Below are positions 1 to 64,000 of a stretch of 64,000 bases of DNA, one piece after another. The translations under genes were made by a program, and so were the position numbers. Under the pieces are notes generated by a model. The model searched no databases, had not been told where the DNA came from, and saw only the letters and a program-made list of their open reading frames with translations. Source of the stretch: an uncultured delta proteobacterium. GTDB taxonomy: Bacteria > Desulfobacterota > Binatia > UBA9968. Position 1 is the first letter of the stretch; each line of letters begins with the position of its first letter. The stretch lies in NCBI GenBank assembly GCA_963745035.1, contig CAVUVW010000002.1, positions 1 through 64,000 on the forward strand. The letters run 5' to 3'.

Positions 1-73
1 AAAACCGCCAAGCAGATCGGCGTAACCATTCCGCCCAATGTGTTGGCGCGGGCGGACCGGTGTAATCAAATAA
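1..73 (+). CDS. 3' end of an upstream ABC_sub_bind (COG2984) paralogue, cut by the window edge
   Basis: Reads [20 protein letters not shown], the conserved family tail. Confidence 0.8.
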
Positions 74-112
74 CATTTTGGATTTTCGATTAAAACCCAA
101 GAGAACAAACCG

Positions 113-1142
113 ATGAACGCATTCCCTTCGAAGTGTCTTTCCGATAATCCAAAATCGGCAATCCAAAATCGAAAATGGTTGTGGTTTCCGGTGATCGCTT
201 TGGGGATCGTGACCTGTGGGGCTGTGGTCGAAGCACAGCAGTCGAAGAAAGTCCCGCGGTTGGTTCTTGTAAGCCAGGGTCCCGCTGAGCAAACATCACT
301 ACGAATGACAGCCCTACGAGATGGCCTTCGCGAGCTTGGCTGGATTGACGGAAAAAATATCGCAATCGAGCGGCGATCGGCAGAAGGTAAATCTGACCGT
401 GCTAGCGCTATCGCTGATGAGATGGTCCGGCTTGGAGTCGATGTTGTAGTTTGGAGCGGAGGGGTAGAAGCCGCAAAACAGATCAAGACTGTCCCTATTG
501 TTTTTGTTGGCACCTCTGATCCGGTATCGACCGGGCTCGTGAAGAGCCTCGCGCGGCCGGGCGGTAACGTCACCGGTTTGACTTCTCTTGCTCCTGACCT
601 GGCTGGCAAACGGTTGGAGCTGCTCAAAGAAACTATCCCTAAGCTCTCACGAGTAGCATTTTTATTTGACCCAGCGAACACGTCCAATGCCGTGGAAATT
701 GAGCAGTTACGCGGACCAGCTGTCAGCCTGAGAGTAGAGCTTCGTCCCGTAGAAGCGCGAACTCGTGATGACATCGAGCCAGCGTTTGTAACAATGAGCC
801 GCGAGGGCGTCGGCGCGCTCGTCACAGCGTCTGGCGCAATAAACAACACGAATCGCAAACGAATTGTTGAAATAGCTGTTAAGAACCGGCTTCCCGGCGC
901 TTATCATGAAAGCCAGTTTGTCGATGACGGCGGCCTTTTGTCCTATGGACCGAACTTAGCCGGAATGTTTCGGCGCGCGGCATACTTCGTCGATCGGATT
1001 CTGAAAGGAGCCAAGCCAGCTGATCTTCCCGTCGAGCAGCCGACCAAGTTCGAGCTGATGATCAATCTCAAAACGGCAAAGCAGATCGGACTTAGTTATT
1101 CCGCCCAATGTTTTGGCCAGAGCGGATCGAGTAATCAGATGA
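113..1142 (+). CDS. ABC substrate-binding protein, COG2984 family, copy 1 (indel near 1095)
   Basis: Signal peptide ending VEA-QQ; [37 protein letters not shown] motifs; tail [14 protein letters not shown] lies in another frame. Confidence 0.88.
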
Positions 1143-2192
1143 AAGTAGTCAGGAGTCAGTGGTCAGTAGTCAGGAAAAAAGCAGGAGCGAAATTCATCGC
1201 TGGGGGATTTCTTTTCTGGTTACTGATCACTGTCTTGCTGATTACTGTTCCTCCCGCCACGGCGCAGCAGCCGAAGAAAGTCGCGCGGATTAGGGTATCT
1301 ATCAACAACCGACCCAGCTACTGACTCCGCCCGCGCCGAGGGAATTCGGCTAGCTCTGCGCGAGCTTGGCTACATAGAAGGACAGAACATCGCCATCGAG
1401 TACCGATATGCGGAGGGGAGGCCCGATCGGGAGCCTGGGCTTGCGGCGGAGCTGGTGCGTCTGAAGGTTGATATCATCGTGGTAGCAGCAGGGGACGTGA
1501 CGATCCAGGCGGCCAAGAATGCAACCAAGACGATTCCCATCGTTATGACGGGCCAAGGATCCGATCCTGTTAGGGCAGGCCATGTTGAAAGCCTTGCTCG
1601 TCCCGGCGGCAACGTCACCGGCCTCACAGCCCTTACCAGAGAACTAGGCGGGAAGCGGCTGGAGCTGCTCAAAGAAGCGGTACCCAAACTTGCCCGTGTC
1701 GCGGTTCTCTACGATCCGGCCAATCCGCCCAGTTTACACGAGGTGAAAGAGCTTCTCCCAGCCGACGCGCGTGCGCTAAAGTTGACTATTCAACCTTGGG
1801 AGATACGAGCGGTGGACGACTTCGAGAAGGTCTTTGCTGCGCTAAACAAGCAGCGCCCGGATGGACTCTACGCGTTGGGCGCGGGCGGGTTAATGCGTCC
1901 TAACCGGAAACGGATCGCGGGTTTTGCATTAAAGAGCCGGCTACCGTCGGTGGTGGGCAGCAGAGAATCTGTAGAGGCCGGTGGACTCATGTCCTATCGG
2001 GCGGACGAAACGGACAGTTACCGGCGCGTCGCTATCTACGTGGACAAAATCCTGAAGGGAGCCAAGCCTGCGGATCTTCCCGTCGAGCAGCCGAGCAAGT
2101 TCGAGTTCGTAATCAATCTGAGAACGGCGAAACAGATCGGATTAACCATTCCACCCAATGTTTTGGCCAGAGCCGATAAGGTGATCCGATGA
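1139..2192 (+). CDS. COG2984 SBP copy 2 (indel near 1290)
   Basis: ATGA overlap with copy 1; MKVVRSQWSVV leader; continues into ORF 1455-2192 with all family motifs. Confidence 0.85.
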
Positions 2193-3282
2193 CAGAGGTT
2201 AGACAACAGAGGGCAGCGGTCAGAAAGCAGAGGGCAAGAGTTAGCCGCCCGGATGCAAAGTGCTTTCTCAGCGCCCTCTGTGCCTCCGCGGTGAATCCGA
2301 TCTTTGACCTCCGACTTCTGATCTCTGTTCTATGCGTTTTGCTCTTTGCGCTGTGCGCTTCCGCGGATGCGCAGCAGCAGGCGAAGTTGCCTAAGATAGG
2401 CTGGCTTGCAGTTCGGCCGGCGTCCGCGGCTTTCGCGATCGAGTCGTTCCAGCGAGAATTCAGTAAACTTGGCTATATCGACGGAAAGAACATCGCTTTC
2501 GAATATCGATATGCGGAGGGTAAGCTTGACCGGCTCCCGGCCTTGGCCGATGAGTTGGTCCGTCTCAAAGTTGACTTGATCATCGCGCCCAATACCCCCG
2601 CCGCCGTTGCCGCCAAGAACGCTACCAAAACTATTCCGATCGTTTTCATCGACGTTACCGATCCGATCGCCGCGGGGCTGGTCGATAGCCTGCCACGGCC
2701 GGGCGGGAACATCACGGGGTTACTACCATTGGTTCGGTATTGGCCGGCAAACGTCTCGAGTTGCTCAAGGAAACTATTCCCAATCTTTCCCGTGTTGCCG
2801 TGCTGTGGAATCCGCAGGATTCAAGCTCGGCGCAGAGTTGGAAAGAAAGCCAACTGCCGGCGAGAGAACTCGGCCTGCAACTTCATTCCATGGAAGTAAG
2901 CAGCGCCGACAAATATGAGGCTGCGTTCAAGGAAGCAACCAAAGCGCGCAGCGGCGCTCTCGTCTGGATGTCGAGCCCGTTGGGCTCTGCTAATCAAAGA
3001 TTGACCGTTGACCTGGCGGAAAAATATCGGCTGCCTGCAATGTACGCTCGGCGAGCTGTTGTCGAGGATGGCGGCCTGATGTCCTACGGAATCGACCTGG
3101 AGGAACCCTTCAGACGAGCCGCGGTTTTCGTCGACAAGATTCTCAAAGGAACGAAACCCGCGGACATTCCAGTCGAGCAGCCGACGAAATTTGAGCTGGT
3201 GATCAATCTGAAAACCGCCAAGCAGCTCGGCTTGACGATTCCGCCGAATGTTCTGACGCGAGCGGACAAGGTGATCAGATGA
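2189..3282 (+). CDS. COG2984 SBP copy 3 (indel near 2720)
   Basis: ORFs 2189-2899 and 2740-3282 join into one family member. Confidence 0.87.
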
Positions 3283-4295
3283 ATGTAGGCATCAGGCTCG
3301 AGGCAACAGGCAACAGCGGAAACGTCAAAATCTTTGGCGCCATTCTCAGTGCCCTGCTGCTTGCCGTTTGTTCGTCGGCTCAGGGGCAGCCGCTCACAAA
3401 CATTCCCCGCATCGGCGCGCTGCATCTAGGTACGCCCCAGGCCGCGAGCGTTCCCATCGAAGCTTTTCAGCGCGGCTTGCGCGAGCTTGGTTATGTCGAG
3501 GGCAAAAACATTGTCGTCGAGTATCGCTACGCCGATGGCAAGGACGAAAGATATGGCTCTTTGGCGGCCGAACTTGTCGCCTTGAAACCGGCGGTGATTG
3601 TCGCCTGGGGCACGGATGTCACCGCGGCGGTAAAGAAAACCACGACGACGATTCCCGTCGTTTTCGCTCTCGCTGATCGGCCCGACGTTCTGGGGCTTGT
3701 CAGCAGTCTCGCCCGGCCCGGTGCCAACATCACCGGGCTCACCACACTCAATTTCGAGCTGAGCACCAAACGCTTGGAGTTGCTGAAGGAAACGATCCCC
3801 AATTTGACCCGCGTGGCCGTGTTGGGATTGCACCATCCCCTAGTCCCCATCACGGTCAAGGAAACCGAGGTCACAGCGCGATCGCTGGGCATCCAGCTTC
3901 AGGCAATCGAGCTCAAGGATCCACGTGATCTCGACGGCGTATTCACGCGTTTCGGCAAGGACTCGCCTGCAGCGCTACTGCTGTTGCCGGGCCGTGAAGT
4001 TGTTTATGGACCGCGCACAGTTTCCCTTGCGCTCAATCATCGTCTAGCCACTATCGGCGGCCAAACGGTGCTCACCGATAACGGCGGGCTCATGGTTTAT
4101 GGGCCGCGCACCACCGATATGTCGTTTCGTGCGGCGACCTACGTGGACAAGATCCTCAAGGGAACCAAACCGGGAGATCTGCCGGTGGAACAGCCAACGA
4201 AGTTTGACTTCGTCATCAATTTGAAAACCGCCAAGCAGATCGGCCTCACGATTCCGCCCAACGTGCTGGCGCGGGCGGATCGAGTAATCAAATGA
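3279..4295 (+). CDS. COG2984 SBP copy 4
   Basis: Intact 338 aa ORF with signal peptide and family motifs. Confidence 0.92.
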   Translation: MNVGIRLEATGNSGNVKIFGAILSALLLAVCSSAQGQPLTNIPRIGALHLGTPQAASVPIEAFQRGLRELGYVEGKNIVVEYRYADGKDERYGSLAAELVALKPAVIVAWGTDVTAAVKKTTTTIPVVFALADRPDVLGLVSSLARPGANITGLTTLNFELSTKRLELLKETIPNLTRVAVLGLHHPLVPITVKETEVTARSLGIQLQAIELKDPRDLDGVFTRFGKDSPAALLLLPGREVVYGPRTVSLALNHRLATIGGQTVLTDNGGLMVYGPRTTDMSFRAATYVDKILKGTKPGDLPVEQPTKFDFVINLKTAKQIGLTIPPNVLARADRVIK

Positions 4296-5344
4296 GACAA
4301 CGGAGTGCTGGAGTAGTGGAGTCATGGAGTGTTGGTAATGTTCGCGGGAGGTTTTTGACCACGAAAAAAACCGTATTCACTCTTGCTCTCTGCGGTATGT
4401 TTTTTGCCCTCAACCCATCTTCCGATGCACAGCAGCCGAAGAGAGTTCCGCGAATAGGATTCGTCAACACCGAGGGAAGTCCCCAAGCTCCCGGGCCTCA
4501 ATTTGTGGCGTTCCGCCATGGACTGCGGGACCTCGGTTATATCGAGGGTGAAAATATCATTATTGACCTTCGCTACCCCCAGGAAAACACGGAGCGTACC
4601 ACCAGCCTTGTAAATGAGCTTGTGCAGCTTAGGGTGGATCTCCTCGTCCTTGGGGCTCAACCGGCGATCCTCGCAGCGAAGCAGGCCACCAAGACGATTC
4701 CCATTGTCATCGTCACGACCCAGAATCCAGTCGCGGCTGGTTTTGTCGACAGCCTGGCGCGGCCCGGTGGCAATATCACCGGCGTCACCAGACTTACCCG
4801 TGAGTTGGCCGGGAAACGGCTCGAGTTGCTCAAGGAGGTGCTCCCGGATACAGCGCGGGTCGGCGCGCTTGTGAACGAGACACAGACGGTAAGTGATTTT
4901 ACACCGTATGAGGCTCCGGCACGCGCATTGAAGATACAGCTTCAACTGCTCAAGGTACGAGAGCCAAACCCCGATTTCGAAGCGGCATTACAAGCTGCAG
5001 CGAAGTGGCGCGCCACCGCGCTCATCACAGTCAGCGGTTCGCTTTTCAATCGCCATATAAGGCGTTTCGCCGACCTGGCCATAAAACACCGTCTACCGTC
5101 CATGCACGAGAGGATTCGGTACGTCGAAGAAGGCGGTTTTATCTCCTATTCGGCCAATGACGCCGCCAATTACCGCCGAGCCGCCACATATGTCGATAAG
5201 ATCCTAAAGGGCGCGAAACCTGCGGAGCTGCCTGTCGAGCAGCCGACGGATTTCGATCTAGCGATCAATCTCAAAACCGCAAAACAGATCGGTTTAACCA
5301 TTCCGCCGAATGTTTTGGCCAGAGCAGATCGGGTGATTCGGTAG
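4292..5344 (+). CDS. COG2984 SBP copy 5
   Basis: Intact ORF with family motifs. Confidence 0.92.
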   Translation: MRQRSAGVVESWSVGNVRGRFLTTKKTVFTLALCGMFFALNPSSDAQQPKRVPRIGFVNTEGSPQAPGPQFVAFRHGLRDLGYIEGENIIIDLRYPQENTERTTSLVNELVQLRVDLLVLGAQPAILAAKQATKTIPIVIVTTQNPVAAGFVDSLARPGGNITGVTRLTRELAGKRLELLKEVLPDTARVGALVNETQTVSDFTPYEAPARALKIQLQLLKVREPNPDFEAALQAAAKWRATALITVSGSLFNRHIRRFADLAIKHRLPSMHERIRYVEEGGFISYSANDAANYRRAATYVDKILKGAKPAELPVEQPTDFDLAINLKTAKQIGLTIPPNVLARADRVIR

Positions 5345-5373
5345 AACGTGGGTGGTTAGACGCGCGAGGTCTT

Positions 5374-5778
5374 TTAGCGGTCCCTGGTCAGATCAATGAT
5401 GCCTTTGCGGAACCGGATGGTGAGCTTGAAGTGCTTGAGAAAATTGATTCCTAGAAGACCGTCGACCCCACTCTCCGGCGGCAGGTCGTGGCACAGGACC
5501 TCTAGATTGTCGACCTTTTGTCCTATTGCCATGGCGGAACGCACCGTTGTACATGGGGCGTACTCAACGCCGCTGCCAGTGATAATACGTTGGCGGCCCA
5601 ACCCGGGGTTTGCCGGGTCATAGCCGAGACGCGCCATTATGTCGACGGCCACGATCGTTATGCTAGCTCCAGTGTCTAGGATCACAGGAATCAAGAAAGT
5701 CGATCTGTCGTCGGCAGATTCGAGCAGAAGGTCAACCACAATCGATGAAGCAGAAGGATCATAAACCACTCGGGGCAT
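5374..5778 (-). CDS. Retropepsin-like (clan AA) aspartyl protease
   Basis: ILDTGAS catalytic motif and C-terminal GLLGINFL motif. Confidence 0.85.
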   Translation of the reverse strand: MPRVVYDPSASSIVVDLLLESADDRSTFLIPVILDTGASITIVAVDIMARLGYDPANPGLGRQRIITGSGVEYAPCTTVRSAMAIGQKVDNLEVLCHDLPPESGVDGLLGINFLKHFKLTIRFRKGIIDLTRDR

Positions 5779-6008
5779 TAAAAAATAACCCCGGTATCAG
5801 GAGGGAGGCTGCCGGTGAAATGAATACAAAGATTTCCGGAATGTTTTTTAAGGGCGCGATGAATTTCTTCGCGGTCCTTGCTGTGGGCTAGCACGCGTCC
5901 CTTGCGAAGAGATGTGGCAGCATCCAATTGAAAATCTTCGAGGAGAAGCCACTGATCGGGGTATTTGGCTTTGATTTTTTCTTTACTGAGTAACGGGTTC
6001 TTGGTCAT
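5778..6008 (-). CDS. Small DUF5678-like partner protein (TA-like pair with the protease)
   Basis: KYPDQWLL...[12 protein letters not shown] pattern; TAATG stop/start coupling to the protease. Confidence 0.65.
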
Positions 6009-6093
6009 GAAGATGGTCTCCTACAACAGGCACGCCATCTCCTCTTCGCGCGGGACACGGAGTACGGATGGCATGGATCAAATTATAGCCCTT

Positions 6094-6212
6094 GAGCTAT
6101 CGGTAGAACAACCGACCACATTTGAGCTGGTGATTAATTTGAAAGCGGCGAAGCAGCTCGGACTGACGATTCCGCCGAATGTGCTGGCGAGGCGGATCGG
6201 GTGATTCGATGA
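6094..6212 (+). pseudogene. Orphan 3' tail of a COG2984 gene
   Basis: [33 protein letters not shown] with no upstream gene body; its stop overlaps the ATG of copy 6. Confidence 0.85.
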
Positions 6213-7228
6213 AAACAGGAATCAGGCACAAGGCAACAGGCAACAGTAAGAGAGTCCAGATCGCTGAACTCCTGCTCTTCGCTCTGGTCCTGGGCCTCTT
6301 CGGTTCCACGGACGCGCAGCCGCAGGCTAAAATACCGATGATCGGTTGGCTCGATGCTCGTCCCCCTTCGGTCGGCGGTGGTCGCGAGTTATTCGCGCGC
6401 GAATTCCGTGCACTTGGTTACGTCGAAGGCAAGAACATTGCGTTCGAGTTTCGCAGTGCTGACAACAAGCTCGATCGCCTCCCAGCCTTGGCCGATGAGT
6501 TGGTCGGTCTCAAAGTCGACGTGCTCTTCACGCCTGCAGGTGACGAGGCTCTCACCGCAAAGAAGGCGACCAAAACAATCCCAATTGTTTTTGCGGGCGT
6601 TGCTGATCCTGTTGCGATTGGCTTAGTCGACAGCCTGGCGCGCCCGGGAGGAAACGTCACTGGGTTTTCTACAATTGCGCCGGTGCTGGCGGGCAAGCGC
6701 CTGGAGTTACTCAAGGAAACTATCCCTCGGCTTTCTCGCGTCGCGGTATTGTGGGACCCAAAATCAAGCGCGTCCGCACAATCCTGGAAAGAAAGCCAAC
6801 TCGCCGCGCGGGAACTCGGGCTGCACCTTTATTCCACGGAAGTCAGCAGCGCGGATAGATTCGATGGCGCATTCCAAGAAGCAATCAAGGCCGGTAGCGT
6901 CGCCCTAACCGTAATTGCGAGCCCGTTAGTGAATACCAATCAAAAACGGATCGCCGACTTGGCTCTCAAACACCGGCTGCCGGCGATCTACTCGCGGGAA
7001 GATTTTGCCGACAGCGGCGGCTTGATGTCCTACGGACCCGACCGCACCGAACCTTACCGGCGCGCGGCGGTTTATGTGGACAAGATCCTCAAAGGCACCA
7101 AGCCCGCTGAGCTGCCGGTCGAGCAGCCAGCAAAATTCGAGTTCATCATCAACCTAAAGGCGGCGAAGCAGATCGGTCTGACGATTCCACCGAACGTGCT
7201 GGCCAGAGCGGATCGGGTAATCAGATGA
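6209..7228 (+). CDS. COG2984 SBP copy 6
   Basis: ORF from MKTGIRHKATGN with family motifs. Confidence 0.92.
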   Translation: MKTGIRHKATGNSKRVQIAELLLFALVLGLFGSTDAQPQAKIPMIGWLDARPPSVGGGRELFAREFRALGYVEGKNIAFEFRSADNKLDRLPALADELVGLKVDVLFTPAGDEALTAKKATKTIPIVFAGVADPVAIGLVDSLARPGGNVTGFSTIAPVLAGKRLELLKETIPRLSRVAVLWDPKSSASAQSWKESQLAARELGLHLYSTEVSSADRFDGAFQEAIKAGSVALTVIASPLVNTNQKRIADLALKHRLPAIYSREDFADSGGLMSYGPDRTEPYRRAAVYVDKILKGTKPAELPVEQPAKFEFIINLKAAKQIGLTIPPNVLARADRVIR

Positions 7229-7425
7229 TCGAACAATCGAAAACCTGTGCTGAGCTATGTCGAAGCATCGAAAATCCGAAAATGGCGAGGCGATTCGGCG
7301 AGCGGGGCTGGCAAGGGCGGACAAGATGATTCGGTGAACACTAAAGGCGGCGGAGACTTAAAACTGTCGTTTCATGACGGGGTACGACGGAGTTGGAACA
7401 TGACCTCAATCGTTTGTGTTTTGCG

Positions 7426-7632
7426 CTATGGCGACACCTGGTATTTGACTGGTAAAAGGTCAGCAAGATTCAAATGTTTTGACGCGTCCAAGATCTCGAT
7501 ACCAATGATTCGGTTGTCAGCGCCGATGTCCAAGACTACGTCCTCCGTTGAGCGCCTATTGATGACTTCCTGCTTGCGTTCGTCCAAGCGAATATATACC
7601 AGGTCGGCCTTTGAGTTATACCGAATCTCCAT
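7426..7632 (-). CDS. DUF2283-like putative antitoxin
   Basis: MEIRYNSKADLVYIRL...LDIGADNRIIGIEILDAS pattern. Confidence 0.8.
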   Translation of the reverse strand: MEIRYNSKADLVYIRLDERKQEVINRRSTEDVVLDIGADNRIIGIEILDASKHLNLADLLPVKYQVSP

Positions 7633-7897
7633 CGTCGATCTCCCATTTCCCGTAAAAGACCTAAACAGTGACGGTAACTGTAGCATCCCCATCAATAGCG
7701 TAAAAGACTTCGATCTTTTTCTTTTCGTAGAATCTCCCCAAACGAGTCTGGTTGAAGCCATAGATTTTACTCTTGCCCAAACGGCCGTATTTCGCGGGTA
7801 TCGGACGTCCGCTGTTGATGACCTCGGTGATCTCGTCCGAACTTGCGCCTCTTTCTACCGCGCGCTCAAGAGTATGAGAATCAATCCGAATGACCAT
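7616..7897 (-). CDS. DUF4258-like (RelE/BrnT-type) putative toxin with in-frame TAG at 7661-7663
   Basis: HTLERAVERGAS N-terminus; VTVTV*VFYGKWE C-terminus; directly upstream of the DUF2283-like gene. Confidence 0.7.
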
Positions 7898-8068
7898 TAT
7901 CGCGGGGTTAGGTTAGCTGTTCATGTGAACGCCGCTTAAGAAACAAGAGTACCTTGAATTGGTTATCCGTACAAAGAAAACAAAACTTATGCAAAGTGCG
8001 CCTGCTTTCTGGTTATTAACAGCATTTTCGATTTTCGATTTTCGATTAAAACCCAAGAGAACAAACCG

Positions 8069-9151
8069 ATGAACGTATTCCCTTCGAAGTCTCTTTCCGA
8101 CAATCCAAAACCTGTCCCTTCGATAAACTCAGGGCAGGCTCTGAGGCATGCCGAAGGATCGGCAATCCAAAATCGAAAATGGTTGTGTCTTTCGATGATC
8201 GCTTTGGGAATCGTGATCTGCGGGGCTGTCGCTCAGGCGCAGCAGCCGAAGAAAGTCGCGCGCATCGGCGTGCTCCTTTCCGGCTCACGGAGTCCCATCT
8301 GGGGGAGCCGTTCAAAAAGCGCTGCGCGAGCTTGGTTACATCGAGGGACAAAACATCGTCATCGAATATCGTAACGCTGACGGAAGAACCGACCGCCAGA
8401 CCCGGGCTGGCGAAGGAACTGGTTGCCATGAAAGTAGACGTGTTAGTCGCGGGCGGCGGCAATGATGTGACGACAGGCTCTGATGCGAGCAACGAAGTCG
8501 ATCCCCATCGTAATGACGGCAGGAAGCAATCCCGTTGAGCGAGGAATAATATCCAGCCTTGCCCGTCCGGGAGGCAATGTCACAGGTATAACAGCGAATT
8601 GGGATGATCTCAAGCGGAAAACGGTTGGAGTTGCTGAAGGAAACCATTCCCAAGACTTTCACGGATAGCGGTGCTGTGGAACTCCAGCGGCGGACGCGAG
8701 TACGCAATGGAAAGCGAGCCAAGCCGCTGCGAAACAGATGAATCTGCAACTCCATTCCATGCAAATACGGACCGGTGATGATTTGGAAACGCATTCAAAG
8801 CAGCCGTCAAGGCGCGTAGCGGAGCGGTGGCCGTAACTCAGAGTCCGGGGTGGGAGTTCCAATACAACAGCGTCATCCAGCTCGCCACAAAACATCGACT
8901 GCCCGCAATCTATGCCGCTCCTGAAGTATGCAGAAGCCGGCGGGCTGATGTCCTACGGCGGAAGCCGCAGCGACCTCGCCCGCCGCGCCGCGGTCTATGT
9001 CGATAAAATTCTAAAAGGCAGCAAGCCCGCCGATCTGCCGGTGGAACAGCCGACGAAATTCGAGTTGGTGATCAATCTTAAAACGGCCAAGCAGATCGGA
9101 CTTGTTGTTCCGCCCAACGTTTTAGCCAGAGCCGATAAGGTGATGCGATGA
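8069..9151 (+). CDS. COG2984 SBP copy 7 (several indels)
   Basis: Fragments 8069-8374, 8179-8538, 8483-8668, 8912-9151 give a colinear family sequence. Confidence 0.8.
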
Positions 9152-9230
9152 GCACAGGCAACAGGCAGAGGCAGGCAGTCATCAGGGGCAAGGAGCTAGC
9201 GCCTTCTGCTTCGCTCTCTGCGCCTCCGCG

Positions 9231-10214
9231 GTGAATCCGATCTTTGACCTCCGACTTCTGATCTCTGCTTTCTGCGCTCTGCTCTTGGCGCTTTGTTCAT
9301 TCGCCGAAGCGCAGCAATCCAAAGTTCCTCGGATCGGAGGGATATTCAACGATCGTGGAAAACTCACGGACTCCTTCCGTCAAGGATTGCGAGACCTCGG
9401 CTATGTCGAAGGACAGAACCTCCTTGTCGAATATCGCTACATAGAAGGAGACAGGGACCGCATCCCCGGCCTCGTCAACGAACTCTTACAACTCAAAGTC
9501 GATCTCCTCGTCGCCACCTCGCCGCCGACGATCCGCGCCGCCAAACAAGCAACAAAGGCGATTCCTATCGTCATGGTGACGCCTCAGGATCCGGTCGCCA
9601 CCGGCATAGTCGACAGTTTTGCGCGCCCGGGTGGAAACATCACGGGGTTGACTACGCTGACGCGACAGCTGAGTGGAAAAAGTTTGGAGTTGCTCAACGA
9701 GGTGATTCCGACGCTGTCGCGGGTCGGAATTCTCGCGGTAGAGGGTCCGACCGTGCCGGGTAACGCGTTACGCGTATACGAGGCCACAGCCCGCGACCTA
9801 AAGATCGCCGTGCATCCCCTACCGGTAAGCAGTCCGAAGCCCGATATCGATGGCGCATTTCGAGATGCGGTGAAGAATCGCGTCAACGCGCTTATCACCG
9901 CTAGAAACAACGTCCTTGCACCCCACACTAAAAAGATCGCCGAGCTCGCCATAAAACACCGGCTGCCTTCAACCCTGGAACGAGCTGATTACGCAGATGC
10001 GGGAGGCCTTATGTCGTACGGATCCAACGATGCCGAGGGCTTTAGGCGCGCGGCGTGGTACGTCGATAGGATTTTAAAGGGCACAAAGCCCGCCGACCTG
10101 CCCATCGAGCAGCCGACCAAGTTCGAGTTGGTATTCAATTTAAAAACGGCCAAACAGATCGGCTTGACGATTCCTCCCAATGTATTGGCGAGAGCAGATC
10201 GAGTCATCAGATGA
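9231..10214 (+). CDS. COG2984 SBP copy 8
   Basis: Intact mature domain; start may be the coupled ATG at 9148 with one indel. Confidence 0.9.
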   Translation: MNPIFDLRLLISAFCALLLALCSFAEAQQSKVPRIGGIFNDRGKLTDSFRQGLRDLGYVEGQNLLVEYRYIEGDRDRIPGLVNELLQLKVDLLVATSPPTIRAAKQATKAIPIVMVTPQDPVATGIVDSFARPGGNITGLTTLTRQLSGKSLELLNEVIPTLSRVGILAVEGPTVPGNALRVYEATARDLKIAVHPLPVSSPKPDIDGAFRDAVKNRVNALITARNNVLAPHTKKIAELAIKHRLPSTLERADYADAGGLMSYGSNDAEGFRRAAWYVDRILKGTKPADLPIEQPTKFELVFNLKTAKQIGLTIPPNVLARADRVIR

Positions 10215-10260
10215 CATTTTAGATTTTCGATTGCCGATTTTCGATTACGGAGAAAAACAA

Positions 10261-11376
10261 ATGCAACGGCAGTTCCGCATTCAGTTTGGGGTTTCTCTTT
10301 CCGACAATCTAAAATCCAAAACCTGTCCCTTCGATAAACTCAGGGCAGGCTCTGAGCCATTTCGAAGGGTCAAAAATCCAAAATGGGTTGGGATTATCGC
10401 TCTCGGTATCACACTTACACTATGTGGGGCTGTGGCCCAGGCGCAGCAGACGGGTGCAAAGGTCCCGCGGATCGGGTATCTCACAAGCTTTGGCTCCCCC
10501 ACCTCTTCCCCTGTACAACGTCAACTCGGCGCATTTCGAAATGGTTTAAAGGACCTGGGTTATGTTGAGGGGAAAAACATTCTACTCGAATATAGACATC
10601 CCACCGACAACCCTGACCAAGGCCCGGATCTGGCTGCCGAGCTCGTACGCTTGAAAGTCGACGTTCTTATTGCCCAAGATCCCTCGGCAGTTCGCGCCGC
10701 CAAGCAGGCAACCAAGACGATCCCGATTGTGATGATTACCAACCAAGATCCCGTTGCGGCCGGCTTGGTGGATAGTCTGGCGCGCCCCGGCGGAAACATC
10801 ACCGGTCTTACGCGGCTCACTCGAGAGCTGAGCGGGAAGCGGTTGGAAATTCTAAAGGAGGCGGTCCCGTCGGTATCGCGCGTTGGCGTCCTCCGGGTAC
10901 GGCCGACCGCGCTAGGGACTGGGAATTCTTTTAAAAATTATCAGGGGGCCGCCGATGTCTTGAAGATTCAGCTCATATCGCTGCAGGTACAACGGCCGAA
11001 CCCCGACGTGGACGGCGCCTTTCAAACCGCTACGAAGGAGCGAGTGACAGCGCTCGTTACAGTGAGCAATGCTGTGCTTTCGCAGCATATGAAAAAGATT
11101 GCCGAACTCGCCGTCAAGAGCCGTTTGCCATCGATGTGCGAAGCGATTCGCTATGTCGATGCCGGCTGTCTCATGTCCTACGCGACGGACGATCTCGAGA
11201 GTTTCGAGCGCGCGGCCGTTTACGTCGACAAGATTCTCAAGGGAGCAAAGCCCGCCGATCTTCCCGTCGAACAGCCCACGAAATTCGAGCTGGTGATCAA
11301 TCTGAAAACGGCCAAGCAGATCGGATTATCCATTCCGCCCAATACATTGGCTAGAGCAGATAAAGTAATCCGATGA
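10261..11376 (+). CDS. COG2984 SBP copy 9
   Basis: GGAG RBS, long repeat-derived leader, family motifs. Confidence 0.9.
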   Translation: MQRQFRIQFGVSLSDNLKSKTCPFDKLRAGSEPFRRVKNPKWVGIIALGITLTLCGAVAQAQQTGAKVPRIGYLTSFGSPTSSPVQRQLGAFRNGLKDLGYVEGKNILLEYRHPTDNPDQGPDLAAELVRLKVDVLIAQDPSAVRAAKQATKTIPIVMITNQDPVAAGLVDSLARPGGNITGLTRLTRELSGKRLEILKEAVPSVSRVGVLRVRPTALGTGNSFKNYQGAADVLKIQLISLQVQRPNPDVDGAFQTATKERVTALVTVSNAVLSQHMKKIAELAVKSRLPSMCEAIRYVDAGCLMSYATDDLESFERAAVYVDKILKGAKPADLPVEQPTKFELVINLKTAKQIGLSIPPNTLARADKVIR

Positions 11377-11462
11377 TCCCACAATCTAAAATCGAAAATC
11401 CAAAATCTAAAATCGTGTGGATTCCACCGAATGTGCTGGCGCAGAGCAGATCGAGTGATTCG

Positions 11463-12566
11463 ATGACAGAGGTCAGACAACAGAATGCAGCGGTCAGAAA
11501 TCAGAGGGAAAGAGTTAACCGCCTGGATGCGAAGTGCTTTCTCAGCGCTCTCTGCGCCTCCGCGGTGAATCCGATCTTTGACCTCCGACTTCTGATCTCT
11601 GTTCTGTGCGCTTTGCTTTTTGCGGTCTGTTTTCCGGTCGAGGCGCAGCAGCCGGAAAAAGCGCCGCGTATCGGATATTTGTCCAGCGCCACTCGACGTT
11701 CCTCACTCTCCGATGATGCCTTCCGGCAAGGACTGCGGGACTTGGGTTATATCGAAGGGAAAAATATCGTCATCGAGTACCGCTATGCGGACGGCAAGGC
11801 AGACCGCCTCGCCAAACTCGCGGCGGAACTGGTGCAGCAGAAAGTTGATGTCATTGTCACGTCAGGAGCGCCGCCAGTGATTCACGCTGCACAGCAGGCG
11901 AGCCGCACAATCCCCATTGTCATGCGCGGCACTGTCGTCGATCCTGTTGAGGCTGGATTTGTGGCTAGCCTGGCCAAGCCAGGCGGAAACATTACTGGCC
12001 TAAGTGATCTCGATTCGGATTTACATCCAAAACGACTCGAGTTGCTCAAAGAGGCCGTTCCACGAATTTCTCGTGTAGCCATTCTCTGGCCTCTGCCACA
12101 ACAAGAGCAAGCGGGCAAAAAACTCACTGCCGCGGCACAAGCGTTCGGCATCCAAATCCAATCGGTCGTTGTGACGGGACCGTCCGGATTGGAGGGTCTG
12201 GAGCGCGGCCTGTCCGCGATAAGCCGGGAGCGGCCCAATGCAGTTTTGATTGCGTCATCACAGCTGATCAATGAGCATCGGGTACGAATCGTTGAATTCG
12301 CGACCAAGAACCGCATGCCCACGATATCCGCTTCGAGCTCAATGGCAGATGTCGGAGGGCTCATGGTCTACGGTGCAAGTTCTCATGATTTGGCGCGTCG
12401 CGCCGCCACTTACGTCGACAAGATTCTCAAGGGAGCCAAGCCCGCCGACCTTCCGGTTGAGCAACCGACCAAGTTCGAGTTCATCATCAATCTGCAAGCG
12501 GCGAAGCGGATTAACGTCACAATTCCACCGAATGTTTTGGCGCGAGCGGATCGGGTGATTAGGTGA
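11463..12566 (+). CDS. COG2984 SBP copy 10
   Basis: MTEVRQQ leader; preceded by a duplicated family tail at about 11420-11466. Confidence 0.9.
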   Translation: MTEVRQQNAAVRNQRERVNRLDAKCFLSALCASAVNPIFDLRLLISVLCALLFAVCFPVEAQQPEKAPRIGYLSSATRRSSLSDDAFRQGLRDLGYIEGKNIVIEYRYADGKADRLAKLAAELVQQKVDVIVTSGAPPVIHAAQQASRTIPIVMRGTVVDPVEAGFVASLAKPGGNITGLSDLDSDLHPKRLELLKEAVPRISRVAILWPLPQQEQAGKKLTAAAQAFGIQIQSVVVTGPSGLEGLERGLSAISRERPNAVLIASSQLINEHRVRIVEFATKNRMPTISASSSMADVGGLMVYGASSHDLARRAATYVDKILKGAKPADLPVEQPTKFEFIINLQAAKRINVTIPPNVLARADRVIR

Positions 12567-12605
12567 GGCGTGAGCCGTGAGGCGAGAGGCTTGAGACGGA
12601 AAACA

Positions 12606-13589
12606 ATGAAGAGAGTAATTTGTCGCGTTGCCGTTTGCGCTTTGCTCTTTGCGCTTTGCTGTTCTGCAGAGGCACAGCCGCAAACAAAGATACCCAAAAT
12701 TGGTTGGCTTGGCGGCCGTTCACCGTCAGGACCTAGTGGCGCAGGGGAAAGCTTTCGCCGCGCGCTCCGTGAGCTCGGTTACGTCGAAGGGAAGACAGTG
12801 ACTATTGAATATCGTTACGCACAGGACAAGTTGGACCGCTTGCCCGCTCTAGCCGATGAACTGGTTCGGCTCAACGTTGACTTGCTCATCGCGCCCACGA
12901 CGGTAGAAGTCCGCGCCGCGAAGAGCGCCACCAAAACCATTCCGATTGTTTTCTATAATGTACCTGACCCGGTCGGCTCAGGGTTGATCGATAGCTTAGC
13001 GCGACCTGGAGCAAATATTACGGGTTTTAGTACACTCAATGCGCTGTTGTCTGGGAAACGGTTGGAGCTTCTTAAGGAAACGCTTCCCAAGCTCACCCGC
13101 ACAGCAGTGTTGTGGGACCCGCAGAATCCGGCCTCTGTCCAACAATGGAAAAACAGTCAACAGCCGGCCCGAGAATTGGGGCTGCAACTGTATTCCCTTC
13201 AGGTGAGCAGTGCCGACAAATACGGTGACGCCTTCAAAGACGCGGTCGAAGCACGCAGTGGCGCCATCTTGCTCACCCAAGCCACTTTGCTCGCTGCGAA
13301 CCTTCCACTGGTTGTGCAATTGACCGCAAAAAACCGCCTGCCTTCGATTTACCATGGACAGGAATACGTCACCCTAGGTGGGTTGATGTCTTACGGCCCG
13401 GACGACACCGAGCGTTTCCGCCGGGCCGCAGTGATCGTTGACAAGATCCTTAAAGGAGTGAAGCCTGCCGATCTGCCCGTCGAACAGCCAACAGATTTCG
13501 AATTCGCCATCAATCTAAAGACCGCTAAGCAGATAGGATTAGTAATTCCGCCCAACGTATTGGCGAGAGCGGATCGGGTGATTCGGTGA
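12606..13589 (+). CDS. COG2984 SBP copy 11
   Basis: MKRVICRVAV signal peptide and family motifs. Confidence 0.92.
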   Translation: MKRVICRVAVCALLFALCCSAEAQPQTKIPKIGWLGGRSPSGPSGAGESFRRALRELGYVEGKTVTIEYRYAQDKLDRLPALADELVRLNVDLLIAPTTVEVRAAKSATKTIPIVFYNVPDPVGSGLIDSLARPGANITGFSTLNALLSGKRLELLKETLPKLTRTAVLWDPQNPASVQQWKNSQQPARELGLQLYSLQVSSADKYGDAFKDAVEARSGAILLTQATLLAANLPLVVQLTAKNRLPSIYHGQEYVTLGGLMSYGPDDTERFRRAAVIVDKILKGVKPADLPVEQPTDFEFAINLKTAKQIGLVIPPNVLARADRVIR

Positions 13590-14692
13590 GCACAGGCAAC
13601 AGGCACAAGGCAACAGGCAACAGGGGCGAAGCGATCAGAAATCAGAGGGAAAGAGTTAGCCGCCTGGATACGAAGTGCTTTCTCAGCGCTCTCTGCGCCT
13701 CCGCGGTGAATCCGATCTTTGACCTCCGACTTCTGATCTATATTCTGTGCGCTTTGCTCCTTGCGCTCAGCTCGTCCGTTGAGGCGCAACAGAAGGCAAA
13801 GGCACCTCAGATTGGATGGCTCGGACTTGCTGGTTCGGGCAGTAGAATTGAGCTCTTCCGACGAGAGCTTCGTGAACTCGGCTATGTTGAGGGCAGCAAT
13901 ATAACCATCGAAGTACGAACTGCGGACGATAAAATTGACCGGCTGCGGGTGCTGGCTGAGGAGCTGACCCGTCTTAAAGTTGACGTGCTCGTGGTCCCCT
14001 CGACGCCCGGCGCCATTGCCGCGAAGAATATTACACGAACAATTCCCATCGTTTTTATCGGCTCGGCCGATCCTGTAGCAGCAGGGCTGGTGGACAGCCT
14101 GGCGCGGCCCGGGGGAAACGTCACCGGGTTCACCACCATCGGAGCCGTACTGGCTGGAAAACGATTGGAGGTGCTCAAAGAAACCGTACCCCATCTCCCC
14201 CGTGTCGCAGTACTCTGGAACTCAGACGATCCAACGAGTTTGCAACAGTGGAAAGAAAGCCAACTACCGGCACGCGATTTGGGCCTCCAGCTCGAATCCA
14301 TGGAGGTGCGCAGCACCAGTGGATTGGAGAATGCGTTCAAAGCGGCGACTAAGGCACGTAGCGCTGCTCTCGCGGTAACACACAGCGCGCCGTTCGTTTC
14401 CGCGCGGCAACGGATCGCGGAGCTGGCCATCAAGAATCGTTTGCCCGGCATCTATCCCCGGGGAGATTTTGTCGTCAGCGGCGGCCTGATTTCCTACGGC
14501 GTAGACGAGGTCGAACCCTACCGACGCGTCGCGTCGATCGTCGACAGAATTCTCAAAGGCACAAAGCCGGCGGACTTGCCGGTGGAGCAGTCCACAAAAT
14601 TCGAGATGGTGATCAATTTGAAGACGGCCAAGCAGATCGGTCTGACGATTCCGCCCAATGTCTTGGCGAGGGCAGATCGGGTGATCCGGTGA
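13586..14692 (+). CDS. COG2984 SBP copy 12
   Basis: GTGA overlap with copy 11; family motifs. Confidence 0.9.
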   Translation: MSTGNRHKATGNRGEAIRNQRERVSRLDTKCFLSALCASAVNPIFDLRLLIYILCALLLALSSSVEAQQKAKAPQIGWLGLAGSGSRIELFRRELRELGYVEGSNITIEVRTADDKIDRLRVLAEELTRLKVDVLVVPSTPGAIAAKNITRTIPIVFIGSADPVAAGLVDSLARPGGNVTGFTTIGAVLAGKRLEVLKETVPHLPRVAVLWNSDDPTSLQQWKESQLPARDLGLQLESMEVRSTSGLENAFKAATKARSAALAVTHSAPFVSARQRIAELAIKNRLPGIYPRGDFVVSGGLISYGVDEVEPYRRVASIVDRILKGTKPADLPVEQSTKFEMVINLKTAKQIGLTIPPNVLARADRVIR

Positions 14693-14730
14693 GGCGTGAG
14701 CCGTGAGGCGAGAGGCGTGAGACGAAAACA

Positions 14731-15712
14731 ATGACGAGGACTATTTGTTTCCTTGCCGTTTGCGTTCTCCTTGCGCTTTGTTTTTCTGCCGAGGGGCAGC
14801 AGGCGGCGAAAATCCCACGGATCGGGTATCTAACCGCCGACTCCCGTTCCGGCCGCGCAGACGTTCGTGCTGAGGCTTTCCGGCAGGGTTTGCGCGCGTT
14901 GGGCTACGTCGAGGGAAAAAACATTATCATTGAGTGGCGGCAGGCGGAGGGAAAACTCGATCGCCTTAGCGCCCTTGCGACCGAGCTAGTGCGTCTCAAG
15001 GTAGACGTCATCGTTACGGGTGGTCCCACAGCAACCCGCCCAGTGAAGGAAGCGACGACTACGATTCCCATTGTCATGACGCAGGATAGCGATCCTGTTG
15101 GGAGCGGCTTCGTCGCCAGCCTGGCACGTCCAGGTGGAAACATTACGGGACTGTCCAACCTTGCCTCGGAGATAAGCGGAAAACGACTGGAGCTTCTCAA
15201 GGAGATTGTTCCTAAGCTCGCTCGCGTGGCGGTCCTAGGAATGTCGACCAATCCAGGCAATTCACAATCGCTGCGAGAGACGGAACTCGCGGCAGGCGCG
15301 CTCGGAGTGCAGATTCTTTACTTGGATATGCGAGATTCCAAGGATATTGATGCTGTATTGCGAACCGCGAGCACGGAGCGCGCGGATGCAGTCCTCGTGC
15401 TGAACTTCCCAGGCAAACATTTCCCGAGGGATTTCGGACCTCGCGGTAAAGAACCGCCTGCCGGCGATCTATTATAGTGCGGGAGCCGCCGTCGACCGCG
15501 GAGGGCTTATGAGCTACGGCGTGAGCCTCACCGACTTGGACCGTCGCGCCGCTATCTATGTGGACAAGATTTTAAAAGGCGCCAAGCCTGCTGATTTGCC
15601 GGTGGAGCAGCCCACGAAGTTCGAGCTGGTGATCAATTTAAAAGCTGCCAAGCAGATCGGATTGACTATTCCACCCAATGTTTTGGCGAGAGCGGATAGG
15701 GTAATTAGATGA
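14731..15712 (+). CDS. COG2984 SBP copy 13 (indel near 15430)
   Basis: ORFs 14731-15477 and 15509-15712 join. Confidence 0.87.
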
Positions 15713-15940
15713 TTGGACAATCCAAAACCTGTGCCGAGCCATGTCGAAGTTTCGAGAATCCAAAACCTGTCCTGAGGCGATTCGGCCCAACGTGCTGGCT
15801 GAGAGAGCGGATCGAGTTACCAGCTAAGTTGAGGGTGCATATTGAAGAGTGAACTGATTACCCTGAGAGTTACCGGCTCAGCCGTTCTTGAGCGACACAC
15901 GACGATTCTGCAATCTTGGAAATCGGAATCGCTCGGTTCG

Positions 15941-16026
15941 CTAGAGATAATTTTTCAGTTGAAGGAATTTCAAACTCGGCACGGCAGGTATTTTGCGGTC
16001 GTTGGTCAGAAACGACTTGCAATCAC
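15941..16026 (-). pseudogene. C-terminal remnant of a PIN-domain (VapC-like) toxin
   Basis: Manual translation DCKSFLTNDRKIPAVPSLKFLQLKNYL* directly after the antitoxin stop; FLTND is a PIN C-terminal motif. Confidence 0.65.
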
Positions 16027-16257
16027 TCACCACTCGCGCCGTTCCCTGTTTACATGTTTGCCAGCGTCAACTTTTTTCCAAACGTCCTTTCCAAGCCCCT
16101 GGAGGTCCAAAATGGAGACGGGGGCGGCACTTTCCGTTGCTGCGCTGAGAATATGAATAACTTCTTGGGCCACAGATCTATGCTTCCGGTGCGCGCGTGC
16201 CTGAATTTTTTTGTACAAGCGATCCGGCAGATTTTTGATATTCAGAGTAGCCATCAT
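16027..16257 (-). CDS. FitA/Arc-like ribbon-helix-helix antitoxin
   Basis: MATLNIKNLPDRLYKKIQARA...RSVAQEVIHIL; ends HVNRERREW. Confidence 0.82.
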   Translation of the reverse strand: MMATLNIKNLPDRLYKKIQARAHRKHRSVAQEVIHILSAATESAAPVSILDLQGLGKDVWKKVDAGKHVNRERREW

Positions 16258-16395
16258 TTCCTCCAGAACGCCACCAGTATGGAGGACACCATAGTAACGG
16301 TTAAGTATCGAACACACCACGGTGGAAACGACTTTGGAGTAGCCCGCCAGTGTTCGAAGGGTCGAGTGTCAAGTGTCGAGTGCGGGGAGCAAAAC

Positions 16396-17385
16396 ATGAG
16401 GAGACAACTATTTTGCCTTGCTCTCTGCGCTTTATTGCTTTCGCTTTGCGTTCCGCTTGGGGCGCAGGAGGCGAAGAAAATACCGCGCATCGGCTACGTG
16501 AGGGTGGTCGGTGGCCCCTCTCCTCCCGGCCCCAACGTCGAGGCGTTTCGGCAAGGGCTACAAAATCTCGGTTACGTCGAGGGGAAAAATATCCTGATCG
16601 ACTTTCGCTACGCCGAGGGAAAGCCCGACCGTGTCCCAAGCCTTGTGGCCGACCTGGTGCAAGCCAAAGTCGATGTTCTTATTTCCGGGGACGCGCCCGC
16701 GATCCGCGCCGCCAAGCTGGCGACCACGACGATTCCGATTGTTATGGTCATCAATCAGGACCCCGTGGCCACCGGGCTTGTCGATAGCCTGGCTCGTCCG
16801 GGTGGAAACGTCACGGGCATCAGCAGGCTTACCCGCGAATTGAGCGGCAAGCGGTTGGAGTTGCTTACGGAGATCATCCCTGCGATATCCCGCGTCGGCG
16901 TGCTTTGGGACGAGACCGGCGAAGGATCCAAGATCAGTTTCAAGGAGTACCAAACCGCCGCCCGCGCCTTGAAAATCCAACTGCAATCCCTGGAGGTGCG
17001 AGATCCGGACCCCGATTTGGCCGGTGCGTTTCAGTCGGCTGTCAAAGGACGCGCCGGCGCGTTGATTACAATAGGGAATTCCTCGCTCAATCGCCGCCGA
17101 AAGCAAATAGCTTCCTCCGCCATCAAGCACCGCCTGCCTTCGATGTACGAGTCGAGTCTGTGGATAGAGCCGGGCGGCCTGATTTCTTATTCATCCGACA
17201 ATGCCGAGAGCTACCGGCGCGCCGCGCTGATGGTCGATAAGATTCTCAAGGGCGCCAAACCCGCCGATTTGCCGGTGGAGCAGCCGACGAAATTCGAGCT
17301 GGTGATCAATCTGAAAACGGCTAAACAGATCGGTCTGACGATTCCTCCAAATGTTTTGGCGCGGGCGGATAAGGTGATCCGATGA
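16396..17385 (+). CDS. COG2984 SBP copy 14
   Basis: GGGGAG RBS, MRRQLFCLAL signal peptide, family motifs. Confidence 0.92.
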   Translation: MRRQLFCLALCALLLSLCVPLGAQEAKKIPRIGYVRVVGGPSPPGPNVEAFRQGLQNLGYVEGKNILIDFRYAEGKPDRVPSLVADLVQAKVDVLISGDAPAIRAAKLATTTIPIVMVINQDPVATGLVDSLARPGGNVTGISRLTRELSGKRLELLTEIIPAISRVGVLWDETGEGSKISFKEYQTAARALKIQLQSLEVRDPDPDLAGAFQSAVKGRAGALITIGNSSLNRRRKQIASSAIKHRLPSMYESSLWIEPGGLISYSSDNAESYRRAALMVDKILKGAKPADLPVEQPTKFELVINLKTAKQIGLTIPPNVLARADKVIR

Positions 17386-18428
17386 AAGTGATCGTAAATC
17401 CTCAGTGGTCGTCGGCTGTCAGCAAAAGCATAGGAGCAAAAGCCATGACCAAATCTAATGTCTTGTGGCTCCTGGTAATTTTTCTTATTGGAACTGGCGC
17501 CCACGCCGAGGCGCAGCAGCAGGTGAAATCCCCCGCGCGCATCGGTTGGCTCTGGTACGGCTCGGCGCCGGCGACGCTACCCACCATCGAGACGGCGATC
17601 GTCGATGGACTCCGAGAGCTCGGTTACGTGGAAGGCAAGACCCACGTGTTCGAGTATCGCTTTGCGGAGGGGCGTCCGGAAAAGCTGCCCGAGCTTGCCG
17701 CCGCCTTGGCTCGGCAAAAGGTCGACATAATGATCGCTCTCGGAGGCGATATTGCAGCAGCCTTAAAAAAAGCAACGGCAACCATCCCCATCGTCGTCGG
17801 CACCAGCGATGACCCGGTGCGTGCCTCGCTCATCTCGAGCCTGGCGCGGCCGGGAGGAAACGTCACCGGGGTAAGTTTCGTCATGGATGAACTGGCGGGC
17901 AAACGCATCCAATTGCTCAAAGAAATAAATCCAAAGCTGTCGAGCTCAGGCGTGCTGTGGAATCCGGCGCATGCCGACAACGAATTGAAGGAAATACAGA
18001 TCGCTGCGGAAGAGTTCCATGTGAAACTGCGTTTGTTCAAAGTCGAGCGCATGGACGAGTTCGATAATGCTTTTGCCGCCATGAACAAAGAAACGTTCGA
18101 CTCACTGATCGTGATACCGTCGCGTCTCACGTCGCTGCGAAGAGTGCAAATTGCCGGACTAGCTTTGAAGTCGCGCATCCCAATGGCTTCGGGGTGGCGC
18201 GAGTTCTCGGAGGCGGGTGGCCTGCTTTCCTACGGACCCAACCGCGCGCAGGTCGCGCGGCGCATCGCCTACTACGTCGATAAGGTCCTCAAAGGCGCCA
18301 AGCCCGCGGATTTGCCAGTGGAAACCCCAACCAAATTTGAACTGGTGATCAATCTGAAGACTGCCCAACAAATTGGCCTGACGATTCCGCAGTCAGTGCT
18401 TTATCGGGCAGATAACGTGATTCGATAA
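17382..18428 (+). CDS. COG2984 SBP copy 15
   Basis: Intact ORF; more divergent tail IPQSVLYRADNVIR. Confidence 0.92.
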   Translation: MKVIVNPQWSSAVSKSIGAKAMTKSNVLWLLVIFLIGTGAHAEAQQQVKSPARIGWLWYGSAPATLPTIETAIVDGLRELGYVEGKTHVFEYRFAEGRPEKLPELAAALARQKVDIMIALGGDIAAALKKATATIPIVVGTSDDPVRASLISSLARPGGNVTGVSFVMDELAGKRIQLLKEINPKLSSSGVLWNPAHADNELKEIQIAAEEFHVKLRLFKVERMDEFDNAFAAMNKETFDSLIVIPSRLTSLRRVQIAGLALKSRIPMASGWREFSEAGGLLSYGPNRAQVARRIAYYVDKVLKGAKPADLPVETPTKFELVINLKTAQQIGLTIPQSVLYRADNVIR

Positions 18429-18507
18429 GAACAGGCGTGAGCCGTGAGGCGGGGCCTCAGATAGAAGCAGCGGAGTGCGGATGGAAATGCTCGAATCGAG
18501 AATGATT

Positions 18508-18852
18508 TTACGGAAACGCGAGCGTGTTCTTAAGCGCGCGGTCGACTTGCTCCATTACTGCAGCCGTCAGACTTCCCAGTTTTCTGAGGATTCGTTGTTT
18601 ATCTACCGCTTTGATTTGTTCAGTTACGACCTTCGAAGGAAACGTGAGACGAGCCGTGCCCTTTGGGATGACCACATGACTGGGGGAGAGGCGAGCCGTG
18701 TTTTTCGTCAGGGGCACGACAACAACGAGCTGACTGAAGTGGTTGGTGCTGTCATTGGAAACCACAATGGCGGGACGAGTCTTTTTGATCTCAACCGCAA
18801 TAGTAGGGTTGAGGTTAACGACGACGACATCACCCCGCCTTACGGCGACCAC
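18508..18852 (-). CDS. mazF: MazF/PemK family toxin
   Basis: RRGDVVVVNLNP...EIKKTRPAIVVSND...EQIKAVDKQR motifs. Confidence 0.9.
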   Translation of the reverse strand: MVAVRRGDVVVVNLNPTIAVEIKKTRPAIVVSNDSTNHFSQLVVVVPLTKNTARLSPSHVVIPKGTARLTFPSKVVTEQIKAVDKQRILRKLGSLTAAVMEQVDRALKNTLAFP

Positions 18853-19135
18853 TGGACTCCTCCTTCTCCAGGATGGCCCAGGCCTCGTCGTCGCTCAGTT
18901 TCCAATCGTTTATCATGTCGCGTTCCTCTTGAGCTTCGCGAGTTGACCGCTGGGCATAGTAGCGCGCGTATTCGCGCTCCATTTGTTTGCGCGACACCGA
19001 GTCAAGGAAGGCTTCGAGCATGTTCGTAATGATGCGGCTGCGGCGCGCTTTAGGAATCACTGTATTCGCCCGCTTGACCAGATCTCGAGGCAGGGAAACG
19101 CTGACGACCTCATATTTTCTCTTAGCCGACGGCAT
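18830..19135 (-). CDS. CopG/RHH antitoxin
   Basis: VVSVSLPRDLV...RSRII pattern; overlaps the toxin start. Confidence 0.8.
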   Translation of the reverse strand: MPSAKRKYEVVSVSLPRDLVKRANTVIPKARRSRIITNMLEAFLDSVSRKQMEREYARYYAQRSTREAQEERDMINDWKLSDDEAWAILEKEESSGRRKAG

Positions 19136-19167
19136 GGGACCCTCAAAGCTATATAACTTGCTTAATA

Positions 19168-19196
19168 ACGTTATTCACTAACCAAATTGAGGTCAA
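19168..19196 (-). promoter_or_regulatory. Sigma70-like promoter of the MazEF-type module with palindromic operator
   Basis: TTGACC-17 bp-TAACGT on minus strand; AATAACGTTATT palindrome over the -10. Confidence 0.55.
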
Positions 19197-19239
19197 TTGG
19201 GCGACGAGATGTCCTGGCGCGGGCGGATAAGGTGATTCG

Positions 19240-20268
19240 ATGAAAGTAGTCAGGAGTCAGTGGTCAGTAGTGAGGAGCAGCTTCTTCTGCTTCGCTCTCT
19301 GCGCTTTCCTCTTTGCGCTTTGCATTCTGCTCTTTGCGCTCGGCACGGCTGTCCACGCCCAGCAACCTTCGAAGATGCACAAAATCGGTTGGCTTGGAAT
19401 GCGTCCTGATTCAAAGGAAGTTATTGAGCTGTTCCGGCGAGAGCTTCGCGGCCTTGGCCACGTGGAAGGCAAAAACATCACGATTGAGTATCGAAACGCC
19501 GAAGGGAATGGCGATCGTCTTGTAGCGCTAGCTGAAGAATTGGTACGTCTCAAAATCGATTTGATCATCGCGCCTTCGACGACTGAAGTCCTGGCTGCGA
19601 AAAAGGTTGCTGGGACGGTCCCTATCGTCTGTCTGAGCATGGGCGATCCTGTTGCGCTCGGGCTGGTGGATAGCTTGGCAAAACCTGGAGGCAATATAAC
19701 CGGAATAACCAATGTCTCGACCTTATTGGCGGGAAAGCGGCTCGAGCTACTCAAGGAAACAAAGCCCAAGCTCGCTCGTGTCGGGATCCTCTGGAATCCC
19801 CAGGACCCCACCGACCTCCCCCAATGGAAAGAAAGTCAATCGGCTGCAAAGGACTTGGGTCTGGAGACTCATTCGTTGGAAGTAAGCAGCGGTGACAGAT
19901 ACGGCAATGCGTTTACCGCCGCGACTAAAGCACGAAGCGATTCGCTTGCAGTGATCGCAAGTCCTTTGACGCTATCTCATCGAAACCAGATTACAGGGCT
20001 GGCGGCGAAATATCGGCTGCCGTCGATATACAGTCGGGAGGACTTCGTGACTGCTGGCGGGTTGATGTCCTACGGCAGAGATCAGGCCGAACGTTATCGG
20101 CGCGGTGCAGTAATGACCGACAAAATACTAAGAGGCGCCAAGCCGGCTGATCTGCCGGTCGAACAACCAACCAAGTTCGAGTTGGTGATCAATCTCAAAA
20201 CCGCCAAGCAGATCGGCCTGACAATTCCGCCGAATGTCTTGGCAAGGGCGGACCGGGTCATCAGATGA
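19240..20268 (+). CDS. COG2984 SBP copy 16
   Basis: MKVVRSQWSVV leader; preceded by orphan tail 19209-19243. Confidence 0.92.
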   Translation: MKVVRSQWSVVRSSFFCFALCAFLFALCILLFALGTAVHAQQPSKMHKIGWLGMRPDSKEVIELFRRELRGLGHVEGKNITIEYRNAEGNGDRLVALAEELVRLKIDLIIAPSTTEVLAAKKVAGTVPIVCLSMGDPVALGLVDSLAKPGGNITGITNVSTLLAGKRLELLKETKPKLARVGILWNPQDPTDLPQWKESQSAAKDLGLETHSLEVSSGDRYGNAFTAATKARSDSLAVIASPLTLSHRNQITGLAAKYRLPSIYSREDFVTAGGLMSYGRDQAERYRRGAVMTDKILRGAKPADLPVEQPTKFELVINLKTAKQIGLTIPPNVLARADRVIR

Positions 20269-20316
20269 CATTTTAGATTTTCGATTGCCGATTTTCGATT
20301 AAAGGAAAAGGAACGC

Positions 20317-21384
20317 ATGAACGGATTGTTTCGGATTCTCTTTCTTGATTCTCAATCCGACAATCTAAAATCCAAAACCTGTGCTGAGCTACGCCGAAGG
20401 ATCAAAAATCTAAAATCGGCGGGGATTTTCGCCATCGGTGTAACCTTCGCAATGTACGGGGGGGTGGCACAGGCGCAGAAGAAAATCCCGCGGGTGGGGT
20501 TTCTCGCGGCAAGTACCGGGTCTGGGGAAAGCAGCAGACCTGCGGCGGTCAAGGAAGGTTTGCGCGAGCTAGGCTACGTGGAAGGGAAAAACATCGTCAT
20601 TGAGTGGCGGCAGGCCGAGGGAAAACTCGATCGGTTGGCTGCCTTCGCTGATGAGCTAGTCCGTCTAAAAGTCGACGTTATCCTCAGCGCTGGCTCGACA
20701 GCGACCCGTGCTGCCAGGAAAGCCACCACGACGATCCCCATTGTCATGACCCAGGATAACGATCCAGTCGGCAGCGGATTCATCGCCAGCCTGGCGCGGC
20801 CGGGCGGGAACATCACTGGGTTGTCTACTCTGCGCCCGGAGATCAGCGGAAAACGGCTGGAGCTCCTGAAGGAAATCGTTCCCGGACTCGCCCGAGTAGC
20901 GGTCCTCGGCACTTCGGGCAACCCGGGCAACGCCGAGGGACTCAAAGAGACCGAACTCGCTGCCGCCGCGCTCAAAGTGCAGATCCAATATTTGGATGTG
21001 ACGGGACTGAAAGATATTGAGAACGCGTTCCGAGATGCGCGCACCGAGCGAGCCGATGCAGTCCTCGTGTTGGGAGGCCCCGTATTCAACGTCAAGCCGA
21101 AAGAGCTTGCAGAGCATGCGGCGAAAAGCCGGCTGCCAACGGTCTATGTCAGGCAAAATTTCGTAATTGCGGGGGGCCTCATGAGCTACGGCGTGAACCT
21201 TGGCGACCTTCAGCGTCGCGCAGCTACCTATGTGGACAAAATCCTCAAAGGGGCCAAGCCTGCGGATCTCCCTGTCGAGCAGCCGACGAAGTTCGAGCTG
21301 GTGATCAACCTGAAAACAGCTAAGCAGATCGGTCTCACGATCCCGCCGAATGTGCTGGCGAGAGCAGACAAGGTGATTCGGTGA
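20317..21384 (+). CDS. COG2984 SBP copy 17
   Basis: Intact ORF with family motifs. Confidence 0.92.
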   Translation: MNGLFRILFLDSQSDNLKSKTCAELRRRIKNLKSAGIFAIGVTFAMYGGVAQAQKKIPRVGFLAASTGSGESSRPAAVKEGLRELGYVEGKNIVIEWRQAEGKLDRLAAFADELVRLKVDVILSAGSTATRAARKATTTIPIVMTQDNDPVGSGFIASLARPGGNITGLSTLRPEISGKRLELLKEIVPGLARVAVLGTSGNPGNAEGLKETELAAAALKVQIQYLDVTGLKDIENAFRDARTERADAVLVLGGPVFNVKPKELAEHAAKSRLPTVYVRQNFVIAGGLMSYGVNLGDLQRRAATYVDKILKGAKPADLPVEQPTKFELVINLKTAKQIGLTIPPNVLARADKVIR

Positions 21385-22388
21385 AGGTAGTCAGGAGTCA
21401 GTGGTCAGTAGTCAGCAAGAGCCTTTTCGCATTGGCTCTTAGCGCTCTGTTCTTTGAGCTTTGTGATACTGCGCATGCGCAGCGGCAGGCGAAGATACCT
21501 AAGATTGGCGAGCTCGTTTTTCGATCTGGTTCCACTTTAGGCACCGGGCGCGAGATGTTCCGGCAATCGCTTCGCGAACTAGGCTATGTTGACGGCAAGA
21601 GCGTTACTTATGAGACTCGGTCTGCCGAGGGCAAGCTTGACCGGTTCCCCGCCTTGGCCGAGGAGTTGGTCCGTCTCAAAGTCGACATATTCCTTACGTC
21701 GTCGTCGGATGAAACCCTGGCCGCTAAAAGAGCCACCAAGACGATCCCCATCGTATTTGTGGCTCAAGTTGACCCTGTCACCGCTGGGATGGTTGACAAC
21801 CTGGCGCGACCGCCGGGAAACGTCACCGGAATCACTACCAGCGCGGCTGAGTTGAGCGGCAAAAGGCTCGAGTTGCTCAAGGAAACCGTTCCAAGACTCT
21901 CGCGTGTCGCGGTGATGTGGAATCACGCAGGTTCTGGGCAGGCATGGAAAGAAAGCCAACTACCGGCAAAAGAGCTGGGGTTGCAGCTTCATTCCATGGA
22001 GATCAACAGCGCCGACAAACTCGACAGCGCGTTCAAGGAAGCATTGAAGGCCGGCAGCGCCGCCATCGCCGTGACACAAAACCCATTGATCTCATCTAAT
22101 CAAAAACAGATCGTGGTGCTGGCAACGAAGAATCGGCTGCCGACGATTTACCCTCGGGGAGATTATGTCGCTATTGGTGGCTTGATGTCCTACGGAGCCG
22201 ACCCGACCGAACACTACAGGCGCGCCGCCGTTATCGTCGACAGAATCTTAAAGGGCGCCAAGCCCGCCGATCTCCCCGTGGAGCAACCGACCAAGTACGA
22301 ACTCATCATCAATCTGAAAGCGGCCAAGCAGATCGACCTCACGATTCCGCCGAACGTGTTGGCACGGGCGGACAGGGTGATTCGATGA
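21381..22388 (+). CDS. COG2984 SBP copy 18
   Basis: GTGA overlap; family motifs. Confidence 0.92.
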   Translation: MKVVRSQWSVVSKSLFALALSALFFELCDTAHAQRQAKIPKIGELVFRSGSTLGTGREMFRQSLRELGYVDGKSVTYETRSAEGKLDRFPALAEELVRLKVDIFLTSSSDETLAAKRATKTIPIVFVAQVDPVTAGMVDNLARPPGNVTGITTSAAELSGKRLELLKETVPRLSRVAVMWNHAGSGQAWKESQLPAKELGLQLHSMEINSADKLDSAFKEALKAGSAAIAVTQNPLISSNQKQIVVLATKNRLPTIYPRGDYVAIGGLMSYGADPTEHYRRAAVIVDRILKGAKPADLPVEQPTKYELIINLKAAKQIDLTIPPNVLARADRVIR

Positions 22389-22420
22389 GGCGTGAGTGGT
22401 GAGGCGTTAGGCGCGAGTCG

Positions 22421-23437
22421 TTGACGGAGAACCACGTGAACAGAAACTTTTTGCGCTTGTTACTCCCAGCGATCTTGCTGATCACTGCTTCCATTGCCGA
22501 GGCACAGCAGCCGGCGAAGATTTCAAGGATCGGTTTTCTTTCGCGCGATGTGCATCCGGCCGATTCTCGAGCGCCCGCGCCGCGTCGCCTCGAAGCGTTT
22601 CGACAGGGTTTGCGAGAATTAGATTACGTGGAAGGAAAAAACCTCATCATTGAATACAGGTATGCCGATGGGCGGATGGAGCGATTACCCTCGCTGGCTG
22701 AAGAACTAGTCCGCCTAAAGGTTGAGATTATCGTTACGGATACCGCCGCACCGGCCCGTGCAGTTAAGAAAGTAACTTCGACGATTCCAATCGTTGTAGT
22801 AAGTGCCGGCAATCCCGTTCAAGGCGGACTAGCAGCGAGTCTCGCCCGGCCCGGCGGAAACGTCACGGGGTTGACAGGCTTGACTTCGGAACTGCTCGGC
22901 AAGCGACTTGAGTTGCTACACGAAGTCGTCCCTAAAGTCTCTCGTTTTGCATTCCTCGATGACGATGACATTGTCGATCTGTCTCCCTTTAACTATGCCC
23001 AGAAGGCTGCAAAGGCACTAGGCGTTCAACTTGATCGGATAGAGGTAAAGCTTGCTACCCCCGATTTCGACGGCGCATTTCGAGTGATGATCAAAGATCG
23101 CGTGGGCGGCCTCGTTACCAGTGCAGGAGTACTCAGTTCAACTCTCCACCGAAAAAGCATCTTGGACCTATTGGAACGGCACCGTATGCCGGCCATACAT
23201 GCCAGCCCGCTGTGGGTAGACGACGGCGGGCTCATGTATTACGGGGCGAACTCTACCTATCTATATCGGCGTGCCGCTACGTTTGTGGATAAGATTCTAA
23301 AGGGCGCCAAGCCTGCCGACCTGCCCTTTGAGCAGGCGAGGAAGTTTGACTTCATCGTCAATCTTAAAGCGGCCAAGCAGATCGGCCTGACGATTCCGCC
23401 GAGTGTCCTCGCACGGGCAGATAGGGTGATCAAGTAA
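22421..23437 (+). CDS. COG2984 SBP copy 19
   Basis: Intact ORF with family motifs. Confidence 0.92.
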   Translation: MTENHVNRNFLRLLLPAILLITASIAEAQQPAKISRIGFLSRDVHPADSRAPAPRRLEAFRQGLRELDYVEGKNLIIEYRYADGRMERLPSLAEELVRLKVEIIVTDTAAPARAVKKVTSTIPIVVVSAGNPVQGGLAASLARPGGNVTGLTGLTSELLGKRLELLHEVVPKVSRFAFLDDDDIVDLSPFNYAQKAAKALGVQLDRIEVKLATPDFDGAFRVMIKDRVGGLVTSAGVLSSTLHRKSILDLLERHRMPAIHASPLWVDDGGLMYYGANSTYLYRRAATFVDKILKGAKPADLPFEQARKFDFIVNLKAAKQIGLTIPPSVLARADRVIK

Positions 23438-23485
23438 GCAGGGACGAGTGTCGGGTGACGAGTGGACGGAGACAGAGGAAAAGAC

Positions 23486-24466
23486 ATGAGGAGAAGAAGC
23501 ACCGGATTTGCGCTTAACGCTATCTTCTTTTTACTTTGCTCAGCGGCCGAGGCGCAGCAGGCAAAGATGTTTAAGATCGGCGAGCTGCTTTTCCGGGATC
23601 GTACCGATTTAGGTGCGGGCCGTCAGGTATTCCGGCGACAACTTCATGATCTCGGGTATGTTGAAGGGAAAAATATCCTTTACGAGACTCGGTCCGCCAA
23701 GGGCGATCTTGATCGGTTTCCGAAATTGGCGGGTGAATTGGTGGGATTAAAAGTTGATGCTCTCGTGGCATCGTCAACAGCGGAAGCTCTGGCCTTTAAG
23801 AACGCTACCAAGACGATCCCCATCGTATTCGTTGCCACGAGCGATCCCGTTACAGATGGCCTCGTCCAGAGTCTGGCAAGGCCTGGCGGGAACGTTACTG
23901 GAACAACGTCCATAGCATCGGTGTTGGCTGGAAAGCGACTCGAGCTGCTCAAGGAGACTATTCCCGCGCTCTCTCGGGTAGCGGTGCTTTGGAATCCGCT
24001 CGATCCGGGTTCGCAGCAACAGTGGACCGAAAGCGAACTTGCGGCCCGACAACTGGGATTGCAGCTTCATTCCATGAAGATCAGCAGCGCGGATAAACTC
24101 GAGGCCGCGTTTAAAGATGCCATCAAGGCGCATAGCGCCGCTCTCGCCGTGATGGCCGGCTCGGTTGCGAGCGCCAACCCAAAGCTAACCACCGAGCTTG
24201 CCCTAAAACATCGGTTACCAATGATCTCCGACCGAACCGACTATGTCATAAGTGGCGGCTTGATGTCCTACGGACCTAATCGATCCGACTCCTACAGGCG
24301 AGCTGCGCTGATGGTTGATAAGATACTCAAAGGCGTCAAGCCTGCCGACCTTCCCGTGGAGCAGCCGACGAAGTTCGAGCTGGTAATCAACTTGAAAACG
24401 GCGAAACAGATCGGGTTGACGGTTCCTCCGAACGTGCTGGCGAGAGCGGACCGGGTGATTCGGTGA
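23486..24466 (+). CDS. COG2984 SBP copy 20
   Basis: MRRRSTGFAL signal peptide and family motifs. Confidence 0.92.
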   Translation: MRRRSTGFALNAIFFLLCSAAEAQQAKMFKIGELLFRDRTDLGAGRQVFRRQLHDLGYVEGKNILYETRSAKGDLDRFPKLAGELVGLKVDALVASSTAEALAFKNATKTIPIVFVATSDPVTDGLVQSLARPGGNVTGTTSIASVLAGKRLELLKETIPALSRVAVLWNPLDPGSQQQWTESELAARQLGLQLHSMKISSADKLEAAFKDAIKAHSAALAVMAGSVASANPKLTTELALKHRLPMISDRTDYVISGGLMSYGPNRSDSYRRAALMVDKILKGVKPADLPVEQPTKFELVINLKTAKQIGLTVPPNVLARADRVIR

Positions 24467-24487
24467 AACGATTTTGGATTTTCGATT

Positions 24488-25501
24488 TTGGATTTTCGAT
24501 TCGAAGATACGAAAGAGCGCGGGCTTTGTTCATTCCATTCTGCGTTTTCCTTTTTATGGTTTGCGCTCAGATTGAAGCGCAGCAGCCGGTACAAGATGTC
24601 CCGCGTCGGGTTTGTGTCTGGAACCGGCGATGTTAACAATCCGGGGCCGTTTGTCACCGCCTTCCGGCGCGGCCTAACAGACCTCGGTTATGTCGAGGGG
24701 AAAAACATCCACGTTGAATATCGCTACGTTCAAGGACGCACGGACAGAACCGTTGATTTCTTTAACGAGATCGCACAACTCAGGGTCGATGTCGTCGTTT
24801 CCTCGGAAGCCGCGCTAGTCCGTGCTGCGAAGAAGGCAGCCACCACAATTCCGGTCGTAATGGTAATCAATGGTGACCCGGTCGCGGGCGGTTATATTGA
24901 CAGCCTGGCGCGTCCCGGCGGCAACATCACCGGATTGACCCGGCTCAACCGAGAGTTGAGCGGTAAACGCATCGAGCTACTCAAGGAAGTAAACCCAAAA
25001 ATATCGAAAATCGGAATCCTCTTTGCCGCAAGCTCAGGTAGCCTCGCTAACTCTTTCAAAGAATACCAGTCCGCAGCCCGCGCACAGAAGATGCCGCTCC
25101 AGTCCTTGGAAGTGAGCGCCCCGAACCCGAACCTAGAGCGGGTCTTTCGCGGAGCCGTCCAGCAGGGAGTGAACGCCGTCATCACGGTAAGAGGTACTGT
25201 GCTCAACCGTCACTCAGAAAAAATCTCCGAGTTGCTAATACGAAATCGACTGCCGTCAATGCATGAGAGAAACGAAGACGTCGAAGCGGGCGGCTTGATG
25301 TCCTACGCCTCCAGCGATGCCGAAAGTTTCAAGCGTGCGGCATTCTACGTTGACAAGATTTTAAAGGGCACCAAGCCGGCTGATCTACCAGTCGAGCAGC
25401 CCACGAAGTTCGAGCTGGTGATCAACTTGAAAACAGCCAAGCAGATTGGGCTGACCATTCCTCCCATTGTTTTGGCGCGAGCGGACAGAGTGATTCGATG
25501 A
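24488..25501 (+). CDS. COG2984 SBP copy 21 (5' end probably has indels; start may be GTG 24463)
   Basis: Mature domain intact; signal peptide scrambled. Confidence 0.87.
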   Translation: MDFRFEDTKERGLCSFHSAFSFLWFALRLKRSSRYKMSRVGFVSGTGDVNNPGPFVTAFRRGLTDLGYVEGKNIHVEYRYVQGRTDRTVDFFNEIAQLRVDVVVSSEAALVRAAKKAATTIPVVMVINGDPVAGGYIDSLARPGGNITGLTRLNRELSGKRIELLKEVNPKISKIGILFAASSGSLANSFKEYQSAARAQKMPLQSLEVSAPNPNLERVFRGAVQQGVNAVITVRGTVLNRHSEKISELLIRNRLPSMHERNEDVEAGGLMSYASSDAESFKRAAFYVDKILKGTKPADLPVEQPTKFELVINLKTAKQIGLTIPPIVLARADRVIR

Positions 25502-26511
25502 TGCGATTTTGGATTTTAGATTTTCGATTTTGGATGCGAGGATTTGGGCTATGTTTGTGTCTTGCCCAGTGTGCCCTGCTCTTCGCGCTTTGCTTGCCGG
25601 CGCGGGCACAGCAGCCTAAGTTCGTTAAGATTGGATGGCTCGGCATACGTGGTTCAGGTTCCGGAAGTGAGAGCTTCCGGCAGCAGTTCCGGGAGCTCGG
25701 CTACGTTGACGGCAAAAATACAAAAATCGAGTACCGTTACGCTGAAAATAGGCTCGACCGGCTCCCTTCTCTCGCTGATGAGCTGATCGCCCTCCGGGTT
25801 GATGTTCTCGTGACACCGGCGATGGCTGCCGCCTTTGCCGCCAAGAATGCTACCCAAACAGTCCCGATCGTATTTTTTAATGTATCAGATCCTCTCGCTT
25901 CGGGGCTTGTCGCTAACTTGGCGCGGCCAGGAGGGAACATCACAGGAGTTAGCAACATTGCTGCGGTACTTGCCGGCAAGCGACTGGAGTTACTCAAAGA
26001 AACGATTCCTAAGCTCTCGCGCGTGGCTTTGCTGTGGAACCCCGGAGATCCGAGCTCTGCTCTTCAGTGGAAAGAAAGCCAGGGACCGGCACGACAACTG
26101 GGCCTGCAACTTCATTCGATGGAAGTTGATAGCACGGACAAATACGAAAGCGTGTTCAAAGAAGCAATTAAGGCGCGGGCTGGCGCTGTCGCCGTCACCC
26201 AACACTCCTTGGCAAATTCCAATCAAAAACGGATTGCGGATCTTGCCGCACAGAACCGGTTGCCGGCGATATACGCTCGTCAAGATTTCGCAGAAAGCGG
26301 CGGCTTGATGTCGTACGGCGCCTATCAGTTCGATATGCCGCGGCGCGCCGCTGTTTACGTTGACCGGATTCTCAAAGGCGCCAAACCAGCCGATCTTCCG
26401 GTCGAGCAGCCGGCGAAATTCGAGCTGGTAATCAATCTGAAAGCGGCGAAGCAGATCGGCCTGACGATCCCACCGAATGTGCTGGCGCGGGCGGATCGAG
26501 TGATTCGATGA
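25498..26511 (+). CDS. COG2984 SBP copy 22 (last in array)
   Basis: Intact ORF with family motifs. Confidence 0.92.
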   Translation: MMRFWILDFRFWMRGFGLCLCLAQCALLFALCLPARAQQPKFVKIGWLGIRGSGSGSESFRQQFRELGYVDGKNTKIEYRYAENRLDRLPSLADELIALRVDVLVTPAMAAAFAAKNATQTVPIVFFNVSDPLASGLVANLARPGGNITGVSNIAAVLAGKRLELLKETIPKLSRVALLWNPGDPSSALQWKESQGPARQLGLQLHSMEVDSTDKYESVFKEAIKARAGAVAVTQHSLANSNQKRIADLAAQNRLPAIYARQDFAESGGLMSYGAYQFDMPRRAAVYVDRILKGAKPADLPVEQPAKFELVINLKAAKQIGLTIPPNVLARADRVIR

Positions 26512-26712
26512 AACAAGTTTCCTCACGAGTTTATCCTGAGCAAGGCTAAGGGTTCAGGACATTTCGCCGCCAATTTCGATTTACTCTTCATTTGTTTCGG
26601 ATTTCGAGCTTCGGATTTCGAATTTTATCCGGTCGTAACTGTGCGGTTGCACGGGACAACTCACGGCCATATAGTCGCCCACAGTTAACCCCATGGGCGG
26701 TGAGGTTCTTCC

Positions 26713-28401
26713 ATGTACGATCTGATTCTTAAAGGCGGGCGCATTTACGACGGTTCGGGTCTGCCGTCGTTCATCGGCGATGTCGCGATTCGCGACGGCA
26801 GGATCGCCGAGATCGGCCGAATCAATGCATCCGCCGATCGCGTGCTCGACGTCGGCGGGCTCGCGGTCGCGCCGGGCATCATCGACTTTCACACCCACTT
26901 CGACGCCCAGCTTTGGTGGGACCCGCTGGCGTCTTCGTCCGTCGATCATGGCGTCACGTCGATCGTCATGGGAAATTGCGGGCTCACGCTCGCGCCGTGC
27001 AGGCCCGAGGGCCGCGACGCTCTGATCGGCACGTTCGTGCGCGTCGAAGATATGCCGCGCGCAACCTTGCAGGCGGGGATTCCCTGGGAATGGACGACGC
27101 ATGGCGAATTCCTCGACGCTCTCGAAAAAAAGCCCCTCGGCGTGAACGTCGGCACGCTCATCGGCCACTGCGCCGTGCGCCAGTTCGCCATGGGCGAAGC
27201 CGCCGTCGAGCGCGAAGCGAATGATGAGGAAATCGCCGAGATGGAAGAGCTGGTCCGACAGGGCATGGCGGCCGGCGCCTTCGGCTTTTCGACTAATGCC
27301 AATCAGCGCCACTACCGTGAAGACGGCAAGCCGGTGGCGAGCCGCTTCGCCGCTCTCGACGAAATCGCGCGCCTGTGCCGCGCGGTGGGCGAGAGTCAAC
27401 GCGGCCTGGTTCAATTCACCCACGGCGCCTTCGCGTCGCCCGAGCACGTCGCGCGCATCGGCGAGTGGTACGACACCATTCTGCAAGAAACCCGCCGGCC
27501 GCTGATCGGCGAGAGCATCCGCCACTTCTGGAGCGAGCCCGATCTCTGGCGCAAACAATTGGAGGACGTCGCGGCGCGTAATCGCCAAGGCTATGCGGCC
27601 TACGCGATGACGAGCACGCGGCGCTCCATGCGGCGCTGGACGCTCAAAGATTCGAGCCGATTCGATGAAATGCCGGCGTGGAAAAAGGTGATGACTTTGC
27701 CGTTGGATCGGCGCAAGGAGAGATTTCTCGATCCGAGCATCCGCGCCGAGCTGGCCGGCGCGATGGCGGAGCACAGGCCAATCGGCTTCTCGCGCCGCTG
27801 GGATTTGATTACGGTCAAAAAAGCCGCGCGGCAGGAGAACAAACCCGTCGAAGGCAAAAGCATCGAGGACCTCGCCAGCGCGCGAGCAAAATCGCCGATC
27901 GACGCTTTTCTGGACTTAGCGCTATCCGAAAACCTGGAGACGACCTTCGAAGACATCGCGTCGCAAGGCGATGAGAAGGCGGTGAAAGAAATCTTTTCCA
28001 ACCCGCACGTGCTGCTCGGCCAATCCGATGCCGGCGCCCACGTCGCCAACGCCAACCCGGGCTTCGGCTACTCGACGATCATGCTGGCGCATTGGGTGCG
28101 CGAGCGCCAAATCATGAATCTCGAAGACGCGATCAAAAAACTGACTTTCCTGCCGGCCACAATCTTCGGCATTGCCGATCGCGGCTTGCTGCGCCGCGGC
28201 ATGGCTGCCGACATCGTCGTTTTCGATCCGGAGAAGATCGACCTGACCGAACCTGAAAAGCTCGCGGATCTTCCCGAGGGCGCCGAGCGCTACGTCCAGC
28301 GCGCCACCGGCGTCCACTACACGGTCGTCAACGGCTCGGTGCTGATGAGAGACGGCGCCCACACGGGCCTGTATCCGGGAAAAGTATTGCGAAGCTGCTA
28401 G
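26713..28401 (+). CDS. N-acyl-D-amino-acid deacylase-like amidohydrolase
   Basis: YDLILKGGRIYDGSG, PGIIDFHTHFD, GNCG, SDAGAH, ADIVVFDP motifs. Confidence 0.9.
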   Translation: MYDLILKGGRIYDGSGLPSFIGDVAIRDGRIAEIGRINASADRVLDVGGLAVAPGIIDFHTHFDAQLWWDPLASSSVDHGVTSIVMGNCGLTLAPCRPEGRDALIGTFVRVEDMPRATLQAGIPWEWTTHGEFLDALEKKPLGVNVGTLIGHCAVRQFAMGEAAVEREANDEEIAEMEELVRQGMAAGAFGFSTNANQRHYREDGKPVASRFAALDEIARLCRAVGESQRGLVQFTHGAFASPEHVARIGEWYDTILQETRRPLIGESIRHFWSEPDLWRKQLEDVAARNRQGYAAYAMTSTRRSMRRWTLKDSSRFDEMPAWKKVMTLPLDRRKERFLDPSIRAELAGAMAEHRPIGFSRRWDLITVKKAARQENKPVEGKSIEDLASARAKSPIDAFLDLALSENLETTFEDIASQGDEKAVKEIFSNPHVLLGQSDAGAHVANANPGFGYSTIMLAHWVRERQIMNLEDAIKKLTFLPATIFGIADRGLLRRGMAADIVVFDPEKIDLTEPEKLADLPEGAERYVQRATGVHYTVVNGSVLMRDGAHTGLYPGKVLRSC

Positions 28402-28447
28402 AAATTTTCAGAGCCGGAATATAAACTTGCCGCACCAGCCCGGCTGA

Positions 28448-29450
28448 TCACCTTAATCCGAAAATTTCCTTCCACAGTCTTTTCATATTTCGGATAATCC
28501 GCGATGTCCTGCTCGCCCACCGGGTAGATCCTCGCGGGACGGGTTTTTTCCACCGGCTCGACTTTCGGATGCGCTGGCACGCGCCCGCCCTGAGCGTAGA
28601 TTTTCTGTCCTTCCTCGCTCGCGGTCCAGCGCGCAAAAAGCAATGCGGTGTTCGGATGCGGCGCGTTCTTCAGGATTGCCGTGGCATCGATGTCGCCGGT
28701 TCCTTCGGTAAGCATGTAATCGAGCGGCGCGCCTTTGCGCTTGCGGGCCGGAAAATGATGCGTATAGCAGGTAAGACAGGCCGCGGCTTGCCCGGCAACC
28801 AAGAGCTCCGCGAGCTGCGAGTGGCCTTTGTGAAATTCGATATTGTTCGCCGCGATGCGCTTGAGCAAAGCGACCGCCTTCTCGTCGCTCTTGTACTTGT
28901 GCTTGGCCAAACCCAGCAATAATTGGAAATCGCGCGGCTCGGCGATGAGAATATTTTTCCAGCGCGGCTCGGCGAAATCTTCGAACTGCTTGGGCTCGTC
29001 TTCCTTCTTGATCTTGTTCGTGTTCCACGCCGGCACGATATAAATCAAATCAGTAGCGACCCAGGTCGTTCCTTTAAGCTCGTCCGGATATGCCGCCGCT
29101 TCCGGATAGAGCTTGTCCAGGAACAATCCCTGAGTTTGGACACGCATCATGCCGTCCAGCAGGGTCTGAAAAATATCGGCGATGATCTTGCCGCCGCGCG
29201 ATTCGGCGATGATGCGAGCCGCAAGCTGGTCCGAGGTGGCATCGACGTGATTGACCTTGATGCCAGGGAAGCGCTTCTCGAAGGCGGGAAGAATGGTTGC
29301 CGCGTTGACCTGCGCCAGAGTCGCGTAGAAATTGAGCGTACCGCCCTCGGTCAACGCTCGTTTATAAACTTCATCGAGCGTCTGCGCCTCGGCGCGGCCG
29401 ATGGCACAAACCATCAAAAACAACGCGAGCAGCAATGTTTTCAATCTCAT
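28448..29450 (-). CDS. Fe3+/thiamine-type (AfuA-like) solute-binding protein (indel near C-terminus)
   Basis: Signal peptide; FEKRFPGIKV and APHPNTALLF...SEEGQ motifs; true end LWKEIFGLR*. Confidence 0.85.
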
Positions 29451-29624
29451 TTGCCCCCTCTGCCTCACTACGATAGCCGGATGCGGCACAATTTCACTGC
29501 AGACCACTGCCGTCATACAATCGCAAAGCCCAGTCGCACAGCAACGGCGTAGCGCGCACGTTACACTTGTGCGGCCGGCTAACTACCGATCCCTTTCGAA
29601 CGACGGCCCTTCACGCTTCCGGCA

Positions 29625-29996
29625 TTACGCCGTTGGAATGCGCAATTTTTGTCCCGGATGAATCAGATCCGGATTCTTGATCTGATCGCGATTTGCTTCA
29701 AAGATTTTTTGCCACGTGACACCAGGATATTTTGTGGCGATTTTACTGAGCGAATCGCCGGAGACCACGGTATAAATAGTTTCGCTCCCCGCAGCAACAT
29801 CGAGGTTCAAGACCACGTCGCCCGAGCGCATATCCGGGTCCAGGCGGTTATATTCATCCCATAGCTGTTGTTTAACGGCTTCACTAGGCGCGGTCCCGTG
29901 GATGTGCAGGACATCGTCCTGTTCCTGGATGTTCAAATCGGCAACTCCGCTGCCTTCGGCCATGGTGATTAACGATTGATACTTGTCTCTCAGCAT
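29625..29996 (-). CDS. LysM-domain protein (Kbp/YgaU-like)
   Basis: YTVVSGDSLSKIA...IFEANRDQIKNPDLIHPGQKLRIP. Confidence 0.9.
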   Translation of the reverse strand: MLRDKYQSLITMAEGSGVADLNIQEQDDVLHIHGTAPSEAVKQQLWDEYNRLDPDMRSGDVVLNLDVAAGSETIYTVVSGDSLSKIATKYPGVTWQKIFEANRDQIKNPDLIHPGQKLRIPTA

Positions 29997-30007
29997 GGGG
30001 CACCTCC

Positions 30008-30508
30008 CTATTTGATAGTGAGTTGGTTAACAACTTTTTTCGGGCCGGCCTCGTTGGCCGCTTTCATGGCGTCTTGCAGTTTCGCTCGGGGAATCTCGCC
30101 GGTCAGCGTCACTTGTCCATCGGCGACATTGGCGGTTACGCCTTTCACGTTATATTTGACCAGGTTTGCCTCAACCGCGCTTTTTATCTTTGGATCCTCG
30201 GAAACAACTATGGGCGGCTTGACGCTCAAGTTATTGACCACCGACTTCACGTCGGCGACACCCTTCGCGGCTTGCTCTGCCTGGCTCTTGGCCGAATCAT
30301 TGTCCACCGTTCCGGTCAAAGTTACGACTCCCTCCTTGGTCTCCACGTTGACCATGGAGGCCAAAGCCGGACTCTGCGCCGCGATTTGCGATTTCACGCT
30401 GCTCGTCAGCGCCGCATCGTCGGGACCTCTTTTGCACCCTCCCAGCAGAGTAGCCATGCAAACGACAAGCGCTGCCGTGATCAAGTGCAACGTTTTTTTA
30501 CCTTGCAT
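30008..30508 (-). CDS. BON-domain lipoprotein
   Basis: LLGGC lipobox; two GVVTLTG/GQVTLTG BON repeats. Confidence 0.88.
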   Translation of the reverse strand: MQGKKTLHLITAALVVCMATLLGGCKRGPDDAALTSSVKSQIAAQSPALASMVNVETKEGVVTLTGTVDNDSAKSQAEQAAKGVADVKSVVNNLSVKPPIVVSEDPKIKSAVEANLVKYNVKGVTANVADGQVTLTGEIPRAKLQDAMKAANEAGPKKVVNQLTIK

Positions 30509-30823
30509 AACCTCAACCTCCTTTGGCTTGGAAAAAATCCGTTTCATCGCGCACTGCAGGACACTACCATAGCCGCCTTTTTGGCTACAATCCCACTTCC
30601 AAAATAAAACCTACCGCGTCCTTGACGCTACAATGCGGAGTTCTGTGAAACCAAAACGAGGAATTCTCTAGGCCTTGCTAACTGACAGTCTTACCGAGAA
30701 GCCGAGCCGTCGGTATGAATCTAGTGGTGCTTGCTATAATGTCGTCGTCGCGCGTATCCTCGCCCACTCCCCTTTTTTTGCGTTCCTGCCCTGGCCGTGC
30801 CGGGATGTATAAAAGCGGCATTA

Positions 30824-31834
30824 TTACTTCGCCGGATAGCGCTTCGCCATCTCGTTGAAGAAGCCTTCCTTCTCGAGTTCCTGCAGGAAACTCATATCCA
30901 CGAACTGCTCCGGCTTAGCAGTTTTCGCCTGCGGCATCTGGGACACCAAGCGATCGAGAAGAAACTGCAAGCCTTTCAGGGTCGGATACGGTTTCTTGGG
31001 CGTCGTGGTAACGTAAGCTTGATAAGAGCTTTCGAGAACTTCGGCATCGCTGGTGCGCATGTACTTGCCGAAGATTTTCTGCGTCGCCGGCTTGTCGTTG
31101 AATATAAAGTGGATGCCCTCGACGTATCCTTTTAGCGCCGACTTCACGACCTCGCGGTTGCTTTTGATATAAGCACGCGTGGTCGCCATCCCGTTTCCCT
31201 GGACTTCGACTTTGAGATCGGGAATCTTGACCAGCTCGACGAGTCCCATGCGCTTGGCGATCGGAATCGTCGATGAGTTGAAGATCGCCGCGTCGATCTT
31301 CCCCGCGGTCATCGCCGCGATGCGCTCGGCGTCCGGGCCGCCCGGCACCAGCATGATGTCCTTGTCGGGATCGAGCTTGAGATGATTGGCGAGGATGATC
31401 GCGGCAAAATGAGTGGCGGCGCCGTAGCCGCTGATGCCAAGCCTTTTCCCTTTCAATTGTTCCAGGCGAGTGATTTCCGGGCGGGCGAAAACCGTCGAGT
31501 CGTAATAGATTTCGACGCCGGCAATCAGCACGAGATCATGCCCAGCCAAACCGGCTTGAACCACCTGACCGATGCTCATGAGCGGCGGGTCGCCGCCTGC
31601 CAACGCCTGAATCGCCAATTGCCCGCCGCGGAGAAAAATCGGCTCCACGTCGAGGCCGTATTTTCGGAACAACCCCGCGTCCTTCGCCACCCAAATGTGT
31701 CCCTGGCGAAAACCGAGGGAGGGATAGCCGAAACGAACTCGTTTTAGCTCCTGCGCAATCGACGCAGTAGTCAAAATCGGCTGAAGCCCGAAGAGTATAA
31801 CGATCGCGAGTAGATTGTTCCTCTTCTTCGACAT
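30824..31834 (-). CDS. NMT1/SsuA/TauA-type solute-binding protein
   Basis: GLFRKYGLDVE, LKGKRLGIS, ELEKEGF motifs. Confidence 0.88.
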   Translation of the reverse strand: MSKKRNNLLAIVILFGLQPILTTASIAQELKRVRFGYPSLGFRQGHIWVAKDAGLFRKYGLDVEPIFLRGGQLAIQALAGGDPPLMSIGQVVQAGLAGHDLVLIAGVEIYYDSTVFARPEITRLEQLKGKRLGISGYGAATHFAAIILANHLKLDPDKDIMLVPGGPDAERIAAMTAGKIDAAIFNSSTIPIAKRMGLVELVKIPDLKVEVQGNGMATTRAYIKSNREVVKSALKGYVEGIHFIFNDKPATQKIFGKYMRTSDAEVLESSYQAYVTTTPKKPYPTLKGLQFLLDRLVSQMPQAKTAKPEQFVDMSFLQELEKEGFFNEMAKRYPAK

Positions 31835-31923
31835 AAGGCGACTCTTTTTTTCGTGTCCTTCGTGTTTCCTTCGAAAAGTACGGGTGCGGAATGGTAGCAG
31901 CTGGCGGGGTAGCGGTTGGGTTC

Positions 31924-32026
31924 CGTCATACCCGCGATTCGAAAGCATGCCCTCGCGAAAGCGGGGGCGGGTAACCAGGCGAATTCGCCAAAACAAACCT
32001 GGATTCCCGCGCACGCGGGAATGACG
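31924..32026. repeat. Palindromic intergenic repeat GTCAT...ATTCCCG-CGGGAATGAC (also 37791-37868, 50617-50691)
   Basis: Three related copies with nested inverted repeats. Confidence 0.75.
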
Positions 32027-32099
32027 AGTGGCGGGAGAATCGTGTCGTGCGAACCTCCCATTTTCATTCTCTGTGGGCGAACGTAAGCTCATGAATCAC

Positions 32100-33122
32100 T
32101 TACAGTCCGAAAATTTCCCGGAATTCTTTGATTGTCTGATTGAATTGCGGCCCGGTCTGGGGCGGCTCGACCTGAAGCTTCAATTTCGATTGCTCCATCC
32201 GCGGCGAGAACGGCTCGATGTCGGGCCGTGCCGGGATGCGCCGCAAGGCACGCAATCGCTGCTGCGCCGGTCTGGACAAGAGATAGTCGTAGAACAGCTT
32301 CGCCGTATGCGGATGCTGCGGTTTGGCGCTGATACCCGCGGCATTCACGGTGACGACGATGGGATTGACCGTATTCACCCACTCAATCGGTGCGCCTCTT
32401 TGCTTCATCTCCTCGACACGGTGCGCGTAGACGACTCCTAGAGGAAATTCGCCCGCAGTCATGAGCTGAGCGATCAAGGTATGACCTTTGCGCCATTGAA
32501 TCTCCTGCTTCGCAAGCGCGCGCATGTATTTTTGCGCCCGCTCTCGGCCCCAACTCTTATGCAAGGTGCCGTACCAAGGGTACTGCTCCTGATCGATCGA
32601 GACTTTGCCCTTCCATTTCGGATCCAGGAGATCTTCCCACTGCTTCGGCGCTTCCTTCTCGCTAACTAATTTGGGGTTGTACCCGATCGTGGCATAGTTG
32701 ATGTAGACCGCCGTCCAGTGACCTTTGGGGTCTTTGAACTCGGGGATGTAGCTCTTGGCCTCGGGAGATTGATAGGGCGCCAGCAACTTGGCTTCGATCA
32801 GCGCATCGACTTCGCTGATCGTCACGAGATCGAAGTCCGAGCGGCCAGCGCGCGCTTCGGTGACGATGCGGTTGAGCGTCTTCTCGCCGCTGGCGCGAAA
32901 GATTTCTCCCTTGACGAACGGATACTGCTTTTCAAAGTCATCGAGCAGCGGCTTCGATTCGGTCACGTTGGTGGATGTGTACCAAACCAGCTTGCCTTCC
33001 TTCTTGGCGCCTTCAACAAGTTTGGCTTTTTCGTCGGACTGGCTCCAAACCTGCGTCGCGCCCATCGAAAGGAACACGACCCAAATGATCAAAGAAACCA
33101 GAACAGTAAAAACTGAGCTCAT
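32100..33122 (-). CDS. Fe3+/thiamine-type solute-binding protein
   Basis: AKKEGKLVWYTS, WEDLLDPKWKGK, HPHTAKLF motifs. Confidence 0.88.
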   Translation of the reverse strand: MSSVFTVLVSLIIWVVFLSMGATQVWSQSDEKAKLVEGAKKEGKLVWYTSTNVTESKPLLDDFEKQYPFVKGEIFRASGEKTLNRIVTEARAGRSDFDLVTISEVDALIEAKLLAPYQSPEAKSYIPEFKDPKGHWTAVYINYATIGYNPKLVSEKEAPKQWEDLLDPKWKGKVSIDQEQYPWYGTLHKSWGRERAQKYMRALAKQEIQWRKGHTLIAQLMTAGEFPLGVVYAHRVEEMKQRGAPIEWVNTVNPIVVTVNAAGISAKPQHPHTAKLFYDYLLSRPAQQRLRALRRIPARPDIEPFSPRMEQSKLKLQVEPPQTGPQFNQTIKEFREIFGL

Positions 33123-33243
33123 TCTACCTCCGTTCATCGAACCTATTTCGTTAACGATCCTCGGGCAAAACTGCATGAGTATTAAGAAAGACTGCGGCGA
33201 AGTCAATTAGCCTTGCCAAGTGACATCTGAGGGTCGGAGCGTT

Positions 33244-33325
33244 CACCGCAGAGTCGCTGAGACCGCAGAGAAATAATTCTTTCTCAAGAATTACTCTGAC
33301 CCCAGCACTCCGCGCCTCCGCGGTC
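33244..33325. repeat. Gene-free CACCGCAGAG...CTCCGCGGT inverted-repeat element (also 49383-49443)
   Basis: Same arms as those flanking the GxxExxY gene. Confidence 0.7.
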
Positions 33326-33364
33326 AAAACTGACTTCTGTTATTGAGCCGCGCCCTGGCGCGCT

Positions 33365-34348
33365 CTAAGGCAAATAGCCGCACTGGCGCCAGAAGCGTTC
33401 GGCGGCGGGATGGAGAGGCACTTCAAGGTGGCCCTGCGGCGTGTCGCGCACCATTTGCGCAAGCGGCAGCGGCGCTTCCCCGGCCCACGGAATTCGCGTC
33501 TTGCTTTCCTCCAGCGCGCGGCAAAAATCCGCGACCATAGCATCCGGCGTATCGCGGTGGGTGTAGATCGGCCAACCGCTGAAATCGAGGGTCGGCACAT
33601 CGGCAGCGAGCTTCGGAAAATATTTCTGTTGAATCAAGCCCCGTCGTAGACCCACCGTTTCCAATCGCGCGAGCATGGTTTCGTCCAACGAGAGAAAATT
33701 CATGCCCAACTCGAGCGCCATGTTGCCCCAGGCGCTGGCGCCCTCGTCAAAGATTGCGTCGATCTCGTCGCGCTGCATGGCGCCGATGCGGTTCGGTCCG
33801 TAGGCCATGCCAGCGTCGTAGCGCACTTGACCGCCCCAGGAGACGATGTCGTCCAGCGAAAAACCGGCGGCTTCGAGCACGTGATTGACGATTACGTGCA
33901 GCGAATGGTCCGGCTGCGCGCGCAGTGAAATCCGCAGCGGAAATTTGCGCGCGCGGATATCGCTGAACGATTGGAGACCCGTTTCCTGTTTGACGGCGAA
34001 CAGCATCGAGTCCAGGGACGGCAGGACAGCGATCACGCGCACAGGTATCGGCTCCGTGAAAGGCGCGCTGCCCAGCGCGGCAAGCTTGAGCATCATCGAC
34101 GGATTGATGATCGCAAAGTGCACGCGACCCTCGGCAACTTCTTGGACGGTGGCGGGGCTATCGCTCGCGAACAAGGTCACCGGCCAATCGGCGGCGCCCT
34201 GCTCGCGCAAACTGATGCGCGCCTGGAGATAAGGAAAATCTTTCCGATTGACGAGGGCTGAGGCGACTTCGAGCATGAGCCGCGACCGCGTCGTGTGCGG
34301 ATGCGTTCGCAAGCGGGTAGGTTTGAGGGTCAATTCGTCTTGGCTCAT
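33365..34348 (-). CDS. TAXI-like solute receptor fold protein
   Basis: C-terminal PLHPAAERFW motif; SFSDIRARKFPLRIS. Confidence 0.7.
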   Translation of the reverse strand: MSQDELTLKPTRLRTHPHTTRSRLMLEVASALVNRKDFPYLQARISLREQGAADWPVTLFASDSPATVQEVAEGRVHFAIINPSMMLKLAALGSAPFTEPIPVRVIAVLPSLDSMLFAVKQETGLQSFSDIRARKFPLRISLRAQPDHSLHVIVNHVLEAAGFSLDDIVSWGGQVRYDAGMAYGPNRIGAMQRDEIDAIFDEGASAWGNMALELGMNFLSLDETMLARLETVGLRRGLIQQKYFPKLAADVPTLDFSGWPIYTHRDTPDAMVADFCRALEESKTRIPWAGEAPLPLAQMVRDTPQGHLEVPLHPAAERFWRQCGYLP

Positions 34349-34485
34349 AACTACACCGTCGAGCTTCCGGAATACCTCCCGCAAAGCATGTCCTGAGACT
34401 TGTATGATGGATGTCGGCTCTGAACCGGGAGTGCTCTGCTACAATGCCCGAAACGCCAAAGGCATTGTGCAAGGAGGCACTCAGC

Positions 34486-35622
34486 ATGGGACACAAAGCG
34501 TTTATACCACAAGAGTACGATGTGTTTGCGGGCTTGGACGTAGATAAAAGAAGCATCTCGGTGACCTTTAGCAACCATCAGCAAGGATTTGTCCGATCGT
34601 TGCACATGCCGTACAGCGTGGAGCACTTGCTCAAGCACGTACGCAAGCATTATCCCGATCAGAAGGTTGCGTTTGTCTATGAAGCTGGACCGACGGGGTA
34701 TGGATTGTATGATGGGCTTTCGGCCCAGGGGTATAACTGCTTGGTGGCGGCACCTTCGATGATCCCTCGAGCTCCCGGGCAAAGAGTCAAAACCAATCGC
34801 CTCGACAGCCGAGGGTTGTCGGAGAGCTTGCGCGGTGGACAGTTGAAGAGCATTCACGTGCCTTCGCCCATTTATCGAGAGCTTCGCCATCTCACTCAGC
34901 TGCGCGACACCTTGGTCAGTGAAGTGGCGGGGATGAAGCAGCGGATTCAATCGCTGTTGCTGTTTGAGGGGATCGCTTTCCCAGCGGCTCCCGCTGGGAG
35001 CCGCTGGTCTTTGAAAGTGAAGAGCCAACTGAGGAAACTTCAGTGCTCTAAGAGCATGCGCTTTAAACTCGATCAGTTGCTCGACAACGTGGAGTTTTCT
35101 GAGAAGCAGGTCGTGAAAGTGACCAAAGAGATTCGCAAGCTCTGTCAGAACGATCCTGAACTGGCGCAGTGCATGAAGTATATGATGAGCGTTTGTGGCA
35201 TCGGCTGGATTGTGGCCAGTCAGCTCCTGGCTCGTATCGGTGATTGGCGGGAACTTAAAAACGTGCGTCAGCTGGCAGGGTTTTTGGGGCTGGTTCCGAG
35301 TGAGGACTCTACGGGAGAGAAAACCGATCGAGGCTCGATCACCCGCACGGGACATGGCCGCCTGAGGAGTAAACTCATCCAAGCGGCCTGGTCGGCGATT
35401 CGCCAAGATGGTGAACTTCGGGAGTTTTACAGTTCGGTATGCCGCAGACACCCGCGGCATATGGGTCCGCGAGTCGCCATCGTCGCCGTGGCGCGCAAGC
35501 TCAGCACCCGGATTGCTGCGGTGTTGATGGAACAACGGCCCTATGTGATGAGACAAAAAGTTCATTCAGCTCCTTTGACCCAAGAGGAGACATCGCCCCA
35601 GGGAACGGCTCGACGACTTTGA
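34486..35622 (+). CDS. IS110 family DEDD transposase
   Basis: AGLDVDK, YEAGPTG, KTNRLDS, GLVPSEDSTG, VAVARKL motifs; GGAGG RBS. Confidence 0.95.
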   Translation: MGHKAFIPQEYDVFAGLDVDKRSISVTFSNHQQGFVRSLHMPYSVEHLLKHVRKHYPDQKVAFVYEAGPTGYGLYDGLSAQGYNCLVAAPSMIPRAPGQRVKTNRLDSRGLSESLRGGQLKSIHVPSPIYRELRHLTQLRDTLVSEVAGMKQRIQSLLLFEGIAFPAAPAGSRWSLKVKSQLRKLQCSKSMRFKLDQLLDNVEFSEKQVVKVTKEIRKLCQNDPELAQCMKYMMSVCGIGWIVASQLLARIGDWRELKNVRQLAGFLGLVPSEDSTGEKTDRGSITRTGHGRLRSKLIQAAWSAIRQDGELREFYSSVCRRHPRHMGPRVAIVAVARKLSTRIAAVLMEQRPYVMRQKVHSAPLTQEETSPQGTARRL

Positions 35623-35624
35623 GA

Positions 35625-35800
35625 ACCGGGAGAAAGAAACTCCTGACGGTTCGATCCTTGAGACAGAGATCCCGGGGCTTTGTGCCTTAGAGAGGGGCGC
35701 ATTTTAAGTCAGTGTGACGGCCGGGTGCCGTGCCACGCATAGCAGCAAGTCTCTCTTGGCCGGGAAAGAAGAAGGGATAAACTAAGAGCATTCGCGGTGT
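35625..35800 (+). ncRNA. Putative bridge/seek RNA of the IS110 element (boundaries approximate)
   Basis: Non-coding end with segments matching target (TCCTGA, CTTTG) and circle junction (CATAGCAG, CAAGTCT). Confidence 0.55.
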
Positions 35801-35858
35801 AGCGACTTGACATCCACATAGCAGCAAAGTCGAAGGGACGCGAAGCCCGCAAAGATTC

Positions 35859-35917
35859 TGTCATTTCGACCGCACGGGAGAAATCCTTCTTAGATCCCTC
35901 GCATTGCTCGGGATGAC
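35859..35917. repeat. TGTCAT...GATGAC palindromic repeat (related copy 39514-39585)
   Basis: Inverted-repeat ends with internal GAGAAATC/GATCCCTC arms. Confidence 0.6.
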
Positions 35918-35973
35918 GGTCTTTGACCGTCACTTGGCGCCTTTGCGCCTTGGCGAGAGATAATCCGAACGGA

Positions 35974-36963
35974 CTACTTCGTCTTCAGCTCCCGATAGAC
36001 CTCGCGCGCCAATCTGAAATCCGCTACCTGTGAGATCGGCACGGACTGTTTCGCCTTCGTCACCCGCAAGCTTTCCTCAATGCCTTCCTGCAGCGCCTGG
36101 TCCGATGCCACGCCGCTATCGGTCCAGGTCTTAACCATCATATCGAAAGCCTTCTCGGCGACGTCGCGTTCAAGCTTCCACTTCGCCATGATCAGCGAGA
36201 TGGAATCCTGCCGCTGGGCGCGCGCATGGGCCATGCCTTTAAAGGCCACCGCGATCATGTTTTTGACCTGATCGGGCCGTTGCTGCAGCCAGCGATCGGA
36301 AACACCATACCCGCCATTGATGCTCTCCAAGGTTTCGCCCATGAAGGCTAGGCGGCGCAACCCCATGCGCTCCGCGAGAATATCCACCGGCAAGGTCAAC
36401 GTGGTCGCGTCAACGACGCCGGCTCGAAGGGCTTGGAGCCGGTCGGGTGTATTGCCGATGACTCGCAGAGTCATTTCCTTATCGGCGTCGATGCCAGCGT
36501 CCTTGAGCAAACGTCGCGACAGAAATGACTCTCCGGACGTAAGCGTGGCTACGCCCAGGACTTTGCCCTTTAGCTCCTTGATGGAGCGAATCTCTCCGCG
36601 CGCCATGAGCGAGAATAGCGGTCGGTCGTTATAGACCATCGCCAGCTTCACGGGCAGGCCGCGCACCGCGGCATTGATCGTCGTGCCGGCGAAGACCACA
36701 TATTGAATATCGCCGGAGATCAGCGCCGTTACCGCGATCGTCGGCGGGATATTGATCAGCTCAGCATCGAAGCCGGCCTGCTCGAAGAAGCGATTCTCTT
36801 TGGCGACGATCAACGGAAACGGAATCAACCCGCCGACGGAATAACCGATTCGCACCTTTTCCAGCTCCTTGCTGGCGGCAACAACCGGGGCGCTCGTGAG
36901 CGCAATAAAGATCGTCAGCGCGACAGCCGGAGCAAAAGCAACTCTAAGACTTCGTCGCATCAA
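35974..36963 (-). CDS. NMT1/SsuA-type solute-binding protein
   Basis: Signal peptide; KELKGKVLGVAT, RLQALRAGVVDA. Confidence 0.88.
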   Translation of the reverse strand: MMRRSLRVAFAPAVALTIFIALTSAPVVAASKELEKVRIGYSVGGLIPFPLIVAKENRFFEQAGFDAELINIPPTIAVTALISGDIQYVVFAGTTINAAVRGLPVKLAMVYNDRPLFSLMARGEIRSIKELKGKVLGVATLTSGESFLSRRLLKDAGIDADKEMTLRVIGNTPDRLQALRAGVVDATTLTLPVDILAERMGLRRLAFMGETLESINGGYGVSDRWLQQRPDQVKNMIAVAFKGMAHARAQRQDSISLIMAKWKLERDVAEKAFDMMVKTWTDSGVASDQALQEGIEESLRVTKAKQSVPISQVADFRLAREVYRELKTK

Positions 36964-36993
36964 TCATTTTCCTCTTTAGTTGAACGAGGCACG

Positions 36994-37710
36994 TTAAGGC
37001 CAGCGATTTCTGTTCTGCGGCCGCTTCGCCCAGTAGTCCTCGAAGGCCTTTGGACCGGCGCGCTCATAAACCCGCCGGTGGGTCGCTCGGTCGGCCACAT
37101 GCGGCAACACCCGTTCGGAGTACTGCAAGTGCGTTACCTCGCCTTGCGCCGCGGCGTCTTCGGCCGCGAGCAAATCGTCGAGGAACTGCCGCAGCTCTCG
37201 ATCGTTGGCCATGTTGCTGCGAAAAATCAACCGGCCGTCTTTGTGGACGACGAACAGCGCGTTGGGCCAAACGCCGTAGGCCCGGTGGATTCTGCCATCG
37301 AGATGGTCGACGATGATCGGAAAACGAACGTCTTCTAACTTCTGCAGATCGCGCGCATAGCTTAGTTTTTGCTCGAACGAATCATGAGCGGAATAGTTCT
37401 CGGCCGGATGGGATTCTCGCGTGTAAAGTAAAAAGAACGACACGTCGTTGCCGGCAAATTCTTCCTGCAATCGATTGAAAGCCGGCACCTCGAAGGCGCA
37501 CATCGGACTGGTCACTGCTCCGGTCATGATCACGATGTGGCGCTTGCCGCGAAAGTCGCGGGACCGAACGACGTTGCCGTCCAACGCCGTTGCTTCAAAC
37601 TCCGGCGCAGGCGCGCCGACTTTCGCCGGCATGGTTTCGCCCGGATTCGTCGTGCCGGGAGAAGCGACAGTGAAGTCCTCAGAATTGTACTGTTGTTCTT
37701 CGTCTATCAT
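36994..37710 (-). CDS. Deiodinase-like thioredoxin-fold protein
   Basis: VGAPAPEF, GAVTSPMC, YTRESHP, YGVWPN motifs. Confidence 0.72.
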   Translation of the reverse strand: MIDEEQQYNSEDFTVASPGTTNPGETMPAKVGAPAPEFEATALDGNVVRSRDFRGKRHIVIMTGAVTSPMCAFEVPAFNRLQEEFAGNDVSFFLLYTRESHPAENYSAHDSFEQKLSYARDLQKLEDVRFPIIVDHLDGRIHRAYGVWPNALFVVHKDGRLIFRSNMANDRELRQFLDDLLAAEDAAAQGEVTHLQYSERVLPHVADRATHRRVYERAGPKAFEDYWAKRPQNRNRWP

Positions 37711-38143
37711 TGATCCGCTGCAATAGAATGTGGGAGCAATGAATATCTGCTGAAAGAGATCTGGACGCGCGCTTAGCTACCTCGCTCTTCCGTCATACCC
37801 GCGAATGCGGATATCCAGGCTGATTCGCAAAAGCACGAATCTGGATTCCCGCCTGCGCGGGAATGACGACAAGCCCCATTTTGATTATCCGTTGGGCAAG
37901 CAAAGCTCATGAATCAGGGGCCTTCCCTTCGGACTCTCACCCCTGCCTTCTCCCGCTTCGCGGGCCAGGGGGGCTAAGTCGTTCGCACGTCCGAATTTCT
38001 CCAACGAGGTAGTTTCAACTCTTCTCCCGAAGATCTTAGCGCGTCTCTTCGCGGTACACGCCGATCGCTTCTTGCAGCGCCCCTACATCATTGAGAACAA
38101 GGTGGCCAGCACGCAACTTTGACGCCAATGGCAATCGACGTCG

Positions 38144-39338
38144 CTATTGATCGTTTAGATGAAAGTATTTCACCGCGTTGCCTACGGTCATTTTCCAAAT
38201 CTCGTCTTCCGTCGACTTGGCGAAATTTTCCGCGATGACCTTCTGTGAGTTGGGCCAATCCGATTCGAGATGCGGAAAGTCGCTCGCCCACATGAGCTTG
38301 TCGATATCCAGCTCTTGGCGCGCGATGCGCACGCCGACCGGGTTACGGTTGAAGCCCCAGTAGCAATGCTCGCGCGCGATCTCGCTCGGCATGCGCTTGA
38401 GCCGCGGCAGGCCCAGAACGCGCTCGGCCCAGTACTGCTGGCGGCCGTATTCGTTGTCCATCTGGTCCATCCAGTTGGGCACCCAGCCGATCTGCACCTC
38501 GGCAACGTAGATGCTCAATTTCGGGAAAGCGCTCGAAGGCGCCGCCCCAGATCATCTGCACGACCTGCCTGCTGCCGCGAAAACCATATTTGTTGAAGCG
38601 CTCCACGATGTCCGGCACGTGATGCTCCGGATCGGTTTTGCGCGGATACTTGAATGCCGGCGCCGTTGCCGCAGCCGATTGGCCGCGTCCGCGCCGCGGA
38701 AAACCAAACTCGACATGGATGGTGAGCGCCATATTGAGATCCACCACTGCCGCCCAAAAACGATCGTCCTCCTGGGTTGGATATGGATTGCCGGCCGGAA
38801 AATGGTCGAGAGCCACCGCCTTGAGGCCGATCTTCGCGCAATGCACCAACTCGCCGACGGCGTCGTCGATATTCGTAATCGGAATGACACCGACGCCGAT
38901 CAACCGCTCCGGGGCGAACGAGCAATACTCCTCGGCGAGCCAATCATTGTAAGCGCGCACTACCGCTTTGTGGGCCTCGTCATTGCGGATGCCGCGCCAA
39001 AAGCTCGGCCCAACGTTGCCGTGAAACAACACTTCGGCATCCACACCATCCTTTTCCTGCTCCGCCAGTCGCTGCGCCGGCGAGCCTGTGCCCGGTGAGG
39101 TTTCGTAATGCTCGCCCGGAAGCGGATCGAAGGGACGGCGTTCTTCGTAAGGAACACCGCAGGAAATATTGGAGATCAAACGCTCGAGCGGCTGCCCTTC
39201 TTGTAGTACCGCCAGGGTACCATCTTCCAATGTGATCACTTTCGGCGCCCGGTCGCGAAACTTCTCCGGCACTCGTTCGGCATAGCGATCGGGCCGGATC
39301 TCGAGATGGGAATCGGCGGAAATACATTTGTACTTCAT
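38144..39338 (-). CDS. Amidohydrolase_2 family protein (indel near 38515)
   Basis: ISADSH, RAYNDWLAEEY, MWASDFPH, GNAVKYF motifs. Confidence 0.88.
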
Positions 39339-39661
39339 AAATCCTCTCACGAATCAATCAGCGCCCGGCTTATACCCAGGGAGGAATGTTGTCAACGCTC
39401 GACCCACCGCTCGAATCAATCGTTGATTCCCCTTCGGTTGATGCGATACAAATGGGAGCGTCAGCCGGATTCAATTTGGAGAGACAAATTTCGGTCGTGG
39501 TTCAGTTTCGGAAAGATCTCTCACTTCGTTCGAGATGACAGGTCCGTTATTTTGTTTGTCATTCCGAGCGAATGCGAGGAATCTTTCTCCAAGGTGTAAT
39601 GCTCATCACGGTCAAACTGCACCACTACTCAAATTTCTAGTCGACGACGAAGGAATTTTAC

Positions 39662-40666
39662 ATGATAATCATTAGACGGTTACCGCTCGCCGTGGCATCG
39701 ATCTTGATCGCTGGAGCTTCGGCGCAGATCACCGGCGCTGCCGAATCCGGTAAATCAATTCCTTTGCGCGTCGCCTACAGCGCCATCACCGTCAATCAAG
39801 CGATCCCGTGGATCGCCTTCGATGCCGGCCATTTCAAGAAAAACGGTCTGGATGTCGAGTTGATCCACGCCAGCAGCATCACGTCCATGCAGGCTCTGCT
39901 CGCCGGCGAGGTCGCGGTGGCCCAATCGGTCACCGACGCCTGCGTGAGCTCGAACTTGAGCGGCGCCGATACGCTTTTCTTGGGCGCGATTCTCGACAAA
40001 CCGTTGTACAGCTTTATCGTCAATCAGAAAATCAAGACGCCGGCAGACTTGAAAGGCAAACGGGTCGGCGTCACTCGCGTAGGCTCGACACCGGATGCGC
40101 TTGCGCGCACGATGCTTAAAACGTGGAACCTGGACCCGAACACCGATGTCACGATCGTGCAGCTCAACGAGATGGGTCTGCTGGTTCAAGGTCTGGTCAA
40201 CGGCGTGATCGACGCGGCGCCGATTTCGATTCCGAGCAATATCCGCGCGAAGAATCTCGGCTTCACCGAGCTCTTCGACATGACCAAGATCGGCAAGACT
40301 TACATCACCGGCACGGTAGTCACGCGCAAGCGCTTCATCGACGGCCAGCGCGATACCGCGAAGCGGTTCATGCGCGGCTTTCTCCAAGGCATGAAAACCT
40401 ATCTGGAAGACGAAGATCTTAGCATCAAAATCATCCAGAAGTGGACGCGGGCCAAGAACCGCGACGAAGTGAAGGAAGCCTATGATCTCCAGGCAAAGAA
40501 CATGCTGCGCATCCCGCGCACGTCGATCGACGGCGTGAAGACCATTCTCGAAGGCATGGAAAAACTTCCCGGCGCCAAGACCGCGGACCCGCGCCGCTTC
40601 ATCGACTCAACGATTCTCGACGAGCTGGAAAAGGAAGGCTTCTTGAAGACTCTCTACAAGAATTGA
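39662..40666 (+). CDS. NMT1/SsuA-type solute-binding protein
   Basis: FKKNGLDVEL, DLKGKRVGVTR, ELEKEGFL. Confidence 0.9.
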   Translation: MIIIRRLPLAVASILIAGASAQITGAAESGKSIPLRVAYSAITVNQAIPWIAFDAGHFKKNGLDVELIHASSITSMQALLAGEVAVAQSVTDACVSSNLSGADTLFLGAILDKPLYSFIVNQKIKTPADLKGKRVGVTRVGSTPDALARTMLKTWNLDPNTDVTIVQLNEMGLLVQGLVNGVIDAAPISIPSNIRAKNLGFTELFDMTKIGKTYITGTVVTRKRFIDGQRDTAKRFMRGFLQGMKTYLEDEDLSIKIIQKWTRAKNRDEVKEAYDLQAKNMLRIPRTSIDGVKTILEGMEKLPGAKTADPRRFIDSTILDELEKEGFLKTLYKN

Positions 40667-40687
40667 CCTCGAGCGCTTCGCTAAGGC

Positions 40688-41704
40688 TTGAAGAAGGAAA
40701 AACTCATGCAGGTAACATCGTCGATGGGTGCTCTCTTCAGTCTAGTGACATTTTTCGTGTTTGACATCGCCGCGGCGCAGACACTCAAAATTCCTTACGT
40801 ATCGATCTCCGGCTTTCAGGCGCCGCTCTACCTTGGCGAGCGCGCCGGCTTGTTCAAAAAGAACCAACTGGAAGCGCAGCTTATCTACATGCCGGGCGGA
40901 TCGTTGATCGTGCAAACCTTGCTCTCGAATGAAGTCGGGGTCGCCAGCCTGGCGCCGCCGTCTGCGGTCGCTGCATGGGTCAAGGGTGCGGAGCTGTCGC
41001 TGGTCGCCGGCGGCATCGAGCGCGCGCTCAACGTCCTCATGGTCAATCCTAAGATCAAGAGAATCGAGGACCTCAAAGGCAAACGAGTGGCGATCAGCCG
41101 TTTCGGCTCGCTCTCGGATGTCTCGCTGCGCGACGCCTTAGCGTTTCACAAGCTGAGAGCCAATCAAGACGTGATAGTCGCGCAGATCGGCGGGCTCGGC
41201 GAGCGCATGGTGGCGCTCACCTCGGGCGTCGTTGACGGCGCGATTCTCAACGTCGATCAAGTTTTCCAAGCGGAGAGGCTCGGCTTTCAGATCTTGATCG
41301 ACCTGCGGAAAAAAAAATTGCCGCTGACCTATTCGACCCAGGGAATCGTCGTGAGCAATCATTTTCTCCGTTCGCAGCGCTCGGTCGTCAAACGTTTTTT
41401 GCGAGTGTATGTCGAAGGCATCAAGATTTTTAAGACCGACAAGGAATATTCCATGGACACCTTGGGCCGTTACATCAAGACCAGCGATCGCGAGATCCTG
41501 TCGAAAACCTATGACGTTTACCGCGACGCTTGGGAAAGCGTGCCGTTGGTACGACGCGAAGGCATACAGCAAGCGCTCGACAGTATTCCGGAAGCCAAAG
41601 GCGTCAAGGTGAATCTCGACAATCTGATCGATAATTCGCTGATCCAGGAATTTGAAAAGGAAGGTTTTCTACGCGAGCTTTATGCGGACGGCGCAAAACG
41701 TTAA
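40688..41704 (+). CDS. NMT1/SsuA-type solute-binding protein
   Basis: DLKGKRVAISRFGS, EFEKEGFL; start may be ATG 40706. Confidence 0.9.
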   Translation: MKKEKLMQVTSSMGALFSLVTFFVFDIAAAQTLKIPYVSISGFQAPLYLGERAGLFKKNQLEAQLIYMPGGSLIVQTLLSNEVGVASLAPPSAVAAWVKGAELSLVAGGIERALNVLMVNPKIKRIEDLKGKRVAISRFGSLSDVSLRDALAFHKLRANQDVIVAQIGGLGERMVALTSGVVDGAILNVDQVFQAERLGFQILIDLRKKKLPLTYSTQGIVVSNHFLRSQRSVVKRFLRVYVEGIKIFKTDKEYSMDTLGRYIKTSDREILSKTYDVYRDAWESVPLVRREGIQQALDSIPEAKGVKVNLDNLIDNSLIQEFEKEGFLRELYADGAKR

Positions 41705-41788
41705 CCGTGGTGGCTCAATTGACGAGCTCTTGCGTCCCAGGATAGAGGGAAGTAATTTTCTAGAAGATTTGCTGACGGGAGAGGAACC

Positions 41789-42619
41789 ATGCTCAAGACC
41801 ACCGGGCTGATCGCCGGCCATTACGAATGCCGCTCGTTCGCCGATACGCTTCCGGTATTCACCGACCTTCTGGCGATGCAAATCGTCGAGCAAAAACCGG
41901 CCGAAGCCACGCTCAAACATCCGAACACCGACTGGCGCTTGATCGTTCACGAAGGCGGTCCCAATGCGCCCGAAAAAACCTTCGACAATCATTACGGCTT
42001 TCGCGTCGCGAGTCACCAGGAAGTCGAAGCCGCGTGGAAATATATCGAAGCGCACAAGGAAAAATATCATCTAAGCAAAATCACCAAGCCCCAGAGCGCG
42101 CACTTCGCCTACTCGATCTATTTTCGCGAGCCCGGCGGCAATCATCTCGAGATCGAATACTACAATCCGGGCGGCGCGCTGCACGGCCGCTCGCACACGG
42201 CGGGACATTGGGAAAATCCGCTTACCGATGAGCGCTTTCCCGGACGCGGCTACCTGCCGCAAGCTTTCACTCACGGCACCTTGCAGTGCGACAACGTCGA
42301 AAGAAGCCGGCAGTTTTATGTCGATGTCTTGGGCTTGGAGATCGCCGCCGGCTTCAATACCGCGCAGTACATCAAGCATCCTGCAGCGCCTTGGTACATC
42401 GTCGTTTTGCAGCGCAGTCCGCGCCAGTATCTCGCGCCGGTCAACCGATTTACTTTGCAAGTGAGCTCACCCGCCGAAGTTGCACAGGCGCACCGTGAGT
42501 TCACGGTCAATGGTAATTCGCTTGGCCTTACCGAGCTCGGCGAGCTCGAGACAAACAACGGCACAATGAGCTTTATTTTCAGCGATGTCGATAAAAACTG
42601 GTGGGAGCTGACCAACTGA
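41789..42619 (+). CDS. VOC/glyoxalase family protein (two domains)
   Basis: NHYGFRV, YFREPGGNHLEI, FSDVDKNWWEL. Confidence 0.8.
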   Translation: MLKTTGLIAGHYECRSFADTLPVFTDLLAMQIVEQKPAEATLKHPNTDWRLIVHEGGPNAPEKTFDNHYGFRVASHQEVEAAWKYIEAHKEKYHLSKITKPQSAHFAYSIYFREPGGNHLEIEYYNPGGALHGRSHTAGHWENPLTDERFPGRGYLPQAFTHGTLQCDNVERSRQFYVDVLGLEIAAGFNTAQYIKHPAAPWYIVVLQRSPRQYLAPVNRFTLQVSSPAEVAQAHREFTVNGNSLGLTELGELETNNGTMSFIFSDVDKNWWELTN

Positions 42620-43701
42620 TGGAAAGAAAACCGAAACTACAAATCATCGTGCTTGCCGTCTCCCTTCTGCTGGCGCAGTGGATGGTTTTGGCGCCGATGG
42701 CATCCGCTCAGACGCCGTTCTATGAAGGCAAGAATGTTCTGCTCGTCAGCGGCACCGACGCCGGCGGCGCCGGCGATCTGCGCACACGCGCAGTGATTCC
42801 GGTCTTGAAAAAACATATCCCCGGCCATCCCAACATCGTCGTGCAGTACATGCCCGGAGCGGGCGGACGCAAGGCGGCCAATCAGATGTACAAGTCGGTC
42901 CGGCCCGACGGTTTGACCATCGGCGCCATGATCACCGGCATGGTTCAGGGTACGATTTTCGGCGAGACCGACGTGCTCTATGAACTGGACAAGTTCATTT
43001 ATCTCGGCTCCCACGCCCGCTATGCGCCTTATGCGTTTCTGACGCGCAAAGCCGCTGGCTTCAACACTCGGGAAACTTTGACCGCGGCCCGCGGCGTGCG
43101 CATCGGCGCCCCATCCGTCGGCCACAGCCTTTACACTATGGCCCGCCTGTTCGCTTACATGCTCGACATGAAGGAGCCGCGTCTTGTCACCGGCTACACG
43201 CCGCGCGAAATCGACTTCGCTTTGGAAAGAAACGAAATCGATGCCCGGGTGAGCATCCTGGACAGCTTGCTGACGCGCAACGCTCACTGGTTGGATAAAG
43301 ATCTCGTGCACGTGCACGCGACCATCGATATTCCCAAGGGCTTCAAACACGCAGATCGCAGGCTCGCCAAACTTCCCGAGATCGAGAGTTTCGCTCGGTC
43401 AAATCAAGACCGCCGCCTCATCCACCTTTTTCGCGGCGTGCGCGACACCGGCCAGCCGTTTGTCTTGCCGCCGGGCACGCCGGCGGAGCAAGTCAAAATA
43501 TTGCGTGAAGCCATGCGTAAAGCTTTCGCTGATCCGGAGTACACAAAAGCTTACGAAAAGCTCACCTCGGAGCCCGCCATGCCGATAACTTGGGAGGAGT
43601 TCGAAACGGAGCTCCGCGAGTTGCCGCGGGAAGCCGAGATCATCGATCTCTTCAAAAAACTTTCCGGCCCGGCGCCGCTGCCGGCGCGGCCATCGCGGTA
43701 A
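42619..43701 (+). CDS. TctC/Bug-like tripartite tricarboxylate transporter binding protein
   Basis: FYEGK, HIPGHPNIVVQYMPGAGG, PDGLTI, LPPGTP motifs. Confidence 0.85.
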   Translation: MERKPKLQIIVLAVSLLLAQWMVLAPMASAQTPFYEGKNVLLVSGTDAGGAGDLRTRAVIPVLKKHIPGHPNIVVQYMPGAGGRKAANQMYKSVRPDGLTIGAMITGMVQGTIFGETDVLYELDKFIYLGSHARYAPYAFLTRKAAGFNTRETLTAARGVRIGAPSVGHSLYTMARLFAYMLDMKEPRLVTGYTPREIDFALERNEIDARVSILDSLLTRNAHWLDKDLVHVHATIDIPKGFKHADRRLAKLPEIESFARSNQDRRLIHLFRGVRDTGQPFVLPPGTPAEQVKILREAMRKAFADPEYTKAYEKLTSEPAMPITWEEFETELRELPREAEIIDLFKKLSGPAPLPARPSR

Positions 43702-43822
43702 GCACGCGCAATCTAAGCGTTCGTTAACTTCAGCTTTTCTGAGCCTCTCGCCGATCTTTGGTGAGAGTTAACGAGCGCTTCGTAAATTGACAATAAATTC
43801 TTTTTGCGGTGTGCAGAATGCA

Positions 43823-43856
43823 GAAAAGCCCGGTTGGACAACCAACCGGGCTTTTC
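43823..43856. terminator. Bidirectional intrinsic terminator
   Basis: GAAAAGCCCGGTTGG-ACAA-CCAACCGGGCTTTTC between convergent genes. Confidence 0.8.
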
Positions 43857-43882
43857 ATTTTCACGACGAATCAGTCCTGCAA

Positions 43883-44236
43883 TCACTCGAATTTCAGCAA
43901 CGGAATATCCTTCGCCGCCGGGGATGCTTTAACCGTCGCCAGATACGCGTAGATGTCAGCGAGTTCCTGGTCGGTCAGAAATTGCTGCCGATAGGCTGGC
44001 ATGTCGAGGCGCGGTGTGCGCGTCTGCAGGGCAAAGGCAGGATAGGGAAGCAAACCCGGCGCGAGCTTTGGGCCGGCACCGCGATCGGCGCCCTGGCCAA
44101 TCGTGCCGTGACAGGTATAGCACATATATTTCATGTAGGCCTGCTGGCCGCGCTGAGCCGAGCCAGCCGGTGTTTCCTGTGCGGATACCGTCGACACAGC
44201 CAATGCGAGTAGCGCCGTCGTCAGCAAGTAGCGCAT
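43883..44236 (-). CDS. Monoheme cytochrome c
   Basis: Signal peptide, CYTCH, distal MPAY. Confidence 0.9.
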   Translation of the reverse strand: MRYLLTTALLALAVSTVSAQETPAGSAQRGQQAYMKYMCYTCHGTIGQGADRGAGPKLAPGLLPYPAFALQTRTPRLDMPAYRQQFLTDQELADIYAYLATVKASPAAKDIPLLKFE

Positions 44237-44250
44237 CTAATGCCCTCCTG

Positions 44251-46129
44251 TTAACGTCCCTGGGATACCACGTCCACTAGCGCCGGTTCTCCGCGCTTCA
44301 CCACTGCGAGCGCGCGCGAAAACGCCGGGCCTAGGGCGGCCGGATCGCTGATCGGTCCCTCCGCCCATACTCCCATGGACTGCGCCAGCTTGGCGAAATC
44401 GACATTCGGTTTTTCGATCGTCGTGCCGATCGCCGCGGTGTCCATGCGGCGGTTGTGCAGCGCCGCCATTTTTTGCAGGTGCATGACCTCCTGGTGATAA
44501 GCGCGATTGTTGTGCACGATCATGAGGAACGGAATTTTATGGTGCGCCGCTGTCCAGAGCGCGCCCGGCGCGTACATCAAATCGCCGTCGCCTTCGATCG
44601 AGACGGTCAAAATACCCTTGTCCCGGTTGGCCAGCGCCGCTCCGACGGCGGCGCCGCTACCGTAGCCTTGACCGGCGCCGCCGGAACCGCCGATGAAATT
44701 ATGATACTCAGTGGCCGGCCAGAGGTTTCTGTTCCACTGCACGCTGGAAACGGCAAGGCACCATTTGTCTTTCTTGATGAGGTCGTAAAGCTGGGCCGAC
44801 ATGCGCGCCGTGCTGCACGGGCTGGCGTCCCAGCCTACACTGGCTGCGGCCCGCGCTCGATCTTTCATCCTGCCATGGTCTTCGCGCAACTTGGCGGCGC
44901 GGTTCGCGAATGCTCCTCGCTGCGCGGCTTTCTTCACGGCCTCGGTCAAAGCCGGAAGCGTCGCCTGCGCGTCGCCTGAGATCGGCAAATCCGCCGGCAT
45001 GAAGCGCTGCATATCCTGATAGTTCGACTTGGTCAGCGTGTCGCCGAGCGAAATATGAATCACTTTGACATCAGGTTTTGCGAGCCGACGGTATTCATGG
45101 TGCGGGTCGCTGACGGTATTGAATTGACCCCAGGGATCGGCAACTTCAAGCAAAAGCGCAACGTCGGCTTGACCCACCAGGGAGCGGCGGTCTCCGCTGC
45201 GGCAGAGATAATGGTTCATCGGAAAATTCATGCGGCCGCCGATATCGATCACCGGCGCGCTCAAGGCCTCGGCTAGCTCCACGAGGAGCTTCATGCCCTC
45301 TTGCGAACGACAAGCGCGGTCAGCCACGATCACTGGATTTTGCGCCGCCACCAGCATCTTGGCCGCCTCGGAAACCGCGCCGCTGTCGCCCTGCGGAGGA
45401 ATCGAAAGCGTGAGCTTGGGAATCGACAATTTCTTCTCGTCGCTTATCGGTCCTTCTGCGATCACGCCGTCGGCCGTGACCAGCACCGGTCCCATGGGCA
45501 CGGTCGTGGCAATTTTGTAGGCGCGCATCACCGACTCGGCAAAATGCTGGAGCGATAACGGCTGATCGTCCCACTTGATAAAATCCCGCAGCAGCGCGGC
45601 CGGATCTTGCACGCAGTGATACCACTCGACACCGGGCCGGCGTTTCGCAGCGTCGAGAAAGTTGCCGGCAAACATGACGACCGGGACACGGTCGCACCAG
45701 GCGTTGTAAACGGCCATCGCCGCATGCTGCAGGCCGACGGTGCCGTGAGCCATCATGCCCATCGGCTTACCCGCCACCTTGGCATAGCCTTGGGCCATGC
45801 TGACCGATGTCTCTTCATGCAGGCAGGTGAGAAATTCGGGTTTCTTATTGCCGCCGTAGTTGATGATGGACTCTTGCAGGCTGCGAAAGCTCGATCCCGG
45901 ATTGGACGCGATGTACTCGATGCCCGTCGCCTTGATCACGTCGACCATGAAGTCGGAACCCGGCCGGCTGATGATCTTATCCCTGCTCGGCGGTTTCTCG
46001 TTGCCTTCCGAGCTTGTCTCAGCGGCCTGCGCCGGCGAGTTTGCCGCCATCTGTGTCCCGATGACCGCCGCTGCGGTATGCCGCGGCGCCCTTTAGAAAT
46101 GCACGACGATCGAAAGCATCTTTAGCCAT
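44251..46129 (-). CDS. TPP-binding enzyme with Tat signal (indel before 46050)
   Basis: NPGSSFRSL, LHEE, GDGDLM...HNN; upstream MAKDAFDRRAFLKG with RBS. Confidence 0.87.
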
Positions 46130-46388
46130 GCGTACCTCCCGCAAGCCGAATTGGACGCCAGCGTCGCGATGGAAATGCGAAAGTCAATGAACCAGACGGA
46201 TCGCGACAGGCTCAAACGTTGATAGACGCTAGCCGAAATCGCATTTTGCTGTCAATGGATATTTAGCCAAGGGCCGGACACGGGGGGCCATCTACACTAT
46301 CGCAACCCGCAGACAAGATGCCGCAATAGGTTTAGCCGTATGACGAGATTTTGTTGAAGCTTCTGGTTGGCGAAGCCGCGAGGCGCTT

Positions 46389-48011
46389 TTAGCCGCCCGC
46401 CAGTTTGAGCTTGTTCTTGGCGTTCTTGCCGATCTTGTTGCGCGGGAATTTCTCGGCGACGTGCTCGAGCAAGTCGATGCCCAATCCCCGTTCCTGGCCG
46501 GCGCGTTCGACCAGACTGAATCCGAGCGCGAATAAGATCCTCCGGCGCCAAGCCTTTCTCTTTTTTCAGCGTCTCGAAAACCGGATAGGCCGAGCCGCGA
46601 TAAAGATCGGTCAAGAGCTCGACCGCGGGATGCTGGCGATTGGTCGCCACGGTGTGCGAGTGCAGTTTCAGCTGCGCCAAGGCCAGGTGAAACTTATTCT
46701 CGGGCTTAACTCCGGGGAAATCCTTGAGCGGCAACAAGAAGCCCACCGACTCTTTGAATTTTTTCGCCTTGACCAGCTTCGCTCCGTGCTCGGCGAGCTT
46801 TTGGTAGACAAACTCCGCGTCCGCGCGCTTGAGCACGTGCAGGAACGCAGTCTGAATGCGCTCTTCGTCCTCGATCGCTTTTTGCAGCTTCTTCCACAAC
46901 GCGTCCAGCGTATCTTGCCGCCACTTGCCTTCGAAGGAAGGCAATAGCTCCGCGATACTCCACGCCTTGCTCGCGTCCTCGCAGGAAACCAGTTCCTTGA
47001 TCAGCGCCGCGCGCGCGTCGGGAATTTTGCGCAGCGAGCTGGCAGCGACGTCGCGCTCTTCCGATAATCGGGATCGCCCAATTGCTCGACCAAGGTGCGC
47101 ACCGTCGCCGGCGTGCCGACGTCGCCCATTTTTCTGAGCGCGAACTTTTGCACGTCGGAATGCGGGCTCTGCATCAGTTTACCCAGCAGCGCGCGGGAGT
47201 CGTCCGGCAGCTCGTGGGCATCGAGCAAATCCAGGGTCAAGCGCGTCGCTTCCGTGGGCTGGGGCTCTTCGAGAATAGGAAACAACTTCGCGTACTCGTC
47301 CTTGCGCAACTCCTGCTCGCGCAGGCAGCGCAGCAGCGCGACCAACGCGTGCGCGCGCACCGCGGGATGCTGCTCCGCGCCGACGAACTTAAAAAGCCAG
47401 CGGCGCGCTTGAGGACGCCCGAGTTGTCCAAGCAGCCGCATGGCCGAAATCATCGCCGGCCGCTGCTCCTTGGCATTGAGCTTCGCCGCAAAAGATTCGA
47501 CGTCGTCGTAGAGCGAATCCTGCTCTTTGGCGTCCATCTCCCGCAGCACCGGCGTCATCAGATCGCAGATCACGCGATTGCTCTCGTCCGTGCCCGTGCC
47601 GAGCATTTGCAGCAATCCCTTGAGCGCCGCTTTGCCGCGCACTTGGCACAGCACGCGTGCGGCATTCAACTGCCAGACGCGCGAGGCGTTCGCCAAGCCT
47701 TGCAGCAGCGGCTGCACCGCCGCTTGTCCGGCGCCGCTCAAGGACCGCACCGCCCGCTCCTGCACGTCCTTATCCTGGTCGTCGAGCATTTTGATGAGCT
47801 GCGCGATGTTGTTTTTCGGGTGCGCTTCTTCGAAGTAACGCAGCGCATAATCTTTCAGCACCGGATTCGGACCATCGAGCAGCGCGCCTACTATCTTGAC
47901 AACGGAAGCGTTGCTCACTTTAAGACCGCCCAAAACGAGCAGAGCAGCACAGCGCTGCTCGACCGTGCCCTTTTCGATAAGAGTCAAAATATCCTGTAAA
48001 GTGTTGTCCAT
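46389..48011 (-). CDS. HEAT-repeat protein (indels)
   Basis: Helical repeats LxDxDxxVxxxAxxxL; ORFs 47001-48035 and 46297-46944 are colinear. Confidence 0.72.
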
Positions 48012-48208
48012 AATTTTCTCTGTTCCTATTTCCAACTTGATCCCGGCAGAAAAGTCAAGCCGGCGCGCGTAGCGCGCTCGGTCTAGAGTCTAGGGTCCAG
48101 AGTTTTGGGTTCCGAGAGCCTAGACCCTAGATGCGAGACTGCAAACAGTTGACTGTCTTGACAGCCGGCAAAATTGGCAGTACGCGAAAGCTTGGCTACG
48201 GAGGACGA

Positions 48209-49376
48209 ATGTTTCACACTGATTTGACACCGTTCGGCGTCGACATGGAGCGCCTCGCGCAAGATCGACTCAAACGGCTTCAGGCCGCCATGAAACGCGA
48301 GAAGACTCGGCGCGCTTTTGCTCACGGACTTTTTGAATCTGCGCTACGCGACCAATACCGTGATGATGCTCGGCTTGCGTACTTCCGGCGTCCAGCGCTT
48401 CGGGCTCATTCCCGCCGAAGGCGAGCCGATCATCTGCCAGCGCGAGCTGTCAGCGCAAGAAGCATTATCGCAGCCTGCGCTTCGACGCCTACATGTTCTC
48501 CATGCGCCCGCCCATCGCCACCGAAGATTTCGTCGAACAAGCGGTCACCGGGCTTGAAGCAGCTCGGCGCCGCCGGCGAGCGGGTCGGCGTCGATGTATT
48601 GAGTCTCGCCGCCGTCGAAGGTTTGAAAGAAGCCGGCATCGACCTCGTCGATGGCTGGCCGGCGATCAACAGCGCGCGTGTGGTGAAAACGATCGATGAA
48701 ATCGCAATTGATCCGCTGGACCACCAAAGCAAAGTATCGCGGCTACGACCTCGTGCGCCAGGCGCTGCGGGAGTCGGACGTTCCCGAAGACAAGCTCAGC
48801 CGCATCATGCTCGATTACTTGATGGACCAGGGCTTCGAGGCCGGCAGCGAATTTATTTCGATCTACGATTCATCGGTTGCCGACACGCGGCCGCACAACG
48901 AACCGATGGGCGCCGATCTCGTCGTCAAGGATGGCGAGCTGGTGATCTGCGACGCCACGGTGGCGGGACCGGGCGGTTACTACAGCGACTTCGCCCGCAC
49001 CTTCAGCCACGGCGCTCCGACCGCCGCGACCAAGCAGCGCTATAAGGAAGCCTATCACTCGCTCCAAGAAGCGCTGAAGCTCGTGAAGCCCGGCCCGTGC
49101 ACGGAAGCATTCAAGCGATTCGGCAAAGGCGCGAGCGCCGGCATGCGCCTGCCCGGATTCGACGGCTACCACGGTGTGGGTCTTTGCGTTTACGAATCAC
49201 CGTGGCTGCGCGGCGGCGACCCGGAAAAATACATGATTTCTCTCGAAGAAAACATGATCGTCGCCCTGGAGATCAACCACTACCCGGTAAAGCTCGAACA
49301 CTTGCTCCGCGTCACCGCCGACGGCGCCGAGATTTTGTCGCAGTATCCCGTCGACTCTGAGTTAGTGCCCGCTTAG
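48209..49376 (+). CDS. M24 Xaa-Pro aminopeptidase/creatinase family (indels)
   Basis: NLRYAT, ARVVKTIDEI, GYYSDFART, HGVGL, LEENMIVALE. Confidence 0.82.
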
Positions 49377-49506
49377 ATAATTCACCGCGGAGACGCCGAG
49401 GACGCAGAGAACTTTTCTCAGCGTACTGTGCGGCTCTACCGTGCAGTTTTCCGTTTTTCTGGTCTAACGATTTGAACTTTTTGAACGGCTTGAACGGTTT
49501 GAACGT

Positions 49507-50580
49507 TTACTTTCTTCCAAGCTCCCTCAGCGCCTTCTGCCATGCGGTGGCTTCCTTGTCGTACTGCGCGGTGTTGAGGCCGCCCTCTGGATACCATCGT
49601 TTGAAGCCCATCTCCTTCGATGGATTGCCGAATTCCAGATTCTCCAGAATTTTCTGTCCCTCGGGGCTCAGAATAAAATCCGCCATCAAGATCGCCGCGT
49701 GCGGATGCGGCGCTTGATAGACGATCGTGGTCGCGCCCGCGTTAGTCGGCACGGCTTCCATCGGCACCCAGTCGATCGGCGCGCCTTTTCCTTTCGATTC
49801 CATCGCGTGATCGCGGAATATCGACGGCGAGATCGGCACTTCTCCCGAGATCGCCAGGTCCGCCATGGCGCGTCCGGAAATCGAATGCAGACTAATGTCC
49901 TGGGCCTTGAGCTTGCGCGCGAACTCTTCGCCTTTGAATTTCAAGATCGCGCCCATCATGCGCACTCCGGTGTCGCTCGTGGTGAGACCCATCTTGCCCT
50001 TGAGCTGCGGATTCAGCAGGCCGGCAAAATTTTTCGGCACGGCGCTCGGCGCGATCAGCTTCGGATTGTAACCGACACCGATAAAGCTCTCGCGGTTGAC
50101 TCCCCAATAATAAAGTCCCTTGCCGGCACTCTCCTTCGCGTGCGCCGGATACTTGGCGAGATGAGGCGAATTGTAGACGGCGAGCAAGCCGTCCTCGCGC
50201 AAGCTCTTCAGCAGCGGCAAAGTCGTCTCGATGGTGTCGACTATGTACTGGCGCGCCTTTGCCTCGGCGGTGATGCGCGCCATCAGCTCGTTGCTGGCGG
50301 CGCGGTAGACATCGACTTTTACGCCCGGATATTTTTTCTCGAAGCCCTGCGCCAGCTCCTTGTACGAACTCCCCGCAAGCGACGTGTACCAAACAACTTT
50401 GCCTTCGGACTTCGCGCCAGCGACGAGAATCTGCTCGCGATCCGCGCCGGTGTAAGCCGCGAGCTCGGCAAGCGTCGCCGGCTTTTTGGCTTGGGCATGA
50501 ACTGAAACCGGCGAACGAAGCGATGCGTAGACTGTCACGGCAGAAAGTAAAGCGAGAAAAAAACTCCTGGAATATTTCAA
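49507..50580 (-). CDS. Fe3+/thiamine-type solute-binding protein
   Basis: GAKSEGKVVWYTS, APHPHAAILMADFILSPEGQ. Confidence 0.88.
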   Translation of the reverse strand: MKYSRSFFLALLSAVTVYASLRSPVSVHAQAKKPATLAELAAYTGADREQILVAGAKSEGKVVWYTSLAGSSYKELAQGFEKKYPGVKVDVYRAASNELMARITAEAKARQYIVDTIETTLPLLKSLREDGLLAVYNSPHLAKYPAHAKESAGKGLYYWGVNRESFIGVGYNPKLIAPSAVPKNFAGLLNPQLKGKMGLTTSDTGVRMMGAILKFKGEEFARKLKAQDISLHSISGRAMADLAISGEVPISPSIFRDHAMESKGKGAPIDWVPMEAVPTNAGATTIVYQAPHPHAAILMADFILSPEGQKILENLEFGNPSKEMGFKRWYPEGGLNTAQYDKEATAWQKALRELGRK

Positions 50581-50751
50581 GTGAAATTTACCTCTTGCAG
50601 TAACTTTTCGAACCGTTGTCACCCCGCATGTTTGGTGGAGGATCCAATCGTAACCAGCCTGGATTCCCGCTAGAATCATGCGGGAATGACGATATGAAAA
50701 CCACGTGCCGCAGCCGCAAAAATTTGAGCCCGTCGAGTAAAGACGGACAAA

Positions 50752-52982
50752 TTACTTCTGCTTCAATGCTCGATAGATATTTTCCGCTTTCACCGGCAGC
50801 TCGAACAGGCGCACGCCCACTGCGTCGGCGATAGCGTTGGCGATCGCGGCCGGCGGGCCGTTGTTGGCGAACTCGCCGATCGGCTTGGAGTCGAGCGGGC
50901 CGACGCCGCCGGTAGTTTTGACCAGCACGGTTTTGAGCTCCGGGATGTCTTTGACGGACGGCAATTTATAATCGCCCAGGTTGTTGTTGGTGACCTTGCC
51001 GCCGTCCATCACCAGCTCTTCCATCATGCCCTGGCCCATGCCCATGATCGTGGCGCCGTCGATCTGGCCCTGGTGCGTCACCGGATTGATCACGTGCCGA
51101 CGTCGTGGGCACTCACCACCCGGTGTACGCGCACCGCCCCGGTGTCGGCATCGACCTCGACCTCCGCCACTTGCGCGCAGATGTAAGAGATATCCTCCGG
51201 GTAGGGATAATCCTCGTAGACCGTCACTGCGAGCGGCTCGTTCGCTTGTGAAGCAATGCGGCGCAACGAAAGTTGCTGCCCGGGATCCTGACGCAAAGAG
51301 AATCTGCCGTTATCGAATGTCACTTCATCGACTTTGCATTCGAGCATTTTGGCCGCTCGTTCGAGTAACCGATCGCGCAGTTTTTCGCAGGCCTGCATGA
51401 TGGCATTGCCCGCCACATACGTCATACGGCTCGCTCGCATGCCGCTGTCACGCGGCGCCCTATCAGTGTCGCCGATGGTCACACGCACCTGATCGATCGG
51501 CACTTTCATCTGATCGGCCACCAATTGGCGCAAAATCGTGTGAGTACCGGAACCCTGATCGATGCTCGGACTCAAGATCGAAAAAGCTCCGTCAGAGTCG
51601 GCACTCAAAATAAGACCTGGTATCGCCGCCGCTGATGTGCCTTCCCGACAGCGCGATGCCCCGCCCATAATTGCGCTTCTTCGGTTTTTTCCACCCCGCT
51701 GCATCGAGCGCGCCTTGCAATACTTCGCGGAAGCGCACGCTATGCAGCTCGTGGCCGACCGCGTCCGCTTCCCCTTCGCCGAGAAAATTTTTCAGAGCGA
51801 AACTCGGCCGGGTCCATGCCAAGATCATTAGCTAAAATATCGGTATGACAATCGACGGCGAATGCGGTCGCCACCGCACCCGGGCTACGATAATAGCCGC
51901 CGGGAACCGTGTTCGTGTAGATCTGCAAGAACTCGATGTCGGAGTGCTCCATACGATATTGCCCGCCGGCATAGTGCCAGGTGGCGAGCGAAGTATTCGA
52001 TTTGAGCGCGCCGTAGCCGCCGCTCGCGTGCGCCGCGCGGATCTTGCGCGCCACGATGCGCCCGTCGCGCTTCACGCCGGTTCGGATCGTGATCACGGTG
52101 GCATGCGCCGGATTGCTCGCCGATAACTCTTCCGCGTAGGTCATCACGATCTTGACCGGCCGTCCGGTCTTCTGCGCCAGAAAATACAGCACCGGCAGAT
52201 CGACCCCATCGCCCTTGCCGCCGAACTCGCCGCCGACGTTGACGGGATTCATGCGGATGCGCTCTTCGGCGATCGACAAACATTTTGCGAGCTGGCTGCG
52301 CACGCCGAAGGGATTTTTCACCGAGGACCAAACCTGAATGCGCCCGTCGGGTTCGATCGCGACGGTGGCCGCGTGCGGCTCGAGATAACCCTGGTGGCGC
52401 GCCGGAATGCGAAATGTATGTTCCAGGACCAGATCGGATTCACGAAAACCTTTCTCCACGTCGCCTTTGCGCCACGCCAGGCGGGTGAGCCCGTTGTGCA
52501 AATCGGCGGCGAGAATCTTTTCCGGCGCGCCGTCGTAGGCGCCGACGTTTTCATGCAGCGCCGGCGCGCCCGGTGCCATGGCTTCGAGCGGATCGAACAC
52601 AGCGGGCAAAATCTCGTAATCGACGTCGATCATGTGTAGAGCATCTTCGGCTGCGTCCACGGTTTCCGCGGCCACGGCCGCCACCCGGTCGCCGACAAAA
52701 CGCACCTTGTCCCAGCAAAGCACCGGCATATCGCGGATTTGTTTGCCGACCAGATGACCTTTGACATCCTCGCCGGTAAGGATGGCGTGCACGCCCGGCA
52801 ATTTCCGCGCCTTCGATGTATCGATGCCGCCGGATGCGCGCATGCGGGTGCGGACTCCGCAAAATTTTCGCCCACAACAAACCCGGCAGCTTCACGTCGG
52901 CGGCGTAGACCGTATGCCCGCGCACCTTGTCTCCGCCTTCGCCGCGCGGCACCGCCGTGCCGACCACTTTGGAATCAGCCAT
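50752..52982 (-). CDS. Xanthine dehydrogenase/CoxL-family molybdopterin-binding subunit (split by indels)
   Basis: LRSPHPHARI, HQGYLEPH, GGEFGGK, DQGSG, AHDVG..INP, KPIGE motifs across four ORFs. Confidence 0.88.
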
Positions 52983-53165
52983 GGATGTTACCTCTCGAAT
53001 CAATGCGTGCAGTGATTGTTCGGCTACTTAGTACGGCAAAGCCGCCAAGGTCAAGGCTAACAACGCCAGTGCGTATAAAATTCTCCGCTCCGCTTGTTTC
53101 GCTACGCGATTGCGCAATAATTGACAACGAGAATTCGCCCGCAGGATTTAGCGGAGGGAAATCCT

Positions 53166-53570
53166 ATGATCGATCACACCGGCGTCGTCGTGAGTGATTT
53201 TCCAAAGAGCAAACAATTCTACTCGTCGGCATTGGAGCCGATCGGACTCAAATTGCTGATGGAATTTCCCGCGTCGGTCACCGGCAGCACCGACGTTGCC
53301 GGCTTCGGCGAGCCGGACAGTCTGGCGCAGGGCGTGAGCCCGGAATTCTGGCTTGCGAGCGGAACGCCGGGGTCATGCCCGCTCCACGTCGCTTTTCGTG
53401 TTTCGAGCCGCGGGCTGGTGGACGCTTTTCATACAGCCGCCCTCGCCGCCGGCGGGCGCGACAACGGCGCTCCGGGATTGCGGCCGCATTATCATCCGAA
53501 TTACTACGGCGCGTTTGTTCTCGATCCCGACGGACATAATATCGAAGCCGTGTGCCACGCTCCGGCGTGA
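53166..53570 (+). CDS. VOC family glyoxalase
   Basis: MIDHTG...HVAF...GGRDNGAPGLRPHYHPNYYGAFVLDPDGHNIEAVCH. Confidence 0.92.
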   Translation: MIDHTGVVVSDFPKSKQFYSSALEPIGLKLLMEFPASVTGSTDVAGFGEPDSLAQGVSPEFWLASGTPGSCPLHVAFRVSSRGLVDAFHTAALAAGGRDNGAPGLRPHYHPNYYGAFVLDPDGHNIEAVCHAPA

Positions 53571-53601
53571 GTTGATCGGCAATATTTGATATCCTCAAGG
53601 C

Positions 53602-54046
53602 ATGAACTGGCAGGAAAATATTCTCGAAACCGGCGAGCAGATTCGCGATTTGCTTCTCAACACGAAGCGGATCGCGGTGCTCGGCATCAAGACCGAGGCG
53701 CAGGCCGATCAGCCGTCCGTTTATGTGCCGAAATACATGCAGGACGCCGGCTTCGAAATCGTGCCGGTACCGGTTTACTACCCTGAAGTGACGACGATTC
53801 TCGGTGAGAAGGTTTATCGCAAGCTCGTCGATATTCCCGGCGACATCGACATGGTCGACGTCTTCCGCCGCTCCCAACGACGTCACCGGCCACGTCGACG
53901 ACATCTTGGCCAGCAAGCCGAAATCCGTCTGGCTCCAGTTAGGCATCCGCAACGACGCCGCGGCGGAAATCTTCGCCAAAGCCGGCATCAAAGTGGTGCA
54001 AGACCGCTGACTGATGGTCGATCACCGGCGGTACGCCGGAAAGTGA
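53602..54046 (+). CDS. CoA-binding protein (YccU-like), probable Sec codon at 54008; indel near 53875
   Basis: IAVLG, IDMVDVFRR, VWLQLGI, VVQDR(TGA)LMVDHRR. Confidence 0.82.
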
Positions 54047-54049
54047 AAT

Positions 54050-54077
54050 GTAGGGGCGACCGGCCGGTCGCCCCTAC
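54050..54077. repeat. GTAG-family REP palindrome
   Basis: GTAGGGGCGACCGGCCGGTCGCCCCTAC perfect palindrome between convergent genes. Confidence 0.8.
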
Positions 54078-54938
54078 GCCGCCAGTTTTTTCGCCTTCAA
54101 CTGCCGGGCTATGAATGCTTTGACCATTTCATGGGCCCGATCGGTCTGCGGACCGGGGTCGTCAATCCATAGATGCTCGCAACCGGAGAAAACTTCATAC
54201 TGACACTCGCCGCCCGCCGCCCGGTAGGACTCGGCGAATTTTTGTTGCACTGCCGGCCGCACGTTGTCGTCGAGCTCGCCTTGCATGATCAGCAGCGGCG
54301 GCAAGGTCACCTTCTCGCCGCGTTCGAGAATTTCCTGCGGATTGCCTTCGTGGATGGCTTCCCACGGATCGAAGTACTTTTTGCTGTTCTGCATCATTTC
54401 TTCACGCCCTAGACTTTCCGCGTTCAGATAGCGGGCGTAAGGATCGCTCACCGGCGAGCGGGTCGCGACATAATTCAAGCGTCGCGTCTACGTCGGGCGC
54501 TTCGGCGAGTTTATGCACATTGTAGCGCGGGTCGTCAGGACGCATCGCGCACAACTCGATTTCGTGCCCGCCGCTCGAGCTACCGAGCGCGCCGATGGTT
54601 TCCGGCGCGCCGTTCCACTCGCGCGCGCTATGCTTCAACCAGCGCACGCCGTAGTTGGCGTCCTGCACCGATGCGGGATAGGGCGCCTCCGGCGCTCGCG
54701 TCAAATCGATCGCTACGACCAAGATCCCGCTTCGCGCCAAGCTTTCATCCATCGTCGCATTGGCGTGTCGATCCTTGTTATTCCACGCGCCGCCATGGAG
54801 ATCGAGCAGCACCGGAAACGGCCCGTTGCCCTGCGGCTGATAAATGCGCGCCATCAAAGTGCGTACTGGTGCGCGGCGAAACTCAGTGTCCGAAACTTTG
54901 ATCTCGAACTTGTTGGCCGGATTGTATGTAACGCTCAT
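54074..54938 (-). CDS. Alpha/beta hydrolase, HSL-like (indel near 54478)
   Basis: HGGAW oxyanion motif, GSSSGG nucleophile elbow, QGELDD, H in GCEH. Confidence 0.87.
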
Positions 54939-54992
54939 CGCGTAGCCTCCTTAAATATCCACCGCAAAGACGCGGAGTTCGCAGAGATTCGT

Positions 54993-55373
54993 CTAAAATT
55001 TATTTACGATTCGCTTTATACCATTTCTTAACATCGAGACGTTGAAATTTATTAGAAGCCCGATGGTCCACCCGCCTAGTTTCAGATAGGTCAGCAATTG
55101 GGCCTGGTGGATCGCCTCTAAGCCCTCCACGGCTTTGACTTCCAGAACCACATCTCTTTTCAACCAGGAAGTCGAGTCGATAACCGCAGTCGAGAGGTAA
55201 CGATTTATATACTAACGGGAAGCGGCACTTGGCGCTCGAAGCGCATATTGGCCGAATGAAAATTCATGGGCTAGGCAATTTTCGTAGGCGGACTCGAGCA
55301 ACCCGGGACCGAGAGCCCTGTGAACCTCCATGGCTGCACCGATAATCTTCGCCGTCAACTCGTTTAGAACCAA
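54993..55373 (-). CDS. GxxExxY protein (PD-(D/E)XK-type nuclease fold), several indels
   Basis: [22 protein letters not shown]; manual reading [31 protein letters not shown]. Confidence 0.85.
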
Positions 55374-55422
55374 CTCCTCTGCGTTCTCTGCGCCTCCGCG
55401 GTCATCCACTCGGCCCCCATCT

Positions 55423-55965
55423 TCAAGGCATGTTATTGCCGACGATCCAGATATACAGCGTGCGCGATTCGGCGTAGTCCGAGCCGTCACTGGGTGCTTT
55501 TACGTATTCGATCTTGGTGGGCTTCCAGTCGTCGATGTCGAAATCGTGAGCGATGACCCGCGATCCCGGTTTGAGCTTCTGCAGCTTTGGCTTGAGCGCG
55601 TTGTTGAACCACTTGAACATATAGAGCGTCACCACCGTCGCCTCGGAAATATCGACGGTGAGACCGTCCTGGGCGCGAAACTCGACCAGATGGCTGACCC
55701 CTTCGTTTTTTGCGCTCTGTCGCGCTTTCTCCACCAGCTCTGCATTCAGATCGATGCCGACGCCGCGGATGCCGTACTTTTTCGCCGCTTCGATCACGAT
55801 CCGCCCATCGCCGCTACCCATGTCATAAAGAATGTCGCCATTTTTGATTTCAGCAAGCTCAATCATTCGTTGCACCACATGCGGCGGCGACGGCACGAAC
55901 GGAATCGTCTCCTGCGCGGGAGCGGATTTTGCCAGGCTGACCAAAGAAAATGCGACTAACAACAC
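55423..55965 (-). CDS. Class I SAM-dependent methyltransferase with N-terminal signal-like segment
   Basis: [35 protein letters not shown]. Confidence 0.88.
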
Positions 55966-56156
55966 CGCACAATGTCTTCACCATAAGAATCCTCCGGATG
56001 CTTTTAAAAAATCTCCCCGAGAAAATCACATGCCGCCCGCCGTTGTCAATGCCGATCGGCTTTGAACCGACTTGCCTTTGCTTGCGCCGCATGGTCTGTG
56101 CAAATCCTTTCGGGTGTGGTACTAGCAGCCGAGATCACGGAGAAAGGAGTCGGTCG

Positions 56157-57174
56157 ATGCTTTCGATGCTGCGCCTATTATTGTGCTCGGGTTTGCTGAT
56201 CGCTGCTTCTCTGCTGCCGACTAAAGCGCAGGCCGCGGGACCGCTGCTGATCGCTTACGGCGGGCACAACGAAACCATGGCGCCGCTGTGGGTCGGCATC
56301 GAGAAGGGCTTATTTCGCAAGCACGGCGTCGATCCGCGCGTGCTGCAGACGCGCAGCGGGCCGATCATGATGTCCACTCTGGCCTCGGGCGGCGTACCGC
56401 TGGTGTGGGCCGCGCCAAGCAGTGCGCTCAACTCGTCGGTCAGCGGCTTCAAGCTCACCTGCTTCGCCGCCGGCAACAATCGCATTCCGCGCGAGCTGAT
56501 CGTCCGCAAGGGCATCGAGTCGCTGGAGGATCTGCGCGGCAAGAGCTTTGGCGTGCAAAGCATCGGCGGCGGCTTCTGGCTGTCGACGATGGGAGCGCTG
56601 GAAGCGCTCAAGATCGATCCGGACAAATACAAGCTCAACATGCGCGTGCTTGGCGACACCGGCACCGTGACCCAAGCTCTGATCACCGGCAACGTCGACG
56701 CCATGGTGGTGCCCTACAGCTACGCCGACATGGCGAAGCGCGCCGGCGCCCGCTCCCTGGCGGATGTCGGCACCGTCAATGTGGTTTTTCAACTGACGGT
56801 CATGTGCGCGCCAAAGGATTCCACCGCGGTCAATCATGAAACCATGGTCGGTCTCGCCAAAGGCATCGTCGAATCCCTGGTGTTCATTCTCGATCCGGCC
56901 AACAAGCGCGACGTTGCCGAAACCCTCAAGAAAAATCTCCGGTTGACGAAAGACGAAGACATCGAGGCGGCTTACAAAGTCTCCCGCTTGCAGATGCCCA
57001 ACCTCGACATCGCGCCCAACCTCGAGGCCTGGCGACTCTTCAAGCGGCTGCTCGTCCGCGTCAACCCGAAAGTTCAGGAAGCCGACTTGGAGCAGATCAT
57101 TACCAGCAGCGTGGTGCAGAATCTGGAAGCCAGCGGCTTCTTGCCCGAAATGCGCAAAAAAGATTTCCCGCTAA
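56157..57174 (+). CDS. NMT1/SsuA-type solute-binding protein
   Basis: GLFRKHGVD, DLRGKSFGVQS, LEASGF; stop lost to an extra A in a homopolymer. Confidence 0.82.
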
Positions 57175-57191
57175 ACCAAAAGGAGAACAAC

Positions 57192-58905
57192 ATGCGTGGC
57201 GGACAAGCGATGCTAAAAGTGATGCAGCGAAGTGGAATCGACTTTATTCTTTCTTCTCCCGGCTCGGAGTGGCCGCCGGTGTGGGAAGCGCTCGCCGAGC
57301 AATCGGCGCAGGGCATCAAAAAACCCGGCTACGTGAACTGCCGCCACGAGGCCGTCGCCGTCGCGATGGCGGCGGGCTATACGAAAGTCACCGGACGGCC
57401 GCAGGTGGTGATGCTCCATGCCACCGCCGGACCCCTCAACGCCGCCATGACTTTGCGCGCGGCGCTGCATGAGCGCACGCCGATGGTGATCATCAGCGGC
57501 GAGATCTCCGCCTACGGCGAAAATACCCGCGTCGCCGATCCCGGCGGCCAGTGGCTGCACGATTTGACCGATCTCGGCGGCTCGCCCGATCTCTTGCGCG
57601 GATGCGTCAAGTGGGCCGACCGCGTGATGGCGCGCCGAGCTGCTCGGGCCGACCATCGAACGCGCCGTGCAGATCGCCCTCGAACCGCCGGCCGGTCCGG
57701 TGCTGATCGGCATTCCGTTCGAGTGCATGATGGAAGAAGTAAATTTGCCGGAGCATGGCCGCTCCAATGAAGTCGTCCGGCCCGACGCCGTCGATGACGC
57801 AGCCGTGGACAAGGCGCTCAATTGGATCGCCGAGGCAAAAAATCCCGTGGCGGTCACGGAGCACGCCGGCGGCGATCCGCGCGCGGTGGAGCGCCTGGTC
57901 GAGCTCTGCGAGCTGCTCTCGATTCCGGTGATGGAGACTTACCGGCCGGCATTCGTCAATTTTCCCAGAAGCCATCCCCTCTATCAGCATCACGATCCTA
58001 AAGTCGTCGACGCTGCCGATCTGGTGCTCATGGTCGACGCGGTCACGCCGTGGTATCCCGCCAGCAAGGGGCCCAAGAACGCGAAGGTGATTTCCATCGC
58101 CGAGGAATTTCCCAATTCGCGACTGCCCTACTGGGGCTACAACGTCGATCTCGCCCTGGTCGCGCCGCCGGCAGCGACTCTGGAGAAGATTCTCAAGAAG
58201 GCGCGCTCATCCGAGCGCATCGCCGCCAACCGCGCCAGCTACGAGCAGCGCCTGGCGCGCAGCCGCGAGCAGCACGACAGCTATTTCGGCAAGCTCAAAG
58301 AGGAAGCCAAAAAACATGCGACCGAGACGCCCATCGATCCGCGCTGGCTGTGCAACGCCCTCAGCGAAACCCTGCCCGAGAACGCGGTGATCTCCGAAGA
58401 GACCACGGTCTATCGTTCGTTGATTCAAGAAGCGATCCCGCGCGACAAACCGCAGTCGTACTTCGCGCGCATCACCGGCGGCCTGGGCGTCGGCTTGAGC
58501 TACGCGCTCGGCGTGAAGCTCGCCATGCCCGAGCGACCGGTCTTCGCGCTCATCGGCGACGGCGCGTTTCATTACAACGCTGTGCCCTCGTGCCTCGGCG
58601 TGGCCGAAGAGTACAACTTGCCGATTCACGTCGTCGTCTTCAACAACGGCCGCTATCTTTCGATGGAGACGAGCCTGATCAAATATTTTCCCGACGGCGC
58701 CGCGAAAAACACCGGCGTTCACTACGGCGCCGAGATCGGCCCGCGGCCGGACTATCAATATTACGGCAAAGCCCACGGCGGCTACGGCTACCGGGTGAGC
58801 GAACCGGGGCAAATCAAGCCAGCGATCGAGAACGCCTTGAAACACGAGGCGGAAAAAAAGCTTACCGTGATCGATGTCGTTCTGAGCGATTTTAATCCGC
58901 GGTGA
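57192..58905 (+). CDS. TPP-binding enzyme (acetolactate synthase/benzoylformate decarboxylase-like; indel near 57630)
   Basis: AGGAG RBS; PGSE, RHE, GDGAFHY...NNG motifs. Confidence 0.87.
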
Positions 58906-58992
58906 TGTGCAACTTACAACTGCCTGACTGGGGACACTTGAATGCCATTCCAAAATCAATCGTGACTAGGAACTAAATCTGCCTGTAAACGC

Positions 58993-59075
58993 CAACAAAA
59001 CCAAGCCCCAAGCGCTGCCTCAATATGGCAGTTCTTGGGGCTTGTTGTTTCAGGTACGCGGACAAAAGACGGACA
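58993..59075. repeat. 83 bp hairpin-forming direct repeat, copy 1
   Basis: Near-identical to 60122-60204. Confidence 0.85.
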
Positions 59076-59125
59076 GCATTGAGACAAGCGGCGGTTAAGT
59101 CCACAAGGCATTATCGCATTGGTTC

Positions 59126-59695
59126 CTATCGATTGCTTCTCGGTCGTATTGCCTCATCTCTTCCTCGTATCTTCTCGATGACGGTCTTTACCATTGGGAG
59201 TACATTCTGCAAGACGAAGCATTTACATTCTTCATTGTCGAGTTCAACGCCGTAATAATCGTTGAACTTGTGGGTTGTCTCAATCACACGAGGCATTTTC
59301 GTCGAATAATCCAAGCCCCATGAATGCCGATACCACGCACCCGGAAGTGAAGGTGAAGGTGCGGTATAGCCGAACCCTGTGCCTATCAAGCCTTTCTGCA
59401 TGATCCATATACAGCTCGCGTTTTGATGGCATCGTTTGTGACTGCCTCGGAAATTTTTAAGCCTGTATCTGGAGAAAAGCTGGCCTCGGTCTATCAAATG
59501 ACCGAGCCAAGGCTCGTCCGATGGAGTACGCAAAAGCAGAACACTACCGGGATGGATCGCCTGCAAAGTTTGAAGGAGGCTCTTGTACTGCTGATTTTTC
59601 GCTGCTTGGTTTTGGTTAACTTTGTTCCAGAAATCAATTGTTAAAGACATAATCCCATTTAAGATCATTTCCCTAATAATTGATATTAGCGGCAC
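59126..59695 (-). CDS. Hypothetical protein, possible Cys-His-acid (transglutaminase/papain-like) fold
   Basis: CHQNA...HSW...VIETT...YYGV; lower GC. Confidence 0.55.
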   Translation of the reverse strand: MPLISIIREMILNGIMSLTIDFWNKVNQNQAAKNQQYKSLLQTLQAIHPGSVLLLRTPSDEPWLGHLIDRGQLFSRYRLKNFRGSHKRCHQNASCIWIMQKGLIGTGFGYTAPSPSLPGAWYRHSWGLDYSTKMPRVIETTHKFNDYYGVELDNEECKCFVLQNVLPMVKTVIEKIRGRDEAIRPRSNR

Positions 59696-60121
59696 GGCAG
59701 TTCATTGGATGAAAAATTCTTTTGCAGTTCTGCAAGACTTGCTGGCAAATATGAGCACGGCTGATCAAGAGTGAATCCGACAGAGATCAAGCAAATTCTG
59801 AAGCCATTCGACGGACCGGCGGCCTTCATTGAGCCCATGCAGGTCATGCCTGTTCGGGCGCTAACAGACGGCGGAAACTGGACCTCGAGCACGAAGAACT
59901 GGAAAAACGTCTAGAAGCATTGGAAAACTGGTTTAAACAGCAAGAAAGAAATGCCAGGTGAATAATCTTGGCCGACGAATCGACCGTCTGGAGGAAAAAA
60001 ACCGGAACAAACCGCGAGCCACGTGTCATTATCCGGGACGGTCCATTTACGGACGAAGAGACCGCGAGCTTAGAGGAAACGTAAGGGGTGAGCGGTGAAT
60101 GCTAAAACAGCGGTCAAAGCA

Positions 60122-60204
60122 CAACAAAACCCAGCCCCAAGCGCTGCCTCAATATGGCAGTTCTTGGGGCTTGTTGTTTCAGGTCCACGGACAAGAGGCG
60201 GACA
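60122..60204. repeat. 83 bp direct repeat, copy 2
   Basis: Near-identical to 58993-59075. Confidence 0.85.
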
Positions 60205-60775
60205 AATCTTTCGCCGAGATTAAGCTGTACTCGGGTAACCACTTGAGCTCGGCGGCCTGAGTATCTGGCTATGGAGCTTTCCCTTATTCGGCGGCTCACG
60301 GACTCCCAACCGCAGCTCGGCACCTGCGTGCCGCTCGCAGCTGGCGCTCAACCAGCTGTGTCCAGCTTTACTGCGCGGCGAAGAGTGGGCCAGCCGTCCA
60401 GTTGTTTGTCAATCAAACATCAATAAGCGTCGCACAACATCTGTTTTTCGACATAAAGGTTCTCACAGTTCGGCAACGCGGTAGGGATAAACGGCCGTTC
60501 CCACCTCGATCTTTTAAACTTTGTGTCTAATACTGAACAGTAATTCGTGAGGCGAATGATTAAAGTCTTATATCTAGTGCAAAGGGGAATAATAAAATGA
60601 GCAAACAACATCGCATACGAAAGAAGCGAATACGCAACAGGGCCGCACTCAAACGCAAGACCATAACAGAAAGAGCGGCAAAGAAACTACGTGCAGTTGG
60701 TACGCCGAGAAAGTCCGCTTAGACAATCCGAACTGTTGTCCGACAGAAAAGGTCAAGTCGAAAAGGCTTGGCCCT

Positions 60776-62173
60776 CACTGCTGTCCAAAATAATTTGAGT
60801 TGGTGTACCTCCGTCTCGCAAAATCAAACGTTTAGGACGGGGCAAGTCACAGTTCGACATTGAGGTTGTTAGTGTGTTGCTGTCCAACATTTCTATCCCA
60901 AGAGCATGAGCTGTTCGCCGTGGGGAGCCGCGATTGGAATTTCAAACGGGGCATCGAGCCACGCCCATAAATCACGGTAGCTCAATAGATTAAACCGCAG
61001 CATGGCCGCCAGATTAGACAGACTCCACGCCCAAGTGGATTTGAGCCACAAGAATTTCAACAGCAACATGGCGATTAATGCTGTCCAGATCTGCACGTTG
61101 ACGGCGTTTTCGCTGGTTCCCACAAAGGTCTTGATCTTTAGGTTTTGCTTGAGCGCTTTAAAAAACAACTCGATCTGCCAGCGATCTTTGTAGATCGCCC
61201 CAATGGTGCTTGCCGCGAGATGAAAAATATTAGTGAGAAACACCAACTCGCGCTCATGTTCAGCATCCCACACCGTCACCTGGCGCAACAAGCTCGAGCA
61301 GCGCTTGCGCGCATACCCGCTGCTCAACTCAATGGTTTCATCGCTCCTGACATTACCCCGCGTCGGCACGGTGTGGTGCTCGACTACCTCGTAAATCATG
61401 TTGGTGCGCGACCGCGTCACAAAATAAATCCCGGACTTAGTCCAGCGTTCATAAAGCGTGTAGTCAAGATACCCTCTGTCTAGGGCCACAATCGTACCTG
61501 GAGCAAAGTTCAGTTTCTGAGCAATCCGTACATCGTTGGTGTCTCCGTCGGTCACCAGCGCCCAGCAAGGTAAACAACCCTGATGGTCCAACTGCAAGTG
61601 CAATTTGACGGCGCCCTTGGTCCGTTGAAACCGCGCCCAGTCAAACACCTTAACGCACAGCTCAATGATGGAAGTATCCAGACTGCGAAGTGGATGCTTG
61701 AATCGAAAGCGACGCTTTTTGGTCGCGGCCAATGCCTGACACCTCTTGAGCAAATCTTCGAACACGCTCTGATAAAGTTGCCAAGGCCGATGAGTATTGG
61801 CATAAGCCAGAGTCGAGCGAGTCGGCGCTTGGCGTAAACCCAAGTGCACCAGCTTCCCCATGGCGGTGGCCAATCCCCCACAGATCTCCCGCAGAGAATT
61901 GGCTCCGCCCATCTGACAGAACACCATCGCCACAAATTGATCCCAACAGCTGAAGCCTTTGGCCCCACGCTCGGCCTGATGTTGGCGGACCGCTCGCGCA
62001 AAGCCGGCCCGATCTACTAATGATAACAATTGCGAAAAACAACTGGCTACGGGTATCATAGATTTACCTCCGACTTGTGAGTAAGACGGCGCAGTCACGC
62101 CGCTGGTGAGATTTGCTTCCCACTATCTTACTCCTGTCGGAGGTTTTTCTGAAAACTATCTTGGACAAGTGTG
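60776..62173 (-). mobile_element. IS4-family insertion sequence with 10 bp target duplication
   Basis: Imperfect IRs CACTGCTGTCCAAAATA/CACACTTGTCCAAGATA; GCTTGGCCCT at 60766-60775 and 62174-62183. Confidence 0.88.
60893..62059 (-). CDS. IS4 family DDE transposase (DUF4372-type N-terminus)
   Basis: FSCWDQF, SLREI, LDTS, DRGY, YKDRWQIELFFK motifs. Confidence 0.95.
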   Translation of the reverse strand: MIPVASCFSQLLSLVDRAGFARAVRQHQAERGAKGFSCWDQFVAMVFCQMGGANSLREICGGLATAMGKLVHLGLRQAPTRSTLAYANTHRPWQLYQSVFEDLLKRCQALAATKKRRFRFKHPLRSLDTSIIELCVKVFDWARFQRTKGAVKLHLQLDHQGCLPCWALVTDGDTNDVRIAQKLNFAPGTIVALDRGYLDYTLYERWTKSGIYFVTRSRTNMIYEVVEHHTVPTRGNVRSDETIELSSGYARKRCSSLLRQVTVWDAEHERELVFLTNIFHLAASTIGAIYKDRWQIELFFKALKQNLKIKTFVGTSENAVNVQIWTALIAMLLLKFLWLKSTWAWSLSNLAAMLRFNLLSYRDLWAWLDAPFEIPIAAPHGEQLMLLG

Positions 62174-62568
62174 GCTTGGCCCTTTTTTATTGTTCACCAG
62201 CCAGCCAAGCTCGGAAGAGGTGTTAACGCGTCGTTCAATTCAATCTCAGACTATATCCAAACTTCCCTGACGAATACTTTTCGTCTTGTGTCCTTGTAAA
62301 TTACATTCCATTGCGTGGCCGTAAGTAACGAGTTCTACGGTGTCTGCCATAAATAAAGTTGCTGTTTCAGCAATCTTGAGTGCAGCAGTAATATTCGTGA
62401 TAGCTAACCACAACAGCTAGGGATAGTTCACCTCAAGCCCACCGATAACTTTTACTTCGACAGCCAGGGTAACCTTTGTATACACCGTGAGATACGGAAG
62501 TATACAGTGCGATTCAATCGAGATTGCGTTGATGGAGAATTCAATTCAATCCTGCGATTGCCGCGTGG

Positions 62569-63582
62569 TTATTTGATTACCTTGTCCGCCCGCGCCATCA
62601 CTTTTTGTGGAATCGTCAGACCGATCTGCTTTGCGGTTTTCAGATTGATCACCAGCTCGAACTTCGTTGGCTGCTCGACGGGAAGGTCGGCGGGCTTCGC
62701 ACCTTTCAGGATCTTGTCAACGTATGTAGCAGCGCGGCGGTACAAGTCGTTTCGGTCTGGTCCGTAGCTCATCAAGCAACCGCCCTCGGTCCAACTTGGA
62801 GCATCGCAGATCGACGGGAGTCGATTTTCGGCAGCTAGTTCAAAAAGTTGTTTTCGGTGAACGCCGAGAAAGGGTCCTTGGATGAATATCACCGCTCCGG
62901 CGCGGTCTTTTCTCATTGCCGCGTAGGCGTTTTGAAACTCATCAGGTGATTGAACCGGCAAGGACTGTAAGTGCACCCGCATCGCCAAAGCCGCAATTTC
63001 TGTCTCTTTGACTTCCTTTTCATCGTTCGGATTTCGATGCCAAATCACAGCAAACCGTGTCGCATTAGGAACGCTCTCCTTCAGGATTTCCAATCGCTTT
63101 CCGCTGAGATCCGGTGAGATCGACGTCAGACCAGTTATGTTAGCACCCGGTCGCGCCAGGCTAGCAACGATTGCCTCCCTGACAAGATCGCCCGCGCTTC
63201 CGACAACGATTGGAACCTCGGTTGTTGCCTGCTTCGCAGCTTTAGTGGCCGCAGTGCCCGTTGTTACCATCACCGCTACTTTCAATCGAACCAGCTCTGC
63301 GGCCAAGTCCGGGAGGCGCTCGAATTTTCCCTCCCCGTACCGGTATAGGATTTCGATATTCTTTCCTTCAACATAGCCCAGAGCGATCAACCCCTTGCGA
63401 AACGCTTCACGATTGCCAGATATGGAGGAACCTACGCCACCCGCCAACCAACCGATTGGTACCACTTTCTTTGCCTGCTGCGCGTCGGCTAGGACTGCAA
63501 CGGCAAGCAACACCACTGCTATCAAGACTGGTGACAGACCAATTTTCTTCATTGCGCACCTCGTTCTTGCGGGTTTTATCAC
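62569..63582 (-). CDS. COG2984 SBP, detached copy
   Basis: All family motifs; start may be ATG 63552. Confidence 0.92.
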   Translation of the reverse strand: MIKPARTRCAMKKIGLSPVLIAVVLLAVAVLADAQQAKKVVPIGWLAGGVGSSISGNREAFRKGLIALGYVEGKNIEILYRYGEGKFERLPDLAAELVRLKVAVMVTTGTAATKAAKQATTEVPIVVGSAGDLVREAIVASLARPGANITGLTSISPDLSGKRLEILKESVPNATRFAVIWHRNPNDEKEVKETEIAALAMRVHLQSLPVQSPDEFQNAYAAMRKDRAGAVIFIQGPFLGVHRKQLFELAAENRLPSICDAPSWTEGGCLMSYGPDRNDLYRRAATYVDKILKGAKPADLPVEQPTKFELVINLKTAKQIGLTIPQKVMARADKVIK

Positions 63583-63742
63583 GGATACGGAAGCTGAGAA
63601 AAGTGTTGTTTACGACAGAAGGAAAACCAGATTCATCGAGGGGAAAAGGCTAATTTGACGTAGGATTGAACTGAACGACGCTTCAGTTCGATTACCAATG
63701 CCGGGAAGACTGGATTGATGGAGAATTCATTCAATCCTGACC

Positions 63743-63931
63743 CTACTTGATAACCTTGTCTGCTCTCGCCAGGACATTCAGCGGAATCGTCAGACCGATC
63801 CGCTTTGCGGCTTTCAGGTTGATAATGAGCTCGAACTTCGTCGGCTGCTCCACCGGAAGATCACTGGGCTTGGCGCCTTTCAGAATTTTGTCTATATAGT
63901 TGGCTGCACGCTGACTGGCAGGCGCGGCCAT
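63743..63931 (-). pseudogene. Orphan C-terminal fragment of a COG2984 gene
   Basis: [12 protein letters not shown]...LARADKVIK preceded by unrelated sequence. Confidence 0.75.
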
Positions 63932-64000
63932 GGGAGAGATATATGGAAAATCACGTCAACTATGCTGGCATGAAAGTGTCATCGACCGTTTGCCGATATG

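Follow-up and report, generated by a model that had tools for sequence, protein, structure and literature searches.

The window analyzed here, a stretch of 64,000 nucleotides from an uncultured delta proteobacterium (CAVUVW010000002.1:1-64000), carries a tandem array of genes for PF04392/COG2984 ABC substrate-binding proteins (SBPs), which runs off base 1, its left end lying beyond the window edge (Table 1). The paralogs show 42-63% identity to gene 12570, and a number of them are broken; many genes of the window are frameshifted, and assembly indel errors may inflate the number of SBP copies counted as broken. Within the array, only four SBP-free gaps of ≥ 300 bp were found (5342-6012, 7226-8170, 15710-16395, and 18426-19203), each of which holds one two-gene module (M1 to M4) on the minus strand, opposite to the SBP units. 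Since there are no other gaps of this size, the four modules are the sole non-SBP genes of the array, in agreement with a previous sequence-only reading of this DNA, which had described four antisense toxin-antitoxin (TA)-type modules as its only foreign genes. The GC content of the modules is 0.48-0.54 compared to 0.560 ± 0.014 for 17 SBP genes, and TA-type Pfam families were not found in the remaining 37.5 kb of the window.

Table 1. Features of the SBP array and its four modules.
Feature	Position	Strand	Remarks
PF04392/COG2984 SBP tandem array	1..26511	+	About 23 units, broken ones counted; found by tblastn (query: one window SBP) and Pfam
M1 downstream gene, retropepsin-like aspartyl protease, 134 aa	5374..5778	-	Asp_protease_2, E 4.5e-9; intact
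M1 upstream gene, DUF5678-like, 76 aa	5778..6008	-	Stop overlaps protease start codon; intact
Relic of older DUF5678 gene, last 18 codons	6021..6074	-	Upstream of M1
Frameshifted 3' remnant of a lost SBP copy (about 35 final codons)	6094..6204	+	Joined to stop/start junction of next gene
REP/MITE-like leader element with SBP-3'-like tail	7229..7340	+	Paralogous copy at 15713-15830
M2 partner gene, DUF2283, 68 aa from internal ATG	7426..7632	-	E 1.3e-11
M2 toxin-type gene, DUF4258	7616..7897	-	BECR RelE/ParE superfamily; reading frame to stop 7661-7897
Broken SBP copy, several frameshifts	8069..9151	+	Directly after M2 slot
M3 toxin stub, PIN (VapC-type), about 30 codons from the C-terminal end	15941..16060	-	Catalytic part missing
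M3 antitoxin, FitA/VapB-like ribbon-helix-helix, 76 aa	16027..16257	-	FitA-like_RHH PF22513, E 4.4e-10
M4 toxin, MazF/PemK endoribonuclease family, 114 aa	18508..18852	-	PF02452, E 5.4e-30, residues 5-109; intact
M4 upstream gene, 101 aa, antitoxin position	18830..19135	-	Overlaps mazF by 23 nt
M4 promoter-like site	19164..19196	-	TTGACC 19196-19191, 17-nt spacer, TAACGT 19173-19168
Lost SBP copy, last about 12 codons	19199..19243	+	Fused to start of gene 19240

M4 had been read as an RHH/MazF pair. Its MazF half stood: the toxin matches PemK_toxin over its full length, with a score against the NCBIfam MazF/ChpB models below the cut-off. The RHH half is a reading of an N-terminal sequence pattern rather than a tool result, according to which the 101-aa upstream protein may be RHH-like; searches of Pfam and PDB gave no match for it. 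This protein is conserved beside MazF in two related loci (L038 and L071), i.e., in all three homologous modules including that of the window. A stringent promoter consensus scan yielded nothing above shuffle expectation, whereas a relaxed scan identified TTGACC-17-TAACGT at 19196-19168 upstream of M4. The promoter-like site includes the perfect palindrome AATAACGTTATT at 19164-19175, and TTGAC(A/C)-17-TAnnGT precedes the homologous modules in the window, L038, and L071, which fits the earlier observation of a promoter/operator at one module. M4 thus resembles MazEF/PemIK in its toxin, the overlapping small upstream gene, and a promoter with a palindrome, and differs from it in an upstream protein lacking Pfam and PDB matches.

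As in VapBC/FitAB, the M3 antitoxin matches FitA-like_RHH and is followed by the C-terminus of a PIN toxin. The "PIN remnant" noted before proved to be real: the peptide encoded by 15944-16060 aligns with the C-terminal end of a 149-aa PIN protein (58% across 33 residues; E 6e-4 library-wide), which itself matches Pfam PIN with an E-value of 1.6e-15, and a 59-aa internally deleted relative (82%). Searches of the stub against Pfam, PDB, and a local PIN HMM gave no PIN match. A complete PIN toxin with the acidic catalytic residues is absent from M3. Since the toxin, unlike that of VapBC/FitAB, lacks its first ~115 residues, M3 is an orphan antitoxin.

The assignment of M2 as DUF4258/DUF2283-like was also borne out. 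Its toxin scores 24.7 bits against DUF4258 (PF14076), for which the gathering cut-off is 25, and PF14076 is precomputed in 24 of the 39 homolog clusters listed. Codon 79 of the gene is an in-frame TAG, where homologs have Tyr. The 14 codons following the TAG are still in frame and most homologs comprise 93 aa; the premature stop is a substitution and not an indel. Owing to it, the toxin lacks its full length, including the conserved C-terminal YVFYGKWE. The start of the DUF2283 gene would overlap the end of a full-length DUF4258 toxin. In the accessible text of PMC11980606, DUF4258 is listed among the type II TA toxins yet described as uncharacterized, and it is placed in the BECR-fold RelE/ParE superfamily, to which the upstream gene of M2 belongs. 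The table of that paper gives the order antitoxin-toxin with MqsA or HicB-type partners, whereas M2 has the toxin first and a DUF2283 partner, and it also differs from the family by its premature stop. A literature search found no paper naming both DUF4258 and DUF2283.

M1 consists of two small translationally coupled genes with a stop/start overlap, and the pair recurs in relatives. The reading as DUF5678-like/retropepsin was confirmed. The protease contains the active-site motif VILDTGAS (DTG). The 76-aa protein matches Pfam DUF5678 with an E-value of only 0.033, but its nearest ESM-Atlas clusters are annotated "putative DUF5678" (score 0.94), and a local DUF5678/DUF5678-like HMM, of which the protein itself is a training row, gave 4.8e-30. 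None of its 103 homolog clusters has a precomputed Pfam domain, and there was no PADLOC or Pfam match above threshold and no PDB fold match. The protease matches the PADLOC candidate component PDC-M08B (E 2.3e-11), so that component B of PDC-M08 is matched, and the small protein has no PADLOC match; the pair thereby resembles PDC-M08 and DUF5678 plus retropepsin-like pairs, as does its recurring two-gene architecture. The protease architecture is present in eight loci (L004, L033, L037, L038, L061, L065, L071, and the window), seven of them with a DUF5678-type partner; in L033 the protease stands alone. No paper tying DUF5678 or retropepsins to TA function was found in a literature search, and we regard M1 as a putative TA pair based on its architecture. 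The relic upstream of M1 is 87-89% identical at the DNA level to the ends of the DUF5678 genes in the modules of L004, L037, and L065, which suggests that the M1 slot has held two different modules.

The modules lie among remains of SBP genes (Table 1), and the leader element at 7229..7340 has copies in many related loci. The array contains exact direct repeats, the longest of 69 nt, and those of 30-69 nt bracket every module (examples of ≥ 30 nt spanning modules are 2282/11556, 10203/20257, and 1138/19239). The best-conserved DNA of the SBP unit is the 3' 100 nt, with 60-82% between window copies and matches to other MAGs of up to about 90% over 43-150 nt. Exact identity in these 3' ends is short, the longest stretch in the window being 35 nt and most being < 27 nt.

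For comparison, 76 related loci were analyzed, 40 of which bear arrays; the background was taken solely from their own flanks (± 10 kb). They contained 27 further TA-type modules of at least 11 family pairs in 14 MAGs, five of the 27 being single detected genes (two in L018 and one each in L033, L041, and L059b), and 23 of the 27 are located ≤ 250 bp from an SBP gene or remnant. The 14 module-bearing relatives are other soil and groundwater bacteria, with pairs in or beside the same kind of array. Of the 19 modules in the 40 array-bearing loci, 17 fell into the 28.6% of non-SBP DNA that lies ≤ 850 bp from SBP genes (p = 5e-8). A Fisher test per junction, with estimated counts (~220 and ~170 junctions at about 1 kb per gene), gave p = 0.003. 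The data support that TA-type modules are enriched in and right beside COG2984 arrays, other genomes included, as the sequence-only reading had expected. A literature search found no description of this tie between TA modules and COG2984 SBP genes.

The orientation bias that had likewise been expected across arrays was not found. Near SBP genes, 14 modules were antisense and nine sense (p = 0.40), and strictly between SBP genes the ratio was 10:6. In the window, all four modules are on the minus strand, which corresponds to p = 0.125 (two-sided, under 50:50), so the window orientation alone is not beyond chance. We therefore ascribe the antisense placement either to chance or to a weak preference.

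Related modules (M1 vs. L038, 73%; M4 vs. L071, 73.6%, and vs. L038, 71%) are homologous only across the gene pair. Their SBP neighbors are not orthologs of each other, and module positions are not conserved between relatives; in the closest relative (L001), the ortholog of gene 6179 (85%) has SBP genes directly adjoining it left and right, and no module. No module was present in 30 of the 40 array fragments, including arrays of 10 to 17 copies (L006, L031, and L035). The scars are asymmetric. In 26 of 26 cases, the module begins 0-250 bp past an intact SBP stop, and none of the 26 left-hand SBP neighbors lacks its 3' end, whereas six of 18 right-hand adjacent SBP neighbors are 5'-truncated stubs, or seven if the M4 stub, recognizable at the DNA level only, is counted (Fisher p = 0.003 and 0.0008, respectively). 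The bare SBP 3' stub of these six or seven cases follows the module irrespective of its orientation.

The proposal derived from the sequence was an integron-like design lacking attC and IntI. The accessible text of PMC13108822 describes promoter-containing TA cassettes that are enriched in Vibrio integrons and documents "cassette loss killing"; it uses "inverted" for the experimental inversion of a whole integron, so that the premise of inverted TA cassettes in Vibrio was not upheld by it. The SBP array resembles the Vibrio superintegron described there in that a long co-oriented repeat array is interspersed with several mutually unrelated, self-promoted type II TA pairs, which are enriched relative to the surrounding DNA. 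It differs in having neither IntI nor attC, in being built of diverged paralogs of one family instead of unrelated promoterless cassettes, and in that the modules lie in the wreckage of destroyed units, occur in both orientations in relatives, and have lost two of four toxins. A comparison of the window ORFs with Pfam gave no Phage_integrase match that would indicate an IntI-type tyrosine recombinase, the left end of the array being outside the window, and among the related loci only L036 has a tyrosine recombinase (274 aa) in an array gap. An inverted-repeat search of the four slots with no attC-specific model revealed no attC-like site shared at module ends, and an Rfam search gave no match. 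The integron-like design is partly supported: the enrichment agrees with it, but orientation bias, a recombinase, a shared inverted-repeat site, and homology past the gene ends are missing.

Chromosomal type II TA modules are generally modeled as selfish addiction elements of variable regions, which are small, self-promoted, horizontally mobile, patchily distributed between close relatives, and of lower GC, and which frequently show toxin decay and orphan antitoxins. The modules of the SBP arrays share these properties, but differ by their tie to a specific gene family, COG2984 SBP. We consider it probable that the SBP array, being redundant and tolerant of insertions, collects selfish addiction modules that turn over there, and that any stabilizing effect is a by-product. 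The modules look like selfish elements settled in dispensable DNA, not like an integron-like device built into the array.

For these elements we infer addiction behavior, insertion tolerance of the array, and the following order of events. The four modules would be horizontally acquired, self-contained type II TA or TA-like addiction modules of the types MazEF (M4), VapBC/FitAB (M3), DUF4258/DUF2283 of the RelE/ParE superfamily (M2), and DUF5678/retropepsin (M1). Each insertion would have destroyed or displaced one SBP copy, a loss that could be tolerated because about 20 paralogs remain; the "neutral landing site" part of the earlier proposal fits the scars of destroyed copies around the modules. 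The broken copy would then decay, its 5' part being removed as far as the stop codon of the upstream gene, which stays intact, while a silent 3' stub may often survive beside the junction serving the downstream gene. As long as the toxin works, module loss would be penalized, and therefore modules would persist and pile up. Once a toxin is hit, as by the nonsense codon in M2 or the deletion in M3, the module would decay or be replaced, as the relic upstream of M1 suggests. Protection of the array from deletion between long direct repeats would be a by-product and not a design.

Alternatively, the modules could be selected stabilizers, retained for killing or arresting cells that delete parts of the array via direct repeats, as in sedentary integrons, which we regard as rather unlikely. 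Such a role would predict the enrichment seen in and beside the arrays of 14 MAGs equally well. Since the 30-69 nt repeats bracket every module, there is a plausible mechanism for module-removing deletions, against which selection could act, and the earlier description of the array as "deletion-prone" is plausible to that extent. Moreover, both M1 and M4 are intact members of strongly conserved families, and the apparently self-promoted M4 has kept its promoter in 3/3 cases, so at least two modules look maintained; for integrons, the accessible text of PMC13108822 documents both the enrichment of TA cassettes and "cassette loss killing". However, two of four toxins are dead and most array fragments (30/40) are module-free, even the 10- to 17-copy ones, which speaks against the active upkeep implied by the proposed TA "guard". 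Neither conserved positions nor an orientation rule was found, and paralog copies are broken beside the modules, indicating that the array is not being kept intact.

Recombination at the conserved 3' end of the SBP genes, instead of selection, could also have produced the asymmetry of the scars. According to a model of recombinase-free cassette exchange, which we think improbable, the ~100-nt SBP 3' end plus the stop/start junction would act as portable homology, an attC-like coding repeat, and units of the form [SBP 3' end]-[module]-[SBP 3' end] would be moved between arrays and genomes by homologous recombination. The conservation of the 3' 100 nt, the intact stop before and the bare stub after modules of either orientation, and the two different modules in the M1 slot are consistent with this. 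On the other hand, the similarity of M1/L038, M4/L038, and M4/L071 stops at the gene pair with adjoining SBP ends not specially alike, the exact identity of the 3' ends is short, and the asymmetry is also explained if expressed 5' fragments are selected against. That the pairs are abortive-infection or phage-defense genes collected by arrays acting as variable regions is similarly improbable: the M1 protease matches PDC-M08B, MazF-like proteins are present in PHROGs, and RelE/ParE-superfamily toxins are discussed as defense toxins in the accessible text of PMC11980606, but PADLOC gave no further match among the seven module proteins, the array has no other defense genes, PDC-M08 is only a candidate for which the literature search found no paper by that name, and the tie to SBP genes would be left unexplained.

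A more far-reaching possibility, which we consider doubtful, is that the COG2984 arrays of soil Binatia-like and deltaproteobacterial genomes are recombinase-free gene-capture platforms, in which captured addiction modules prevent the collapse of the repeat-rich array. The conserved 3' end of the SBP gene, together with the stop/start junction, would be the joint for recombination and expression, and TA or defense modules would be swapped by homologous recombination. If true, such an array would be a functional analog of an integron built from a paralog family.

Every large plus-strand ORF between positions 113 and 26511 of the window matched PF04392 in Pfam, and a tblastn search with one of the window's own copies of this substrate-binding protein (SBP) mapped about 23 units, each 42-63% identical to the query copy. 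Since the tail of another SBP copy was found by tblastn at bases 1-60, the array extends to the left beyond the window. Some of the breaks in SBP units may be assembly errors, because frameshifts also occur in many non-array genes of the window. Between 48131 and 58905 many genes are split in this way, which reflects either widespread pseudogenes or indel errors of the assembly. No ABC permease or ATPase gene lies alongside the SBP genes of the array, and an amidohydrolase gene (Pfam) follows 3' of it. The array genes frequently overlap at their junctions (ATGA). Their leaders contain both low-complexity repeats (GTCAGGAGTCAGTGGTCAG, GGCAACAGGCAAC, GATTTTCGATTTTCGATT) and elements of REP/MITE type, and exact copies reach 69 nt. 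No Rfam family was detected across the whole window, and a low-GC stretch at 59-60.6 kb (GC 0.47-0.51) contains small ORFs without family matches.

The array is interrupted by at least 300 bp at four slots only (5342-6012, 7226-8170, 15710-16395, and 18426-19203), which hold the two-gene modules M1 to M4 of toxin-antitoxin (TA) type. Their GC content is 0.48-0.54, compared to 0.560 ± 0.014 in the SBP genes (n = 17). By Pfam, no TA module was detected in the remaining 37.5 kb of the window versus four in the array. The sequence-only reading had named four antisense TA-type modules as the sole foreign genes of the array, and this observation was confirmed in all four parts.

Features of the window, with the evidence or particulars noted for each
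Feature	Position	Strand	Remarks
SBP array	left 26.5 kb	+	head-to-tail PF04392 (ABC_sub_bind, COG2984) genes
Broken SBP units	1290-2189, 2330-3279, 8171-9148, 14725-15709	+	tblastn
M1 retropepsin-like aspartyl protease, 134 aa	5374-5778	-	Asp_protease_2 E 4.5e-9; DTG motif
M1 small protein, 76 aa	5778-6008	-	stop overlaps protease start
DUF5678 relic, 18 codons	6021-6074		between M1 and SBP stub; different gene from that of M1
SBP 3' remnant, last ~35 codons of a lost copy	6094-6204		right of M1; joined to stop/start junction of next gene
M2 DUF2283	7426-7632	-	Pfam
M2 DUF4258	7661-7897	-	Pfam; upstream of DUF2283
M3 PIN toxin stub	15944-16060	-	downstream of antitoxin; exhaustive phmmer match
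M3 antitoxin, FitA/VapB-like RHH	16027-16257	-	Pfam
M4 MazF	18508-18852	-	E 5e-30
M4 upstream gene, 101 aa	18830-19135	-	overlaps mazF; no family match
SBP 3' remnant, ~12 C-terminal codons of a second lost copy	19199-19243		right of M4
Longest exact direct repeats	11530/13671 (69 nt), 9212/11546 (56 nt), 2282/11556 (50 nt), 10203/20257 (45 nt), 1138/19239 (33 nt)		leaders between array genes
IS110-family transposase	34411-35622	+	
M24 peptidase	~48131-49376		frameshifted
MoCoBD	50752-52843		frameshifted
CoA_binding	53602-54010		frameshifted
Hydrolase	54074-54938		frameshifted
PD-(D/E)XK	54993-55490		frameshifted
NMT1/TPP enzyme	55950-58905		frameshifted
IS4-type DDE transposase	60893-62098	-	borders low-GC stretch
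Two more COG2984 genes	62569-63931	-	beyond IS4-type transposase and low-GC stretch

Both genes of M4 are intact, and the gene upstream of mazF stays with it in the homologous modules of two related SBP loci from other MAGs (L038 and L071). M4 is preceded by TTGACC-17-TAACGT and the palindrome AATAACGTTATT. The layout TTGAC(A/C)-17-TAnnGT was found before all three homologous modules (window, L038, L071), each with a different palindrome; stringent scans for consensus promoters and terminators gave counts no higher than in shuffled sequence.

The genes of M1 are intact as well. The DUF5678 assignment of its small protein is weak in Pfam (E 0.033), and 'putative DUF5678' clusters adjoin the protein in the ESM Atlas (0.94). 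Its homologues form 103 clusters (55-94% identity); most have a length of 76 or 80 aa, some are from Binatia MAGs, and none of the 103 has a precomputed Pfam domain. Modelled with AlphaFold (pLDDT 76.8), the small protein had no fold match in the PDB (best E 1.1), and PDB sequence searches with it, with the protein encoded upstream of mazF in M4 and with a DUF4258 profile gave chance-level matches only. The M1 protease has 510 homologue clusters and is matched by PDC-M08B, a PADLOC candidate defence component (E 2.3e-11). As our literature search found no paper linking DUF5678 or retropepsins with TA function, M1 is TA-like on its architecture alone. The pair is abundant and highly conserved and represents an uncharacterised TA- or defence-type module deserving tests.

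M2 and M3 carry damaged toxins. DUF4258 is listed in PMC11980606 among the BECR-fold toxin families of the RelE/ParE superfamily, as an uncharacterised one. In M2, codon 79 of this gene is TAG, where homologues have a conserved Tyr, and 14 codons beyond it are still in frame; most homologues have a full length of 93 aa, and the window toxin lacks the conserved C-terminus. The M3 stub peptide matches the C-terminal 33 residues of a PIN protein of 149 aa and also a 59-aa internally deleted relative. Only exhaustive phmmer found this match, as Pfam, the PDB sequence search and a local PIN HMM did not detect the stub; the 'PIN remnant' proposed earlier was correct. M3 is an orphan antitoxin, its PIN toxin having lost the catalytic part. 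In the 59-aa relative, metagenome protein P0263, an internal deletion fuses the first ~30 PIN residues to the C-terminal ~28, the same that survive in the M3 stub. In this lineage, the catalytic core may be lost recurrently, or its loss may be inherited. A tblastn search of plasmids with the M3 antitoxin revealed one solo antitoxin on a Klebsiella plasmid, without a partner toxin.

To analyze related loci, one genome per species was scanned with 18 aligned SBPs of the window, which gave 76 loci (840 kb) with a best match of 85% identity; the source genome itself is absent from them. Going by the names attached to the nearest proteins and loci, the window probably comes from a Binatia-like soil bacterium. 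The MAGs that hold these loci were recovered from soil and groundwater and carry labels such as Deltaproteobacteria, Binatia, Syntrophobacter(aceae) and Rokubacteria; 40 of the loci contain arrays. From 36 array gaps, 200 ORFs were searched against Pfam (every one of the 175 in gaps ≤ 2.2 kb, plus 25 picked greedily out of 159 in larger gaps), as were 277 small ORFs in the 219 kb that flank the array-bearing loci. The loci were further scanned by tblastn with 45 module proteins and by local HMMs on 10,903 six-frame ORFs. In total, 27 TA-type modules were found in 14 MAGs labelled Binatia, 'Deltaproteobacteria', Thermodesulfobacteriota or Syntrophobacter(aceae). The types were Phd/PIN, MazE/PIN, AF2212/PIN, Phd/ParE, Unstab/ParE, RelE/HTH, BrnT/CopG, RHH/MazF, DUF2283 with a DUF4258-like partner, DUF5678/retropepsin, and single DUF2442 and DUF1902 genes; five modules consisted of a single detected gene.

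For 23 of the 27 modules, an SBP gene or stub is ≤ 250 bp away; for the remaining four, the distances are 950, 1197, 5294, and 7532 bp. In the 40 array-bearing loci, whose own non-SBP DNA served as background, 17 of 19 modules fell into the 28.6% of non-SBP DNA located ≤ 850 bp from SBP sequence (binomial p = 5e-8). Counted per junction, with junctions estimated at 1 kb per gene, the ratio was 17/~220 versus 2/~170 (Fisher p = 0.003). The enrichment of TA-type modules in or beside SBP arrays, which the sequence-only reading had led us to look for across genomes, is therefore real and, by our literature searches, undescribed. No module was present in 30 of the 40 array fragments.

The non-TA genes of array gaps are all in sense orientation and encode other SBP types, a hydrolase, TENA, S1/P1 nuclease, one tyrosine recombinase, and sets of histidine kinase and response regulator. 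Four arrays (L006 15011-17802, L010 6053-9844, L015 13274-16948, and L035 7684-11010) contain the same sense set of a large dCache-HAMP-GAF histidine kinase and a response regulator, joined in L010 and L015 by a 23S-rRNA-IVP (four-helix-bundle) gene. These embedded sets hint that the orphan SBP arrays in question serve signalling instead of transport. Small ORFs in the array gaps L016 2464-3163 (minus strand), L030 4341-5071, and L074 6475-9940 had no Pfam match, and these gaps may hold further, unrecognised modules; the L016 gap shows an antisense pair of 93 aa and 128 aa in a TA-like layout. In L018 (14031-14570), a gene for glycine reductase selenoprotein A seemingly occupies two ORFs, the pattern that an in-frame TGA coding for selenocysteine would give.

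An antisense bias within arrays across genomes, likewise suggested by the window, did not hold up. The 27 modules of related loci comprised 15 antisense and 12 sense cases relative to the SBP genes, those ≤ 250 bp from an SBP 14 and 9 (p = 0.40; 18:9 with the four of the window, p = 0.12), and those strictly between two SBP genes 10 and 6 by tally. For the window alone, 4:0 corresponds to a two-sided p of 0.125. There is no demonstrable orientation rule.

Scars at single slots record insertion, replacement, and decay of modules. The relic at the M1 slot is 87-89% identical to module genes of L004, L037, and L065, and since it derives from a different DUF5678 gene, this slot has held at least two modules. 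The SBP copy after M2 has several frameshifts, and that before M3 is broken. In L001, an 85% orthologue of the window's gene 6179 has SBP genes directly on both sides; in the window, this gene lies between M1 and M2. The DNA of related modules is 71-74% identical, a similarity confined to the two genes and ~30 nt upstream, and their SBP neighbours are not mutual closest relatives. Co-transfer of modules with SBP ends was unsupported in the three homologous pairs compared. The left flanks of M2 and M3 share a REP/MITE-like leader element that is common in related loci and not module-specific; the idea of a 'collapsed SBP copy' at this place, a deletion scar that had been duplicated together with the modules, was dropped, because the element occurs in many related loci in both orientations.

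The SBP 3' end before the modules is complete in 26 of 26 cases, with the module starting 0-318 bp beyond. The right-hand adjacent neighbours are bare SBP 3' stubs in 6 of 18 cases (7 of 18 with the M4 stub), whatever the module direction. This asymmetry (Fisher p = 0.003 with six stubs, 0.0008 with seven) suggests to us that, when a copy for a secreted protein is destroyed, its expressed 5' fragments are purged and its silent 3' stubs linger; alternatively, it could result from recombination at the conserved SBP 3' end.

Every module is bracketed by direct repeats of at least 30 nt, which makes array deletions plausible. Of the leader elements, a repeat of 43 nt and a motif of 15 nt were searched in the window, and both are limited to the array. 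The sequence-only reading had proposed an integron-like design without attC or IntI, in which TA modules guard the array or use it as a neutral landing site. Such a design is supported only in part. TA modules are enriched in or beside the arrays; neither a recombinase nor an attC-like site was found in the window, no general antisense rule holds, two of the four window modules are dead, and 30 of the 40 array fragments carry no module. The only recombinase among the array gaps examined was a 274-aa tyrosine recombinase (Phage_integrase E 1e-33) in sense orientation in a Pyrinomonadaceae MAG (L036 2974-3798), with a reverse-transcriptase fragment 2.6 kb further on.

The most economical reading is that selfish addiction modules accumulate and turn over in an array of redundant paralogues, where losing a single copy is tolerated; stabilisation of the array is a possible side effect. 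Integrons, islands, and plasmids are known gathering places of TA modules. A tight and recurrent tie to one tandemly amplified chromosomal gene family, seen here in 14 MAGs, was not found in our literature searches. If general, it would offer a natural system in which to ask at which sites chromosomes gain new TA modules, and whether repeat-rich DNA outside integrons is stabilised by addiction modules.

Follow-up and report, generated by a model that had tools for sequence, protein, structure and literature searches.

The locus at 34396-35824 of the window (the whole 64-kb stretch of DNA analysed) raises the question of how an insertion sequence chooses the site that it enters, and which of its own bases make that choice. 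All features discussed lie on the forward strand. The host genome carries five copies of the element, 1422-1427 bp long and ~100% identical, and in all five the dinucleotide AG flanks both junctions; paralogous repeats without an insertion carry TGAGC only once. Insertion is site-specific and leaves no target duplication, a short core being present in both donor and target. The copy in the window has a body of 1425 bp (34398-35822) between a left (34396-34397) and a right (35823-35824) copy of the AG core, which is the only sequence common to both junctions, and the ends originally predicted from it are correct. Subterminal inverted repeats begin 5 nt inside the left end (TATGATGGATGTC, 34403-34415) and 2 nt inside the right end (35809-35820). 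They match perfectly over 8 bp (TGGATGTC, 34408-34415, versus GACATCCA, 35809-35816) and, by eye, at 12 of 13 bases with one gap, which lies in the range of 7-17 bp that characterizes IS1111 elements. Joined at AG, the ends would bring the -35 box TTGACA (35807-35812), which falls in the right subterminal repeat, to 17 nt from the -10 box TATGAT (34403-34408), the first six bases of the left repeat, and would thus form the circle-junction promoter that had been predicted. This promoter is conserved, the right end TTGACATCCACATAGCAG being present in 76 of 83 elements. Contigs of four sequencing runs contained neither the circle-junction joint nor an empty-site joint skipping the element.

The gene of the element (34486-35622, stop codon TGA at 35620-35622) encodes a transposase of 378 aa and has, 8 nt 5' of its ATG, a directly readable ribosome-binding site AAGGAGG (34471-34477). 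The protein combines an N-terminal DEDD/RuvC-like domain with a C-terminal Transposase_20 domain, as IS110 transposases do, and matches the Pfam profiles PF01548 (E=1.7e-14) and PF02371 (E=1.5e-21) as well as the NCBIfam model 'IS110 family RNA-guided transposase', NF033542 (score 218 bits, cutoff 140; profile positions 1-343 of 343), in agreement with the family named in the original prediction. Its matches in the PDB include IS621 (E=2.7e-11) and ISCro4 (E=3e-14). Three residues of the D-E-D-D tetrad are present (D18, E66 and D107), and the third position is N104, the motif KTNRLD aligning with KTDAVD of ISCro4. Of 66 relatives, 61 share KTN, and KTD is confined to a match of 32% identity; the lineage is very abundant in soil metagenomes, 5584 of the 8000 candidates scored being proteins that reach E<=1e-20. 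The alignment suggests that Asn at this third position, conserved as it is in a lineage that evidently moves, is probably tolerated. The IS1111 motif GL-P----S(t)G is present as G268-L-V-P-S-E-D-S-T276-G277 (GLVPSEDSTG). The length of the protein, 378 aa here and mostly 385-386 aa in the best 120 relatives, lies outside the 330-350 aa given for IS1111 in PMC11187229. Downstream of the gene are 202 nt of non-coding DNA, compared with 88 nt upstream, and the guide region described below (35614-35746) lies at this 3' side. We conclude that the element is very probably an IS1111-type member of the IS110 family, an RNA-guided insertion sequence, and its layout matches that of published IS1111 elements with a seekRNA or bridge RNA.

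What the element enters is a repeat, as had been predicted. All five copies of the host genome are inserted in variants of a single repeated motif, four of them between (C/T)GTCCTG-AG and AG-C(A/G/T)A(A)GTCGAAGG; the left flank of the fifth is ACCGTTG-AG. The copy in the window has TGTCCTG (34389-34395) directly before the core as its left target half and, by comparison of the flanks of the copies, CAAAGTCGAAGG (35825-35836) as its right target half. The motif TGAGC-N2-5-GTCGAAG occurs 52 times in the 7.4-Mb genome, and 69 times in a looser form. The window has three related copies, at 7246, 15730 and 20380, and the exact target 21-mer has no second copy within three mismatches in these 64 kb. 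In uninterrupted repeats, around whose loop we read the stem by eye, the target corresponds to the loop of a short hairpin repeat; the loop, TGAG-C-NNN-GTCGAAG, is conserved and the stem varies. An RNA-guided insertion sequence that enters a short repeated hairpin is ordinary for its class. The AG core and the repeat as target had both been called unusual, but AG is CT on the opposite strand, and REP-type targets, REP being a repeat able to fold, are already published for ISPa11 (PMC11187229).

Relatives that occupy other targets made it possible to locate the guides. A protein scan of a genome collection gave only three close relatives, to which a class-level search added three loci, and a metagenome pattern scan led from 158 pattern matches to 103 with a scaffold anchor and 94 unique elements; about half of the metagenome pattern matches were chance occurrences without the scaffold and were dropped. 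We compared ~70 relatives, from uncultured soil bacteria in records naming Binatia and Sulfotelmatobacter, which were collected by a pattern inside the RNA itself (hairpin P4) and are thus biased to one scaffold. The covariation of guides with targets among homologues, which the original prediction had proposed as a check, is observed for both target guides.

The right-target guide is CGACTTTG (35614-35621), which is antisense to right-flank bases 1-8 (CAAAGTCG) and overlaps the last transposase codons and the stop codon. In 73 unique element/flank pairs we searched the 52 nt that precede hairpin P1 for the 7-mer most nearly antisense to bases 1-7 of the right flank; the best match was 7/7 in 31 pairs, 6/7 in 22, 5/7 in 15 and 4/7 in 5. 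The mean is 6.08, compared with 5.03 for shuffled flanks (maximum of 500 shuffles: 5.25), a permutation statistic that is inflated by the kinship of the relatives to one another, as are those given below. Shuffled flanks gave a 7/7 match in 1456 of 36500 cases (4%), and the perfect matches to true flanks lie at one fixed position. Divergent targets each match their own guide, as in the relatives L017 (CGTTGCG/CGCAACG), L047 (CGTTTCG/CGAAACG), L048 (ATGCCCG/CGGGCAT), L050 (CGGCTGG/CCAGCCG), L132 (CACCGCA/TGCGGTG) and L150 (CGAGTGC/GCACTCG). The left-target guide, TCC(T)TGAG (35655-35662), has the same sense as the left target and core, with a one-base bulge at 35658. Over 43 pairs it matches on average 3.35 of 5 bases, compared with 2.56 for shuffled pairs (maximum of 2000 shuffles: 2.98), and it follows the target into such sequences as GTGC (L060), GCCC (L104 and L115), CGGT (L017), CGAT (L020) and GCTAG (L061). 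A left guide without the bulge performs worse (2.16 of 5, compared with 1.89 shuffled) and suits only L061. Mutual information independently singles out the same guide columns; it also links 35656 with right-flank base 11 (complement 0.62), which we take as a signal of the target stem. Weak matches, 4-5 of 7 on the right in 20 of 73 flanks and 1-2 of 5 on the left in 10 of 43, reflect either tolerated mismatches or flanks altered after insertion. The antisense guide precedes the sense guide, which is the guide order of IS1111 elements in PMC11187229.

The fold in which these guides lie was obtained from the alignment only, folding of the single 205-nt 3' end giving no signal (z = -0.04), and Rfam contains no family matching 34000-36300 at E<=1. 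Hairpin P1 (35623-35652) separates the two target guides, and 5 of its 10 pairs are changed on both sides. Its 3' strand includes GGTTCG (35648-35653), which we had considered as a guide for the right-flank CGAA of L047 and L070; these bases show compensating changes within P1 (GAGCC/GGCTC in L048), and in L047 and L070 the true guide lies upstream. Hairpin P3 (GGGGC/GCCTT, 35674-35688) has two pairs changed on both sides and a freely varying loop. Hairpin P4 (35712-35736), which lies between the donor guides in the consensus fold, is invariant because it served as the search pattern for the relatives. A closing helix P2 is predicted between AGAGA (35665-35669) and 35752-35756. It is nearly invariant and hence without covariation support, its pairing register is ambiguous, and neither P2 nor the pairing of 35696-35698 with 35749-35751 has changes on both sides in the alignment; two RNAalifold runs gave differing registers. 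A terminator-like hairpin followed by TTTT (35681-35701) was rejected, the T run being missing from most relatives.

On the donor side, the element's ends are nearly invariant, so that covariation is uninformative for the donor guides. The putative left-donor guide CATAGCAG (35738-35745) has the same sense as the right end and core, and among 2000 dinucleotide shuffles made from the 3' non-coding region only 0.15% reach its 8-nt match. Of 74 relatives, 72 carry ATAGCAG or a version of it that wobble pairing allows; CATCGCAG and CATTGCAG, seen once each, do not fit. The next base, 35746, is identical to the first right-target base in 66 of 74 pairs, a value that none of 2000 permutations reaches, and thus behaves like a handshake base; 35747 and 35748 do not significantly follow right-flank bases 2 and 3 (122 and 249 of 2000 permutations, respectively, reach the observed values). 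The original prediction had read the donor by abutting guides, CATAGCAG and CAAGTCT (35746-35752). The former fits, and the latter is kept in relatives only as (A)GTCT. That the guides abut is a misreading, because the base after CATAGCAG tracks the right flank and not the left end. As right-donor guide we propose AAGTC (35706-35710), antisense to the core G and ACTT of the left end. In the donor loop it holds the place that the right-target guide holds in the target loop, each being followed by C-A and then a hairpin, and in 24 of 31 combinations 4-5 of its 5 bases can pair with the left end (wobble included).

This equivalence of position and this complementarity also weigh against the strongest alternative, which shares our target guides and differs in having the left end read by (A)AGTCT (35747-35752) instead of 35706-35710. 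In its favour, 67 of 74 relatives have GTCT, antisense to AG+AC, after the three variable bases, and according to Durrant et al. (PMC11208160) the bases that bind the donor are located, in many IS1111 RNAs, in a multi-loop and not in a simple internal loop. Yet the same bases are predicted to lie in the closing helix with GAGA/AGAGA at 35660-35669, and the pairing would amount to only 4-5 bp; we regard this alternative as possible but doubtful. An improbable one is that an earlier insertion, tandem or nested, left CATAGCAG and the next base (35738-35746) behind as a relic or secondary copy of the right end, still joined to a bit of target. The stretch does resemble a right junction (CCAC..ATAGCAG+C), and rearrangements at these sequences do occur, since L026 has a tandem duplication from just before P4 to the right end, the second copy of which begins directly after right end and core. 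However, the sequence is in the same place in all 74 relatives examined, its variants are mostly wobble-compatible (C to T and A to G), and its last base changes with the current target in 66 of 74 cases, unlike that of a relic.

Still less probable is the guide map first proposed, in which the target is read by TCCTGA (35641-35646, left) and CTTTG (35678-35682, right) and the donor by the abutting pair discussed above. All four motifs are where they had been reported, and CAAGTCT is antisense at 7 of 7 bases to AG+ACTTG in this element, a match found in 2.3% of shuffles; on these shuffle frequencies CATAGCAG and CAAGTCT exceed chance and TCCTGA and CTTTG do not. A sense match of at least 6 nt to the left target, as TCCTGA provides, arises in 14% of shuffles. 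Moreover, TCCTGA is unchanged in L017, L020, L094 and L061 despite very different left targets (ending GGTCG, GATTG and GCTAGG), forms part of the 3' strand of P1 with its compensating base changes, and contains the stop codon of the 386-aa relatives. The match of CTTTG to the right target extends over only 5 nt, which is at chance level (the best antisense match to this target in the non-coding region, 6 nt and elsewhere, is reached by 33% of shuffles); CTTTG fits just two of the five right flanks of the element's own copies, and it is the closing base and loop of P3, which vary in relatives without tracking the right flank. On the donor side of this map, the outer bases of CAAGTCT fail to pair in relatives: all 44 have G as base 5 of the left end, but 35746 varies (C in 37, G in 4 and T in 3), and base 4 is T in 43 of 44, yet 35747 is A in only 22. 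The target guides are 35614-35621 and 35655-35662; the warning attached to the original prediction, that its short target matches could be chance, was correct, and a 3' guide RNA region, the AG core, a predicted junction promoter and the repeated target are supported. Least probable of all is that the transposase protein alone selects the target and that the matches in the RNA region are by-products: the loop TGAG...GTCGAAG, conserved in most targets, could in principle be recognized by a protein, but guides and flanks co-vary in lineages whose transposases are 70-90% identical, including at targets without the usual motif (L047, L048, L132 and L149), and PMC11187229 and PMC11208160 report experimental RNA guidance for the IS110 family.

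By analogy with ISEc11 and IS621 we infer a life cycle for the element, its sequence of events included, in which the RNA would be made, bound and paired with the donor. The element would excise as a circle joined at the AG core, and the joint would create the promoter TTGACA-17-TATGAT, driving a transposase mRNA whose 3' part, from ~35575 or 35614 to 35757, would be the guide RNA. In the target module, CGACTTTG would pair with the top strand of the right target CAAAGTCG, and TCC(T)TGAG, 3' of P1, with the bottom strand of the left target and core. In the donor module, CATAGCAG would pair with the bottom strand of the right end and core, and the left end would probably be read by AAGTC, 5' of P4; 35746 would match the first target base in the fashion of a handshake guide. 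The transposase would then recombine circle and target at AG without duplication. It is possible, if short of probable, that this RNA is a bridge RNA of the IS621 type that reads the other strand of the DNA. The bottom-strand core is CT, as in IS621, and the sense guides 35655-35662 and 35738-35745 would continue past the core to bases belonging to the other partner, so that the AC of the left end at 35663-35664 and the first target base at 35746 would be the handshake guides and the bottom strand would therefore be exchanged first. As to the AC, position 35664 is variable in three lineages, and the left end shows no variation.

The closest known systems are ISPa11, ISEc11 and ISKpn4, the IS1111-group elements with seekRNAs, which we compared by description rather than by sequence. 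According to Siddiquee et al. 2024 (PMC11187229), they share with the element a long non-coding region downstream of the transposase gene, subterminal inverted repeats, a circle-junction promoter, the motif GL-P----(S/T)G, and a top-strand guide that lies 5' of the bottom-strand guide and meets it at the insertion point. The element differs from this description in its longer transposase (378-386 compared with 330-350 aa), in the Asn at its third catalytic position and in the placement of the right-target guide in the last transposase codons; its hosts, uncultured soil bacteria, also differ. SeekRNAs are listed in PMC13604230 as short (82-96 nt) or long (148-172 nt), compared with ~75-110 nt for the target module and ~145 nt for both modules here. 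IS621, of the IS110 group, belongs to the same transposase family and, as Durrant et al. and Hiraizumi et al. 2024 describe it (PMC11208160 and PMC11208158), has a bridge RNA with two guide-bearing loops and a hairpin between the two guides of each, a dinucleotide core (CT, the same as AG on the opposite strand) and handshake bases that match the other DNA partner, as 35746 appears to do. Unlike the element, in these descriptions it encodes its RNA at the 5' end, with reversed guide order, and has a subterminal repeat of only 2-3 bp and a transposase of 326-328 aa with KTD. ISPpu9 of Pseudomonas putida is reported as an IS110-family member inserted several times in repetitive extragenic palindromes, and resembles the element by description in having a small RNA gene downstream of the transposase gene (PMC12288879).

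Metatranscriptome contigs of relatives give a weak hint that the guide RNA is transcribed. In two studies such contigs start at 35575 and end at 35678-35686, although contig ends may be assembly breaks, and their depth is 31-35 compared with 3-4 for contigs on the gene, assembled contigs showing no RNA ends, strand or level. The relatives from which they come differ exactly at 35617-35621 and 35655-35656. Parts of the element without contig cover carry no weight. IS621 is said to target REP sequences, as Choi et al. reportedly described in 2003.

The class is already known and used as a genome-editing tool, so that the overall picture is unchanged and the value of the locus is practical. Its relatives form a natural retargeting series: one RNA scaffold is common to dozens of guide/target pairs, and these establish where the guides of an IS1111-type RNA lie without recourse to experiments. 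For annotation there are two cautions: short matches in the non-coding end, whether sense or antisense, do not rise above chance, and one real guide lies within coding sequence, where a search restricted to non-coding DNA misses it. The handshake-like behaviour of 35746, the Asn in third place of the catalytic tetrad and the presence of a guide in the last codons all offer hints about the mechanism. Since the right-target guide lies inside these codons, retargeting would rewrite the tail of the protein, and in this copy it may have produced the early stop that yields 378 aa instead of 386.

The element at 34398-35822 (+ strand) is an IS1111-type RNA-guided insertion sequence directed at the loop of a REP-like hairpin, a kind of element that is already known. 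Its 378-aa transposase (gene at 34486-35622, + strand; ribosome-binding site AAGGAGG at 34471-77) has both IS110-family domains (PF01548 and PF02371; Pfam) and scores 218 bits against the NCBIfam model NF033542 'IS110 family RNA-guided transposase' (cutoff 140), and the only solved structures related to it are the ISCro4 and IS621 transposases. Within residues 103-109 (34792-34812) the third catalytic DEDD residue is Asn, the sequence reading KTNRLD where ISCro4 has KTDAVD; KTN is found in 61 of 66 relatives and KTD in the 32%-identical match only.

The 7.4-Mb genome of the organism holds five copies of the element (1422-1427 bp, ~100% identical), two of them frameshifted. Alignment of the flanks of these five copies places the ends at 34398 and 35822 and leaves AG, present on both sides, as the sole junction sequence in common, as the original prediction had proposed. 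Four copies are flanked by (C/T)GTCCTG-AG on the left and AG-C(A/G/T)A(A)GTCGAAGG on the right, and the left flank of the fifth is ACCGTTG-AG. Since paralogous repeats elsewhere in the genome that lack the insertion contain a single TGAGC, the AG is a core common to donor and target, not a duplication. The promoter sequence predicted for the circle junction is likewise confirmed: joining the ends would bring TTGACA (35807-12) and TATGAT (34403-08) together across a 17-nt spacer. Both boxes sit within subterminal inverted repeats, in which TGGATGTC and GACATCCA match perfectly and a longer repeat, read by eye, matches at 12 of 13 positions with one gap. The 'Pjunc' paper reportedly has ISEc11 as its subject. 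A junction promoter has been shown for ISEc11 and ISEc21 (PMC11187229). Junction promoter formation and the targeting of repeats, the latter originally called unusual, have both been published for the IS110 family.

The proposal that the target is a repeat holds in a looser form than first described. The exact 21-mer of the target has no second copy within 3 mismatches in the window, where three related repeat copies lie at 7246, 15730 and 20380, but the motif TGAGC-N2-5-GTCGAAG occurs 52 times in the genome (69 times in a looser form), whereas we estimate a chance expectation of ~3.5 for its 12 fixed bases. Several different longer repeats carry the motif, and, by eye, the 3-5 bases to the left of TGAG are complementary to those to the right of GTCGAAG (GTCC...GGAC, ATGC...GCAT, GCCC...GGGC), so that the insertion point falls within the loop of a small hairpin, the loop being conserved and the stem variable. 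The right flank (35825-35960) runs on into a longer repeat that is found at three further places in the genome, with CCCGCAAAG on both sides of the insertion site. Short repeats, the TGAGC..GTCGAAG motif among them, also lie in the spacers of a tandem array at 1-27000, composed of ~23 diverged copies of an ABC-transporter substrate-binding protein gene (60-80% DNA identity, spacing ~1.0-1.1 kb; the copy at 13586-14689 matches PF04392, E=4.6e-48). The element itself lies between two similar minus-strand solute-binding-protein genes, 12 bp upstream of where the gene at 33365-34384 (NMT1-like binding protein) could first start, and it splits this gene from the one at 35974-36963; the insertion may interrupt an operon of the two.

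Relatives were gathered from three sources. Scanning one genome per species with the protein gave 3 close relatives (metagenome-assembled, labelled Candidatus Binatia or Candidatus Sulfotelmatobacter); further loci with 72-92% protein identity, some of them multi-copy, came from the organism's own order (matches at E<=1e-40 in 14 of 123 genomes) and class (at E<=1e-60 in 10 of 401); and a metagenome scan with the arms of the conserved 3'-end hairpin gave 121 stretches, about half of which were dropped as chance matches without the remaining scaffold. The final set comprises 94 unique elements, each with at least one flank. Two relatives from unpublished genomes (L012 from genome G055 and L014 from G093) are counted in the flank, guide, helix and catalytic-residue statistics, with no claim resting solely on them, and a third (L021 from G074) was used in the protein comparison only.

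The target guides were located by a mutual-information screen of 3'-region alignment columns against flank positions, which gave two signals: right-flank bases 5 to 1 find their complement in columns 35616-20, and left-flank bases recur unchanged in columns 35655-59. For the right guide, we scored, within the 52 nt before P1 (the hairpin between the target guides), the antisense 7-mer that best fits right-flank bases 1-7, in a set reduced from 94 to 79 to 73 unique pairs by excluding those in which the anchor GAGACAGAGA was missing or fewer than 10 flank bases were clean. The match was 7/7 in 31 pairs, 6/7 in 22, 5/7 in 15 and 4/7 in 5, a mean of 6.08 versus 5.03 with flanks shuffled among elements (maximum of 500 shuffles 5.25), under which a 7/7 match arose in 1456 of 36500 cases. 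Perfect matches fall at a single fixed position, immediately before (C)AG-AACC, and unrelated targets are each matched by their own guide (target/guide in individual relatives: L017 CGTTGCG/CGCAACG, L047 CGTTTCG/CGAAACG, L048 ATGCCCG/CGGGCAT, L050 CGGCTGG/CCAGCCG, L132 CACCGCA/TGCGGTG, L150 CGAGTGC/GCACTCG and L015 CGATAGA/TCTATCG). The right-target guide of the window element is CGACTTTG (35614-21), antisense to CAAAGTCG, the 8 bases that open the right flank. It overlaps the last transposase codons and provides the stop TGA (35620-22) that ends the protein at 378 aa, while in most relatives the frame continues to a TGA within CTCCTGA in P1 (385-386 aa).

The left-target guide, TCC(T)TGAG (35655-62), is sense. 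In a set of 43 unique pairs, left-flank positions -2 to -6 are matched, with one bulged base, by the bases that precede GAG, scoring a mean of 3.35/5 versus 2.56 shuffled (maximum of 2000 shuffles 2.98), with 5/5 in 7 pairs, 4/5 in 15, 3/5 in 11, 2/5 in 6 and 1/5 in 4. The match is clear for GTGC (L060), GCCC (L104 and L115), ACCC (L013 and L016), CGGT (L017) and CGAT (L020), and the guide GCTAG of L061 fits without the bulge. Guide and target thus covary across homologues on both sides (73 and 43 pairs), a positive outcome of the check that the original prediction had proposed, and its general idea of an IS110 element with a guide RNA is borne out. From 5' to 3' come the antisense guide, a hairpin and the sense guide, both guides meeting at the core, and this is the order described for IS1111 seekRNAs, reversed in the IS110 type (Siddiquee et al., PMC11187229).

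All four motifs of the original prediction are present where it had placed them, but neither of its target guides survives. In the screen, its guide positions showed nothing comparable, neither high identity nor high complementarity in register to the flank that each should read. In 2000 dinucleotide shuffles of the non-coding end, a 6-nt sense match to the left target such as TCCTGA (35641-46) was reached in 14%; this motif forms the 3' strand of P1 plus a bulge, P1 showing two-sided changes, holds the usual stop codon of the family, and stays constant in elements with the left targets GGCGGTCG, GGCGATTG or CAGCTAGG. For the right target, the best antisense match that the non-coding end offers is 6 nt long (33% of shuffles) and lies elsewhere than CTTTG (35678-82, 5 nt). 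CTTTG makes up the loop of hairpin P3 together with its closing base, and two P3 pairs change on both sides. Of the five right flanks in the element's own genome CTTTG fits only 2, and the loop reads TTTGT, CTTGT, ATTGT, CGAGT, CAGAC, GTAGT and others among relatives, independent of the flank.

A six-helix model of the RNA was tested on 72 distinct sequences and includes P1 (35623-32 with 35640-52), P2 (35665-69 with 35752-56), P3 (35675-78 with 35684-87, a fifth pair in one prediction extending it to 35674-88), a 3-bp helix (35696-98 with 35749-51) and P4, the hairpin between the donor guides (35712-20 with 35728-36). Standard pairs fill 96.3% of 2082 cells, and two-sided changes occur in 7 of 29 pairs (shuffle mean 1.4; 0/500 shuffles reach 7), confined to P1 (5 of 10 pairs) and P3 (2 pairs). 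P4 is invariant because it served as the search pattern for relatives. P2 and the 3-bp helix are invariant as well, and the pairing register of P2 differs between two RNAalifold runs, so that these closing helices are predictions only. The picture suggested by the model is of two guide-bearing loops, each with a 5' antisense guide, a hairpin and a 3' sense guide, which agrees with Durrant et al. (PMC11208160), who place IS1111 RNAs in the right end with donor-binding bases often in a multi-loop.

On the donor side, CATAGCAG (35738-45), originally proposed as the left-donor guide, equals the right end plus core (8 nt; 0.15% of shuffles). All 74 relatives examined have ATAGCAG or a variant of it at this site; the variants are wobble-compatible except for CATCGCAG and CATTGCAG, each seen in one relative. 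As the element ends are nearly invariant (right end identical in 76 of 83 elements; left end AGAC(T/C)TGTATGA(T/G)GG in 49 of 53), donor pairing is beyond the reach of covariation. The abutting right-donor guide of the original prediction, CAAGTCT (35746-52; 7 nt, 2.3% of shuffles), was a misreading: base 35746, directly after the core, follows the right target, not the left end. It equals the first right-flank base in 66 of 74 pairs (C/C 57/63, T/T 5/5, G/G 4/6; permutation mean 0.67, 0/2000 reaching the observed identity). In the CAAGTCT pairing it would face left-end base 5, which is G in 44/44, yet 35746 varies, and 35747, which would face base 4 (T in 43/44), is A in only 22. CAAGTCT therefore pairs 7/7 in the window and similar copies only; the GTCT conserved in 67 of 74 relatives is also part of the predicted closing helix. 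AAGTC (35706-10) is a candidate whose position makes it the more probable reader of the left end. On the 5' side of P4, it is separated from that hairpin by C-A, just as C-A-G separates the right-target guide from P1 in most relatives. Counting wobble, it is complementary to left-end bases 1-5 at 5/5 in 11 of 31 combinations, 4/5 in 13 and 3/5 in 7, with one compensating case (L008, ACTCG with CGAGT).

In IS621, the guide pairing 3' of the core on the exchanged strand extends over the core into handshake bases, which match the other DNA partner (PMC11208158). Both sense guides of the window element similarly extend past the core on the bottom strand, since after TCC(T)TGAG comes AC, with which the left end begins, and after CATAGCAG the first target base; the core on the bottom strand is CT, as in IS621. 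By analogy, the AG core and reversed guide order may reflect an IS621-like RNA acting on the opposite strand, the single supporting observation being the behavior of base 35746. A literature search on handshake bases and the bottom strand in IS1111 elements, together with passages of the review PMC13604230 but leaving aside supplements and figures that might bear on the matter, yielded no statement of such a reading.

All or part of the element occurs, as contigs, in 20 public runs. At least half of its sampled words are present in 14 of them, every one tagged 'DNA?' (a guessed type); these 14 belong to five studies, of which four carry labels as metagenomes of soil, rhizosphere or winery. The other 6, with smaller shares (0.09-0.31), are recorded as RNA. 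We compared three RNA runs and one DNA run with the region. In two RNA studies, contigs begin at 35575, two of them running to 35686 and one to 35678, at depths of 31-35 versus 3-4 for gene contigs of the same runs in the first study (two contigs) and 5.8 versus 2-3 in the second. They derive from relatives that differ from the window exactly at guide positions 35617-21 and 35655-56; a third run has an identical contig over 35569-35718. These contigs are compatible with a short RNA bearing the target module, published short seekRNAs being 82-96 nt (PMC13604230), but contigs are blind to RNA ends and levels and can be expected to break where sequences vary, which leaves only a weak hint of expression. 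Contigs of the DNA run stop at 34391 and 35825, as they should for a repeated element, and at 35825-35960 contigs of RNA and DNA runs pile up with many loose ends.

In the relative L026 (genome G049) one copy has a tandem duplication from just before P4 through the right end, the second duplicate beginning right behind the right end and core. The left flank of L006 has a 21-nt tandem duplication, and that of L008 has 12 nt repeated twice, both ending at the insertion point. In six copies (L016, L034, L154, L051, L052 and L114) an additional CAG lies between the right end plus core and the guide-matching sequence (...CATAGCAG-CAG-target), which looks like slippage or an alternative joining point.
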